A stretch of 63,206 nucleotides of DNA, the filler included, from Choristocarpus tenellus KU-1152 (taxonomy: Eukaryota > Protista > Phaeophyceae), in assembly GCA_964200185.2 (NCBI GenBank). It is 9 parts of 9 records of this genome, joined end to end, with 100 filler letters (N's around TTAATTAATTAA, not from the genome) between each part and the next. Parts side by side here need not be neighbours in the genome. Positions count along the whole stretch, not along the records: positions 51,958 to 56,322 come from CAXNAD020014897.1; 8 more parts are not named here. One strand, 5' to 3'. The translations under genes and the position numbers were made by a program. Under the pieces are notes generated by a model. That model made no database searches. It was not told the origin of the DNA and saw nothing but the letters and a program-made list of their open reading frames with translations. Positions 1 through 63,206 of this stretch are shown here, piece after piece (within the stretch, counting starts at the first letter, position 1; every line of letters starts with the position of its first letter).

Positions 1-180
1 CTATCGTGTTTGTTAGGAAGTGGCAATATCCGTGTTCCGGACACACCTTTTCATAAGGTACACATTTTTCCTACTCCAAAACATTTTGAAGTAGGAAAAT
101 GTCATTAAAAAACCTATGGGATGCCAAGCCCCAAATGGACAAGCAGGGCAAAACTCGTACCCTCGAAGACACTTTCACTC
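1..180 (-). mobile_element. MITE family A, copy cut by the window start
   Basis: Matches family A in reverse orientation and ends in the TIR taccctcgaagacactttcactc. Confidence 0.85.
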
Positions 181-516
181 ATAAGATATGTGAAAGCATG
201 TAAGCAACATCTTTTGGTTTTTGGAATTGACAGTAGAACAATAATTAGCGAATCAAATATTCGAACTTGATTATCTAATTCTTCATGGCCATGAGATTAA
301 CACTACCCGATCAACTATACCCTGAAGTGTATTTTTTTCCTTCTCACCAGCTCTTCTCAAAGGTATTCTTTTACTCCCTCACCAACACCTCCGCCTTCAT
401 ACGCCCTCTATACAAAATCTCCCCTCCTACCATTCCTCTTTACTTGATCTCATTTTGTTCAGCTCTTCTCAACATAGTTTTGAAAGGATTGATCACCCAC
501 ATGTTGTTGCCCTTAC

Positions 517-3500
517 CACTGGTGCAGACATGTGGACCTGAATGTCAATGTCCTCACCAACACTGTACACACCATCTGGTTTGGTAGAGTTGACCTGTTC
601 ACATTCAGTAGTATTGATATTCCTTGGCGTTAAATAGGGCTGCACAAGAACAACAGGTGGTTGTATGGGTGAGGAGCAAAGTAATTCACAGCGCTGTGAT
701 GGTGTTGATGTAAGAGTAAGATCTAGCGAGGAGAGAATTCCTCATTCAAGATATAACCATAGGTAATCAGTCAGCTATGAACGTACTCCCGGTCATACTT
801 TGTACTCCGAAGTAGAAACATGGAATGTTGTCCCTATGTTGTCAAGGGTGCAAATTTCGTCAGTACTCTTTTCATAACACACAACACACTTCTGCTGCGA
901 TAAGTGGAAGACATTATCATTCCTGGCAGAGGGAAGCATACCATGGTGTCAGGATAAGTTGAGATACAAGGAAAATTCTTGGAGTAATTAGCAAGGGATA
1001 TAGCCTTGATGTTCAGAAATAGAAAACGTTCCCTAAGTTATATTAATGTTTTAGAATGTGAAAACCTTTGGTTGTTCTGTACATGGGAAGAAGTCCAACG
1101 AGTTTTCAAGTCAAACCCAACTCTCGGCGCCCTGTACTCCCTCCATACCATGCTTTGTACGTGACTCTTATGAGGAGCCGATGATACCTGTTTTCTGTCA
1201 TGTATTTGGAGTGTTAGAGTCATTGCTGGATGCAAATCATTTGCATTGTTCATGAGAAGATACCGCTCGACAATACACAAACGCACACCCACACAAAACT
1301 CTGCTGCTGTTTGCTTCTGACTACACAGCCCTCCATCACAGGACGAATGGAATAGAACTAAGATATAATAGTGTGGGCCACTATTCTTTCACGAGAGAGA
1401 GTGCAACTGATATAGGATTGGATGCAAAATAAACATAATTTGAGCAATACGACTTCCAATCAAAATGGAGATCATCTTGGGAGAAGCAGTGTTCACCTTG
1501 GAATTCTCATACAAGAGCCTAGATCTAGGAGTTATTGATGGGTCATACCTCTTTCATTCTATTTGAGACTCCTATATGCCCCTCACCATTCTTGTTTCAA
1601 TTCAAATCACATACGTTGACAGTAAAACAGTTCCTCAAGGTGTTTAGGGCAAGTGAAGGGCCAGCGGAAGGGATGTCCTTACCCCAATGATTTGAAGGGT
1701 GCTTGTGTCTATTATAATGTCAGCAGAATAGCCGAGGCTTCCCTCTGTTCCCCTGTGAGGAACCGTCAGATTGGCGGCTGTGGTTGGTGTGTTACTGATG
1801 CGTCGGATATCAGCTCCACTCAGGGCATTTGTGGATTTTAAGTCTAGGTCACTAGAGCCATCTCCATCGATAACCTGTGAGAGAGGATGGGCAGAGTGGG
1901 AGAGATACAGTATTCTAAATTCACATGATATGTTGCCAGAGGTTAGGACTATTTCCATTTGTCACGTACAAGGGAGGGTGGTAAACTTGGGCAATGAGCG
2001 CTATTCCATGCAAATCGTTCACAAAACTGGACTGATCTAAGCTCTACTTGTCACAGGTGGCACGTGCTAGTCGTTGAAAACATACAACCACTTCATTCCC
2101 AAAATATTCCATATTTTACCAGAAGAACCCCTCCAACCACTGAACTTCTGGAGCAGTCCAATCCATGTGGTGACAAATTGAAAAACAGCACATTCCTACA
2201 GCTAAACGTACACGAAAATCACTCTGAACAATACCCTCACATGTTTCGAGAAAATAGTCATCTTTCAAGTTTTTCTTGTAACATGTGAGGGGACACAGCA
2301 AAGTAAAAGAGTGGTAAAAGTCTGCCTTGTCGCTGAACCCAGGCTGGATTGTTTGAAGAATATAAACATGAAACTGATTTATATATTCCCCAAGGTGGGT
2401 GATGCGCTCCATTCCAGATCACTCAATTCCTCCCTCATTATCTCCTCGTCTTCACCATCTGTGTCAGTCTATTTTGCACCTTGTATGAGAAGACCAGTTC
2501 TGATGTTTGGTTCCCCCTCGCATATGTTGCATTCCGATCCCCGTTCATTCCACTAATGTCAAGGTCAACAGTGGCCATTACAGGAGTTAAATTGGTATCA
2601 TTTCCTCTGTAGAGAACTACAGGAGCGCTGAATGCCACCACCACATCAATCTCAGCCCCGACTGTATATGTGCCATTCGCTCGGGTGGTTGAGATAGATG
2701 TAACACTTGGAGGAGTTGTATCCACTGAGATGTTAGAGGAATAACTTAGGCTTCCGGGCTCTCCCGGTGTTGAGAGGGTGGCATTGACGTAAGAGGTTGA
2801 GTACCTGACACGACATTGGCGAGGTAGAGTCAAAATGTTGTACAGGGAAAGGGGCTGGGCATACGTTGAATGAAAGTGGATATGAATGTAGGGAAGGAAA
2901 TTGGGTTAAGTTGTTTGAGTTGATCGCCATAGGGTCGAGTTGAGGATTTGGTTGTGGTTTTGAGGGGTGACTATGAGTCTGGAAAAAATATGAAGATGGA
3001 GAGGAACAGTCTCCTATTGGTAGGCTCCCCAAATGCGTCTGTGAACTGGAATATAAAACAATACTCCGGTCATATTTTACTGAAGAATAAGCTCCTTCCC
3101 AGACCCAATTTTTAATGTACTTTTCTCTTCCATAAATCTACCTCCTTCTCACGTTGTGTTGAGACGAACAGTGCCATTGAGGGCCGACGTAGAACTATAG
3201 TCGAGTGAAGTTGTATCATGACCCTCTTGGACTATGTAGGCGAACATGAGTGCATTGGTATCAGGGTCATACCCAGAGAACTCAACCGCAAAACCTAGAG
3301 GGGGCAGAAAGTGTGGTAAGCTGCACTGAGTATCGTATAATTGGCGTTTATTTGAGGTTCAGCCAGGTGGGAGGTAAAAATTCTTGTTAACGACTTTTAA
3401 AGCAGCAACGAGAACTAACCAATCATCACCAAGAACATTCTGAGTGCATAATGAAATGATTTATACTCCGCAGTATAACTTGAGTTTTCCACACCTCCTG

Positions 3501-6500
3501 CCTTTACATTGATGTGAAGGAATGCTGTGGGTGAGTCAAGCATAACTGGAAAGAGGAAACTGACAAAGAGATAGATTGCCTGCCCTACTCCATAGATCCC
3601 ATCTCGAGTCGAGGTCCACACCTTACGGTTTTAAGGGCAGAGAAGGTGAAATGAGGGTGGGTTTAGCATGGAATGCAAGTCAGCTGTATATGGTGATGCA
3701 ATCAAGTGGGCCTGAAAAACAGGGCAACGACCGGAGTGTCGGACAATATCAGTGGGTGGCAATGTAGAAGAGGTATGAACTATCTGTTTACCTATTGGGT
3801 ACTTTGCTTCTGCATCTGTTTTGGGAAGGAAGAGGATAAGTTACAGAGGGTCAGATTAGCAGAGGATGGACAAGACAGGCAGGGCAATGAGGTCCCTGCA
3901 TTACTCTGTTGCACATGAAGATCTCAGTCCCACTTTCTAACTGTCAGTCTGGCTAGCCCCTACATTAGCATGTTTACTCACCCGCTCTACCACAAGGGCA
4001 TCATCTGTTATCTCAATTGCCCTGGAGTAGCTCAGTGAGCCCTCCTCCCCAGGGTTAGATAGGCCCATTAGATACACCGGCTGCAGGGATCCCACTGCAA
4101 GGATAGACCCAAATGGGGCACTGAGGGCAGATGTGGCAGGAGACACATAGTCCAACCGCTTGGTGCTATCCCCTTGATCTACTGTATAGACAAAGGTTAG
4201 CTCCTTAGTACCATTTCCAGATGTATAATTCGCCACGGCGTAGGTGGCCCACCCTATTGCTCCAGTCGTGTTTGCAGAGGAGGTGATGTTGCCGTTGGTG
4301 GTGGATGTGGTGTCGGCCTCAGCAGAAGAATTGGACGGGTCTAGGGCAAGGGCGAGAGACGGTGTCCCATAGAGGACGTATACCTTAAGAGTGGAGAACA
4401 GGTGTTTGTAAGTGTGGGCAGGTGATTGACAAAACAGTGATGGTATGTGTACTGACAGCTAAGTCAACCTTATACCGATGTCGACAGTGTTCAACTCCAT
4501 TGGTCATATACAGTACCTTGTTTGCCATCCTTTGCAATGGTCGTTCTAATCGTCGCTAATTTGGTATGCTTTTGAGTACGCACTTGAAGTAGTTATTGTC
4601 TAAGAAACATAGCTCTGATTAAATATTGATAGAGGTGCCTGAAGAAAAGAGGAAACACCAGGAGAAGGTGAGAGTGAAAGTATCTTAGAGGGTACGAGTT
4701 TTGCCCTGTTTGTCCATTTGGGGCTTGACTTCCCATGGGTTTTTTTATTACATTTTCATACCCCAAAATGTTTCGGAGTAGGTAAATGTATACGTTATGA
4801 AATGGTGTGTCTAGAACAAGGATATTGACACTTCCCAACGAATACAATAGCCAAAATTACATCAAAATCGCAACATCGAATTTTGGTCCCCAAATGGACA
4901 CGGCCCTACCCTCTAAGATGCTTTGGCTCTGATTCTTTCAATGGTCAGTGGCATCTTCAATTCAACAATGCAGAGAGGTTCTGCTACCGACTGCGAGTAT
5001 ATGTTTCCTAATAAATTCGAAACTTACGGCATTACCTGTTTAGTTCTTCAAAGATTACACAAATCAATATCAAAATGTATATTAGGTTCATCCTATTAAC
5101 AGTTGAGCAGTCGTTGATTATAAACATGTCATAAAGAAGTGAACACGTCAACTTAGAGAGTAAAGAGGACCACACACAGTGTTGGATGCTCAAGAACCCA
5201 ATACTGTGGATACCTCTAGGTTCTTATGTCCTAGAAGGAGTCAAATCACTCACCTCAACAGAGAAGGTAACAACAATAGGAATTGCACTCCCCCAGGGAT
5301 ACGCCCCATCTTCTATTGGGCTGTCCACACTCATGGCTCTGATAGCACCAGTCTGGATGGCCACCTTGTCACCCATAGCTATGATGCTGAACTGACCTAG
5401 CACTGTTAGTGGATCCCCTGGGGGTGGGAGTACTAGATCTGCATCCTGAAGTTAGTGGGAGCGTGTTGGTAGAGTCGTCAATGAGAAAAGGTAGTATAAT
5501 TGACAGGGTTCTGTCATTGGGTAACGAGGTATTGAGTTGTCACACTTCAAAAAATAACTAAGGAAATTCTACATGACCGTGAGACAGATTGAGGTTTGGG
5601 TGGTCCATTGCGAAGGAGGAATGTTGCAGTTGAGAAGAAGCTGAAAATGAGACAATCACAAATAAGTATTCGTTGTCCAACTGGAAACCTCTGCGATTTA
5701 AGGTTGCATGGTGTAGAGCAAACAGAGTGTTAGTTATTCCTTGAGATCTATCAGATTGAGAGTTGCTGGTCTATAAAGGCCCAAATGACAAGAGGATAGA
5801 AGATATTCCCTACTACGCACCCAGAGGATTTTGCGCAGTGAGGAACTGTGTGGTAATACTTTGTATGTAATATTGTACAAGGTATGTTGTCAAAGCCTTA
5901 TATACACAGGCGGTAACACACAAGTGAGTGCAGCATGATAGCAAGACAACACGATGGGGTCACAGGACAACAGCGACAACAGCTGAGCAGTCTGAGCTGT
6001 ATATGTAGAGATACGTTTGCTGTGCTGCAAAATGTAGGCAGAAATTTAGTGCAAGTTTTACTGCAATGAAACTTGTGACCTCGTTGCACAATCTATAGGC
6101 AAGTACAGATAGTGTGACGATAGGATCCTATGAAGCTTAGTAAAGGATGACCCAGAGTATTTTAGAGGGTAGGAATTTTGCCCTGTTTGTCCGTTTGGAG
6201 CTTGACTCCCCACGGGGTTTTATGCCCTTTTTCAGTTTTCGGTGCGAACACAGTTACCTAAAATGTGTACGACTATGAAAGGTGTGTCCGGGGCAAGGAT
6301 ATTGACACTTGCTAAGAAACACCATAGCCGAAATGAATCAAAATTGCAACACTGGATTTATGACCCCGAATGGACGCAACCCTACCCTCTTAAATGCTTA
6401 GGGTCGGATCTCTGTAACGTTTTCTTGGACAAAACTTCAGTCCTTACTGGCTGCGAAGGAGAGACAGTATGGTCAAGGACTCCCACAGCAGAGAGTAGTT

Positions 6501-9500
6501 TACTCCTAAATATACCTCCACAGCTAAACAACACTCCCACTGCTCCTGGGCAAGGTCCTGCACATGATAGCCAAGGATATCCTGTAGCCTAAAGGTTACC
6601 CTTGAGCTATGCATCGATTCTGTGCATGCTACAATATTTTTCTACACAAATATATCTGAAGAGACTTTGATGCAACCAACAAAATGTCAATCTCCAATTG
6701 AATAATTGAATGGAGAACAATGCAAGGAGAAAAATTGTGCCACTTTATCTATGTTTTGTAGCGAGTTGGTAGGTCTGACTGACCTGAGTAGGAACAGTCG
6801 CAGTTCGCTTGATAGCAGCACCACTCTTCTCCAGTGATTGCTGCCAGGTCTGAAAGAGGATGAGAGAGGCTGAGGACTGGTAGTCCAGCAGCTCTGTGTA
6901 GTCGCCAAATTGAACCTAGAGGGATAATAATGAATGAGAGAGTATCACAATACATATTATTTTGCACATTGGTGATAAGTAGGCCACGGGGACAAAGTTA
7001 ATTCAAGGCAGTACATAGCTGACGCCCATGGGAGTGATATTGCCTCTGCCCCTTTTCACCTGCGACCCTCCTCTTGGTAGCAGTGGGTCATATCTCACCG
7101 TGTACACAAAGGAAAATGTATCAGTGTTGTTTCCTTCGAAGTATGTGGCCCTTGAAGCATCCGTTCCAGAGCGCATTCCACGACCAGTGTTGAGTACAAG
7201 AGATGGAGTGGCATCGTCCTCTCCAAATAGGGTCACCGCCTGAGAAAATAACACCAGTAGGATAAGGTTGTCACCTGTGCTATAAACCCCATCCGGGCTT
7301 GCTACAGTCACAGCTGTCACATAGGGGGCCTCAGTGTTGAGGACGATCTGCTTGCCATAAGATGCACTACCCTTGATGCTGGGAAGTGGGAGAAAGAGAA
7401 GTGTATCTGTCTTGGGCCTGGTTGACGCTGCTTTGATCTATCCATCCCAGTTTCGAACAGGAGTGAAGAGTCAACAGTGAGTAGAGAAAATACAGGGGGA
7501 AGCGTGTGGGCAAGGTGAAGATTCATAGAAGAGGAGCATCATAGATGGCACTGTAATGCATGCAGTCGGTGTAGGTTGAAATGAATGGATAATTAGACAG
7601 GTTTGTCCTTAAATAAATGGAGGAGTTGGGACTGGGCAGGATGAAGGGAGAATTTTGTCGCACAGTAGTAGATTATATTTGGGGAGAACAGGTGGCTCTC
7701 TCTGGTGGAATAATTGCTTCTACCAGCATAATAGAAGATATGACCATCTAAACCAGGGAATAGGGGGCACTTCTCCATATGATGAGTATGTCTGCTGTTG
7801 TTGAAAGTTGTCCTGTCGTATCTCCCCAGCTCTAACCTGACTCTAGCTCTGATTTTGACCCTAGTCCATTTCGTGACTCACCCTCATCTTAAAGTATCAT
7901 TCAAATCCACTTTCCGTTCCACAAACATATATCTTCCTATATCCTTACATGAACCCGGTGGCTGTTTAGCATACCTCTGCTGCAGGGGGCCTGACAAGTG
8001 CTGTTGAGAAGCGTTGGCGCTTTGTCGTGCGTGTGTCCAGATAGTCAAAGGCATCAGCTTCATCACCCTCCTTCACCACATAGCGAAACACCAGTGTGTC
8101 TGTCATGTTCCCCTTGAAGTATTCAGCCTGATGCAGAGAGTGAGATGGATCAAGACTCAGAAGAAGATAGAACCCTTGAACGCACGCCTCTACGTCCCAC
8201 AAAATGATTTCAAAGTTAGCCAGAAACCCCTAGGCACTTCTCCTACCTCCTGCAGCAAATAACACCAAAATAGAAGGGCACACATATCTCAAAGACACTG
8301 GCAAAGAGAAACAAGATGGGAAGATCATGTCACTTCGAACATTTCTTCAGCTAAATGATCTGTATCATCCAGCAAGAATGCTTGGCCCTCAATGCATACA
8401 GCCTGGGCTGAAGGGTGCCATGTTCTCCTCCTAATCCCAATAATTGGCACAACAGTGGTCCCACACACTCAACTCAAATGACCTCAATTCAGGATAGGAA
8501 GAAACAACACTTGCCTTGGAATCCCCGTCGTGCCCACCTCCAGCCCCAACCAGCAGGTGTGGCAAGCTGTATGAACCCTTGACATAGATACGGGTAGTGA
8601 AAGACACCTCAAAGTCAATTTCATGACCTACACCGTAGGACCCATTTGCTGTTCCAGGGACTGAGACGGACATGACAGTAGGCACGATATTCCCATCTAT
8701 ATGAATGTGCTTACGGGAACCCAGTGTGTCAGCAGACCATACTGCAGGCAGGGTAGGATCAGCATCAGATTCCAGGTCATAGAGAGAACGCACTGCAGAG
8801 GGAGAGTCGGTGTTGGTAGTAGGGAGGTAGAGGGCGTTGGTGCCATCGTAGTCCAAGTTGATGGTGTGATCTCCAGTCTGTCAGGGTATGGGAGGACAGA
8901 ACTTGTAGTGTGAGTATTATGAGAACAAGAGAGGGACATACCGAAGAGAGGAAGGAGCAGGGTGTAAGATGAGAAGCAGAGAGAGCATAGAGAGGTAGAT
9001 TGAGAGGTGAGAGGGAAAAATAATGGACAGGGCAACATGATAGTCAGCTGCTTTAGATATATAGCTGGACAGTCAAGAACTTGAAAAAGAGAGCAGATTA
9101 GCTATGAGATATTGGAGATGAAATATGGCGAATAGATGAAGAGAGACTTCCTGTAGTTGAGATAACCTTAGGTTACCTCCACTGCTTGAGGCTTGACTTA
9201 ACAGATACTATGCCTTCACGTTGGATGACTACGCTGATACAAGTGTGATCAGGTTGGTCAGGTTGATCAGATTCTACCATCTACCCAACAAGGTGGTTGC
9301 AGTTTGTCTCCCCAAAGTTGACCTGGGTCTTGCAAGTGATTCTGTACCTGGATAATGTACTCAAATACAAGGGTGGATGTACCAGAACCGGAGATGTAGA
9401 CAGCACGCCGGTTATAGAAAGGAGCATCTCCAACTCGGATGGTAACCATCGGTTCTCCAATCACAACAACTTCATTGCTGTAAACGACCTGGGAGGCGGA

Positions 9501-12500
9501 TCCAAGTAAATTTGAGCTAGTAGACGAAACTGCACAAGTCACAAAAGTCATAAACTGGAAGTAAGCAAAAGTTCTTCTCTACAGTTCTCACTCAAATCAA
9601 CAACCAAGTTGTGTGGGAGCGACTTTCTCGTTCCTACATACTTATACTTGAAGTAAGCGCTTAGGCATATTCATCCAGTTCATCTCAGCAAAATAGATAG
9701 AAAACTAGCAGTGCGTTGGGTTGAGTGAGGAAGGGCATACTTCAACTACTTGCAGGCACATTGTGGTGACCAAACACATACAAGTAAGCTACTTGAAGTT
9801 TCCAGAGTTTAGAACTCATTGAGATGTGCTCACTGAAATTTGTGTTCCATGAATGTAATCTTTATCACTAAGAAAATATTACAGGCTTGCTCCTTGCTAT
9901 GTGCATCTGGATATATGCTACCTGCGAGCGGGCATGTGAGGGGTTTCCTGTCTGTCTCTTATGTGGATACAAATGGAGTAACAAGAAGCAAAAGGACAGC
10001 AACAACAACGTGCTGGGATAGAAATATATACTGAATTATTCCCACGACCATAGGGGTTGAATGACAAAATTAATGGGAAGTCTGCCAGAAGTTGGGTGGG
10101 ATACGAAGCAGCTACGTGTCATGTCAACAAGAGTTGTTCTACAGCACAAAACAGGGATCGAGCCCTCTCATGGCAGAGGGAAAATTGTGCTGTACGTTTG
10201 AGCTATCTCACAGGGAATAACTTTTGAGAGTGACTATGAGTTTTCGCATCAGAATTTGCATGATTCCTGTCGCTCTCAGACAGATAAAACACTCATCATT
10301 CTGCTTCGAAGGCACTGCAGAATATATATATATATATATATATATATATTCGGGATATCATGCCAGAGATGTAACAAAGTTGTATGGTGCTTGGGAAAAC
10401 TCAGAGAAGCACTCTGGGGAAAGGATTGAAGAAATAAGCAAAGAAGACTTCAGTCAGAGTCCATAGTAGTGCTTCATCAAAGTAATGTCCTTCTGATGCC
10501 ACAACAGACCACTACCTAATGGATGGACGCCTAATATATGGAGTGAAAGGGGACATGGGTCTGTGTGTGTGTGCACCATGAGTATAACAAAGGAAGACTT
10601 CAACACTACATAGAACAGAACTCTATCGTGGAGTTCTGCATAGGAGTACTTGTAGTACATTGACAACCTGAGTTGATAGTTGTCATAGCATGTAAACACA
10701 TGTTACACCATAGAGCAGGATAATGAAATAAATTATCGTTCTGGAATGCATGAAAAATACAGGACCCAGTGGAGCAACCCGAGCAATCCCCCACCTCTAA
10801 GAAGATGCTCTCCCCCACATAGTATACCCCATCGTCATTGCTAGCGGTCACATGCAGCACAGTATTTGATGTGTCCACCACCACAGCATTGCTCTCGTCT
10901 GTCATTGACAGCTCAGATCCAGGTGCAGGTAGTGTGGTGTTGGCATCAACACCACTTTTGTCCTCCACCACTGTGGTATTGACCAGTAAAACGGCATTGA
11001 CACCAGAGTATGATAAGTCTTGGGAGGTATCACCCGGGGCAACTGTGTAGAGGAAGTTGAGGAAGTCAGTGTAGACTCCTGCAATGGATGTACAAGGCGT
11101 CTTTGTTTTCGATGTGGAGCCAGTGATGAGTTCCAGGTATGGCTCCCCACCAGTGTAGCGAATCTATAATAGGAGGAGATCGTGGGCAAGAACAGTACAC
11201 AAACGCCCCGCATAAAAGAGGTGTGAAAATGAGCAAGGGGAAGTTGGGAGGAGCATGACCATGACCAAAAATAGGGAGAGTCGGTCCTCAGGTCCATGGG
11301 TGCAGTGGAAGCTAATGCAAGAGCAAAACGATCCTTTCAGGCAATTAACTGACAACTAATATCAGGTGTATCAACAACTATGATGGGCAAGGGGTGAGTT
11401 ATCCCCATCCTGCACCGCCTATCACTCTACGCCCCCAAAACACACCTGGCGGGTGAAGTGCAATGAGACCGTAGTCTCATCCCCGATGCCCAATGTACCC
11501 GACGAAGGGAACCTCGTCACATTGTGCACAAACGTTGCCTGGAAAGGGGTGCGTGGTGTGTTTCAAACATTAGTAGAGTGTTCAAAGGTCAAGGAGAGAG
11601 GGAGACAGTCATACATGAAAAGTGGAAAGAAAAGAAGCATATGAATTTGAAGTGCAGTGTAATTATCATGGATCAATAGAGTGCCAGGGATTGGCACATA
11701 GGTGGAACTTGTTCTCCAGAGGATAAAAAAATTGATGGAGACAAGGAGCACCCTCCTGAAAGTGGTGCAGGTCTAGACTCCTTCCACACTCCAGGTAGCT
11801 ACATTATTTCAGGCATAGTTCTACCTTGCCTTCATTAAGAAAACTTCATCTTGCTGCTGTTAATGTTGAAAATTCATTATCAAAAGAATGTGGGTAAAAG
11901 ACAAAGTCAGCATCCCCGGGGCTATGGCTTACTTGGTCTGCTGCACTGATGGTAACGTTGCTGTGATGACTGAGACTTCCTCCTTCTCCTGGTTTTGGTA
12001 GGACAAGCGTAGCTGCCGTCAAGGGATTTGAGCTGGACCTTCGGATGTCTCCAGTGAGGGACATTTTGTTGCGGTATCTGTAGGAAATTGTGACGACACA
12101 GGAGTGCTGTATAGTCAAGTTCTCTCAATGCGAAGTTTTGAATATACAGAGAGTGAAAGTATCTTAGAGGGTATGAATTTTTCCCTGTTTGTCCGTTTGG
12201 GACTTGGCTTCCCAGGTTTTTAATGACATTTTCATACTCCGAAATGTTTCCATAAATCTATGAAACGGTGTGTCGGAACAAGGGTATTGACACTTCCTAA
12301 CAAGCACGATAGCCAAAATTACATCAAAATCGTAACAGTGGATTTTGGCCCCCAAACGGACACGGCTCTACCCTCTAAGATACTTTGACTGTCTAATATT
12401 GAAGGACACACTAATTCGGTGCACTGGGGAACCCCCCTGTCTTTGAGAACTCCCACTGTCTTCAGAAACCACAACTGTAATGTCCTTTCCATATCTTCGA

Positions 12501-14974
12501 ACGCCTTTTTGAAAACCTAACCCTAACCCTAACCTGTGTGTGAAAAATAACCCAAAGCTTCGTTCCAAGAGATAAAAAAGTACGATAGTGTGGAACAAGG
12601 ACAGTGGGGGTTCCCGAAGATAGTGGGGCTCCCCTCTGCATTTCACAGCCTCAATCAGTAGTTTAAGAACGGACATGAGGTTCTCTTAAGGGTTTGTATC
12701 ACCACCGATCAGTAACCACTGTACTTTTGAGATGTACTCTAGGTATTTGGACGGATGCACTGCATCAAACAATAGTAGGATGGATATTAGGTTCCCTCAA
12801 GGGTTTCTCTATGAATTGCACCACATAATGCTAGGTCAAATCTGATAAAGGTATTGATTGGGGTGATGATACCATCAGAGGTATATTTTGCTGCAATGAA
12901 CCTTGGGAATTTAGATATTTGAAGTCTTGGGGGATATTGCCTGTGACCCAGAGTATCTCTCTGTGTGTGTGGGGGGGGGTCTACACCAGGGTGTCCATTT
13001 GGGCCATAACCAGGAAAAGTGAACTTGCATTATCCATCCGCCGTATGCAACCAAATCACCAAAAATCGCGACATTAAAAAATTGACTCCAAATGGACAGC
13101 CACCCCCCCCCCCCAGATACTTTGAGCCTGTTGCGATGGCACTGCAAAATGACAGGATTACCTCACACTCCTAAATATCCACATTGCTCTGTACTACACC
13201 TCAAGCCCGCAAAGCCTACCATACATTCAATCGGGCCAAAGGAAAATATGCTATCCAATCTTCACCCAAATCCATTTTTTTAATTGACACAAAATCTCCC
13301 AGTCAAAGTCAATTTGAACCCCACCAACTTGCCCTTCTGCCACTTCTAATCAGTATCACTTCAATTGCCTTGATACTGCCTCCCAGTCACACCTCAAGTC
13401 GTCAGATTCATCATCAGCCCCGACCAGGTACTTGAGGTAGAGGAATTCATCCTTCTCAGTCTCAAGAGCAGTCGTCCTGTTGCTGAGGGAGGTATTGGCG
13501 AAGTCGGTTGTATACACTGCAGTCCTTGTGAGGTAGGTAGTGGTTGCAGCTGTTGAGGTGGAGCCTATCACTAGTAAAAGTGATGGGATATCAGAAGAGG
13601 ATTCACTTGTAGTAATTGCTGTCACAGGAAGAGAAAAGTTCACCCGAATGATCACTTCATCATTGTAAAGGAATGGACCTGCAATGAAGTGCCAAGGAAA
13701 CAGCGATTTTGTTGCGCAAAGGAAGTGGATGAGCATACGGAGGGAGAGACAATTAGCTCAAGTATGACTTTGATGTTTGGTGTGGATTGTAGAGACCTAA
13801 TTCTACGGGTTCAAGGGGACGGACTTGGAGGTAGTCTACAGTTGGCAGAGGTACATGGACGTAGATAAAGTTTACAATTTTTCTGGTTTGAATTTCAAAC
13901 GTCATGTTTTCGCAAGGCTGGCAAGAGTACGTACACTTGAGTATTTTCATTAAACGCTCTACATAATGTAATGTAAGGAGTGCTGCAACAAGTCATCCCC
14001 TTATTTCTTCTATCACTAGGGGGGACGGATGAAATACATTGTCATGTTGACTTTTCCTTTAGAGAATCTTGTCAAAGGGGTAACTTTTGAGAGTGAAAGT
14101 ATCTTAGAGGGTAGGAGTTTTGCCCTGTTTTTCTGTTTGGGGTTTGGCTTCCCAGTTTTTTTAATGACATTTTCGTACTCCAAAGTGTTTCCGAGTAGGA
14201 AAGTGTGTACGTTTTTGGAGTAGGTACCGTGTATATGTCTGGAACAAGGATTTTGATACTTCTTGACAAAAACAATAGCCAAAATTACATCAAAATCACA
14301 ACATTGGCTTTTGACCGCCAAACGGACGCGGCTCTACCCTCAAGATACTTTGACTCTGACCTACACCAAATATATAAACTAAAGGAAAATACTTTATCGA
14401 GGACAATCTGGTTGAACTGTTTCACACTATTTTCGGTCTAATTGGCGACAAAATAAAAAAAAATGGAGTGCAAAGTCCACCCAATGAAAAGAACAGGTAC
14501 GCATTCTGTTCCTGATACATGCCATACCTGGTACTGTAATCAGAATGTGTCCTGGTTCTCCTCCTTGGGTCGACCATATCAACCACAGAAAAAGTTCCCT
14601 TTTTCAAAAGGGTACATGACTCCACTCTGTACCCAAGACACCCTATAGGCTAAGGTGCATTAGACATTGAATCTCCTAGAAGTCAGTACAAAAAGTAGTA
14701 GAAGGTGATTGGGTTGTTGCAACACTCTTTCTTTTCTTAATAAAATCAAATGCTTACCATCGCCAGTGATGCTCTCTACCGCGGTGACAGTGGGGATGGT
14801 GGTGTTGATCCTGATTATAGTTCCCCCTCCACTCAGTGGTGCTTCAGGTATGGTCGTATTAGCATCTGTCACGCTCTGAGACTGACTCCGCTTCAAGTGT
14901 TGACTTGTTGAATCTACAATCACACCGCTACTAGCATTGACGTCCAGGCGCTCAATCATGTCTGTGCTCCCCAC
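517..14974 (-). CDS. Partial multi-exon gene (17 exons, ~1232 codons, open at both ends) for a giant protein of ~9 tandem ~135-aa beta-rich Ig-like repeats resembling bacterial surface adhesins
   Basis: Exons read manually: 14758-14974, 13393-13678, 11933-12077, 11446-11538, 10795-11163, 9348-9488, 8515-8877, 7975-8127, 7099-7437, 6784-6915, 5254-5445, 3982-4383, 3495-3621, 3153-3294, 2480-2804, 1683-1874, 517-594. All have AG acceptors and GT donors (one GC), with matching phases and no stops seen. Repeat consensus: DGxYxxGxxIxxxVxFSxxV..P.L.L..AxYxxGxxTxxLxFxYxVxxGD..LDY..A..LPxPG..SLS..IxIDT. Confidence 0.88.
4672..4929 (+). mobile_element. MITE family A (~255 bp, ~23-bp TIR), TSD TGA
   Basis: gagtgaaagtatcttagagggta ... 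taccctctaagatgctttggctc, with TGA on both sides; intronic. Confidence 0.9.
6149..6405 (+). mobile_element. MITE family A, variant subfamily (GACCC...GGGTC ends)
   Basis: Same internal sequence as family A; shares a diagnostic cacagttaccta segment with the copy at 57498. Confidence 0.8.
12151..12391 (+). mobile_element. MITE family A
   Basis: Both TIRs present; small internal deletion. Confidence 0.88.
12422..12638. mobile_element. Putative MITE with ~40-bp imperfect TIR and an internal (CCCTAA)n tract
   Basis: Left end ggggaacccccctgtctttgagaactcccactgtc matches the reverse complement of right end gacagtgggggttcccgaagatagtggggctcccc. Confidence 0.55.
12945..13128 (+). mobile_element. MITE family B (poly-G/poly-C subterminal tracts), complete copy, TSD TGT
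   Basis: gacccagagtatct ... agatactttgagcc, flanked by TGT on both sides. Confidence 0.82.
14091..14356 (+). mobile_element. MITE family A, TSD TGA
   Basis: Both TIRs present; TGA on both sides. Confidence 0.9.
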
Positions 14975-15132
14975 CTATTTTTGGCACAAGTGCTATTGTT
15001 AAGTGGTTCATTGGGCATGTCGAATGCCTTATTTTACGACTACCACAATGCTTTTTATCCTTCTTTACCATACACATGAGACAGAGGGGTACAGGTGACT
15101 CAAAGTATCTGAGAGGGGGTGGCGGCTGTCCA

Positions 15133-15232
15133 NNNNNNNNNNNNNNNNNNNNNNNNNNNNNNNNNNNNNNNNNNNNTTAATTAATTAANNNNNNNNNNNN
15201 NNNNNNNNNNNNNNNNNNNNNNNNNNNNNNNN
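15133..15232. other. Artificial contig linker N44-TTAATTAATTAA-N44 (also at 21683-21782, 26380-26479, 36103-36202, 42213-42312, 51858-51957, 56323-56422, 59443-59542)
   Basis: Identical 100-bp structure occurs eight times; the core gives stop codons in all six frames. Confidence 0.97.
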
Positions 15233-15870
15233 GCATGGACGAAGTGTCCTTTCTGCTGCAAAAGGCAAAAGTGGAGTGGATAAAGGCCAACTCCAGGAGA
15301 AGAATAGTCCAGGGTGACATTCGTCGTTTCTTTTGATGTGCTTGGGATATACTTTCGTCTTGGGGTTGTGTCACAATAAGATTACGCCAGGAGCTACAAT
15401 ATGTTTTAGAAAGACTGAAGATACTCTGAGGTAGAAGGTATATACAGTATTCTCTTTCCTTATGGCGAGGCGGGAGATGTGCATTAACACATAAACATCA
15501 TTTTAAAAAAGCGCTTGAAATCGTTTCCATCCTATCCACGAAGCTTATGATTGATTTCCCAGCTCACCATGATTAATTTATCGATTCGGCGATTGATTTT
15601 CCAGCTCACCACGATTAATCAGTCAATTGCATGATTGATTTCCAGCTCGCCACAATTAATTAGCCACTTCGACGATTGATTTCCCAGCTCACCACGATTA
15701 ATCAGTTGCTTCGACGATTGATTTCCTAGCTCATCACGATTAATTACTCGATTCCACGATTGATTTCCTGTTTTTGTACCAAGTGGTACAAAAACGATAT
15801 TGTACCACATCAATTCTATATCTCTTTTTTCGGGCATGCCCATTGGTGAACAAAATCGGGTAACCTACTG
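15233..15870 (+). mobile_element. 3' end of a pogo/Tigger-like element: transposase C-terminus with PIP box, subterminal repeat array, TACTG end followed by TA
   Basis: 15235-15336 reads MDEVSFLLQKAKVEWIKANSRRRIVQGDIRRFF* (QxxIxxFF). The element ends ...cctactg|ta exactly where a family A copy is truncated. Confidence 0.55.
15549..15769. repeat. 42-bp tandem array, 5.3 units (29-bp conserved core plus 13-bp variable part)
   Basis: gattgatttcccagctcaccacgattaat starts at 15549, 15591, 15633, 15674, 15716 and (partial) 15758. Confidence 0.92.
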
Positions 15871-15977
15871 TATTGGCATCTCCAAACAAACATGATAGCC
15901 AAAATTACATCAAAATTGCAACATTGGATTTTGACCTCTAAATGGACGTGACTCTACCCTCTAAGATACTTTGACTC
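15871..15977 (+). mobile_element. MITE family A, 3' half only
   Basis: Right TIR taccctctaagatactttgactc is present; the copy starts abruptly at an internal TA. Confidence 0.85.
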
Positions 15978-17727
15978 TCCTCTGCCCTTGGCACCTACAT
16001 TGAATGTTTCTCCCTCATCTAGATCCGGCACAGCCCTCAGTGTCGGTTCAAGGAGTATATATTTCTCTGTATTCTTCTCCATGTCAATACGCTTCCGCTG
16101 GCGGTCAACCATCGACCGGCGGCATTGTCTGACACGCTGGGCTGCAGCCTCCGCACTGTCCCTCTTGTTCTTCTACCGAAGTTGGTACACACCCTCCTCT
16201 ATCTTGTCCTCTGTCATGTAGGACCTCAGGTGAGGATGCAAGGATTTTTCGCCATCATCCGGAAGGTAGGACACTGAGTAAATGTACGCCCCTGAACCGT
16301 GCACGTGAACATCGCTGACCTTCCCCTGTACAATAGACTCCCCACTTGTGCATAGGATGAAGCTGGTTCCTTGACCGAACCTGGAGTCGGATGTGTCCCC
16401 AAGTCTGAGTTGCCTTGAGAAGCGGGCAGGTATTGCACTGAGGGATTGCTGGTCGGATTCTGTGGTGAACCTCTGGTATTGACCAGGTAGGATCGTGAAT
16501 GTGTTGTCCAGGTGGTTGTGGTGGATGTCTGTGAAGTCTGGGATGATGATAGCCTGAAGGGGCACTACGCGGGGACCCGGTTGTGCCTCCTGCATCAACG
16601 CAAAGATGTTCGTTGCAGGGGGTGTATTGATGCGTTGGACTATTGGCATATGTTTGCGCGCTTGATGACCTTATTTGGTTGTATAGGGGTCTTGTTTGTT
16701 TTGGTTTTGAGGAATGGCGAGTTTTATGTAGGATAGGGGATACACTTAGACAGTGAAATGAAGGAAAGGGATATGCTTATTTGCCCTACAGAACTTGTAA
16801 AATATTCCGTGAAAGTCGACATTCGTGGTTGTAGAGTAGGAGAAAGAATATGAAACTGGTTTGGATGTCAGGGTTGGACGTTATGGGAGGATTTTATTTG
16901 GGTATGAGGGGATATAAGGGGATATGTAACATCTGTATATGGACAGCGTGGAATCATTCCCGTGGAGCATTATTCTCTTAGTAACAGCAAGAAGCGTTTC
17001 TCACCTTGTCTGTCCGTGAGATGCAAATAGTTGGCACTCCATCAACAAAGCTAGCACTCAGCACCTCAAAGTCTTCAGTGACAAAGACGACCTCATCTCC
17101 AGCATTGAACATCCTTCTGTGGCTGGAGTGGTGCCTGGCGTTCCATTCAATCATGTCCTTGTGGTGGACAGTGAACGGCAAGAACTCTATACCATTGTAC
17201 TCAGATTGCTGCGTCCGCACAATGCACATCTTTGAGCTGTCTCTTCTTCCTCGACAGCTGGCTTCTCAGATACATATCGCCCGTTCCTGTTTCCGTGGAA
17301 AATCCGAGGTCTATCTCCTTAAGCAGGGGCACGTGGGTTAGTTGCCACCTGGATTGGGCCAGGTTGCTGATGGAACAGTTCGTGCAGTAGCACGACAGTT
17401 CAGTGTATATCAATGTACGGGACTCTCCGGTGGTGAGCCGACCAGTGAAGAACCTGTGCATGGACTTGATGCCACTGTGGGCTGTGTCGTCCAGCGCGGT
17501 CGATCTTGTAAGCTGGGAGGTGGACTATCTCCTGTGTTCGAAAGGTGTTGATGTATAGAAGTTTTGTAGACGTGTTACTGTGCAGTCTCCGTCCCTGTCT
17601 GTCCATTCCTAAGAGTTGTGGTGATTGTGCGTATAAGGGGAGGGGTGGTATGTGTTCGAGTCATTGTAGGTACTGTGGCGGCATCCTGTGACCGATTTGA
17701 TCTGATGGCATTTTCTTTGAATTGATC

Positions 17728-18915
17728 TGTGCTACCTATTCCTGGAACAAGTGTTTGGTAAATGACAGGTATCAATATGTGATGAAAACAACAACTTGGA
17801 GCTTTGGGTTAGTTTGGCGCTTGGCAGACTTCTGGAAATTAGAGGGCAAAATGATTGTAAGTGTGCACGGATGGTGAGCAGTCGATTAAGAAGTGCATAT
17901 GTGTGATGAGCATGTCGCGTGTGGTGTCGACATGAAGGGAAGGCACGGATGTGACAGAATGGGTCAACGATATCTATTGCGTGTTTATTGTATGGGTTAG
18001 CAAGGGGAGGGAGGGGGCAGTCTGTCACCAGTGGGAAACGGATCGATTATTGTAAGTGGTGGGAATCATGTATGTAGTATATGTGTTATGTATTCCAGCA
18101 ACAAGCGATGGGTGTACATGGCCGACGTTGATACATGAAAGAAAACAATAATTTTGAGTTTTGCGCGAGTTTACTGATTGGTAGACTTACCAAAAATAGA
18201 GGGCGATGATTGCAAGTTTGCACGGACGGTGTGCGGTCAATTGAGGAGTGCGATATGCGATTAGCACGTCGAGCATGGTGTCCACGAGAAGGGTAGGCAT
18301 GGATTTGAGGTAATAGGTCAACGATGAGCCAAAGTATCTTAAAGGGTAGAGCCTCGTCCATTTGGGGGCCAAAGTCTAATGTTGCGATTTTGATGTAATT
18401 TTGGTTATTGTGTTTGTTAGGAAGTGTCAAAATCCTTGTTCCGAACACATATTTTCATAACGCATACGTTTTACCTAGTAAGAAATATTTTGTAGTAGGA
18501 AAAATTCATAAAAACCCCGAGGGAAGCCAAGCCCCAAATGGACAAACAGGGCAAAAGTCGTACCCTCTAAGATACTTTCACTCGATATTTATTGCGCGTT
18601 TAGCGTACGGGTTGGCAAGGGGTAGGAGGGGTGAGTCTGTCACCAGTGGGAAGTAGAGGTCGGTTGTTGTGGGTGGGGGGGACCGCGCACGTTGTATATG
18701 TGCTATCTGTTCCTATGACAATTGTTTGGTAAACGACGGACGTTAATGTGAGAGAAGGAAATGATAAGTTGGAATTTTTGCACGAGTTTACCGATTGGTA
18801 GACTTATACAAAATTGAGGGCGATGGTTGCAAGTGTGCATGGACGGTGTGCGGTCGATGGAGAGTTGCATGTGTGTGATTAGTATGCTACGTGTCATGTC
18901 GAGGTGAAGGGAGTT
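17728..18915. repeat. Diverged ~350-bp tandem triplication; second unit carries a MITE
   Basis: Recurrent blocks such as gattggtagactta..agagggcgatgattgcaagt..cacggacggtgtgcggtcga near 17820, 18180 and 18795. Confidence 0.75.
18326..18583 (-). mobile_element. MITE family A, TSD GAT
   Basis: Filled site caacGAT[MITE]GATattt versus empty paralogous site caacGATatct at ~17965-17975. Confidence 0.92.
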
Positions 18916-20633
18916 ATATACCTGGCGGGTGTGCTCGGTGCTCAGATCTTTCCTTAGACGCTCTAGGAATGTCTTGACCTGGAGATCGGGCGTGAACTTG
19001 CGATTTTCCCGAGCCAGCACAACTCGTAGCGCTTCCGCCGATGGTGCAAACCCGCTTTTCTCATCCAATAACTAAGAGGCAAGGCCATTCCAAGTGCGGT
19101 CGCTTCCTTCCATCTCTTCTAGACCATCGTGGTTGGCAAACATGGAGATGAAGAGGTTCATGATCCGATCCTTTTTAATTTCTTTCACGAACGAGCGGTA
19201 CTGGTCATGGGCAGTCTCTTGAGTCCCCGTTTCCTGAGTGGGATTTAAATGAGGTTACGAAATGAGTTGGTGGGTTTGTTTCCTTTTGACACTTGAGTTT
19301 GATGGTTGATGATGCGAACATCGGTAACGCTGCCACGTTGTTCGGACGAGGGGTGTGTGCACAAATTTGGTCATGAATTGTTCGTGTTGGTTGACACACA
19401 GCGTTCAACAAGTCGACAAGGGTGGGTTGGAGACATCGAGAACCAAAACCGCCCCAGTTAGAATATCCTGAAAAGGTGTGGCTCGCATATGCGGACACTC
19501 ACGAGCGATGTCAAAAAGGTTATGAATTCATCCCATGAAGCACGTAGGGTGAAGTGAATTGAGGTAGTCTACCGTATGGTAGAGTTTGTGCCTTCATCTG
19601 AATTTTTGAAACGGTTGATAAATGCTTGGTGTGTATCACCCGCCAAAATGTTGGTGTATGTATGCACTACGATTGACGGGTTCTGTCGTACGGTAAACTT
19701 TGTGTAGGATGGGTTTTTTGGTGGAAGGGATGCCCAACGTTTCATGTGGTGTAGGTCTATCATATCCCCAGATGCACATACCATTTTTGTGGCCTCCTCT
19801 TTCTCTACAGGGGATATGAGATTATGATTGTGTTTTGGAAAATCGAGGATGACGGATTGGAGGAGTGTGCCTTCAAAGAAGTTGTTTTGTGGACCGCCTG
19901 CAACTTTTGCCATAGTTTGACGTACAGTAAAGTATGGAAAGATGACATGAGGCGGATGAAGGAAGAGCGAAACATGTGTTGGTATAATTTCGGGATTGCA
20001 AGGGTTAGGGATGGTGTTGGGGTTGAGACACAGGGTTAGGGTTGGGACAGGTGTCAGGGTTGGGATTGGAAACAGAAACAGAAAGGAATATCGTTTATTT
20101 CCGATATGGATCAGAAGCGACGTATTGGAGGACACAATCTTCGTCGTTGGGTTTCGTCCTGCTCTTGATGGGAGGATGTGTGCGTCATCAGTTCCGACCT
20201 ACGGTGTATCTAGTGAACACCATGTGTCTCTGATTTCGATGCAAATGTGTGATTTCGGAAGGATATGGTGACAATATGCCTCGCTGTGTCTAGTCTTCAA
20301 GCGCTAATCCATCGTTCCAGTAATTACAGAATGCGCAGGCTACATTGGACTTTGTCTAGCTGCGATGGAGGCCTCGCCTTACCCTTGGGATGTCCTGGGG
20401 TCTACCCCTCTGAAGTCCAGGAGTTCATTCCTGTTGTTAGCCAGATCCCCTAGTGGCCGACGGGTGTGGCCATCCTACATCTGCGGTGTGATGGGTATGG
20501 TCTGCTCGAAGAACTGTGACAATCAATCCTCTATATTGTCGAGGCCCGTTTGTTTGTTGCTGAGTGAGTGAAGGAGTGTGGGGATAATCGCAAATGTGGT
20601 TTGGGAAAAGTTTTTTTGTAACATTGTAATAGA

Positions 20634-20893
20634 GAGACATAGTATCTTAGAGGGTAGGGCCGTGTCCATTTGAGGGCCAAAATCTAATGTTGCAATTTTG
20701 ATGTAATTTTGGTTATTGTGTTTGTTACGAAGTATCAATATCCTTGTTCCGAACAAACCTATTCATAACGTATACACATCTTACCTAGTCCGAAACATTT
20801 TGGAGTAGGAAAATGTCATAAAAATAACATGGGAAGATAAGCCACAAATGGACAAAAAGGGAAAAACTCTTACCCTCTAAGATACTTTTACCC
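20634..20893 (-). mobile_element. MITE family A
   Basis: Full-length match with slightly degenerate TIRs. Confidence 0.85.
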
Positions 20894-22041
20894 CAAATTG
20901 TTCAAACTGTATTATTAGAATATATCAAATAAAAATGCAAATTCGACGTTTTGACCCTGTCGCACTATTGAAGAAATAGAGGATGGAGAGTTGTACATAT
21001 GTACAACTGTAACTCTGTATTTGCTCTAATTCAACGTCGTCACAAGACATATATAAATTTCAGTATATTAGCTAAGAGGGCAAAACTCCCCTTTATAAAT
21101 TTCCTATTTGATTCCCAAGAAGTAACACTCGAACTAGCCTGTTTAGAACCCTAGTATATACAATATCTTCTAGGGGTCCAACATTCAGTAAGGTCGGTTC
21201 TTTAATTGATTATTGTGAAATTGATATACGACCAATAAAAAAAATAGGTTGAAAAGATCATACTTTCTTGGTCAAGGGAGACTAGGTGCGTATCCCTTCT
21301 ACCAGGATCGGGCTCGTCTGTCCCTGCCCCTGTGCACTGTATGTAATGCCAAACACCGGGCGTGTCGAAAGGAAAAAGAAGACAGAACTTCCTCTTCGTG
21401 CAAGGTGATCAGGTGCGTACAGCTCGAGGATGATGTAACCCGACCGCGACATGCCATCCTCTCTGGACCTGACTCGATGCACAAAACATTTTCCCTCTCT
21501 CCTTTTGTTGGTTTCCCCTGTCCCATTTGCAACGTGCCCACCCGATGCAGACATCACGCGATCAAAGGAGAGGCTTAGTCCAACCACCGAACGCCGCCAT
21601 GCCTCTAAAGGAAACAAGAAGGTGATGTTGAACTATCCCACACTGGACCCGCGGCTTTTATGGTGCTTTAATGAAGGACAAANNNNNNNNNNNNNNNNNN
21701 NNNNNNNNNNNNNNNNNNNNNNNNNNTTAATTAATTAANNNNNNNNNNNNNNNNNNNNNNNNNNNNNNNNNNNNNNNNNNNNCCCCCGCCCGCCCAGATA
21801 CTTTGACCCATCCAATCATTGATCGTGGCAGTACACATCTTGATTGTGATTCAGGCTGCGGGAGATGAAGAGAGTACTTCTGAGTCACCTTAGTGCAAGC
21901 AAACTTCTACAATGCCGGGCTTCTATTACACGGATAAAGCATGAAATATATCAAAATACCAAGTACTGTTTACTGTAGAGTTTGTAATGGGTGGGGAATG
22001 ATTATGTGAGGACAGAGAGGAAGAATTTCCCTGTAACTCAC

Positions 22042-25000
22042 TTGTCCATCCAATTAGGAGCAAGAAGCCCCAATAGAGCACTTTCCTCCACCCGCACTAT
22101 GACAGCATCTCCCTCTGAAGGCTTTCCGTCTTGGTGCTCTCCTCCATGGACTGGAGAAGCTCGTAAGAACACTGCATGACTTGCCCTGCTCACAGTGACA
22201 AACCACCGCTGTAGGTAAGGATTGCTTACCTGGTTGCCATCATATTGGTCAGCGTGTGCTGTGATGGGTATGCCACACTCTACCTCTTCATGGACCTGTC
22301 CAGTTGGACCCATGAAAAATCCCAGAAAAATCCCAAGAAGGATGAATGCACACAATCGGGCATTTTTTTTAACACATACATACTTTTGGCTTGCATATTT
22401 GGAGGACTGGAGGGATTAGGTTGTCGTATCGACTCTTGCCATGTGATGGGTGGGAGTCATTGTTGGAAAAAACAAATAGAGTCGATTTAGCCTGTGGTGT
22501 GTTATGTCTTGGGTGAGGGCTGCTGGTAATGTTTTTTGTGTTATCCATCTAACCATTGGGTTCAAAGTTGGAAGTATAAATGAGGATATGCCAAGTTTCC
22601 ATCATTGTCAATGTTTGTGTGAATTTATTGTCATCTTGAGAGGGAGAAAGGGTGGGTTTGCGTAGTGGAAAGCATAAGTCGACGTTCTCAACAGTCAATT
22701 GCACAAAATAAAAAACATTTATGTGAGATAACAATATCGTAGTTCTAATGCTAATATTTTCAAAGTAGAGGGAAGAAGTTAACATAATATTCATTCATGA
22801 GTAATAAATACACTTGTTAATAGAACGCTTATCAAGATTATTGCTAAAAATACTGTAACTAGATACTAAGTCCATTCATCAAGAATAATTGTTAATAATA
22901 CTTCAACTAAATTCAAATTATCTATGAGGATATACGAACAACACAGACTTTCAGAATACTTCAAAGTAAGAATGGCATCCAGACTATTTGAAAGATTGGT
23001 TTACAATAGTAGTGATATTACCACTAATATCATGAAAGTGGATTTGAGATCAAGAAACGGAATACCATACAATAAGAACATCCCTTGCAGATATGGCATA
23101 GTTTTTTCTACTACATTAAACCAACTTGATATTTGCTCTCTGGCCTGACATTGCTAGTATTACTCCTCAGGGTTAGGATCTTGCATTGCACTCATGAGTC
23201 ATATTCCTAGTGCAGAACAAGAAAAAGGTACGGCAAGATAGGGTACTCTGCTCTCTTCATCCTTTTGCTGCTACGTCTCACCTGGAACGGCCAAAGTACA
23301 ATGCCAGTCAACACTGGATAACCCTCTCTAACGTAGAGGCAGTGATGATTAGGTTTCCTCAAACTAGAAGTTGTGATCGGAGAATGCTGCAAGCGGTGTG
23401 GGTCCCCTTCAAGGTCCCAAGAATCGTCTATTAGAGTCAGCTTATGATCAATAAGCATGGACTCCAGATTCTGTACACGATGCCGTTCTTCCTCCCTCTG
23501 CTTGTCAGTTTCTGCAGAAGTTAGCAAGGAGAAATCGGCCGTTGCATCTTCCCCAGTGGACTCATCTTTCACGTCTGACATACTACTCTTTACTGACCCT
23601 ACATTGCACCAACTTCCAGGTCCTTTCCTCGGAATTGGTGCAAATGTTCCCGGGGGCTGTCCTCCCCCACCAGCTGTCATCACTGCCACCTTCACTGCGG
23701 TGCACAACCAAATAACGAATCTTTCCATTGCTGGATTGTCGTCAAAAGTCATCCATGGAGAAGAAGGCCAGTGTTTGTTCTGAGCAAGGGACCTTAGACT
23801 CAACATTGAGAGGAAAGGCATTTGGATAGGGTTCACCTCTCGCAGCAGCATTGACAGGTCAAAAGCTGTATCCAACTTTCTGAGTTCAGCTTGGCAAAAC
23901 TGAGCTAAGTTAACCAGAATCTCGGGCAATTCACCCTCCTTGCATGCAAATGCTCCTCTCTCAGACACACCTCTCATTTCTTTTGTGATGCCTGCATTTT
24001 GAGCACCAAACTCCCCTAATCGTAGGTCATATACTTGATGGGGGTTTAGAAGTAGGTGGGTAGCAGCCAGCAGAAGGGTAATTGTGGACTTGTCTTCCCC
24101 TGTATCACATGCCGGTGGTCTGTTCTTACTCTCCTTGGAAGCTGGGGTTAACACCACCTCAGTCAAAGGGTTAGAGTAACTACGGAAGATGGTGGCGAGT
24201 TCAAATAGGCACTGTCCAGCCACCTCCAGCTCAGATTTAACAGAACAAGTCCCCAGAGTTGATTCCCATCCTTGTCCCTGTCCCTGCTCTCTCCTCAATG
24301 ATGAACCAACAAAGTGTGACACATGCTCTGATCTTGCTGCTCTCATCAATTTGGGCTTCTTTGTCCTTCTGGCAACTGAATTTCTTGTCTTTGTAATGTG
24401 TGAGGGACTTCGTGACCCCACCCCTATTTCAGCTCCTCCCCCAGATCGGTTGCCCCAGTGCCCTTCTACAAGAATTACCGCTGGGGGCAATTGCCGAGAT
24501 GATCTGCCACCTTCCAGTCCCTTTAGCAATATCTCAAGATCATGAAGGAAGCATCCTCGGCTCCATAGACACAGCCCAGGGCTGACTTCCAAGGAAACAT
24601 TCGTACCAGCTGAGAAAGCTTCTTCTAGTAGCTTTGACCAATTGGGGCCTATTCTATCACCACGTACTGGATTGGTGACTATCTGTGATGTAGATACAGC
24701 TGGAAATTCAACAGGTGGACCTGCTTCATTTGCATCTACCTGGAAGTAGGATGGAGTGTCAGCCCTTAGTGAAGAAGGACTGGTCCGACCCCAGCTCTTA
24801 GTCTCAGTTGGTGGTAGCTCCTGGGAAACTCCCAGGAAGGTATGATTCCCAGTAAAGTGCTTGAATAGACCCTTGATTTCATTGGCCAGTTTTTGATAGA
24901 TCCTCTCTCGAGCTGCTTTAGGTAGATCTATGCTCAGCAGAAGTAGCGTTGGGCGGACGGAGGCTGAATGATCCTCTTCTAGTAGCCCCTTAGGTAGTGT

Positions 25001-25168
25001 GGCGCCCAAAGCTAAATCAGCCTCCACCATGGCTGCCTCAATGTCCTCCACCTTTTCGTGGTACAATGTCTCCTTAGTGGCACAATCCCATAATTGATTG
25101 CTCACCTGGACAAATCCGAAGAACAGGCTTTGTTGAAGGCAAGTGCTCATGCTTGGAAACATTTTCAA
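22042..25168 (-). CDS. Partial gene of unknown function; long exon ~23282-25168 plus exon ~22042-22295
   Basis: 653-codon open frame with a CAG|GTGAGA donor at 23282 and an in-phase downstream acceptor at 22295. No domain recognised; the 5' boundary is uncertain. Confidence 0.72.
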
Positions 25169-25440
25169 GTGACGTCAGGTTCAATACCGTTCCATTCTTG
25201 GCATCAAAAGAAGTTGTAAACATTGAGTTCTCTGCATATTCTACTACTTGAAGCTGAAGAATGGAATGATACACAATGATGCACCAAATACTCATAATCT
25301 TGATGGACCGGTGTTCATTCGTCTGAAGGGAAGTGCGGTCGTATGTATGTCAGACAGAATGCCTTCGTTGAAATATCTTGAATTTAGACAGGTGCCAATT
25401 GCAACTGTCAATTCACCACGGGTGAACGCACATAGGATTT

Positions 25441-25678
25441 GAGTGAGAGTATCTTAGAGTGTACGGGCTTTGCCCTTGTTTGTCCGGGTTTTTCTATGGT
25501 GTTTCCCTACTCCAAGATGTTTCAGAGTAGGTAAAATGCGTCTGTTATGAAAGGTTTGTCCGGAACAAGGATATTGGCACTTCCTAACAAATAGGATAGC
25601 CAAAATTTCATCAAAATCACAACATTGAATTCTTCCCCCCAAACGGACGAGGCTCTACCCTCAAAGATTCTTTGACTC
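25441..25678 (+). mobile_element. MITE family A
   Basis: Both TIRs present; small internal deletion. Confidence 0.85.
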
Positions 25679-26142
25679 TATCCTATGTAACCTTTTTGAC
25701 TTGTGAGAATGGAATGAGATATAGTGTATTGTTACATGTAGGTGGCGATTAGACTCATGCGACAAATGGTAGAGGCGAAGTGTGCAGTTCAGCCTTAGTG
25801 GGGATATATATACATATACTTCCTATATATATACTGGCTATATTTTGGAGTAGACAAGGATGGATGGGCATGTATACTGGCACTGGGTATTGTATCAATT
25901 GAAAAGGAGAAGGGTTTCAGCTGAATTATCATAGAGTACCACGGGTATATAACTGTGATGGTTGAAACCCCCATATTCATGGTCCAAATCCAGGCAATCT
26001 CCATCAGGGTTAGAATACATAGATATAGAAGAAAAGATCCTGTGGATGAAGGAATGAATTTGGATTGGAGGATATAGGGAGGTAAACATGCAAAGCAAAG
26101 AAACAGGCACAGATACCTCTTCTTATGATATAAACCTTTTCT

Positions 26143-26376
26143 GAGTGAAAGTATCTTAGAGGGTACAATTTTGCCCTGTTTGTCCATTTATTGGCTTGGC
26201 TTCCCACGGGTTTTTAATAACATTTTACCTACTCCAAAATGTTTTGGAGTAGGTGAAATGTATCCGAAACATAGATATTGACACTTCCTAACAAACACCA
26301 TAGTCAAATTACATCAAAATCGCAACATAATTTCGGCCCCCAAATGGACGCGGCTCTACCCTCTGAGATTTGACTA
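26143..26376 (+). mobile_element. MITE family A, probable TSD TCT
   Basis: Both TIRs present; internal palindrome cctactccaaaatgttttggagtagg. Confidence 0.85.
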
Positions 26377-26824
26377 TCTNNNNNNNNNNNNNNNNNNNNN
26401 NNNNNNNNNNNNNNNNNNNNNNNTTAATTAATTAANNNNNNNNNNNNNNNNNNNNNNNNNNNNNNNNNNNNNNNNNNNNGGGGCAGGGAGGGGACTTGGG
26501 AATGGTGGGGGGGGGGGTCATGATAACACCTAGTTGGATAAATGCAGGCTTGATAACACCAGAGACAGAGATAAAGACAGATACAGCCACATGAGACAAT
26601 AACCCTAACGCTTTATTTTTGTGTGCAACTTTAGTGTACACTATTGCTATGTTTTCATCACAGTGCCTAAATTGTTCTAATCGTAAACATTAAAAAAAAT
26701 TCCAGTCCTTTTTTTACAGCTCCAAATGAATAATGGAAATCGCCTACCAGTCAAATATAACTCCTTTGGCACAGTGCGTTTTGAAGTGGCATATGGGATT
26801 TTGTTCCATACCCTAACCCTAACC

Positions 26825-26957
26825 TAAACCTACTCTAATAATTGATTATAATGGACTGTTCAAATCAGCCTTGACTTCATCATCTAAACCTACTCTAATA
26901 ATATATTATAATGGACTTTTCAAATCAGCCTTGACTTTACCACCTTAACCTACTCTC
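26825..26957. repeat. 60-bp tandem repeat, ~2.2 units
   Basis: taaacctactctaataa..tataatggact..caaatcagccttgactt is repeated. Confidence 0.85.
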
Positions 26958-27110
26958 AAATTATTTACCTCATCACTACCCTTGGAGCCCACAAACTCCT
27001 CTCTTACCCCTACTCCCGCCCTTCAATATATCTTTGTTCTTCAGACAGATATGACAGTTTTTCTTGAGAGAGCATACCCATGCCCTTGAGTGAGATACTT
27101 GAGTTGATTA

Positions 27111-27502
27111 GAGTCAAAGTATCTTAGGGTTAGGGTTAGGGTTAGGGTTAGGGTTAGGGTACAGCTGCGTCCGTTTGTGGGCCAAAATCCAACGTTGCGA
27201 TTCTGATGTAATTTTGGCTATCATGTTTGTTATTGTTAGCAAGTGTCAATATCCTTGTTCTGGATACTATATATACTATATATACTATATATACTGTATA
27301 TACTATATATACTATACCTTTTCATGACGTGACGTATATGTTTTACCTACTTCGAGGTGAAATGTTATCAAAAACCTCTATCCCTAACCCTAACCCTAAC
27401 CCTAAGTATCTTAAAAACCCATCGGAAGTCACAAGCCCAAATCGGGCAAGCAGGGCAAAACTCGGACCCTAACCCTAAGATAATTTTAAGATACTTTCAC
27501 TC
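27111..27502 (-). mobile_element. MITE family A copy expanded by telomeric (TTAGGG/CCCTAA) and TA-rich microsatellite repeats
   Basis: Left TIR reads gagtcaaagtatc(ttaggg)6ta; internal (ccctaa)4; right end ccctaaccctaagata..agatactttcactc. Confidence 0.85.
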
Positions 27503-27632
27503 TTTCCGAGATTAGGAGATAAAATTAAAATTAGAAAAGTTTCGAAATGTCCATCCAAGGCAACTGTGGTGTGTGTGTAAGAGGTTATCGAGATTTTCAT
27601 GAGGTGCACAACTTCAACCCTAACCCTAGTGG

Positions 27633-27830
27633 TTTGAACGAGGTCATTCTATTGGTTGCCTCTTTTAAAAAAAAAAGTAAAAATTAAAAATATTCATTTG
27701 AACGAGGTCATTCTATTGGTCGCCTCTTTGTACAAAAGTAAAAAATGAAAATGAAAAAGATTGATTTTGAACGAGGTCATTCTATTGGTCGCCTCTTTGT
27801 ACAAAAGTAAAAAATGAAAATGAAAAGAAG
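27633..27830. repeat. ~65-70-bp tandem repeat, 3 units
   Basis: tttgaacgaggtcattctattggtygcctcttt occurs three times. Confidence 0.88.
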
Positions 27831-28098
27831 ATTCATTCTTGATTTGGAACTGAGAAAGAGGCCCATCTACCAGACAATGAGTAGTGAGGAAATAAATAAT
27901 AATAAATAAAGGAGACATACGGACTGCACAGGAATTGTCAATTTCCTCAGGTCTGAGATAACAGACCCACCCTGCATCCTACCTCGGTTGGTGGGTTAGG
28001 GTTAGGGTTAGGGTTGGGTCTATTGGTCTGCTTTACATAATTGTACCCTTACAAGTATCCTCAACTCTATCGCACTTGTTAAGATCCTCCCTGCTCTT

Positions 28099-28184
28099 GA
28101 TTAACCCAGGACTTACCTTGAACCCTGATTATGAAGTCGATTAACCCAGGGCTTACCTTGAACCCTGATTATGAAGTAGACTCC

Positions 28185-28248
<64 letters not shown>
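28099..28248. repeat. 40-bp tandem duplication followed by a (CT)n microsatellite
   Basis: gattaacccaggrcttaccttgaaccctgattatgaagt occurs twice; CT run at ~28188-28248. Confidence 0.88.
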
Positions 28249-28249
<1 letters not shown>

Positions 28250-28349
28250 CTGCCTAAACTCAAGGGTATGGTGTGAACTCTGGAGCGCTTGATTTTGACC
28301 CTGTCCCATGCGTGTGTACTGACTGTGTGACATGTATTGTGAGTTGCAG

Positions 28350-30594
28350 GTGTGCACGACTACCACTGTTCTCATTTGACCCACGTTTGGGAACTGGTCC
28401 TGTACTGGAGGAGAATCTTGAAGATCTCAATAGGCGGTGTAGCCATGCAGGGTACTGCTCAAAGCCGGCAATATTTGGGTACGTATTTGGTTGTGGCCTT
28501 GTCATGTTTGTAACCTTGCTTTGCTTGTGTTTGATGGAGACATGATGATGCGGCGAAGGGGGGTTGAATTACTGTCTCTCATTGCTGGTCTCGATTTGGT
28601 TGCTAGGGCATTGATTTGGTATTGAGACCTTTGGAGTGGGTTCTGTTTTGAGGGCGGGGGGGGGTGTTCTATTGTGTCAGAGTGAGGCACGACTTGGATT
28701 TGATTGGTTTAAATGTTTGGTGCTGGATGGATGGATGGATGGATGGATGGATGCAAAAAGGTAGAGATTGTAGAGATTGTGGATGTTGATCTGGTCATCA
28801 AGCTGCTATTTCTGGTGGTGGGTTTACAGATTTCTTGTTGAAGTTTGTCTCATACCTTTATCCCTATTTTAGGAGATTCTTATTTTTTTAATTTGAGGGA
28901 TCGCTATACCCCCCAAACATATCATCTACTCTGTGTTCAAGATTATAGGATAACAGGGCATGAATGAGGTCGTTTAGCAGCTCGTCTCACGCCTAAATTC
29001 TATTCCCATTGTGATTTACTTAGCATTTCATCTCATACCTACTTTCTATTCCCATTGTGATGTATTTAGCAGCTCATCTCACACCTACTCTAATCCCATT
29101 GTGATTTATTTAGCAGCTCATCTCATACCTACATCCTATTCCCATTGTGATGTATTTAGTAGCTCATCTGACACCTACATTCTAATCCCATTGTGATATA
29201 TTTAGCAGCTCATCTGACACTTACATTCTATTCCCATTGTGGTGTATTTAGCAGCTCATCTCACACCTACATTCTATTCCCATTGTGATTTATTTAGCAG
29301 CTCATCTCACACCTACTTCCTAATCCCATTGTGATTTATTTAGCAGCTCATCTCATACCTACATTCTATTCCCATTGTGATGTATTTAGCAGCTCATCTC
29401 ACACCTACTTCCTAATTCCGTTGTGATTTATCAACAATATCAAGTTGTTGACGTGGAAGCTGTCCCAGGAAGACTTGCTATGTAATAGAATTGTGGTGAG
29501 CCACTCCAGTCCTCCTGTGCACGACAGTGTATGTATGTACTAAGTGTGTAAATTGTGGTTTGATGGGAAGTTTGCTGTGATTCAAACCTTTTTTCAACCA
29601 ACAGTGCCTATAACTTGAACGTCCTTCATACACATGCATGTGACCCTTCCATCCTGGTCAGCTATGAGAGCCGAACTATGCGGTTCTGTGGCACCCACAA
29701 GGGCCATGGGGCACAAACCCTGAGACCAAGACAGTGGTTCTGTGTGGCGCATAAGGGGGATATTCTGGGCAATGAACGCCGTCAGTGTGAAGCCTTAGCA
29801 TGTACTACCAAACCCTGCTATGGGTTTGATGGAGAGGTAAGAAGGATCTTCTGCAGAGCATTGAGTGAAGTTAGCTTGAGCAACCGAAAGGGTGCTGCTC
29901 CTGAGGTTAAGAGCTCCTCTGGCTTTCTGGTCACATAAGTGTTGTAGCCTTTTGGGGTGTTTTGTGACTCAAAAACCCTAACCCTAACCCTAACCCTAAA
30001 CCTAAACCTAACCCACGTTCCGCAAGGGTTACTTTGACTCATTTCAAAGGATTGGTACTCATGACTTACCACTTGTGCATGGTTAGTTACTACTCTAGTA
30101 AGCTCATCATTGTTGCAGGGTATTATTGAACCAATTCAACATTTTCATTCTGTAACCGCTCCCCCTTACCCCCTCAAATCTTGATGCATGTCTTGATGCA
30201 TGTCTTGAACCAAAGTCACACTCCACAGAATGTGAAGTCTAAATAGAACTAGAAGCTCTATCCCTCTGCACTGTGAAGTAAATCCAAGAGCGTGCTGTTC
30301 ATAGAAGCATTACATATTCTTCTTGACCTCGTGCAGGCTCCAAGTCACTGCTCCGTTCACAAGATGGATGGGATGGTTCGCATGCCTCGACAATGCGAAT
30401 TCCCGAACTGCAAGAAGCGCCCCAGCTATGGGTATGAAGTTCAGGTAGGATAGGTTTGATGGTCCTAAACTTCTTGAGGAACATTTTTCCTGGGTTGAGT
30501 TGTTGACCCGCAGCATAGTCTCATTCGTCTATGGAAGGGAACAATATGCCTGTTAGATACACGTAGGCGTATGCCTCACTTGTGTGCACTTGTA

Positions 30595-30633
<39 letters not shown>

Positions 30634-31943
30634 CTCGCTGGTCTACCTCAGGACCCTAGTTTCACCTTAGTGAGTTTGTTTTTATCAACATAATTAAGTA
30701 TTTGCAGTACAAACAAAGGAGTCCTTGTTACGACACAAACAGGTGAGGGGGTGATGTCACGCTGAGAGGGGTGTGTAAAGACCCCACTACTTGAGCGCTC
30801 AGAGTTTGATACTTGGAGTGTGTGCAGGATGTGAGCTTGAGCAGTGTCTCTGCATTTTGATTTTGTTTGTGGTAGATGTCGCACCTGTTACCTGTTGCGT
30901 TTTGTCCATGAATTGCAAGTTGTATTTTGAGGTTTTCATTTTTCTGCACTGAGTAATATAGGGAGTGAATTGCAGGTACTTACGAACCCTTTTGGCAGGA
31001 TGCGGTTCAATATGATGTGTATTATACCCTCTTGCTTTCCTCACTACCCTTCCTCACTACCCTTCCCCATTACTCTACCTCACTACTATCCTCTACTTAT
31101 CTGTGCTGGACCCTTTATTTTTGTTCTGTAGCTGAAGCGACTTTGTGTACCCCCTAAGAGTGAAGAGGAAGGTATGCAAGGCATGATGGGTATGCAGGGA
31201 ATGCAAGGTGTACAGGGTGTGAGCTACCACGGGATGGGCCTGGCCCACACGGGCTATGTGTCGCAAGAGCATCACCAATCTCAACAGCATCACAATGCCA
31301 TGACAGGACTTGTCAGCCCCCACTCGGATATTGGGCTTGGCCATCATCCTAGCATGATGGCCATGGCGGTAAGCTCTTCATCAATCATGCAATGTGCCTA
31401 TCATGACTTTGCTTGTCAGTGTTCCCTAAAGTGCAACAATTCCTTCAAAAATATTTATTCTCGCTTTCCTAAGATTCATTGCCTGAGAGATTTTTGTGCT
31501 TCAGTGACGTTAACGCCCTAGTCACATGTCCAACGGAGGAGACAAAGATATACACCTTAATTGAGGCACTGCTTGTAGGTTTTTGTGCAGGAGGAGCAGT
31601 ATGTGGAGTTAAGCGCGAACAACAGCATGTTGTGGTTGTGCTGTGTGAGCACGAACTTACGTCGTTTTTTTATCTGCTGTATATGTAGGTACTTCCTGCT
31701 CTTGTGACACTAGTGTTCTCTCCCCAACCCACTGGCTGGTTTACTTGCATGAAACTTCCTATGTCTCTAGAGTTCAACAGACAGTATTCAGTATATCTCC
31801 AGCAGTAAATGCACTCCATTCATTGATGGTGCACACCCCAAGCCTTAGACCAACTGGATCAATGCATTCCTTCTCTTGCCTCTCGGTCTTGTCTCTTTCA
31901 GATGCACATGAGCATTCCGGGGGTTCCAGGCGCAAGTGTGTGA
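28350..31943 (+). CDS. EsV-1-7-like cysteine-rich repeat protein with a Met/Gln/His/Gly-rich C-terminus (5' end not identified)
   Basis: Phase-matched exons 28350-28478, 29662-29836, 30337-30444, 31132-31368, 31902-31943. Translation includes CEALACTTKPCYGFDGEAPSHCSVHKMDGMVRMPRQCEFPNCKKRPSYG, the C-x4-C-xKxPxYG...CxxHK..GM repeat of the EsV-1-7 family. Confidence 0.8.
28973..29431. repeat. Intronic 46-bp minisatellite, ~10 units
   Basis: cccattgtgatttatttagcagctcatctcayacctacattctatt is repeated head to tail. Confidence 0.95.
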
Positions 31944-33117
31944 TGCCACAATACGAGCTGTGTATTACTTTGGCTTGTTTTGATGGCACTTGTTTGTGTG
32001 CCATTCTTATTTTGGGTGTATTTGCGGTGCTTTTTTTGTGTGCCATTCTTATTTAGGGTTGAGGATGCAGGGTGTGTGGAGTGATGCGTACTCTCACTGA
32101 ATGCACGGACATTTTCAACTGTTAGTCGCACCACACTTGCCCATGCTTCATAAACATATGTATGTGTGTCATTCATGAGGCCTAGCCACTAGGGCTTGGT
32201 AGGAGCAGCTTGGTCAACTGTTTGTTACTGTACTGGTCAAGTACAGTCAAAAGTGCCAAGTTCTTCCTCCTCTTCTACTGATGAACTAGGAGTCTTAAAG
32301 GTTTGTGGCATTTTGCTCACCACCTTTGCAGACATTTGTGCATTTTCGGAAAAGAGAAAAGGGTTTACTTTTTCTTGGAGTCATGGTCAATTTCTGATCA
32401 CCAGAGTGGCAAAAGTTCAAATATATGATCTTGAAATTCGAGGGAGTCATATTTAGTTCCTCTCGAAGGTGGAACAAAGTTGAAGTTTCTGTGGGTGATG
32501 GGGTTAGTTACTGACAAGGAGCCTGGCCTAATTAGACAGTATTTTGTGATGCATGTGTGCATTTGAACCTCCCTATCTTGGAGGGGGACCTATTTAAGCC
32601 TTTTTTTTAGAGTATCTGGGAAATTTTTTAATCTTTTGCACATCTCTTTTCCCACTCCTGGAATACAGCTATCCCTTCTTAGGAGGTTGTGTGTGGCAGT
32701 GGAAGAGGAGACGAACATTCATCCATATGGACAAAAAACTGTCCTGCATGGTGCTAGAACCACATGTACCAGGAGGCAGTCACAGGGCCCCCAAGTACTC
32801 ACCGTTACCACAGTCTAAGTTAGGACGGCTCAGTTCTTGAGATGCCTTGTGGGACCTTGGAGAGAAGAGTGTGCTCATTTCCCACAATCATGTGGGTGCG
32901 GAAGGGTGCAAGTGGGTGCATTGTCTTCGTCTTTCCTTCATGATCTGTTTGTCACTTTCTTGGTAGTAGTCGGAATAGGAGTAGTATGCTTCTTGTGTGA
33001 CTCGAAATGATGGCAACAAGAATAGTACTGGCCCACACCTCGCACAAATCAAATCCGATGTTTTGACTTTCATGTCAATTCCTCATCAGTCAATACCTGC
33101 CCCTGTCATATATCTTA

Positions 33118-34394
33118 CTTCCGCCGTTCGGAATTAAATGTCGCATAAATTTTGCAGCCCAGGTAAAGAAGCAAGATTTTTGTTGACTTGTTCATATTTT
33201 ATGGCTGTGTTGTGCAGACGCTGAAAGGTTGCCCACCAAAATCTCAAGCAAAATGGGGCAGCCTACACCTATATATGATTCTGCCCCTGAAGTCCTCCAA
33301 AACTCCATTCCAGCAAGGTATTTCGCCACATCCACCGGGGCATTTGGGGGGGTCCTCCCAGGGGTGCAGGTACACACCTTACCCATCTTTGTGGATGTAA
33401 AACCATTTCTCGTCCATATGCACTCAGTCATCCACTTCTCTCCCTCCTGTGTGTGTGGTGGATGACAAAACCCACCCGGTTGACTTTCTGGTAGTCTGGG
33501 AGGACTCACTTAGTCCAACGCTTGACCTTCTTGACCTTCTTGTGCTGGTACAGATCCCCCAATGAAGCAAGAGAGACCCCAGCTTTGGACACCCATTTGT
33601 GGAAGGATCTGTGATGTACTGATAGGACACCCCAAATGTTGAGGATACTTATAAGGCAGCTGCATTGCCCCATGCGATGTCATCATCATACAAGGTTTAT
33701 GCATTCTCCCTGTGTAGTCTGGCTGCCATACTCCTTCAAATGATGGGCCATGGTGGTTTGGGAAATTCTGAAGTCCTCAACAGTGGCTGCCATCGTCCCT
33801 CAAGGAGTCTGAATCTCATGCCCTCTCACCTCCAGGCATCACACCACGCTGTTCTTCATTGGGGTGTTTTGAGTCCTGACCCCAGATAGACTTCTAGGTC
33901 GAAGAATTGGGACCAACGGGCGACAATGGGATGAGTGAGCCGCTTCAACAACGGGGGGCCTTCCTAGGCATCCAAGTAAACACCTTTTGCGAGGTTTTTG
34001 AACCCCGTCAAATGTGACTTGATCGACTTTGCACTGGTGATTCTTCACAGTCACGACAATCCACCATCTCAAAACTCGCACGCCTCTCAATTATGTTGAG
34101 AACTAAGCCTTGGGCAGAGGGTTATCAAGTGGTTTTTCCTGGGTGAAAATGGAGCTTGCGAAAGTTGTGCTACATCTATTCCTAACGGAGGAAGTATACA
34201 TGTTGTGAAATTAATGCTATTCAAAACAATAGTGATAATGTGCACACAAGCTAAAATGATATCCTCCACACAAAACAAATCAGAATGGGGGGTGATCACC
34301 AATGGCTTCCTCTAGGTGAAGATTAGGCTCACTTGGATACATCAACGCCAGCACTCTGTCAAGCACAACCCTAGTGCGGGCCAAAACGGAGGGG
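33118..34394 (-). mobile_element. Decayed Tc1/mariner element of the DEKWF (DD39D, plant-mariner-like) type
   Basis: Minus strand ~33340-33425 reads VHMDEKWFYIHKDG*GVYLHPWEDPPK, with an HTH-like relic upstream. A Stowaway-like TIR ta|cttccgccgttcggaattaaatgtcgc lies at 33118. The other end (aaaacggagggg, ~34394) is weak. Confidence 0.68.
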
Positions 34395-35559
34395 GCTTCC
34401 GTATGTTGTTTTATACTACCTGATAGGCGAACACAACTTGCTACATCTATGTCTACCATACATCTTTATCCCTCCATTACTTTTGGGCAGTTTTTTTGTA
34501 TTGAGTGTATGCTTCGTCGCCATTGCAAATAACACCTCTCAAAACATTGATGTTAAGTTATTAGCAAGCATGACAATCTGCCGTCACACTTGTTGAAATG
34601 ATATTATACTAAAGATCCTGTAAAGCTAGCTTCCGAAACAGATCATTGTTACGCCTACTCACAAAAAACATGTTCATGAATGGTATTAAAACAATAGAAG
34701 TGCATTCGGTAGCATCTTTTAATGCGACCCAAAATAAGGCGAGTCAGTGAACATGGGTGGCGAAAAAAAATGTGTCTTAAATTTCGTGTCGTAAGGCGTT
34801 TCTTATGTGATATTGGGCAGATACACCTTGAAGTGAGAAGACATGTTTGTCAAGGGCGTTCAGAATTCAAAGTAACCGAGATCGAGAAGGGTGTATGTTT
34901 TGACAATTTTGAGTTTGAGGTGGTTTTCAACGATTTTAAAGAAGATGAACACATCGAAAAGGTTTTCGATAAGGATATCTTTCTTCTGCACGCTGAGCGT
35001 GCACCCACAATACAGTCAAATTCCACTCCGCAAGATTGTGGACTTTGAAAATAGACGGCACTCCCTTCTCAGTTAGTTTGGCTCTAAAACCCGCTCTTGG
35101 TCACCTAGGAACCTACCACAGGGCACCTCTTGTATTCTGTGGTCTTGCCATTTGTAGCGAAATGTTGCCCTCTCATTCCCACCGTCACACCTGGCCTACC
35201 TACCTCACTTCACAGGGCACCAATGTCGGTGAAGATACTACCTTCTGCATGGAATTTGTGGCACTGTGGGTCTGGATGGGGACAATAAGATGAAGAGGTT
35301 GTGCTTCAATTTGCACACTCCTGATTAGTACATTCCTGATCAGGAGAAGAGTGATGAGAGCAACCTTGATGATGAGTCAGTCGTTGTGCCACTGACTACT
35401 CCAACTGGAAATAGTCTTGTTCCTGACGGTTGCTTGAACTTGAGTTCAAGGCTGGCGAGATCTCGACCAACAACAACAGCATCACTAGGGATCAGGCGTG
35501 GCTGTGACTGGAAGAGCATGAGTATGTGGTTTCGTTTTTGGCACAGAGCCTTAAGTATG

Positions 35560-35843
35560 AGCTAGTGGAAGCATTTTTTGTCACACTGCAAATAAGGCTG
35601 GTGAGAAAGACGGGTGTGAACTGCCAGGAAACCAGAGTGAGACACAGGATGGTGACGATGGTGATGGCGGTGGAGGTGCAAGTCTTCCTCCACCTCCCTT
35701 TGTTGAAGTGACACTGCAATTTTTTGAATTGTAGGCGAAGGTGGAAGACAGGAGTAGATAGGGCCTGCACATTGCTGCACAGGGAAAAATAGAGTTCTTG
35801 AGTGCTTTCCTTCGAGACCTTTGATGCAAACACACCCAGATAC
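35560..35843 (+). pseudogene. Possible second pogo-like transposase C-terminal relic
   Basis: Frameshifted PPPFVEVTLQFFEL*AKVED..LLHR.KIEFLSA..TQI resembles the 15235-15336 peptide LLQKAKVEWIKA..GDI. Confidence 0.33.
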
Positions 35844-36098
35844 GAGTGAAAGTATCTTAGAGGGTACGAGTTTTTTCCTGTTTCTCCATTTAAGCCTTGA
35901 CTTCCCACAGGTTTTTAATGACAAATTACCTACTCCAAAGTGGTTCGGAGTAGGAAAATGTATGTTAGGAAAAGGAGTGTCCGTAACAAGATATTGACAT
36001 CTCCTTACAAACATGATAGCCAAAATTACATCAAAATTGCAACTTTGGATTTTGGCCCCCAAATGGACGCGACTCTACCCTCTAATATACTTTGACCT
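35844..36098 (+). mobile_element. MITE family A
   Basis: Both TIRs present. Confidence 0.88.
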
Positions 36099-36756
36099 AT
36101 GCNNNNNNNNNNNNNNNNNNNNNNNNNNNNNNNNNNNNNNNNNNNNTTAATTAATTAANNNNNNNNNNNNNNNNNNNNNNNNNNNNNNNNNNNNNNNNNN
36201 NNACGCCCCCTCACAAACCACCCCCCCCCAGATACTTTGATCCTCAACGGGGACAGCCGATCCATCCACGCAAGGAAGGAGCAAGGCAAAAGAACTGAGG
36301 CGATGACATCAGCGGTACAGCAAAGAGTCGGTTGAAGTAGGCATCGTAGCATGAGAGGCATCAACACACTAGAGCGGCAAAGTTACACCTCTGACCACGG
36401 GGTGGGATGTATGCCCCGGATTGAACTAACGGAACAACGACAACGCAGCGACAACATCAATAATAATAATAATAATAAAATGAATTAAAAAAAGAACAAG
36501 ACCGGCACATCTCATTCGCTCTGAAAAAGAGAACAAAACAAACAAACAAACAAACAAACAAATAAAACAAAAAAAAAGGTCCATATTCAGGTTACGGCAT
36601 ATACCTTACTCGGACAAAATCGGACCAAATGGTGCAGCGAGGTACACGCACAGAACGCTCCGTGCCCCGGCCCCGGCCCCACAGCAGGGCATACGCTCTC
36701 AAACAAACACCTTCTACGCTTGTTCTACACACAGCTAAAGACTCCTTGAAAAAAAA

Positions 36757-36791
<35 letters not shown>

Positions 36792-39700
36792 ACATAATAC
36801 ATAATATATATATATATATATTCTCCATGTACTGTTTCATTTCCTAGCGATAACTGATGTTTTCCACAAAGACCGGTGGCGTTTACCATCGTACAATCCG
36901 AGTCAGTTTCAAATCGGCGAGACGCCCCTTCGGATTAACGTAAACATCGCCTTCCTGTGTGAGCATTGAACAACAACCGGCAACCACAACAAAAAGGCAC
37001 TACGACGGGGAGGATTCAGGACGACCACGGTGTTAAGGAATATTCGCTACTCTCAAATCAAAACATCTAAAGCCTCTCACCGAGGCCATCAACGCCCTTA
37101 ACATCCATCTTTCAACTTCACACTCAACAGCACTTGGCACGAAAAGACTCCCGCATTTCGGGATGGAAACATTGGCTTGCGTTAACCCTAATCCTAACCC
37201 TAACCCTAACCCTAACTCATAAAACGTAGGGTTACGGTAAAACCCTCGTTCCAACACCAAGGTGTACCTCAGATGTGACCGACAGATTAGACGGAAGCCT
37301 CAAGATGACCTCATACGCAAATTGCGTACCCTCCACGGTCACAAGAGATATATACCTTTTCGTAGCGTGAGGTATCTAGAAAGGAATACCCAGGATGGTA
37401 CATGTTCCTAATCAATGTTCCTAATCAATGTTCCTAATCAACCAGCGCACCTCGTAGCACACCTGCTTCCACCCAGTGTCATTCCACTATCTTCCTCAAT
37501 AAGGAAGGGTACACCCACACTTTGGTGCAATCGCCTGCACGAGTAACATTCTCTCACACTCTCGAGTGTATCTCAAGAGTCCACAAAACTCAGTGCGTTA
37601 CATACAAGCACACCTGACAGACAGGTGTGCCTCTCTCCCTTTCTCGTTCAGAGGGCAACACAGCCGAGGTCAGTTCAAACGCACAATCTACCGGTCGCAA
37701 AGGGGACGACCACACACTCCAGGCCAGAACAACTACACCTTTTCAGAGCAAAACACTTGAGTGTCACCACGAAGAGACCAACAAGATATTCAAATCAAAC
37801 GATACAATTGATCTAGACGAGGTGTATGATGACAAATCCTTCAGCTTGCTTTAATAATCCTTCAACTTGCTTAAGAAATGACAGGGGAGGTGATCACTAA
37901 CGACAACCAAGCCCACCAAACCTGATTATCGCTACTGCTGAAGGTAAGGGATAGGGTTCACCATATACTGCTCAGGCGTTCTTATGTCTCAGTTTGCACC
38001 GTAGATACCCCCATCTTCTTTACACCCCTCCTTCATAATCCATACATCAAACAGAAATTGACCTATGCCCTAGGGTACAGAATCGCCATCCAGGGCTTGA
38101 GCAAAACCATCACCTCATCTCTTGTACTCACTCTTTGCGAGTAACGCAGCGAGTGCTCTGGCAAGCAATTCATTTGCAAGACCCTGTCACACTACACCAC
38201 ATGTTACCTCACGTCTTCTGTCAGGTGGGTGAATAGCTCCCTGCCCTAACGCATGCTTGCTCAAAAGAGAAGGTGTGCTCCGATGCGCTTCATAAAAAAC
38301 TGCCAAGGTAATGATACAAATTCCTATTTTCTATGTCGAAAAAGGATCAATGTGGTACTTCAACAATGGCATGCTCTTCCATTGCTCTACTAGAATGACA
38401 AAAAATACTACGACCTTCTACCAGTAATATATGTGCAAATTGTTTTGTCAGATATGAAGCAACAATTTGTGGTTGCGGTATTGAGTCCACCCAATGCTCC
38501 CCACTTGTTGCCATGTTTATCATTGTTATTATTATTATTAATCTGTGGGTCTAGGAAGAACAAAAAGGCCCCTTCCCTAATAATAAATGGCAAATAGCAG
38601 CACCTCCATAGGGTTGAGGTTGCAGTACGAGCAGACGAGCGACAGGGTCACGGTCGTTGGAAGTTGCAAGACCATCGCACCTTTACCTGACTATCCTAGC
38701 GCCAGGAAAAGAAGCACTACCAAGTACCACTTTGGCAATTCCTCCCTTGAGTGGTTAAACAGGGTGCATGGATTGACGCTCACGGGCTGGCATCATTGCC
38801 TATTTGCCTTCAAGAACCACGACAAATTGAATGTAGTACGGCAAGTGGTGCTCAGCCAGGGATTCTGAGGGTATCAGATTGCGCAATTAGATAATTGCCA
38901 CCTCAGAGCAGCGTCTAAAAACAACCCTGCAGAATTCCCAACGGGCGAGGTAGATGTTGCGATATCATGTGTTGCACAAAAATACTTCTACATTGAAGTG
39001 CACTCCAGACATGCGCATGTACACAATTCATACGCATGTTTTGGGAGGATGCTCTCGCTATGCTTTCGAGTAAGAGAAAATACCGCACGTGGAAACAAGT
39101 TGCAGACCGAGTCAACTGTAGTAAAGCGGAATCAAACTCATAAGTGCACAAGCAAACACCCTTCCTCTACCCACAATGGTGTCTATGTTCGCCAAGGGTG
39201 TATGATTTCAACCTCAGCTGCGTATTCTTCTTAACCATGCACCCGCAACTTCGTTTGCTCTGTTAACCACTACAAGGCTCAACACTTTCCTCGGCGCACT
39301 TCACATGTTACTTCAAATCATAGGTACGAATGCATGGAGCTCACCAACGGATTCCTGCCTTCCTCACCTTGAGGCCTCATTGCAAGCCGTCTAGGGTCCA
39401 ATCGATCCATATCTCCCCCATCTTTCTCAGTATCCAGGCCAAGCGAAGCTGTGAGGAAGGCGAGGTCTCTGCTTGCAGCCTTGATCATCATGCCCAGTAA
39501 GGAGGGACGAGAGAGATTTGTTCTCGTAGATGTTCAATCACCACTCCTTCTTCCACCCCCACGCCTCTCCCAGTAACTTTTCCTCTTTTTCAAAATTATT
39601 ATCTCTTGACCTTTGCTCCTATACACAGGCTCCCTCCCTATCTCTCCCCCTCCCCCAACCTAAATAGTGTATTGTTGGAGAAAGGGGGGAGTGGTTCAGC

Positions 39701-40110
39701 AGCTGAGGTTGCGTTTGTTGGTAACCTCACTCCAATCGAAGATGCTTTCCCTTCATCCCAAAGGGATATTGGCCACGACGGTACTTCGATCCCTCACAAA
39801 AACCCTTGAGTCACTCAACTAGGGAACCTCTCCCCTTGGTTGGCAGGGGATAAGGTCTCATAGTTGATGAAGTTGTTGTGGTTGTATCGAACCGCCTGCG
39901 ATGGTGTAAAAAATAGTATCCTTTCATTTGGTGTTGACGTCGTCCTCTCGTGTGAACTAAATCGTTTTGAGTTTTGGGTCTGTTCTGCATCCTCACTCCT
40001 GGAGGAAGTGCTGAAATATCATACATTCATTCGTGTAGTACCACCACGAAGGTGTAATCTATTCGCGTGTACGGCCCTATCTCGTGGGTGGGCGTTCGGA
40101 GTCGAGCATC

Positions 40111-40694
40111 ATGGGTACCCCCCGACGTCGCCGTCGATTGACTCGATGCATTCCGCCTACTCTAATGGTCGCAGCTTCCCTTGGGGTGCTGAAGGAGAAC
40201 GCAAGTGCGCTAGGATATGCAATAGGGCCTAGGGTATCTTCTAAATCGCCGTCGCTACGTCAAAAGCTCTTGTCCCATGCACAAAGCAACACGCACTTGC
40301 GACTATTCATGGTTGAAGATAATATCTCACAGGACGGGAAGGTGAACATAAACTCAAGTCGGGGGTGTCGAATGGTGGAAAATACCCCATCTTCTCCAGC
40401 AGGGGATGGGATTGTGGCAGCGGGATCAGCGGTGGCCCAGCTTGGGACGGCGGTGGTTGGCATGGCCTCGGGACTTGATGAAGTACTGTTTTTGGATGAG
40501 GGGAGGGTGCTGCGGACGTTGAGGGCAGAGGATGTACAAGATGTAGTCGCCCTAGCATTCGAAGAATTTGGTGATGAAATTGATGATGAAACTGATGGGA
40601 GGGAAGCTGAGGGAGAGGGGAGGCTGTCACTAGCGGCTGAGGCAATTAGACTTGGAGATCCGAACAAGAGTGAGGTCGACGTGTCACTTGATTG
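40111..40694 (+). CDS. Probable first exon of a gene with an N-terminal targeting-like extension; its end weakly resembles the start of a GNAT acetyltransferase
   Basis: ATG at 40111, open frame to a TG|GTAAGT donor. VLRTLRAEDVQDVVALAFEEF looks like GNAT beta1-alpha1, but this is weak evidence. Confidence 0.5.
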
Positions 40695-42312
40695 GTAAGT
40701 AGCCCGAACTCAATATACTTCAGTGTGGAATGGGTAGTGCAGCTCTGCAATAACGCTTACCTGCATGTATTAGTGCTATCCATGCCCCGCTTAAAGAATT
40801 GATACTCGTTGGAAGCAAAGAAGTCATTACTTTCATGTGTACTGGAATTGAGGGTAACATAGTCAAGACTTGGGCATACGCTTTTCTTCGACAAAAGCAG
40901 ATATTGTAAGTCCGTATGTATGTCTGTATGTATGTCGGCGCGAGTACCGTAGAGCCCTCGTGTGTAGTGTGGGGATGTGTGACATGCACTCAATGTAACT
41001 CCATACCAACATTTTCATTTCTACTTTCTGGTTGAGTATTAGAGCTCCTACCGCTCGTGTCGCCCTCCAGACCTTTTTTTTTCATTAATGAATGTTTACA
41101 CTTTCGACATACAATCAATGAAGACAGTAGTATACAACATTGTGTTGTGTGGGCGACTGTGTGTGAATCGGGTTGGGCATTGCCTGGCAGTCATGTCAAC
41201 TCTTTGGGACCTGTTGCACAAAGCCCACCGTGTGAATGTTAGCATGTTTGGAATGATTTTATCTTCTACCCCAACCCTAACTCCATTAAAGTATATTTAG
41301 TAACATCATGTTTATGTTACTACATGACAAGAATGCCTCTTAGACAATACAAGAACCAGGGAAGAAAATGCACGTAGTTGCTCGGGGATGTTTGGTCTTG
41401 TTTCTTTGTCAAAAGCACACTAATAAAAATAAAACTTTAAACAAAAACAACACAGCCCAGTGCTACTGTAGCATTCAAGGATTAAGTGTGTGTGTGTCCC
41501 AACACTCACATCAATTTCAATTGAGTGCTTGGCACATGTGCTTGTGTGTACATGACATGTTAGCATAGGCATTTCAAGTAAATGCCCTTGGTGCTGACAC
41601 GGTGTGTGATCCACGCAAGCACGAGGTCATTTTTTGAAAAATTCTCAGAACAACATTTCAACTCGACTACACATTATATTTTTGAGAACCTTCGTACTGT
41701 AAGTAAGAGATGTTCAATACTTTATCGATAATCTTATTTGCAGAACAATGCAAAGCGTTTTGAAATGGTCTAGGGACAAGGTATTGGGATGGAATGAAGT
41801 GTCGTTTGATTAAATTTCTTTTCATGTGCGTGTTTTGCACGTTAGGATGAAGGGATCCCACCCCCACACGATGTTCGTGTTCTTGCTGGGTATGTTTATT
41901 TTTTATTTCTTTGAGACATGCGATAATGGGAAGTTTTCTTTTTTACTTGTCCAATCCCTCACCATCCCCTTCTTTTTTCATTTAAATCTATGGTGGCCCA
42001 ATTGAACTGTGTTGCTCATACCTGCAAACATTTTGTTAGTTCAAACCCCGTCAGCGTGAGGGGGTTTTTTGTGGAAACATATTTTTTTTTAGGTATAGTA
42101 GAAGGGAGCTCGGAGGGGGGGGGGGGGGGGGGGGGATTTGATTATGTTTCCAGAGTTGTTGGTGGCTCCCCTTTTAAAAATACCTTCTAAAATTTTATTG
42201 GAGGGGGGGGTTNNNNNNNNNNNNNNNNNNNNNNNNNNNNNNNNNNNNNNNNNNNNTTAATTAATTAANNNNNNNNNNNNNNNNNNNNNNNNNNNNNNNN
42301 NNNNNNNNNNNN

Positions 42313-42479
42313 CTAGGGGGGGGTGGCGGCTGTCCATTTGGGGTCAATTTTTTCATGTCGCGATTTTTGGGTGATTTGGCTGCATACTTCGGATGGATAA
42401 TGTAAATGTACTTTTCCTGATTTGGGGTCAAATGGACACCCTGGTGTAGACCCCTTCCCCCCCCCAGATACTTTTACCC
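42313..42479 (-). mobile_element. MITE family B, nearly complete (fragments also at 15098-15132, 21783-21809, 36203-36243, ~56445-56480, 59410-59442, 59543-59572)
   Basis: Reverse-complement match to 12945-13128; ends cccccagatacttttaccc. Confidence 0.82.
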
Positions 42480-42480
42480 A

Positions 42481-43700
42481 ACTTCATGTCCAAAATAGTG
42501 GATTTGCTTTGAGTCAAATTGAACCTTGGATGGCTTTAACATAACCCCCACAGTTTATAAGATTGACAGTACCATAGTGACTATGGTGTGCCCAAGATGG
42601 AGAGGTCAAAACTATCTTGTCTAAATATACCCAAAACCCAGAGCTAGGACCAATAGTAGAAAAGGTTTCAGACATGAAGCGTTCAAAGATCCATGGTGCA
42701 TTTTGTACTCGAAACAGTAACCTCTGAAACTCATATTTCCCATCTGGTGAGATGAATGCAGTTTTTGGTAGTTTGCATTCCTCAGTTATAGCTAGTTGCC
42801 AGCAGGCTGATTGGATGTCTAGACAAGATAAATATTTTGAAAACCCCCAAGGTAGATAAACACTCTTCCATAGATGGCGAAAGCCATGAGTTACGTAACA
42901 AATGTTTATTAATGGTACATCTGAAATTCACACAGATACAGGGGGATCCATCAGGTTTTGCGATAATGGTAACAGGGGATGCCCATGGCTAGATGAGGGT
43001 TTCAACGCCCTGTTCTTTTCCATATCAGTTACACATTGATGAGTGGTGTCATGTATTTTTGGTGCTGCGTGTTACAATGGTCTACTAACCGCTTTAGTGT
43101 CTGGTTGTAGTTGAAAGTCAACAGAAGTAGTGGTGCAACAACTTAATTCACTTTCTGATAATAAAAAGACTGATCTAAATTCAGTCATACTACCTGGCGA
43201 TTCCTCTTGTTCAGAACACGTCAGTTGTGTACTTGCAAATGCCTTCTTAGAAAAACCTTCAAATCGTCCCTAGCTTTTTTCAGTTCTTCGGGATTAGAGG
43301 ATTTAGCTGCGACTGGAATTGTGGCATCATCTGAAAGGGAATGCGTGGTTGACACTGAGGGGAGATATGAACAACTACAAAATTTGCTGGTAGCTTAATC
43401 CCTTCTTGAAATAATTGGGAATTTTGACTAAACATCCTCCATCTTTTCCCCAAACAGTGAGGGCTCGACTGACCACAATCTGTTGCCTGTGGAAATATAT
43501 GTCTTCCTCTTGCTGAAGGCCTGTCCCAGTATAATTGATAGGTTCCACCACTGCATCAGCAGCCGTTCCTCTGAGTGCCTGGGAACACACTGGGACAAAG
43601 GTTTCCGTGCCAGTGGGAAGGCACATCTTTTTTTCGACGTGCACTGGTGTAGTGAATTCAGGTGTGATCACTGAAATTGAAATATGAGGAAATGGATTAC
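42481..43700 (-). pseudogene. Ty3/Gypsy LTR-retrotransposon pol relic (reverse transcriptase)
   Basis: Manual translation of ~42481-42990: PWASPVTIIAKPDGSPCICVNFR..SKYLSCLDIQSACWQ..KTAFISPDGKYEFQRLLFRVQNAPWIFERFM..VYLDK..LKPSKVQFDSKQIHYFGHEV. The YxDD motif has decayed to YLDK. The upstream limit is approximate. Confidence 0.9.
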
Positions 43701-43765
43701 CAGCCTGGCAAAAATGTCTTGAGGGGGAACAGATGGGAACTAGTATAATCTTGTGAGTTAGTTTT

Positions 43766-44022
43766 GAGTTAAAGCATCTTAGAGGGTACGAATTTTACCC
43801 TTTTTGTCCATTTGGGGCTTGGCTTCCCACAGGTTACTAATGACATTGTACCTACTCCAAAATGTTTTGGAGTAGGTATAATGTATACGTTATGAACCGA
43901 GTGTCCAGACAAGGATATTGACATCTCTTAACAAATATGATAGCCAAGATTACATCAAAATTGCAACAATGGATTTTGGTCTCCAAATAGACGCGGCTCT
44001 ACCCTCTAAGATACTTTGACTC
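43766..44022 (+). mobile_element. MITE family A, TSD TTT
   Basis: Both TIRs present; TTT on both sides. Confidence 0.9.
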
Positions 44023-44069
44023 TTTTATTCAATTTTCACTGCAACTCGGTTACATATAAATGCCTGTCC

Positions 44070-44792
44070 AGGCAGTTGTCATGCCTATCTTGGGAGTAGA
44101 TCTTGATCATTTATTAGATACCAGCATCATGTCAGCTTTTGGGGTAGTTCTAGATGGGATATGGAGGAATTGTCAAGACAGTGATATATGCATTCCAGGG
44201 AACAGATAGGGGTCTACCACCCGTCCTTTAATAATTAGATCGCAGATGTCATGCCTAACTTAGGAGTAGATCATTTTATTGGATACCAGCATCATCTCAG
44301 CCTTTGGTGCAGTACTATTATGCATTCCAGTGAACAGATAGGGGTCTACCACCCGTCCTTTAAAATTTAGATCGCAGTTGTCATGCCTAACTTGGGAGTA
44401 GATCATTTTATTGGTTAACAGCATCATGTCAGCCTTTGTTGCAGTACTATTATGCATTCCAGTGAACAGATAGGGGTCTACCACCCGTCCTTTTACATTT
44501 AGATTGCAGTTGTCATGCCTAACTTGGGAGTAGATCATTTTATTGGATACCAGCATCATGTCAGCCTTTGGTGCAGTACTATTATGCATTCCAGTGAACA
44601 GATAGGGGTCTACCACCCGTCCTTTTACATTTAGATTGCAGTTGTCATGCCTAACTTGGGAGTAGATCATTTTATTGGATACCAGCATCATGCTAGCTTT
44701 TGGGGCAATACTAGATGGGATAAGGAGGAATTGTCAAGACAGTAATACATGCATTCCAGTGAACAGATAGAGGTCTATCACCCGTCCTTTTA
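44070..44792. repeat. 120-bp tandem repeat, ~5.5 units
   Basis: gcagttgtcatgcctaacttgggagtagatcattttattggataccagcatcatgtcagcc..gaacagatagggggtctaccacccgtcc is repeated and gives 40-aa repeats in ORF 44260-44691. Confidence 0.93.
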
Positions 44793-45074
44793 TATTCAAA
44801 TCACCTGCTAGAATCTCCCGAATGGGTGCCTTGCAAAGGGTGGGGTGGGTCTGAATGCATCTGGGTGAAGTTGCTGTACTGTCAGTGGCAGCATCAACAG
44901 TAGTGTTCAATAGAGGTTCATTACCTACATACCCAGTAATTTGTATGTGGCAAGATGAAACATTCAGCACGCGAAGGGAGTTAGTTGGATGGCTGATGTG
45001 TGCCACCAGTATGAAAAGTGGAACAGCATATTTGAGGTTGAAATTATTCTTTAGTCATGCCCAAAATAGGTTGT

Positions 45075-46950
45075 GAGGAGCAAGAGATAGACGCAACATC
45101 TTTGCAGCATGTGAAGGAACATGATCTTGGCAGGAGAGAAACGAGATCGCGGGAGAGGATCGGAGAAGTAGAAGCAGGAAGGGAAGCATATATTACGAGG
45201 TGTCAATGCAATGGAGAAGGAACTCAGGCAGGATGAAGGAATGGACAGAAGAATTTTGGTTTTGTGTGGGATGCAAAAGGTGGATTGCAGTGTATCATGA
45301 AGGAGGGTCTGGGATGGGGTAAGAGGAGATGAGGATTTGATGCAGTATGTGATGTATCATGAGTTTGGCGGGGGAGGTATGGGATAGTGGTCGGGAATGG
45401 ATAGGTAGGAGAAGGAAGGGGAAGGATAATTTGTACGAGGTGAGATTCGAATTGTTTTTGAAATTCTGCAGCTTGAGTCAAGGGATGGAGGAGTTGTGAT
45501 TGAGTGAGGAATAGGAAATTTGGATTGAAGTGTGCTGTAAATTAGGGTTTAGGATGGTGTTAGAGACGATGAGGATTGCTTGCAGCATGTGAAGGAGCAT
45601 GATTTCGACAGGAGAGAGTTGGGATAATATAGAGGGACTGGAGAGGTATAGGCAGGAAGGCAACGCATATTGTATGAGGTGGTAATGTTGAAACACTAGA
45701 CACTAGTAAACCCCTGAGCTACCGAGCAGATAGTCAGCCTGACTATCTGCTCGGTAGCTCAGGGGTTTACTAGTGTTTCAACAGGTAATGCAATGGAGAA
45801 GGAACTTGGGCAGCATGAGCGAACAGAGAGGGGAATTGTGGAGTTTGTGTGGGATGGATATGGATATGATGGATTTCAGTGTATCGTGAAGAAGAGTCTG
45901 TGGTGGGGGAAGAGATGATGAATATTGGAAGCAGCGTATGAAGGAACAAGAATTCAGCGGACGAGGTATGGGAGAGTGGGAGTGAATGGAGAGGTAGGTG
46001 CTGGAAGGCAAAGCATATTGTACAAGGTGAGAGTTGATTTGAAATTTCCCTATATATGCGAAGGGAGAGCAGAATTGTGATTTAGTGTGGGATGGAAGAT
46101 GTGTGTTGAATTGTGGCGTAAGGAGTGTCTGGGATGGTGGGAGTGACCATGCGGATTGGATGCAACATGAGAGGGAGTATAAGTTGGGGAGGAGAGAAAT
46201 GGGACCGTAGTAGGGTATTGGAGGAGTACAAGAGGCAAAGCGAATCATATTGTACGAGGTGACAATGCGATGGAGAAGGGATATAGGCAGTATGAGGAAA
46301 TGGAGGGAAGAATTGTGATATTGTGTAGAATGCAAATTAGTGGATTGTATCGTGTCATGAAGAAGGATATGGTATGGGGGAAGATGAGATGAGGATTAAG
46401 TGCAGCATATAAAGGAGCATAAATTTGGCAGGATGTGTATTGGACAGTGGGACAGAATGGAGAGGTTGGAGAAGCAAGGCGAAGCATTGTATGAGGTGGC
46501 AATGCAACGGAGAATGAACTTGGGCAGCATGAGCGAATGGACGGACGCATTTTGGCTTTGCGTGTGATGGAAAAGGTGGATTGCAGTGTATCGTGAAAGA
46601 GGGTCTAGGATAGGCGAAGAGGCAATGAGGACTGGATGCAGGATGTGAAGGATCATGGTTTTTGCAGGAGAGATATGGGACAGTGGGAGGGATGGAGAGG
46701 TAGGAGCAGGAAGGCAAAGTATATTTTATGCGGTATGAGTTGAGTTGATCTTAAAATTCTGAAGCATGGGCAAAGGGTGGGTGGAGTTGTGATTGAGTGA
46801 GGAATAGGAAATTTGGATTGAAGTGTAATGTTAAGGAAGGCTTGGGGTGGTGGAATATGTGACAAGGATTGGTTGCAGCTTATGAAGGAGCATGATTTTG
46901 ACAGGAGAGAACTGGGACCTTGGGAAGGGATCGGTGAGGTAGACGCAGCT
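45075..46950. repeat. Diverged ~238-bp purine-rich tandem repeat, ~8 units
   Basis: A gcagcatgtgaaggagcatgattt-like anchor occurs at ~45104, 45342, 45582, 45930, 46162, 46402, 46638 and 46875. Confidence 0.85.
45686..45783. mobile_element. 98-bp fold-back (perfect hairpin) element, TGT...ACA ends, 5-bp TSD GGTAA
   Basis: 38-bp perfect arms at 45700-45737 and 45739-45776 with a 1-nt loop; GGTAA at 45681-45685 and 45784-45788. Confidence 0.88.
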
Positions 46951-49150
46951 GGCATGGATGAGGATGTGTACGCAAACTTCAGAGAGAGGTTTCAGATGGA
47001 GGCAATGTCCGGACGGATACCCTGTCTGTTGAAATTCGTGAAATGGAGGCCCTTCTACATCCCTAAGGCTATACAAAGGTGTGTCGGGAAACGTAGCAGT
47101 TTAACAGTCCAGGTCATACAAGATAGGAGCACTTAAAGGGTCAAGACATTCCATAGTATCCCCAACCCAAGATTCGTATATTGGTTTACCCCTCGCCCAC
47201 GACAAAACATGCACAACTTCTCTTCCTTCTCTCTTGCACATCGTACAGGACATATATTTGCGTTCACCACATGGCCCGCGTCCTTTTGGTCCAGTGCCTG
47301 AGGGAGAACCGGAACAAAATACACTCGAGGATGATGGTTGGTGATTAAGGGCAACATACTTGCACCTCTCGCTGCGACTTCTTTAAGTGTGGCAAAGGAT
47401 GCAGCTCCAAAGAAGTCAAGGCTGCACTGTAGAATTCTTTCGATATGATGGACTTCCTCCTGCATGTTATGGTACAAAGCTACACCAACCTCCAAAATAC
47501 TTTCAGAACAACAACATATACGACAGATGCCATCCTCTCCCAGCACCAAGATGCAAACCACATAGCTGTTCTCAATTCACGTTTACATGCTGATATATAC
47601 GTGTGCAAATTGCGCCTGGTGTTCATACATTCAATGCAATCTCATATGCAGGTTGATACGTAAAGCAAACGCCACCACTCTTCAAAATCAAATCGCCCAA
47701 GGTGCGAGAGGATCATCCTGGAGCCCCTAAGCGAATAGTCCACAGGTTGTTCAGAAGGTGGTTAGAAGTTCTTGTGTCGATGGTACATGCGAGATGTGCA
47801 ACTGGATAGAGCATTCCATCCGGAAGTGCCCTTGTATGATCAACTCCCACAGGACCAAGGTTATGTGGAATCAGTTTGTCAACATGTACACCCCTGTTGT
47901 GGAGGCGGACCTGGAAGGAAAGACCCTCCACGAGATCAAGGTGTGACGTGTGGCCATGTACAGGAAACCCTATAGCGAGATGTCATATGATTAATCCCCG
48001 CTCTTGTGGTGTCTTAGATACAAGGATCGACATTTGAAATAAAAAGAACCGATACTTCATATGTGATGTCGCCCATTGATACACCATAAACTGTCTTTAC
48101 GCGCCGAAGGCATTGTCCTCTCGTGTTGATCTCATCGTCCCCAACAGCATGATGATGGACGGAATGATCGAGAGGAATAAGGTAAAGTATACCAAGTTCA
48201 GGGCCAACTATCTCCTGACCGACAGCTTCATCCTCGCCACCCGCATGGTGGGAGAGTCTAACTCCAACTCGAGGAGGAGAAGAATCGAGGAGAATGACGA
48301 CGAAGACGACTCAGGGTCTACGGACAAGGAAGGATAACAGGAGGCGAAAGGTGACTCTGCTGCCAGGACCAGAGGAGTGGTCACCACTGCATGCGTAATT
48401 ATGTCTTCGTCCAACAGGACAGAACCCTCCCCCACGAACTCGATATGCACACAGTTGTACCACAGCAACAAGTTAATAGTTGCAATGGGTCACTTATTTC
48501 AAAAATAAACACCAGAATTATTGCCCCCTGTACGATCAGGTGGTATTCCTACGGACAGAGGGATTCCCCATACTCGTTCGTGTCCTCTTCACCAACTTCG
48601 TCCAGAACGTTTTCCTTCATCACAACACCACCATCTGGCAGGCGCAGCAGTACAAAAACTGCAAATCCCGCCTCCCAAAAGGCCACGCTGCCATGTCCAC
48701 GGACTTCAGTTCCCAAACTTCCATACAACCACCAAGACCTGAAACAAAAACTAGTTTTCAATCTAATTCTTGACAGCACTCCTGCCCATAGTTTAGTGGT
48801 CGAGGGACCCGAGGGAAGGGAGAAATCTGGGAAGGGGAAGGATCCGGGCTCACAGCATTTCGATGTGTAGCGAAGAGTTCGTACAGAACGCTGCGGAGAT
48901 GTTTATCTTGAGCCACCTAATAACTTTGGACCGGGAATAAGGACAGAACCTGGATGTCCCCCACACCTGGTCTTCACTAGTCCACGGGCCAACAGCAACT
49001 CTTGATGTTGAGGTACTCCAAGATCTCATGCTACTGCACCAACTGTTCGACCGGCAATGTGGTGACCTGCAATTTTGGAGGGCACCCATGTGCCTTTGTT
49101 GAAGGAGATAGACCTCGGATTTTCCCCAGAGGACCAGGTGGACGACATGT

Positions 49151-49404
49151 GAGCCAAAATATCTTGGAGGGTAGAGCCGCGTCTATTTGAGGACCAAAAT
49201 CCAATGTTGCAATTTTGATGTAATTTTGCCTATCATATCTGTTAGGAAGTGTCCATATCCTTGTTCTAGTCACAACTTTTCATAACGCATATATTTTACC
49301 TACTCCCAAAACATTTGGAGTAGGAAAATGTAAAAAAAAAACTTACGGGAAGCCAAGCCCCAAACAAACAGGGCAAAACTCGTACCCTCTCAGATACTTC
49401 ACTC
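49151..49404 (-). mobile_element. MITE family A, TSD TGT
   Basis: Filled site cgacaTGT[MITE]TGTacctgag versus empty paralogous site cgataTGTatctgag (minus strand ~17265-17280). Confidence 0.92.
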
Positions 49405-50086
49405 TGTACCTGAGGATTCGCCTCTCCAGGAAGAAGCGACAGCTCGCGGTGGGGAATGTATGCATTGTGCGAAAGGAGCCATTGGAGTACAATGGGTTGG
49501 AGTTCCTGCCATTCACTGTTACATTAGAAGAAGACCATTAAATGGAACGCCAGGTATCATTCCAGCTATGGGAGGATGTTCAGTTCCTTTGGTGAGGTGG
49601 TCTTTGTCAGGGAAGACTTCGAGGTGTTGAGTGCCACCTTTGTTGACAGAGTGCAAACAGTTCGCCTGATGTGTGCAGACAGGGTGAGCTACGCTAGGTT
49701 TTTTCTGAACAGTAATTACTATGTAATACTGAACCAAATGTCTATTGTTTTGCAATACCATATTCGGGAAGATTCAGAGAATTAAAAAATATATATTCTA
49801 AACAAAATTATTTTGTGTAGATTTCTTTCCCGTCAGGAGTACATGACATTTTATGCTTGTTTCGGTTCTTATCATTGGCGTCAAACAACACCTGTCCACC
49901 ATAACACCACGGTGTTACATAAACATCTTCACGTTCGCCCCCATTACCCTTCGTTAATAACACCAAAAAATTGTTGTGGCACTGCAGGACGCACAAGCGG
50001 GTCCCCATGCCGTCCCCCTTCAGGCTATCCTCATCCCTGACTTCACACACCTTCGTCACAAAAGCCTGGATGAGACATTCATCATC

Positions 50087-50206
50087 CTACCTGGACAATA
50101 CCAGAGGTTCACTTCGGAATCCAATCAGCAATCCCTTGGTGGGATCCTGCCTGGACAATACCAGAGGTTCACTTCGGAATCCAATCAGCAATCCCTTAGT
50201 GGGATG
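50087..50206. repeat. 60-bp in-frame tandem duplication inside the transposase relic
   Basis: cctggacaataccagaggttcacttcggaatccaatcagcaatccctt occurs twice. Confidence 0.9.
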
Positions 50207-51957
50207 CCTGTTCACTTCTCAAGGCAATTACAGACTCGGAGAAACATTTGATGCCAAGTTTGGATGAGGCGCCAGTTTAATCCTATGCAGGAGTAGGATG
50301 CTACTGTGCGGGAGGAGGTCCATGACGTTGATGATGTAGACAATTCTGGGGCATAAATTTACTCTGTGTGTCACCCAAGGAGATGATGGCAAGAACTCAA
50401 GAATTCCTTGCTGCCTGGGCTGAGGTCGTTCATCACAGAGGACGAGATCGAGGAGGGGGTCAAACAACTACGGGAGAAGGAGAAGGGGGACCGTGATGAG
50501 GCTGCAGCCGACTGTGTCATCCAATGCAGATGGATCGCCAGGTAAAGCGTAGAGAGGAGGGGAAGGATGCCGAGGGATACATCCCCCTAGAACCGTCACT
50601 GAGGGTTGTGCCGGATTTGGACGAGGGAGGAACACTTCATGCAAGAGCCAAGGACAGGGGACTGTACCTTTGATGGGACAATCAGTGGATGCGAGAGACC
50701 GTGACCGGATACCAGCGCAAACACAGAGTGAGAATGGAAGAGGAGCGAGTCATCTATCCCGATGAGGTGAAATGGGAGAATGGCAAGGTGTGAGATATCC
50801 AGCTTGTTGTAGAACGGTAAAGAACAGAGCAAGACGCCCCTACATGGGCATGGTTCTGGATGAGCCCCACATTGTGTAATGCAGAAGAGAGACTGGGCAT
50901 CGGACACACTATAATCTGTATTCATACTCGTGTGCCACCCTATACTTCATTGATCCATGTCATGGAGATCTTGTGCTAGGGAGGTCAGACTTTGTTGGTG
51001 CGGGAGTGCACTTTTAAATTTATTATAGTCGGTTTTAGATATTTTTCCATCATTTACGTAGACGTGAACTACTACACCTTCGTTTATTGTCCTCATTACT
51101 ATTGATGTTTTTTATTTTATGTGTTTATCAATTATTTCCTGTATGACTATTGGTATCCGTCATAGCATATTGGAAATCATAGAACTTCAACATCGGAATT
51201 ATAATTTGCGTGTGTGTATATTATATAGAGTACCTCTTCTTACATCATAATCAAATATACATCACAATGAAATGTAATGAATTTATTATGTCCTGTTGTT
51301 GTGTGGTCTTTTATATGTAGCGCTTCTTCGATGCTATACCGAAACACTCGACAAAGATTGTGCATTCATATCTCCGTGATAAACTACTTTAGGATAATTG
51401 ATGTGACATTTTACACTTGACGAGGGACATAATCTAATTCCTCAATACAAACTCGAATCTACCTGCAAGATATTAATCCAAGGGGCATGTCCTTGTGAAT
51501 ACCACGCACAAGAATTCTCCTTCACGCCCTTAGAATGCTTCAACACAAACGTCATTGATAGACGAATAGTCCAACCACTACAGCTGATATACTCTATTGT
51601 GGTTAATAACACGGTCCAAACCTCAATGGGAAAAATCTACAGAAAATAACCATTAATTGACACCTCTTTAAAACAACACCAACCCTCAACCCCAAAACGA
51701 TATATGTGTTAAGGTATCCCCAAAATCATCAAAAAGAGGATAAAGGTGATAAACCCGGAGAGATTGCTTGGTGTCTGTAGAGTGATTGATTAAATTTGGG
51801 TGGGGCATGCAGCACTCCATAACAACGGATATATTTTCTTTTTATATGAGAAATTTCNNNNNNNNNNNNNNNNNNNNNNNNNNNNNNNNNNNNNNNNNNN
51901 NTTAATTAATTAANNNNNNNNNNNNNNNNNNNNNNNNNNNNNNNNNNNNNNNNNNNN

Positions 51958-54577
51958 ACCCGCGCTCCTTGCATGAGCCTTACCCTTGCCCTTGCCCCTG
52001 CCCCAGCCCCTGCCCCGACCCGCCACTTCGTACCCCACCGATCCAGACCCTTCACTGCCCTCCTGTGCCATGGGGCAATTGATACATAATCGATCCTTGT
52101 GCCTCTCGTCGTCTATAATCTCCGCGTAGGCACATTCGCCCATATGCATGATGGAGCACTTTGGGCATGAATACCTGTCGCGCGTGTCATTGAGTCAGAG
52201 CGTTAAACAGATAGGATAGTATTTTTCCAGATCGTTAATTGGGCGCAACAACACATTGCGGGGATCCACGGTTACGAAGGACCACGAAATTGGCCGCGGA
52301 AAACAGCACGAAGTAGTACAGGTGAGATACAACAGTCGGTGATGTACATGCATTAACACACAATCGGACAGTGACAAATAAAGAGACGTGGGGGTAGTGA
52401 CCACAGCGCCGCACATAGAGGGACCCCGCAACATACCATGGATTCAATGGCGTGCGCCGCTGAAAAGATACAACGTATCTATCCGTTCGGGGGATTGGAT
52501 GGAAACCAATTGTTGAATCTATTATTTACACTCCGCCCTCGTGTGCACCGTTACAACTACATTACTCACCGAGACGTAGGTGGAGGATTGCATTCAGTAC
52601 AGCGAACGTCCGCGTTCCACCCTCCATAGTCGTTTTGTTCTTCTTCCGCACCAGGAACACTGCCGACAGAACCCCCTTCGCCCGTATCCTCCCTGTCTGG
52701 CAGCCCGTTCCCTCCCTCGTCTTCGTCCCCTCCTTTGCGTTCGTCCCCTTCCTCGTCTCCATCCCCTCCTTGGTGTTCGCGCCCTCCCTCGCCTTCTTTC
52801 TCGCAGCCATCTGATGCCGATCCGTTGTTGCTCTCGACTTCTGCGCCACTGCCATCACAGCCCCGCCCGCTGTGAACCTGGTGGAGGTTGACCTAATTGA
52901 GTTCATCCTGGTATTTACCATCCCAGGTGGTGAGGTAAGCGCGTAGAGTCGAATCCTTCTCGAGAATCTAGTAGTGGAGACGGGGGAGGACGTCGTTGAG
53001 GAGAGGAGGGGATGATGGTGACGTCAAGAATGTGATGGTGTAATGGAAGTACGATAGCATGGAGGAGCGAACAGAGCAAACGATATGGTTGACGTGGCGA
53101 ACGTGTTTAATGGAAGCGGCTTGCTGGGTGAAATAGTTTGAAATAAGTCCATGTCGAGGACGCCAATCCATATGTAGGTTTTTTCAGTGATGCGTATTGG
53201 AGGCAGAAGCGAGGTGGAGATTGACCAAGATCGTTGTCTACAGTTGAAGGAAACGATTTGCTATAATATTAGCAACGAAAGACTAGAACTGATAAAACAG
53301 CAAAGTTTGTAGTATGGAAGGTAACTCTGTCGCTCATGATGATGACGAAGATCCACCACCAATCCTACCAAGCATCAACTATTTTTTTCGGTACAAGCCA
53401 TTTCAGCTGTAATTACGAACACAGGAGGCACACTCACGGCTCTTATCCGTTGCAGAGGTTTCATTCCGACTATCGTGAATATGTTTGCCCTCAGTTGGCG
53501 GACGGGCCCCGCCTGTTGGTCGCCAGATGAAACCTTCTGCAGAAGTTGGGCCACCTCCCTCTTCCTATCCTCGTAGTGGGGCTTGAACCAGAGGTCGTGC
53601 ATACTGCACTTCTCGTATGCGAGCCTGTCCATTTCCCTGGCAGCCCGTGCATCATTCACGTAACGTCCGGAATTCAGGGCGGTTTTGCAACAATCAATAA
53701 GTGCGGTGCAGAAAAAGACGCTGATGGTGTATTTTACAATTCAGGGGCGCATGGCGACGTATGGGTGCGCAGGAGATACGGAAAAGGCAAAAAAAGATAA
53801 CCGCTGCAACTGCACTATTTACCAACCTTTGGAGCTCTGGAGTCCGCTTATCCTTGGGCACAATCTGCCTGGTGCGCGAGATAAGCATCTCCGACATGTG
53901 CGCGTCCGATTCGATGTCCTTGTGGTCCCTCGTCGTAGGAGCCTTCCCGTAGAACGACTTGTACCTGCTAAAATAGAATTGCCACGAAGGATGTCAAGGA
54001 GAACGATGCACAGGTTATGAAGAGGAGAGGGTCGCCACTGCAGGAAATATTCATCACTCGATTGTCGTACTTCCTAAAAGACAAGAGCACACATACACAG
54101 GAAACACACACTGTAGAATTACCAGAATACTACGAAGGGATTTTCGTTCGACACAACAATGGCTGACTACATTCTTTATCGTAGGAGACACTTATTTCAC
54201 GCTCCTGTGCAATGTGCTGCGACCTGCATAAACTGTGCTTACTGCTGTCTACACGATAAAACACAGTGGCGTTTTGACTTGCCTAGCGAGCAGGTGGATG
54301 CATAGCCCCTGCTTGAGAGAAGTGAAGCCGGCAAACTCCTCCCTCATCAGATAGTTTAGTGTGACTGTGTTCGGTCAATCTGTGGTGACGAGGTCTCACA
54401 CACTTCCTTCAGTACCTCGAAGGATCTGGTTGAAGGGACTTTACGCCTTGCTGCCAGTTTCGTAGAGTTGTTTTCGCCAGGATAGTAATGCCCACCTTCG
54501 TGATGGGCAGAAAATGGAAAATATTATGCACCCAGCCAGCAAGGATGAGGCATCGTTATTACCACGCCAACACGATA

Positions 54578-54608
<31 letters not shown>

Positions 54609-55906
54609 GCAACACCGCCGAGAAAAAAAAAAAGGAGGGTTNNNNNNNNNNTTATCCCGCGACCACGCTATGTGTGTGTGTGTGTGGGGGGGGGGGTTAA
54701 GGCAACACCGTCGATAAAACAATCAAGGACGCTTTTTATTGCACGTCTGTGGTTAACCACACATACATTCTACATGGTCACCCGAAAATCAATAATTTGG
54801 TTGACAGGATATCTAAACGCGGGATAACTATCTCAACTTAGGTTGAATAGCAGGACGCAGAGATATCTCGCAACAGCTGTAACCCAACTAGAGGAGGAGT
54901 AGAGCGCAACCATCCCACCAATATCGACAACTCTCTCACATTTTGGTACATTCTGCTGATCTCTACTAGTGATACTTGTTTTTTCTTCGTCTGTCGTTTG
55001 ATAGCTTCTTGGAGCTCGTGCTGAAAATATATCTTGTCGTATAACGTGCGCTCAACCACACTCTCGGTCGTGTCATTGAATGCTATAAGCATGGCGGTGC
55101 AGTGAGTGAACGGGACAAGGGTTAGGTGGGGAGCGGTCGCAGGACACACGCAGCCTGCGGCACCGAGAAACATGTTGCTGCGGACAGGAATACCACGAGG
55201 GATAAAAAAGATGAGCAACGAAAAGATCCACAATGGGCTGACTGACAATGAACATAGCAAGGGAAACTCGGCAACAACTTCATATATCAGAATAGTCATC
55301 AGGCGATCATGGAACAACGTCATGATTGTCAACTTACTTTGTTGCTTACTTGATGGTAATAGTCATCAGGCGAACATGGATCAACGAGAACACTCAACTT
55401 ACATTATTGCTTAGTTGATTAGAACGGTCAGGCGATTATGGAACAACGAAAACACTCCATCACCCACCATTGGCAATTAGCCTCTCTTCTGCTTGGTTGA
55501 AGTCCATGTAGATCCGCATGGTGAAAGCGCGCTCGGGATCAAACTCTCTCTTCAGCACCATTACTTTATGGTTTCCGTCCAATACACGCCCTTCAATGGC
55601 AAGTGCAGTTTCGGCGTTGAGCTGATCCACATTACCTAAACAGTCTCGCTGGATGACAACACTTGGAGCAAACTGCTCCAACCAGCCTTTCTCCTTTATA
55701 GACTTCCTCATGGGCAAAAGGCCACGCTCGCTTGAAGGACGCACCATCTCTGTGCATGTGACATTTGTGAGTTTCATCTTGTATGATCCGAGGTAGTGAT
55801 GCTCTAGGAGCTGGGACATGCCCTTCAGAGTTAAGTTCCACGTTCTCGATCCGTGGGCAGCGCCATCGGCAGGCGGGTGGGTTGTTGTTGAGGGAATGTT
55901 GGACAT
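51958..55906 (-). pseudogene. 7-exon gene, lightly degenerate: ParB/Srx-like N-terminal domain, HTH-like region, acidic linker, C4HC3 PHD-like finger; 3' end lost in the gap
   Basis: Exons 55468-55906, 54940-55082, 54283-54495, ~53823-53964, 53438-~53690, 52570-52967, <51958-52174, with matching phases at the 5 checkable junctions. Motifs: VRP..SIKEKGW..P.V..VLDGNHK and CTEC..CPKCSIMHMGEC..CINC. Two apparent frameshifts and one TAG. Confidence 0.7.
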
Positions 55907-57497
55907 GGCAAAGATTGGGAGGGTGTGATGGGGATGGATAAGTAAGAGGTCTGTGTGGTATCTACAGAAGGGAATGAATTGAAATGAGGACTGAGAGATG
56001 GGTTAGGCTGTTTTTTTTCTATTGGTCTGTTGATCCTCAAAACTCAGATTTCACCATTTTTAAGAGAATCGTGTTATAAAAAATACGAATGTCAAACAGC
56101 ATACGATTTCATATTGAACTGGGACAGAGAGTAACTGTATTTTTGTGACCTTTTCGTTTCGTAGCGTTTGAAACGTTTTAGATCAATGAAGGGTGTGGTT
56201 TGTATCTGTATTTCTTGATGTAAAGATTAGAATATCATTCTAATTTGGAAAAACCCTAACGCACGTGTAAAGTGGATCTTTATGTATTCTAGATCCGCGC
56301 TGATCGGTATTACCTGAAGAACNNNNNNNNNNNNNNNNNNNNNNNNNNNNNNNNNNNNNNNNNNNNTTAATTAATTAANNNNNNNNNNNNNNNNNNNNNN
56401 NNNNNNNNNNNNNNNNNNNNNNCCCCCTTTCCCTTTTTTTTGTCCCCCCCCCCCCCCCCCCCCCCAGGTACTTTGGGTCCCAACGACATACTACATAGTA
56501 TAAATGCCCCAAGCAGCTACCAATAGTTGTCCCGTTAACCAAAAACCGCCTTCTGACAGACCCGCAAGTATGGGCCATGAGTGGGAGGATACAGACCAAA
56601 GACTTGTGCAGGCAGAAATTTCCGGAAGGGTACTCTGCAACGTTTATACAGTATGTTGATATATACATATGCTAGCAGCATATACGGAGTATATTCTACG
56701 TGTTCATTCGTTGTTCTTACTGAACCTGGGGGTGTGTGTTGAGTCAGTTATAGTGCTGTTTTTTCGTGGGACTACGATTTGTTTTTTGAACAAGTGCCAA
56801 CATCCCAACAATGCCATGCATGAGACGAAGTGTGTTGCTGCCACAACCCGATACAGAGAACGCATCACCCACTGTAGCACTTGCAAGCTCAAGAGTTGGC
56901 ACTCTTCCCATTGGACCCCAAATACGCGTCTACCACTCAGGTCGATGCTGGGTGTGCACTTCCGCGCCGACAATGTTGATGGCATGCTCTTCGGTGAGCT
57001 CATCGCCATCCGCATCCTGCAAGAGGTTAGTGATACGACTTGAGCGTCCTCTTTCTTAATGCCCACAGGCCACAGACTATTGTCTCAGGCACTGTTCAAA
57101 TGTAACGTTAACACATCATTCCAAGCAAGAGGACTTCCATACGATTAAATCTCTTCACAGGCAATTGTGCTGCCATTCCATGATCGTATTACTACAATAG
57201 TAGAGTAGTTCCTCCTTGGAAATCTCCCTTTTACCCTTTGCGTGCGTATGCGCGATAGAGAGCAGAAAATCTCGCAGGAAGAGCTTCTCTCCGTCAAAGT
57301 CCTTGTTGGTGGTATTGAATACCACTACACTGCACCAGTCAACAACAGCCGACGTATCCCGTTTTCTTCCCACTTTTTGTGTGCGTGTTTGTCATGCAGG
57401 AATTGTCTGGCCTTCCAGAGGGGGACCTGGCCTTCTGGGAGTTCGGCCTCTTCAATGGTGACACAATCAAGGTGCGATGGAGAAGGTTTTAATTTCA

Positions 57498-57755
57498 GAG
57501 TCAAAGCATTTAAGAGGGTAGGGGTTTTGCCCAGTTTGTTCGCTTAAGGCTTGACTCCCCATTTTTTTTTTGTGCCCCTTTTCGGTTTTCTGCGTGAGCA
57601 CAGTTACCTACAATGTATACTTCTATAAAAGGTGTGTCCGGAGCAAGGACATTGACATTTGCTAACAAACACGATAGCCTAAATGAATGAAAATCGCAAC
57701 ATTGGAATATGACCCCAAACGGAAGCGGCCCTTGCCCTCTAAAATGCTTTGGGTC
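57498..57755 (+). mobile_element. MITE family A, variant subfamily
   Basis: gagtcaaagcatttaagagggta ... tgccctctaaaatgctttgggtc; similar to the copy at 6149. Confidence 0.82.
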
Positions 57756-59796
57756 TCCAGATTGTCTTGGCGTGTTGTGTGCACAGGCTGGGCAGATTAG
57801 TTGCTACAGTACGTATATCATTGCCGCCAAGCATGCGCTTTGGCCTACAAACAGCTGCTGCGGTGAGCGTCTTCAGAGCAGATCAATACGTCATCCCTTG
57901 CACAACGCCCACTGCCCACCGACAAAAAGAATAGAAATGAACTTGTGTTGATAACGGGCACTGTGTGGCTCGGGGGCTCTGTGCTCCAGGGGGTGACAAA
58001 CTCATTCTGAAATCAAGGTTTGCTCGACTCTTTTCTCTGGAGCCCCAGAAGGTTTCTTTTGAACCATCCCCTTTTGCTACTCCTCTCGTTCCAGATTGAG
58101 CGCGACGGCAACACCATTGCTGGGATTTTCTTTCCTGGTCCATACAAACCGAACCTCCTTCCCGTGGAAGAGTGAGTTGTACAAGTCTATAGATAGATGA
58201 AGACTCTCACGGATGGGGTGGGTTGCGATTGACCAGTAATGTGTACCGCCGTGGGTATGGTGTTTTCTCTGAAGCAGAACCGAGAACTGTCCTTTTCTTC
58301 CAGCAGTGTGTTACTTCCTGCAGTTGCACATTTCTAACCAAGCACCATCTCCTGGCAGTGACTTCTCGCATTTTTATGGCAACCGCATCTAAGAGTGCAG
58401 ACCTGCTGGGGAGAAACATAAGCTTACTTTACTTTTGTGGTACATCTCCTGAACTGAATTACTTCGAAGTACTTGTAGCCTCTCCAGCGGCTGAATGAGA
58501 CCGTGTTGCTGTCCAACGTCCTGATCTCGCAGATGCAAAGGCAAGGAATGCAAGGATCGGGAGGTGGAGAGAACAAACAAGCTGTACAACAGGGCATACT
58601 AACAGGTGAAACCTTCGAGCTGAGCCAGTCCTCAACCTTGCCAATATTATCGTTCCCTGACAATCTCTTCCAACAAAATTATTTAGTACTCCGGAGTGCA
58701 ACATAAGCGTTTTTGATACTTTTCGTATCACTACTTCTAGTACATGTGCTAGAACGTGGAATGTGCGGAATAGATCAAGTTAAGCACAGGTTGACCCCCT
58801 CAAAGGGGTCATGACCTGCATGAACAAATGCTGTCATCCAGTTCCCACGAATTTCCTCGGGGTGGGATGTTGAGCTGAAATGGTATAATTGGTGCGCCAA
58901 TATTTGTATACACTCCAGTATATCGTATGTATATATATTACGATTTTTTGTACTTTGTAGTATGTGCTGTAGCACTACTGTAGTGTATAGGCGTATGTAC
59001 ACGCTCGGTTTTGTGTTTTGTGTACGGTACTCTGATCTCTATCCAGCACTTTGAAATTGTACTATTCTGATTAATAAGTAGTATCTTATCACTGCCGTGG
59101 CGTGCAAGACCTCCAGGTTTAACACTACTCGTGGTTGTCTGAGTGAGAGCTTTTGTTATTTTATTTGAGTATATCGTTGAGCTCCTGTGCTCTGTTGTTG
59201 TTTTCTTCCTTCTGATGCCAGCTTCCGCGTGCCTAGAGAATAATTCACCTGCTACACAGTATGCACGCAGGCACAACGGCCCACGGACAAACATGTACTG
59301 TGCACAAGACTGCACCTCAACACAATGCCTATGTCACACGGTGTGTTATTCTTATCTTGTTGCACCTTACAGCAACAACCGCCTAAAATGAATGTGTTTT
59401 GACTTCTAAGGCCCAAAGTATCTGGGGGGGGGGGGTCTACACNNNNNNNNNNNNNNNNNNNNNNNNNNNNNNNNNNNNNNNNNNNNTTAATTAATTAANN
59501 NNNNNNNNNNNNNNNNNNNNNNNNNNNNNNNNNNNNNNNNNNCCCCACAACCCCCCCCAGATACTTTGACCCATCAATGCACCATAGCAATTGGACTCTG
59601 GTGTCCTGTTTGCATATCCCTAGAATTGGAGAAGAGTGAACCTCATGTAGTGGTCGCTAGGAGGTCTATCCTGTTGGTGATTGTACTCAGACCTTTTCTC
59701 ATTCTCCCCTCAGGGGCCTGGAGGCAATAAAATAAAGTATTTGACTTACCTGCTCTAGCATCAACTTGAACCCTAACCCCAATCTTGTCCCTTCAG

Positions 59797-60069
59797 CGAC
59801 AGTTTTGGCGGTGGAGGTGGTAGTGGTGCACACCGAGATCGGGGTGGCGGTGGTGGCTATGGTGGTGGCTATGGTGGCCAAGATAGCAGGAACCGTAGCT
59901 GGGGTGGTGGTGGTGGTAGTACAGGGGGAGGGGGGAGAGGGAGGGCAGAGGACAACAGGGGCAGAGGGGGGGAGAGGAGTGACATGGCAGGAGAGCGTTG
60001 GCAAAGAGATGGTGATGGTGGCCATGGGGGTGTCAGTCATCATCAATCCCGCCAGGGTTACAAGTACAG
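59797..60069 (+). CDS. Gly/Arg-rich (GGGY/RGG-type) exon, possibly from an RNA-binding protein
   Basis: After a pyrimidine tract and CAG acceptor the frame reads DSFGGGGGSGAHRDRGGGGGYGGGYGGQDSRNRSWGGGGG..RGRGG. The 3' boundary is uncertain (stop at 60178). Confidence 0.55.
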
Positions 60070-60180
60070 GTGTTTTAGTGGTGATATAACTTCTTCCTCA
60101 AACATGTTCCGCCCTGGTGTTGTCAGCCTCCAAAGTGTTGTACTGTCTAGCCTTGCTCTGCCCAGTAAAATCTTGTAAGA

Positions 60181-60225
<45 letters not shown>

Positions 60226-62234
60226 CACACTAATAGCTATGCATTTCTTTCTTTTCCTACTCTGGCAAGGTTGGTGCAGGCGGGCACACAGGATGTAGTG
60301 GGTGTAATGCCTCAAATGGTTTGTAATAATTATTCTTCTAGCCTTTTTATTTGTTTTGCGGTTTGGAGCATTTTTTTTTTTTAATGTGAGCTGTCTTGGG
60401 GGGATGTTTTCCTGTTTCTTTGGGTTTGGTGAATTTTTCGTAGATATAGCTTGAACTGTGGCCTATGATGGCGCTGCAGCAGGAAGAGCTGCGTGGGATG
60501 ATAATGGTCTGAAAAAGGTGTTATAGTGTAACCGATTTGGAATTCACTTTGTACTGTGTAATGCCACACTAGTTGGGGAGTCTTATTTGTGCTACCAATC
60601 CCTAACCCTAAATGCGCTTAGAACAGTGTGTTCATTTGCCTTCATAGGGGGACCACTGCTGAAGGAGGTTGTTTTATCCCGTCAGTTACGTCAGTTACGC
60701 ATGGGGTTTGTCCTTTTTTTTGCCGTCGTTGAATGTTGCGCGATGAGATGGAAAAGCCTGCCCAATGTCTGCCAACACCATCAAACCCAAACGGTTCGAG
60801 GAAGTGAACGGTGTTTTCGTAACTGTATTGTGAGGAGAGCGTAGTGTCATTTCGCCTTGTTGTTGGTAGAACTCCTGCATCTGGAATATCACAACATTTT
60901 CCGGGTGTGTTGGTTCTCGTCGGAGCCGCCTGCCTTGCCTGTGTGCTTGAGCAAGTCTCTTTTTATTTTGTGTGCTTTTTTTCTGTGTGTACGATGTACA
61001 TTATTTTTTTTATGTACATGATTTTTTTTTCTTCTGCTCTGAAAAGGGTGTAGTTTGTGCGTGTGTGTGTGTGTGTGTGTGTCAAAAAAAAGTATTGTTC
61101 TCGGTTGGTTCGAACGTTTTTTTTTTTTTTTTTTTTTCAAATTTTTTATCATCTTCTTTTTTTCTTTTTTTAACATCGAGATTCAATATCGACATTCAAC
61201 ATCGACATTCAACATCTTCCCTCGCAACTCTCCAGTCCCTGGTAGTGAAAGACTTGAAGTGGCACCAACGTTTGCTGCGGACTCACTTGCAGTGATGGCT
61301 TGTAGTAATAGACCACACAGCCAGGGCTCTCATACATTGGAGTTTGCATGTCGTGTTGCCCCTACTTTCCTCCCCATCTGCCCTTAAGAAGTACAGGTTT
61401 TTCCTTGTGCTACGTAGTGCTACAGAGCAATCCTGAAGGTCCCCTTTTTTTTTCCTCTGCTAGCTATGAATCACTGCTCAGTGCTACAGAGCGCTGTAGC
61501 ATTTTGATGAGGCTCTAGGCTGCCGCATCTCCTTGTGGACAGCAATTCCAGCGTGTTGTGGTCTGTGACAGGAGTGGTTGCGACATTGTGAATATCTAGT
61601 CATGGGTGGTTTGCAGTGTTGTCCTCTTGGTGAGAGAGAAGTATGGAGAGTGTTTTGAGGAGGTTTGGCTTGGAGATGAAGACAAATTAGTGGTGGCCCA
61701 TTTGAAAGCTGTCTGTACTGCGTTGTATTAAGGCACCTGTACTAAAATGACTGCAGCAGTCTGTACCATGTCCAAAAAAAATTTCCTGGAAAAAACGGGA
61801 ATATATTCTTCAATAAAAAAAAAAGATATATCTATTCTTCTGGTTTATGATAAACGTAAGAAGTGACGGAGGTTTGAGAATTTTCGATAAGAAGGGACTG
61901 TAGGAATATGTTGGTGACACAATCACCTTTCCGACTTGGCCCTGGTGAAAACTCTTTGTTCGAAGAGTTTGGAAGCCCCGTAGTTATTATTCCGTACAGA
62001 CACGGTGATAAATAATACTGTTTGATAACATTTTTTTGTTTTGTTTTGTTTTGTTTTGACTCTAAAAACGCTCGGAGTGAAACACCAAAAAAAAAAAACG
62101 CTGCACGATTTTACCTGAAATTTAAATCTTTTGATTGGAAAGGACCTTCATCTTCATCTTGCAACCGGTTCAAGATGCTGCTCGCGCGCGCTGGTGTCAG
62201 ACGCTTCTGTTTCCAATGTGGCATCTGTTGTTGA

Positions 62235-62368
62235 AGATTCATCTCCTGGTTATGCCATATCTAGATTCATCTCCTGGTTATGCTGTATCTAGATTCATCT
62301 CCTGGTTATGCTGTATCTAGATTCATCTCCTGGTTATACCATATCTAGATTCATCTCCTGGTTAAGCC
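62235..62368. repeat. 28-bp minisatellite, ~5 units
   Basis: agattcatctcctggttatgcyrtatct is repeated. Confidence 0.92.
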
Positions 62369-62584
62369 ATGTGTAGGACGTCCGTACGGGTTGATTTAAA
62401 GAATCAACAGTGGCATCTTCTGTGGATGTATATATATATTTTTTTGGAGATCGGCCCGTGATATATATATATCTATATTTTTTTTTAGAGGTCGCTGAGG
62501 TCTATGTTACTGGTTCTCAGTGTATTCAGCCCCTTTCCAATGCGAAAAGTTGGGTCGTACCCGATTTGCGGCCTCTAAAAATAA

Positions 62585-62618
<34 letters not shown>

Positions 62619-63206
62619 TTAGACCACATTAGAGTACCTGCCCCCTCCCAGTGGGCAGTCACAGGCTTTTAAGTCCTTTTCGTGACCACGTAACTACAAC
62701 TCTAATACTAAATCTCTATGGGTTTATTGTTTCCTAACAAAACAAGTGCGATGGCGCAAGTATGCACCACCTCTGGCAATGGCGTGAACAAAAGACCGAA
62801 TTAAGTGTTGTTGTGATTGATGATGATGATGATGTTGTATTTTTTTTTAACTCTTTTTCTTTTCCTATGAGAAAAAAGAAAAAAAGAAAAAGTCAAAACT
62901 GTGAAGAATGTAAGAATGATTTAACCATCCTTTTCTTGTGATCAAAATTGAAATTTTGTGTTGACTGTGGAAAATATTTACAATTTCCTGCTTTTTTTTT
63001 GTTGTCTCGACTGTGGAAAATTTGAAATAATTTACTGACTCCGTTTTGATTTTTTGAACAGAGCTCGAGTGCATTCTATTTCTGCACTGCTGCTGCTACT
63101 ACTACTGCCCCCCTATTTTTTTTTTTTTTTTTTCTCCATGCCCTGATTTTGCTTGCTAAAACATTTTGCCATTATTGCAGTCAGTCCATGTGAGCCCGAA
63201 GACACC

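What the first reader, a model, noticed from the sequence alone, without database searches (positions are those of the whole stretch)
51958..55906. Spliceosomal-intron gene joining a ParB/Srx-like domain, an HTH-like region and a PHD-like finger
Seen: seven exons splice in phase. Exon 1 has the ParB-like pattern (VRP..gl..mrkSIkekGW..aP.V...vlDGNHK). The exon 2/3 junction gives SLVEISRMYQNVGITILAKTTLRNW, which is HTH-like and sits where ParB proteins carry their HTH. Exons 6/7 give C-x2-C..C-x2-C-x3-H-x3-C..C-x2-C followed by GRGRG/GKGK. Known: ParB/Srx folds are nucleotide-binding, mostly prokaryotic or phage domains and are often fused to DNA methyltransferases; C4HC3 PHD fingers read histones. 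Inference: a prokaryote-type DNA clamp or modification module fitted with a eukaryotic chromatin reader, possibly cargo of a large transposon or endogenous virus, since it is decaying like its TE neighbours. The ORF track misses this architecture, and the C-terminus is lost in the gap.
Basis: partly seen in the sequence, partly recalled or inferred. Interest (0 to 1): 0.78.

Follow-up and report, generated by a model that had tools for sequence, protein, structure and literature searches.

The report
Seaweed transposon's ParB zinc-finger cargo gene
This is a broken copy of a spliced, many-copy brown-seaweed gene with a predicted bacterial ParB-type fold and a zinc finger; it is likely the helper gene of a giant jumping element and would bind and possibly methylate that element's own DNA, a design already reported in a brown alga in 2025, though without mention of the finger.

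Summary
Seven exons (55906 to <51958, minus strand) splice in phase. This copy is dead: two one-base deletions in exon 3, a stop in exon 6, and Lys for the family's Arg in DGNHR. Exon 1 is modelled at pLDDT 92 and matches only ParB/Srx folds among the top solved structures. It has 88 relatives, and every named one is from a brown alga. An Ectocarpus model joins the ParB domain to the finger, and an RNA-like run skips the predicted introns. Thousands of variant contigs cover exons and introns alike, so this is a repeat family, likely transposon cargo. That kind is known: Ectocarpus Sola1-1_Ec32 carries a 1104-aa ParB-like plus N4C/N6A methyltransferase gene (PMC12477816), and red-algal PAG3 is similar. 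I could not test orthology to that gene. No transposase, terminal repeat or methyltransferase lies on this 4.4-kb contig. What looks new is a conserved C4HC3 finger with non-canonical PHD spacing, which an in-frame variant lacks, and many deep subfamilies sharing intron 1. Histone reading, the HTH, CTP use and methylation are inferred. New variant of a known kind; interest 0.38.

The parts
55468..55906 (-). Exon 1: ATG and the whole ParB/Srx-fold domain (R..G..S I..GW..P.V...DGNH[R]); this copy has Lys for the conserved Arg
55291..55448 (.). Three 29-nt direct repeats in intron 1, spaced 67 and 62 nt; unit number differs between copies; not palindromic
   Evidence: (joints 55308-55438, 55320-55429)
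54940..55082 (-). Exon 2: helical segment after the ParB domain, first half of the HTH-like region
54283..54495 (-). Exon 3: second half of the HTH-like region; two one-base deletions; GC donor
53827..53964 (-). Exon 4: conserved helical region of no known family
   Evidence: intron 4 skipped exactly (190 nt) in X3
53438..53636 (-). Exon 5: conserved helical region
   Evidence: intron 5 skipped (470 nt) in X3
52570..52967 (-). Exon 6: end of the helical region with a premature TAG at 52895, acidic Gly/Glu linker (18-nt tandem units 52706-52795), first Cys pair of the finger
51958..52174 (-). Exon 7 (cut by the gap): remaining six ligands of the C4HC3 finger, then Gly-Arg/Gly-Lys repeats
   Evidence: (50% over 44 aa to Ectocarpus P0002, E 2.7e-9); intron 6 skipped (395 nt) in X3
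52048..52673 (-). 626 nt holding the whole finger, bounded by an in-frame 6-nt direct repeat; a variant in run X3 lacks it
   Evidence: (joint 52009-52674 with 26 letters between, one contig)
55907..56322 (.). Upstream DNA, as repetitive as the gene; the element likely continues past the contig end
   Evidence: depth bins 55902-56320

Best explanation
This is a decayed copy of a spliced, many-copy brown-algal gene with a predicted ParB/Srx fold and a C4HC3 zinc finger, likely the accessory gene of a giant cut-and-paste transposon of the Sola1-1_Ec32 type, whose intact product would load on the element's own DNA and likely carry a C-terminal N4C/N6A methyltransferase-fold domain lost here in the gap. 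Shown: exon structure, lesions, repeat-level abundance of exons plus introns, spliced forms, conservation across brown algae. Predicted: ParB fold. Inferred: the domain binds a nucleotide (CTP in true ParB, recalled) through the conserved Arg, Gly and DGNHR positions, the exon 2/3 helices recognise short sites in the element, the finger adds a chromatin or DNA contact that some copies drop, and the missing 3' part marks or shields the element to favour its transcription or transposition.
For: Fold: pLDDT 92.3 on 81 rows; the 31 best listed PDB rows are all ParB/Noc/KorB/PadC/Srx/SbnI/SerK-type chains, best E 7.3e-4; VIA-align best Z 9.2 PadC, the top 8 of 13 rows all ParB/Srx-type; 10 of 81 members hit PHROG 1033 ParB-like, best 1.4e-6. 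Repeat: 4649 and 3873 variant contigs on 4.4 kb in X1 and X2; median summed depth 20,008 and 6,388 against 220 and 83 on a flanking control, where exact unique pieces have depth 14-24 and 7-8; exon/intron ratio only 1.9 and 1.6. Family: 88 clusters at 50% identity, median pairwise identity 29%; Ectocarpus, Undaria and Sphacelaria each hold members of distant subfamilies; many annotated models are truncated or frame-shifted. Splicing: X3 is 18-fold exon-enriched and skips introns 1, 2, 4, 5, 6. Precedent in the same algal class: Sola1-1_Ec32, 21.5 kb, 1104-aa ParB-like + N4C/N6A methyltransferase gene (PMC12477816). About 580 codons are present here, which leaves room for a methyltransferase in an 1100-aa protein (inference).
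Against: No transposase, terminal inverted repeat or target-site duplication is on the contig, and the Sola1-1 terminal 5-mers are not in 55901-56322. No methyltransferase domain was found in any relative: the C-terminal part of P0002 gave no Pfam, PHROG, PADLOC, PDB or phage hit and only Atlas scores under 0.8; two searches among long proteins found nothing. No palindrome excess in intron 1 or upstream, and only a weak one in intron 2 (14 of 200 shuffles reach it). Pfam ParBc is not hit by any of 81 members at E 0.05. Summed depth is not a copy number, all four runs are of one study, X1/X2 may be the window's own sample, and X3 is not on record as RNA.
Confidence: 0.65

Rival explanations
1. 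It is transposon cargo, but on another giant element (KDZ, EnSpm/Plavaka or a non-autonomous carrier) and/or with another or no C-terminal enzyme; the ParB clamp plus finger would then act as a structural or anti-silencing DNA binder rather than a methylase.
For: ParB-like accessory genes move between superfamilies in red algae and there carry a 2OG oxygenase instead (10.1101/2025.02.11.637652). Several Ectocarpus KDZ and EnSpm families carry extra spliced genes. At least three Ectocarpus-type or Undaria subfamilies differ deeply, while only one Sola-1 family is listed for Ec32. No methyltransferase was detected.
Against: The only described brown-algal ParB-like transposon gene is the Sola1 methyltransferase fusion. 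The end of P0002 has a strand-helix-strand pattern that by eye resembles the start of a Rossmann methyltransferase (recalled, unsupported by any search).
Confidence: 0.25
2. It is an expanded host gene family (domesticated chromatin or nucleotide-sensing proteins), and the window holds a pseudogene of it.
For: Intron 1 sits at one position across the family (66 of 77 rows show the read-through signature, 7 more are spliced models), the finger is conserved between distant orders, and spliced forms exist.
Against: Introns and upstream DNA are about as abundant as exons in DNA runs, about 80-90 times the flanking control; many relatives are broken; transposon genes with introns are common in Ectocarpus.
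Confidence: 0.06
3. It is a gene of an endogenous giant virus that gained introns.
For: ParB/Srx-fold proteins are common in phages and occur in giant viruses (Faunusvirus, Orpheovirus rows); brown algae hold many integrated viral regions.
Against: Three scans of viral contigs gave no true relative (the one locus was a spurious 27-residue match). Six spliceosomal introns and repeat-level abundance do not fit. The two genomes without viral regions in the brown-algal survey are the Discosporangiales, the order of the nearest named relative (order assignment recalled). No viral marker gene was recognised among 31 window ORFs scanned.
Confidence: 0.04

Closest known systems
Accessory gene of Sola1-1_Ec32, Ectocarpus (PMC12477816; abstract, passages, section 5 part 1, supplement table rows seen; figures and FASTA supplements not seen)
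   Same: Brown alga, transcribed transposon-borne gene, N-terminal ParB-like domain, high copy family, compatible length.
   Different: No zinc finger or PHD is mentioned in the main text or in the five readable supplements; it is called 'Ectocarpus specific', whereas this family spans at least four genera. Methyltransferase, transposase and termini are not seen here. Sequence homology untested.
PAG3 of Bostrychia Plavaka (EnSpm) elements (10.1101/2025.02.11.637652; passages and section 8 seen)
   Same: N-terminal ParB-like domain found only by profile methods (best hit 7BNR, also a top hit here); accessory gene of giant DNA transposons; proposed self-binding.
   Different: Red algae; C-terminal 2OG oxygenase; tandem arrays of inverted repeats beside the gene, not found here.
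Chlorophyte-type Dam N6A methyltransferases (PMC4738411; passages seen)
   Same: Algal proteins of phage ParB-terminase origin; one family has an N-terminal ParB-type HTH, another has PWWP and ZfCW/PHD-X readers.
   Different: ParB-type HTH and PHD-X are in separate families there; described for chlorophytes and chytrids; no methyltransferase shown here.
Bacterial ParB/Spo0J, Noc, KorB, PadC CTP-binding domains and sulfiredoxin
   Same: Fold (TM 0.5-0.6, Z 8-9) and a conserved Arg, Gly and DGxHR in the nucleotide-binding positions (positions recalled).
   Different: 10-18% identity, DGNHR rather than the GERR box (recalled), spliceosomal introns, an inserted segment, no ParA partner or parS site seen.

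Membership tests
ParB/Sulfiredoxin fold superfamily | ParB/Srx alpha-beta fold | tested here: met
   Model pLDDT 92.3; top Foldseek and VIA-align rows all ParB/Srx-type
ParB/Sulfiredoxin fold superfamily | Conserved nucleotide-binding motif (G-x-H/R-R type; recalled) | tested here: met
   DGNHR in 61 and DGAHR in 8 of 81 rows; this copy has Lys for Arg
Bacterial ParB CTPase clamp | Pfam ParBc/ParB_N match at curated cut-off | tested here: not met
   0 of 81 members at E 0.05; only PHROG ParB-like hits, 10 of 81
Bacterial ParB CTPase clamp | HTH DNA-binding domain after the CTPase domain | tested here: inconclusive
   Region conserved in distant members; one PHROG transcriptional-regulator hit at E 0.043 for P0001 169-225; no usable model
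Bacterial ParB CTPase clamp | CTP binding and hydrolysis, sliding from parS | not testable with these tools
   needs biochemistry
Sola1-1_Ec32-type ParB-methyltransferase accessory genes | Gene lies in a multi-copy element (introns and flanks repeated) | tested here: met
Sola1-1_Ec32-type ParB-methyltransferase accessory genes | N-terminal ParB-like domain in a transcribed, spliced gene | tested here: met
   intron-skipping joints in X3, a run not on record as RNA
Sola1-1_Ec32-type ParB-methyltransferase accessory genes | C-terminal N4C/N6A methyltransferase domain | tested here: inconclusive
   3' end lies in the gap; no full-length relative found; P0002 tail without hits
Sola1-1_Ec32-type ParB-methyltransferase accessory genes | Sola transposase on the opposite strand, terminal inverted repeats, 4-bp target-site duplication | not testable with these tools
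   4.4-kb contig, no whole genome held; both contig ends lie inside the repeat
Sola1-1_Ec32-type ParB-methyltransferase accessory genes | Sequence homology to the 1104-aa Ectocarpus protein | not testable with these tools
   FASTA supplements cannot be read
PHD finger | C4HC3 ligand order | tested here: met
   exon-7 ligands conserved in Ectocarpus P0002, first Cys pair in Undaria P0003
PHD finger | Canonical spacing C-x4/5-H-x2-C and Trp two residues before the seventh ligand (recalled) | tested here: not met
   C-x3-H-x3-C, Arg at the Trp position, in the window and in P0002
PHD finger | Profile match to a PHD model | tested here: inconclusive
   Only the two halves could be searched, no hit
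Endogenous Nucleocytoviricota element | Viral relatives or hallmark genes nearby | tested here: not met

The most novel reading that the evidence does not exclude
Brown algae carry an old, deeply diversified family of transposon-borne ParB-fold proteins, one lineage of which has a plug-in histone-reading finger beside a bacterial-type amino-methyltransferase: a CTP-loaded clamp that reads host chromatin and writes 4mC or 6mA on its own element, shielding it from silencing in a lineage said to lack DNA methyltransferases. The element's high CpG content (0.89 against 0.39-0.79 in the other eight contigs of the window) would be a trace of that shielding.
Probability: 0.15. Interest if true: 0.75.

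Novelty: new variant of a known kind. Interest (0 to 1): 0.38.

Why it matters
Most brown algae are reported to lack DNA methyltransferases and PRC2 (PMC13076208, passages), so a transposon that brings its own DNA-binding and marking protein would be the only writer of such marks there. A chromatin-reader-like finger in that protein would tie a bacterial-type DNA clamp to host histone state, and the finger-less variant offers a natural control. The basic design is already in print for Ectocarpus and red algae, which limits surprise.

Tried and rejected
No whole genome is held, so copy number, flanks and the 3' end could not be read directly. Pfam gave nothing significant for exon 1, exon 2, the finger halves or the relatives. 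PDB sequence searches gave only chance hits such as phycocyanin and low-complexity Gly-Lys matches. AlphaFold on P0002 with four rows failed (pLDDT 34). Two searches for long relatives (843-2405 and 990-2825 aa) found none, weak evidence by the tool's own note. Collection scans: metagenome contigs (L001 is the antisense of an integrase-like ORF), viral contigs (L002 spurious), prokaryote genomes, phage genomes: no true relative. A homodimer prediction gave no verdict (0.28 against a mark of 0.32). No RNA holder is listed among the runs. A parS-like palindrome array was sought because earlier AI notes report one in plant elements: none in intron 1; a shared 8-mer occurs 4 times in introns 1-2 but 7 matches in the window are chance level. 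The flanking contig 46960-51857 is not part of this element by depth. Literature searches pairing ParB with PHD, transposon and brown algae found no description of the finger; most subscription papers, including Iyer et al. 2011, were not searchable. The tree is a quick tree of 77 of 81 rows on 121 columns, used only to show that subfamilies are deep.
Full report
Observation. The finding lies on a 4365-base contig (51958-56322) between two 100-base spacer gaps; the window is a string of nine such contigs and no whole genome is held. On the minus strand seven exons run from an ATG at 55906 to the gap: 55906-55468, 55082-54940, 54495-54283, 53964-53827, 53636-53438, 52967-52570, 52174-51958. All six acceptors are AG, five donors GT and one GC, and phases are 1,0,2,2,0,2 when two missing bases in exon 3 are allowed for. 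Three annotated proteins map on these blocks in order. The copy is dead: two frameshifts in exon 3, TAG at 52895 and Lys for the Arg found in 74 of 81 aligned rows. Other copies have one more base at both frameshift places and another base at the stop.

Source and relatives. Exon 1 finds three longer proteins: Choristocarpus tenellus (75%), Ectocarpus sp. CCAP 1310/34 (56%) and Undaria pinnatifida (55%). The exhaustive search gave 88 clusters at E up to 0.001. I aligned 77 of them, leaving out 11 short or frame-shifted pieces, with the window and the three first hits. Of 30 proteins looked up (29 distinct clusters), 9 clusters carry names and all are brown algae: Choristocarpus, Sphacelaria, Ectocarpus, Undaria. 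The window is therefore likely a brown alga near Choristocarpus (inference). Median pairwise identity in the domain is 29%; 66 of 77 rows with a residue at the last exon-1 codon continue with the signature of reading into a phase-1 intron, and 7 of the other 11 are spliced gene models, so intron 1 is shared family-wide. A quick tree shows many deep subfamilies, with Ectocarpus, Undaria (P0070, labelled through its 90% cluster) and Sphacelaria each present in two distant ones. A distant Undaria model aligns over exons 1-3 (probability 99.7).

ParB fold. Pfam does not detect it. The model from 81 rows has mean pLDDT 92.3. Its best PDB matches are ParB, Noc, PadC, KorB, sulfiredoxin, SbnI and SerK, best E 7.3e-4, TM 0.5-0.6. 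VIA-align over 48,161 chains gives Z 9.2 (rmsd 2.5, 91 aligned) for PadC and ParB/Srx-type chains in the top 8 of 13 rows. Viral models give phage ParB-like proteins, some named as methylases. Ten of 81 members hit a ParB-like PHROG, and the Atlas lists clusters with ParB_N (11% of members), DUF3723 and DUF6551 at 0.92-0.94. DGNHR is in 61 of 81 rows. The fold is well supported; which nucleotide it binds is not known.

HTH and finger. The exon 2/3 region is conserved in distant members, and P0001 169-225 has a weak hit to a phage transcriptional regulator (E 0.043): suggestive only. The finger has C4HC3 order with spacing C-x2-C-x9-C-x2-C-x3-H-x3-C-x15-C-x2-C. Its exon-7 part is 50% identical to Ectocarpus P0002, a model that also holds the ParB domain, and its first Cys pair is in Undaria P0003. 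The His is one residue earlier than in canonical PHD fingers and the usual Trp is missing (recalled consensus), and the halves hit nothing in Pfam or PDB. It is best called a PHD-like zinc finger of unknown ligand. It seems optional: one X3 contig joins 52674 to about 52047, an in-frame loss of 626 nt at a 6-nt direct repeat that removes the whole finger, and the distant Ectocarpus model P0097 goes from the acidic linker to the Gly-Lys tract without it (may be a modelling omission).

Repeat family and splicing. Four runs of one study hold the stretch. X1 and X2 lay 4649 and 3873 variant contigs on it, over exons, introns and upstream DNA alike. Median summed depth is 20,008 and 6,388, against 220 and 83 on the flanking stretch 46960-51857. 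That control includes repeats of its own; its exact unique pieces have depth 14-24 and 7-8, which also shows that X1 and X2 are the same organism and possibly the window's own sample. Summed depth is not a copy number, but hundreds of copies are likely. Exon/intron depth ratios are 1.9 and 1.6 in X1 and X2 and 18 in X3. X3 has joints over introns 4, 5 and 6 at the exact lengths (190, 470, 395) and approximately over introns 1 and 2; intron 3 is not among the 15 rows shown, 19 being hidden. X3 is not on record as RNA, and its contigs are mostly 80-95% alike, so they come from other copies.

What is missing. No transposase, terminal repeat or methyltransferase is on the contig. Both ends lie inside the repeat, and the next contig is not part of it by depth. 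Searches for long relatives failed. The tail of P0002 looks by eye like the start of a Rossmann methyltransferase without its catalytic motif, but no search supports this. Intron 1 has three 29-nt direct repeats 62-67 nt apart, not palindromic; intron 2 has one perfect 14-mer palindrome and a weak excess (14 of 200 shuffles). CpG observed/expected is 0.89 on this contig against 0.39-0.79 on the other eight, while 10 of 19 listed places where this copy has T/A and others C/G are CpG sites (background about 0.28; 40 best-supported of over 900 places). This fits a young or protected family whose dead copy is now decaying by CpG deamination, but one short contig cannot decide.

Mechanism. Most likely (0.65) this is the accessory gene of a giant DNA transposon of the Sola1-1_Ec32 type. 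The intact protein would load on short sites in its own element through the helical region, use the ParB domain as a nucleotide-gated clamp, contact chromatin or DNA through the finger, and mark or shield the element through a C-terminal amino-methyltransferase fold. Only the gene structure, abundance, splicing and conservation are shown; the fold is predicted; the rest is inferred from the published analogues. Rivals: another carrier or another enzyme domain (0.25), host family (0.06), endogenous virus (0.04).

Known systems. Dinatale et al. 2025 (PMC12477816; abstract, passages, section 5 part 1, supplement table rows) describe a 1104-aa ParB-like plus N4C/N6A methyltransferase gene opposite the transposase in the 21.5-kb Sola1-1_Ec32, and propose that it marks its own element. 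'PHD' does not occur in the main text or five readable supplements; the FASTA supplements, which would settle homology, could not be read. The Bostrychia preprint (10.1101/2025.02.11.637652; passages and section 8) describes PAG3, ParB-like plus 2OG oxygenase, on Plavaka and other elements. PMC4738411 (passages) lists chlorophyte Dam families with a ParB-type HTH or with PWWP and PHD-X. PMC13076208 (passages) reports loss of DNA methyltransferases in brown algae; 10.1101/2024.02.19.579948 (passages) reports DNMT1 in Discosporangium and no viral regions in two Discosporangiales genomes. Earlier AI notes of this scan report the same design in plants and animals, one with a Tudor reader; these are unchecked leads, and no note matched this sequence.

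Verdict. Real, correctly read, and of a kind already in print for brown algae. The optional PHD-like finger and the breadth of the family were not found described in my searches. New variant of a known kind; interest 0.38.

Noticed in passing
window 4672-4930, 6156-6409, 12151-12390, 14091-14357, 18326-18583, 18583-18862, 20634-20891, 25441-25685, 26139-26375, 35844-36096, 43766-44022, 49151-49405, 57497-57756: A ~260-bp family with inverted ends, at least 13 copies at 68-85% identity; summed depth 3-7 x 10^5 in X1 with unrelated flanks. Likely a very abundant MITE.
   Followed up: partly
window 51716-51857: Start of another very high-depth repeat (2.9 x 10^5 in X1) at the contig end next to the gap; depth is unlike that of the ParB gene.
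   Followed up: partly
window 42517-42927 (-): Degenerate reverse transcriptase fragment (PF00078, E 2.1e-6), Gypsy-like by eye.
   Followed up: partly
window 23207-25174 (-): 655-codon open frame with no Pfam hit and low CpG (0.34); likely a large exon of a host gene.
   Followed up: partly
window 2438-13757 (-): Multi-exon host gene with repeated beta-rich exons (V.V.FS..V pattern), likely a large cell-surface protein.
   Followed up: no
window 44187-44713, 45103-46948, 28973-29431, 62235-62370: Tandem arrays with units of 132, about 240, 46 and 28 nt; 45700-45776 is a perfect 38-bp hairpin.
   Followed up: no
window 54559-54734: Two 93-nt-spaced copies with GT and poly-G runs on either side of a 10-N gap in intron 2; depth drops here, so it may be copy-specific or a collapsed array.
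   Followed up: partly
whole window: CpG is depleted overall (0.56 observed/expected, 0.39-0.43 in three contigs), which fits past or present cytosine methylation in this alga, unlike Ectocarpus.
   Followed up: partly
window 47100-48350 (+) and 49900-50860: Degenerate low-copy repeat remnants with Cys-rich fragments; 50143-50661 has a 72% inverted copy at 15978-16494; no Pfam hit.
   Followed up: partly
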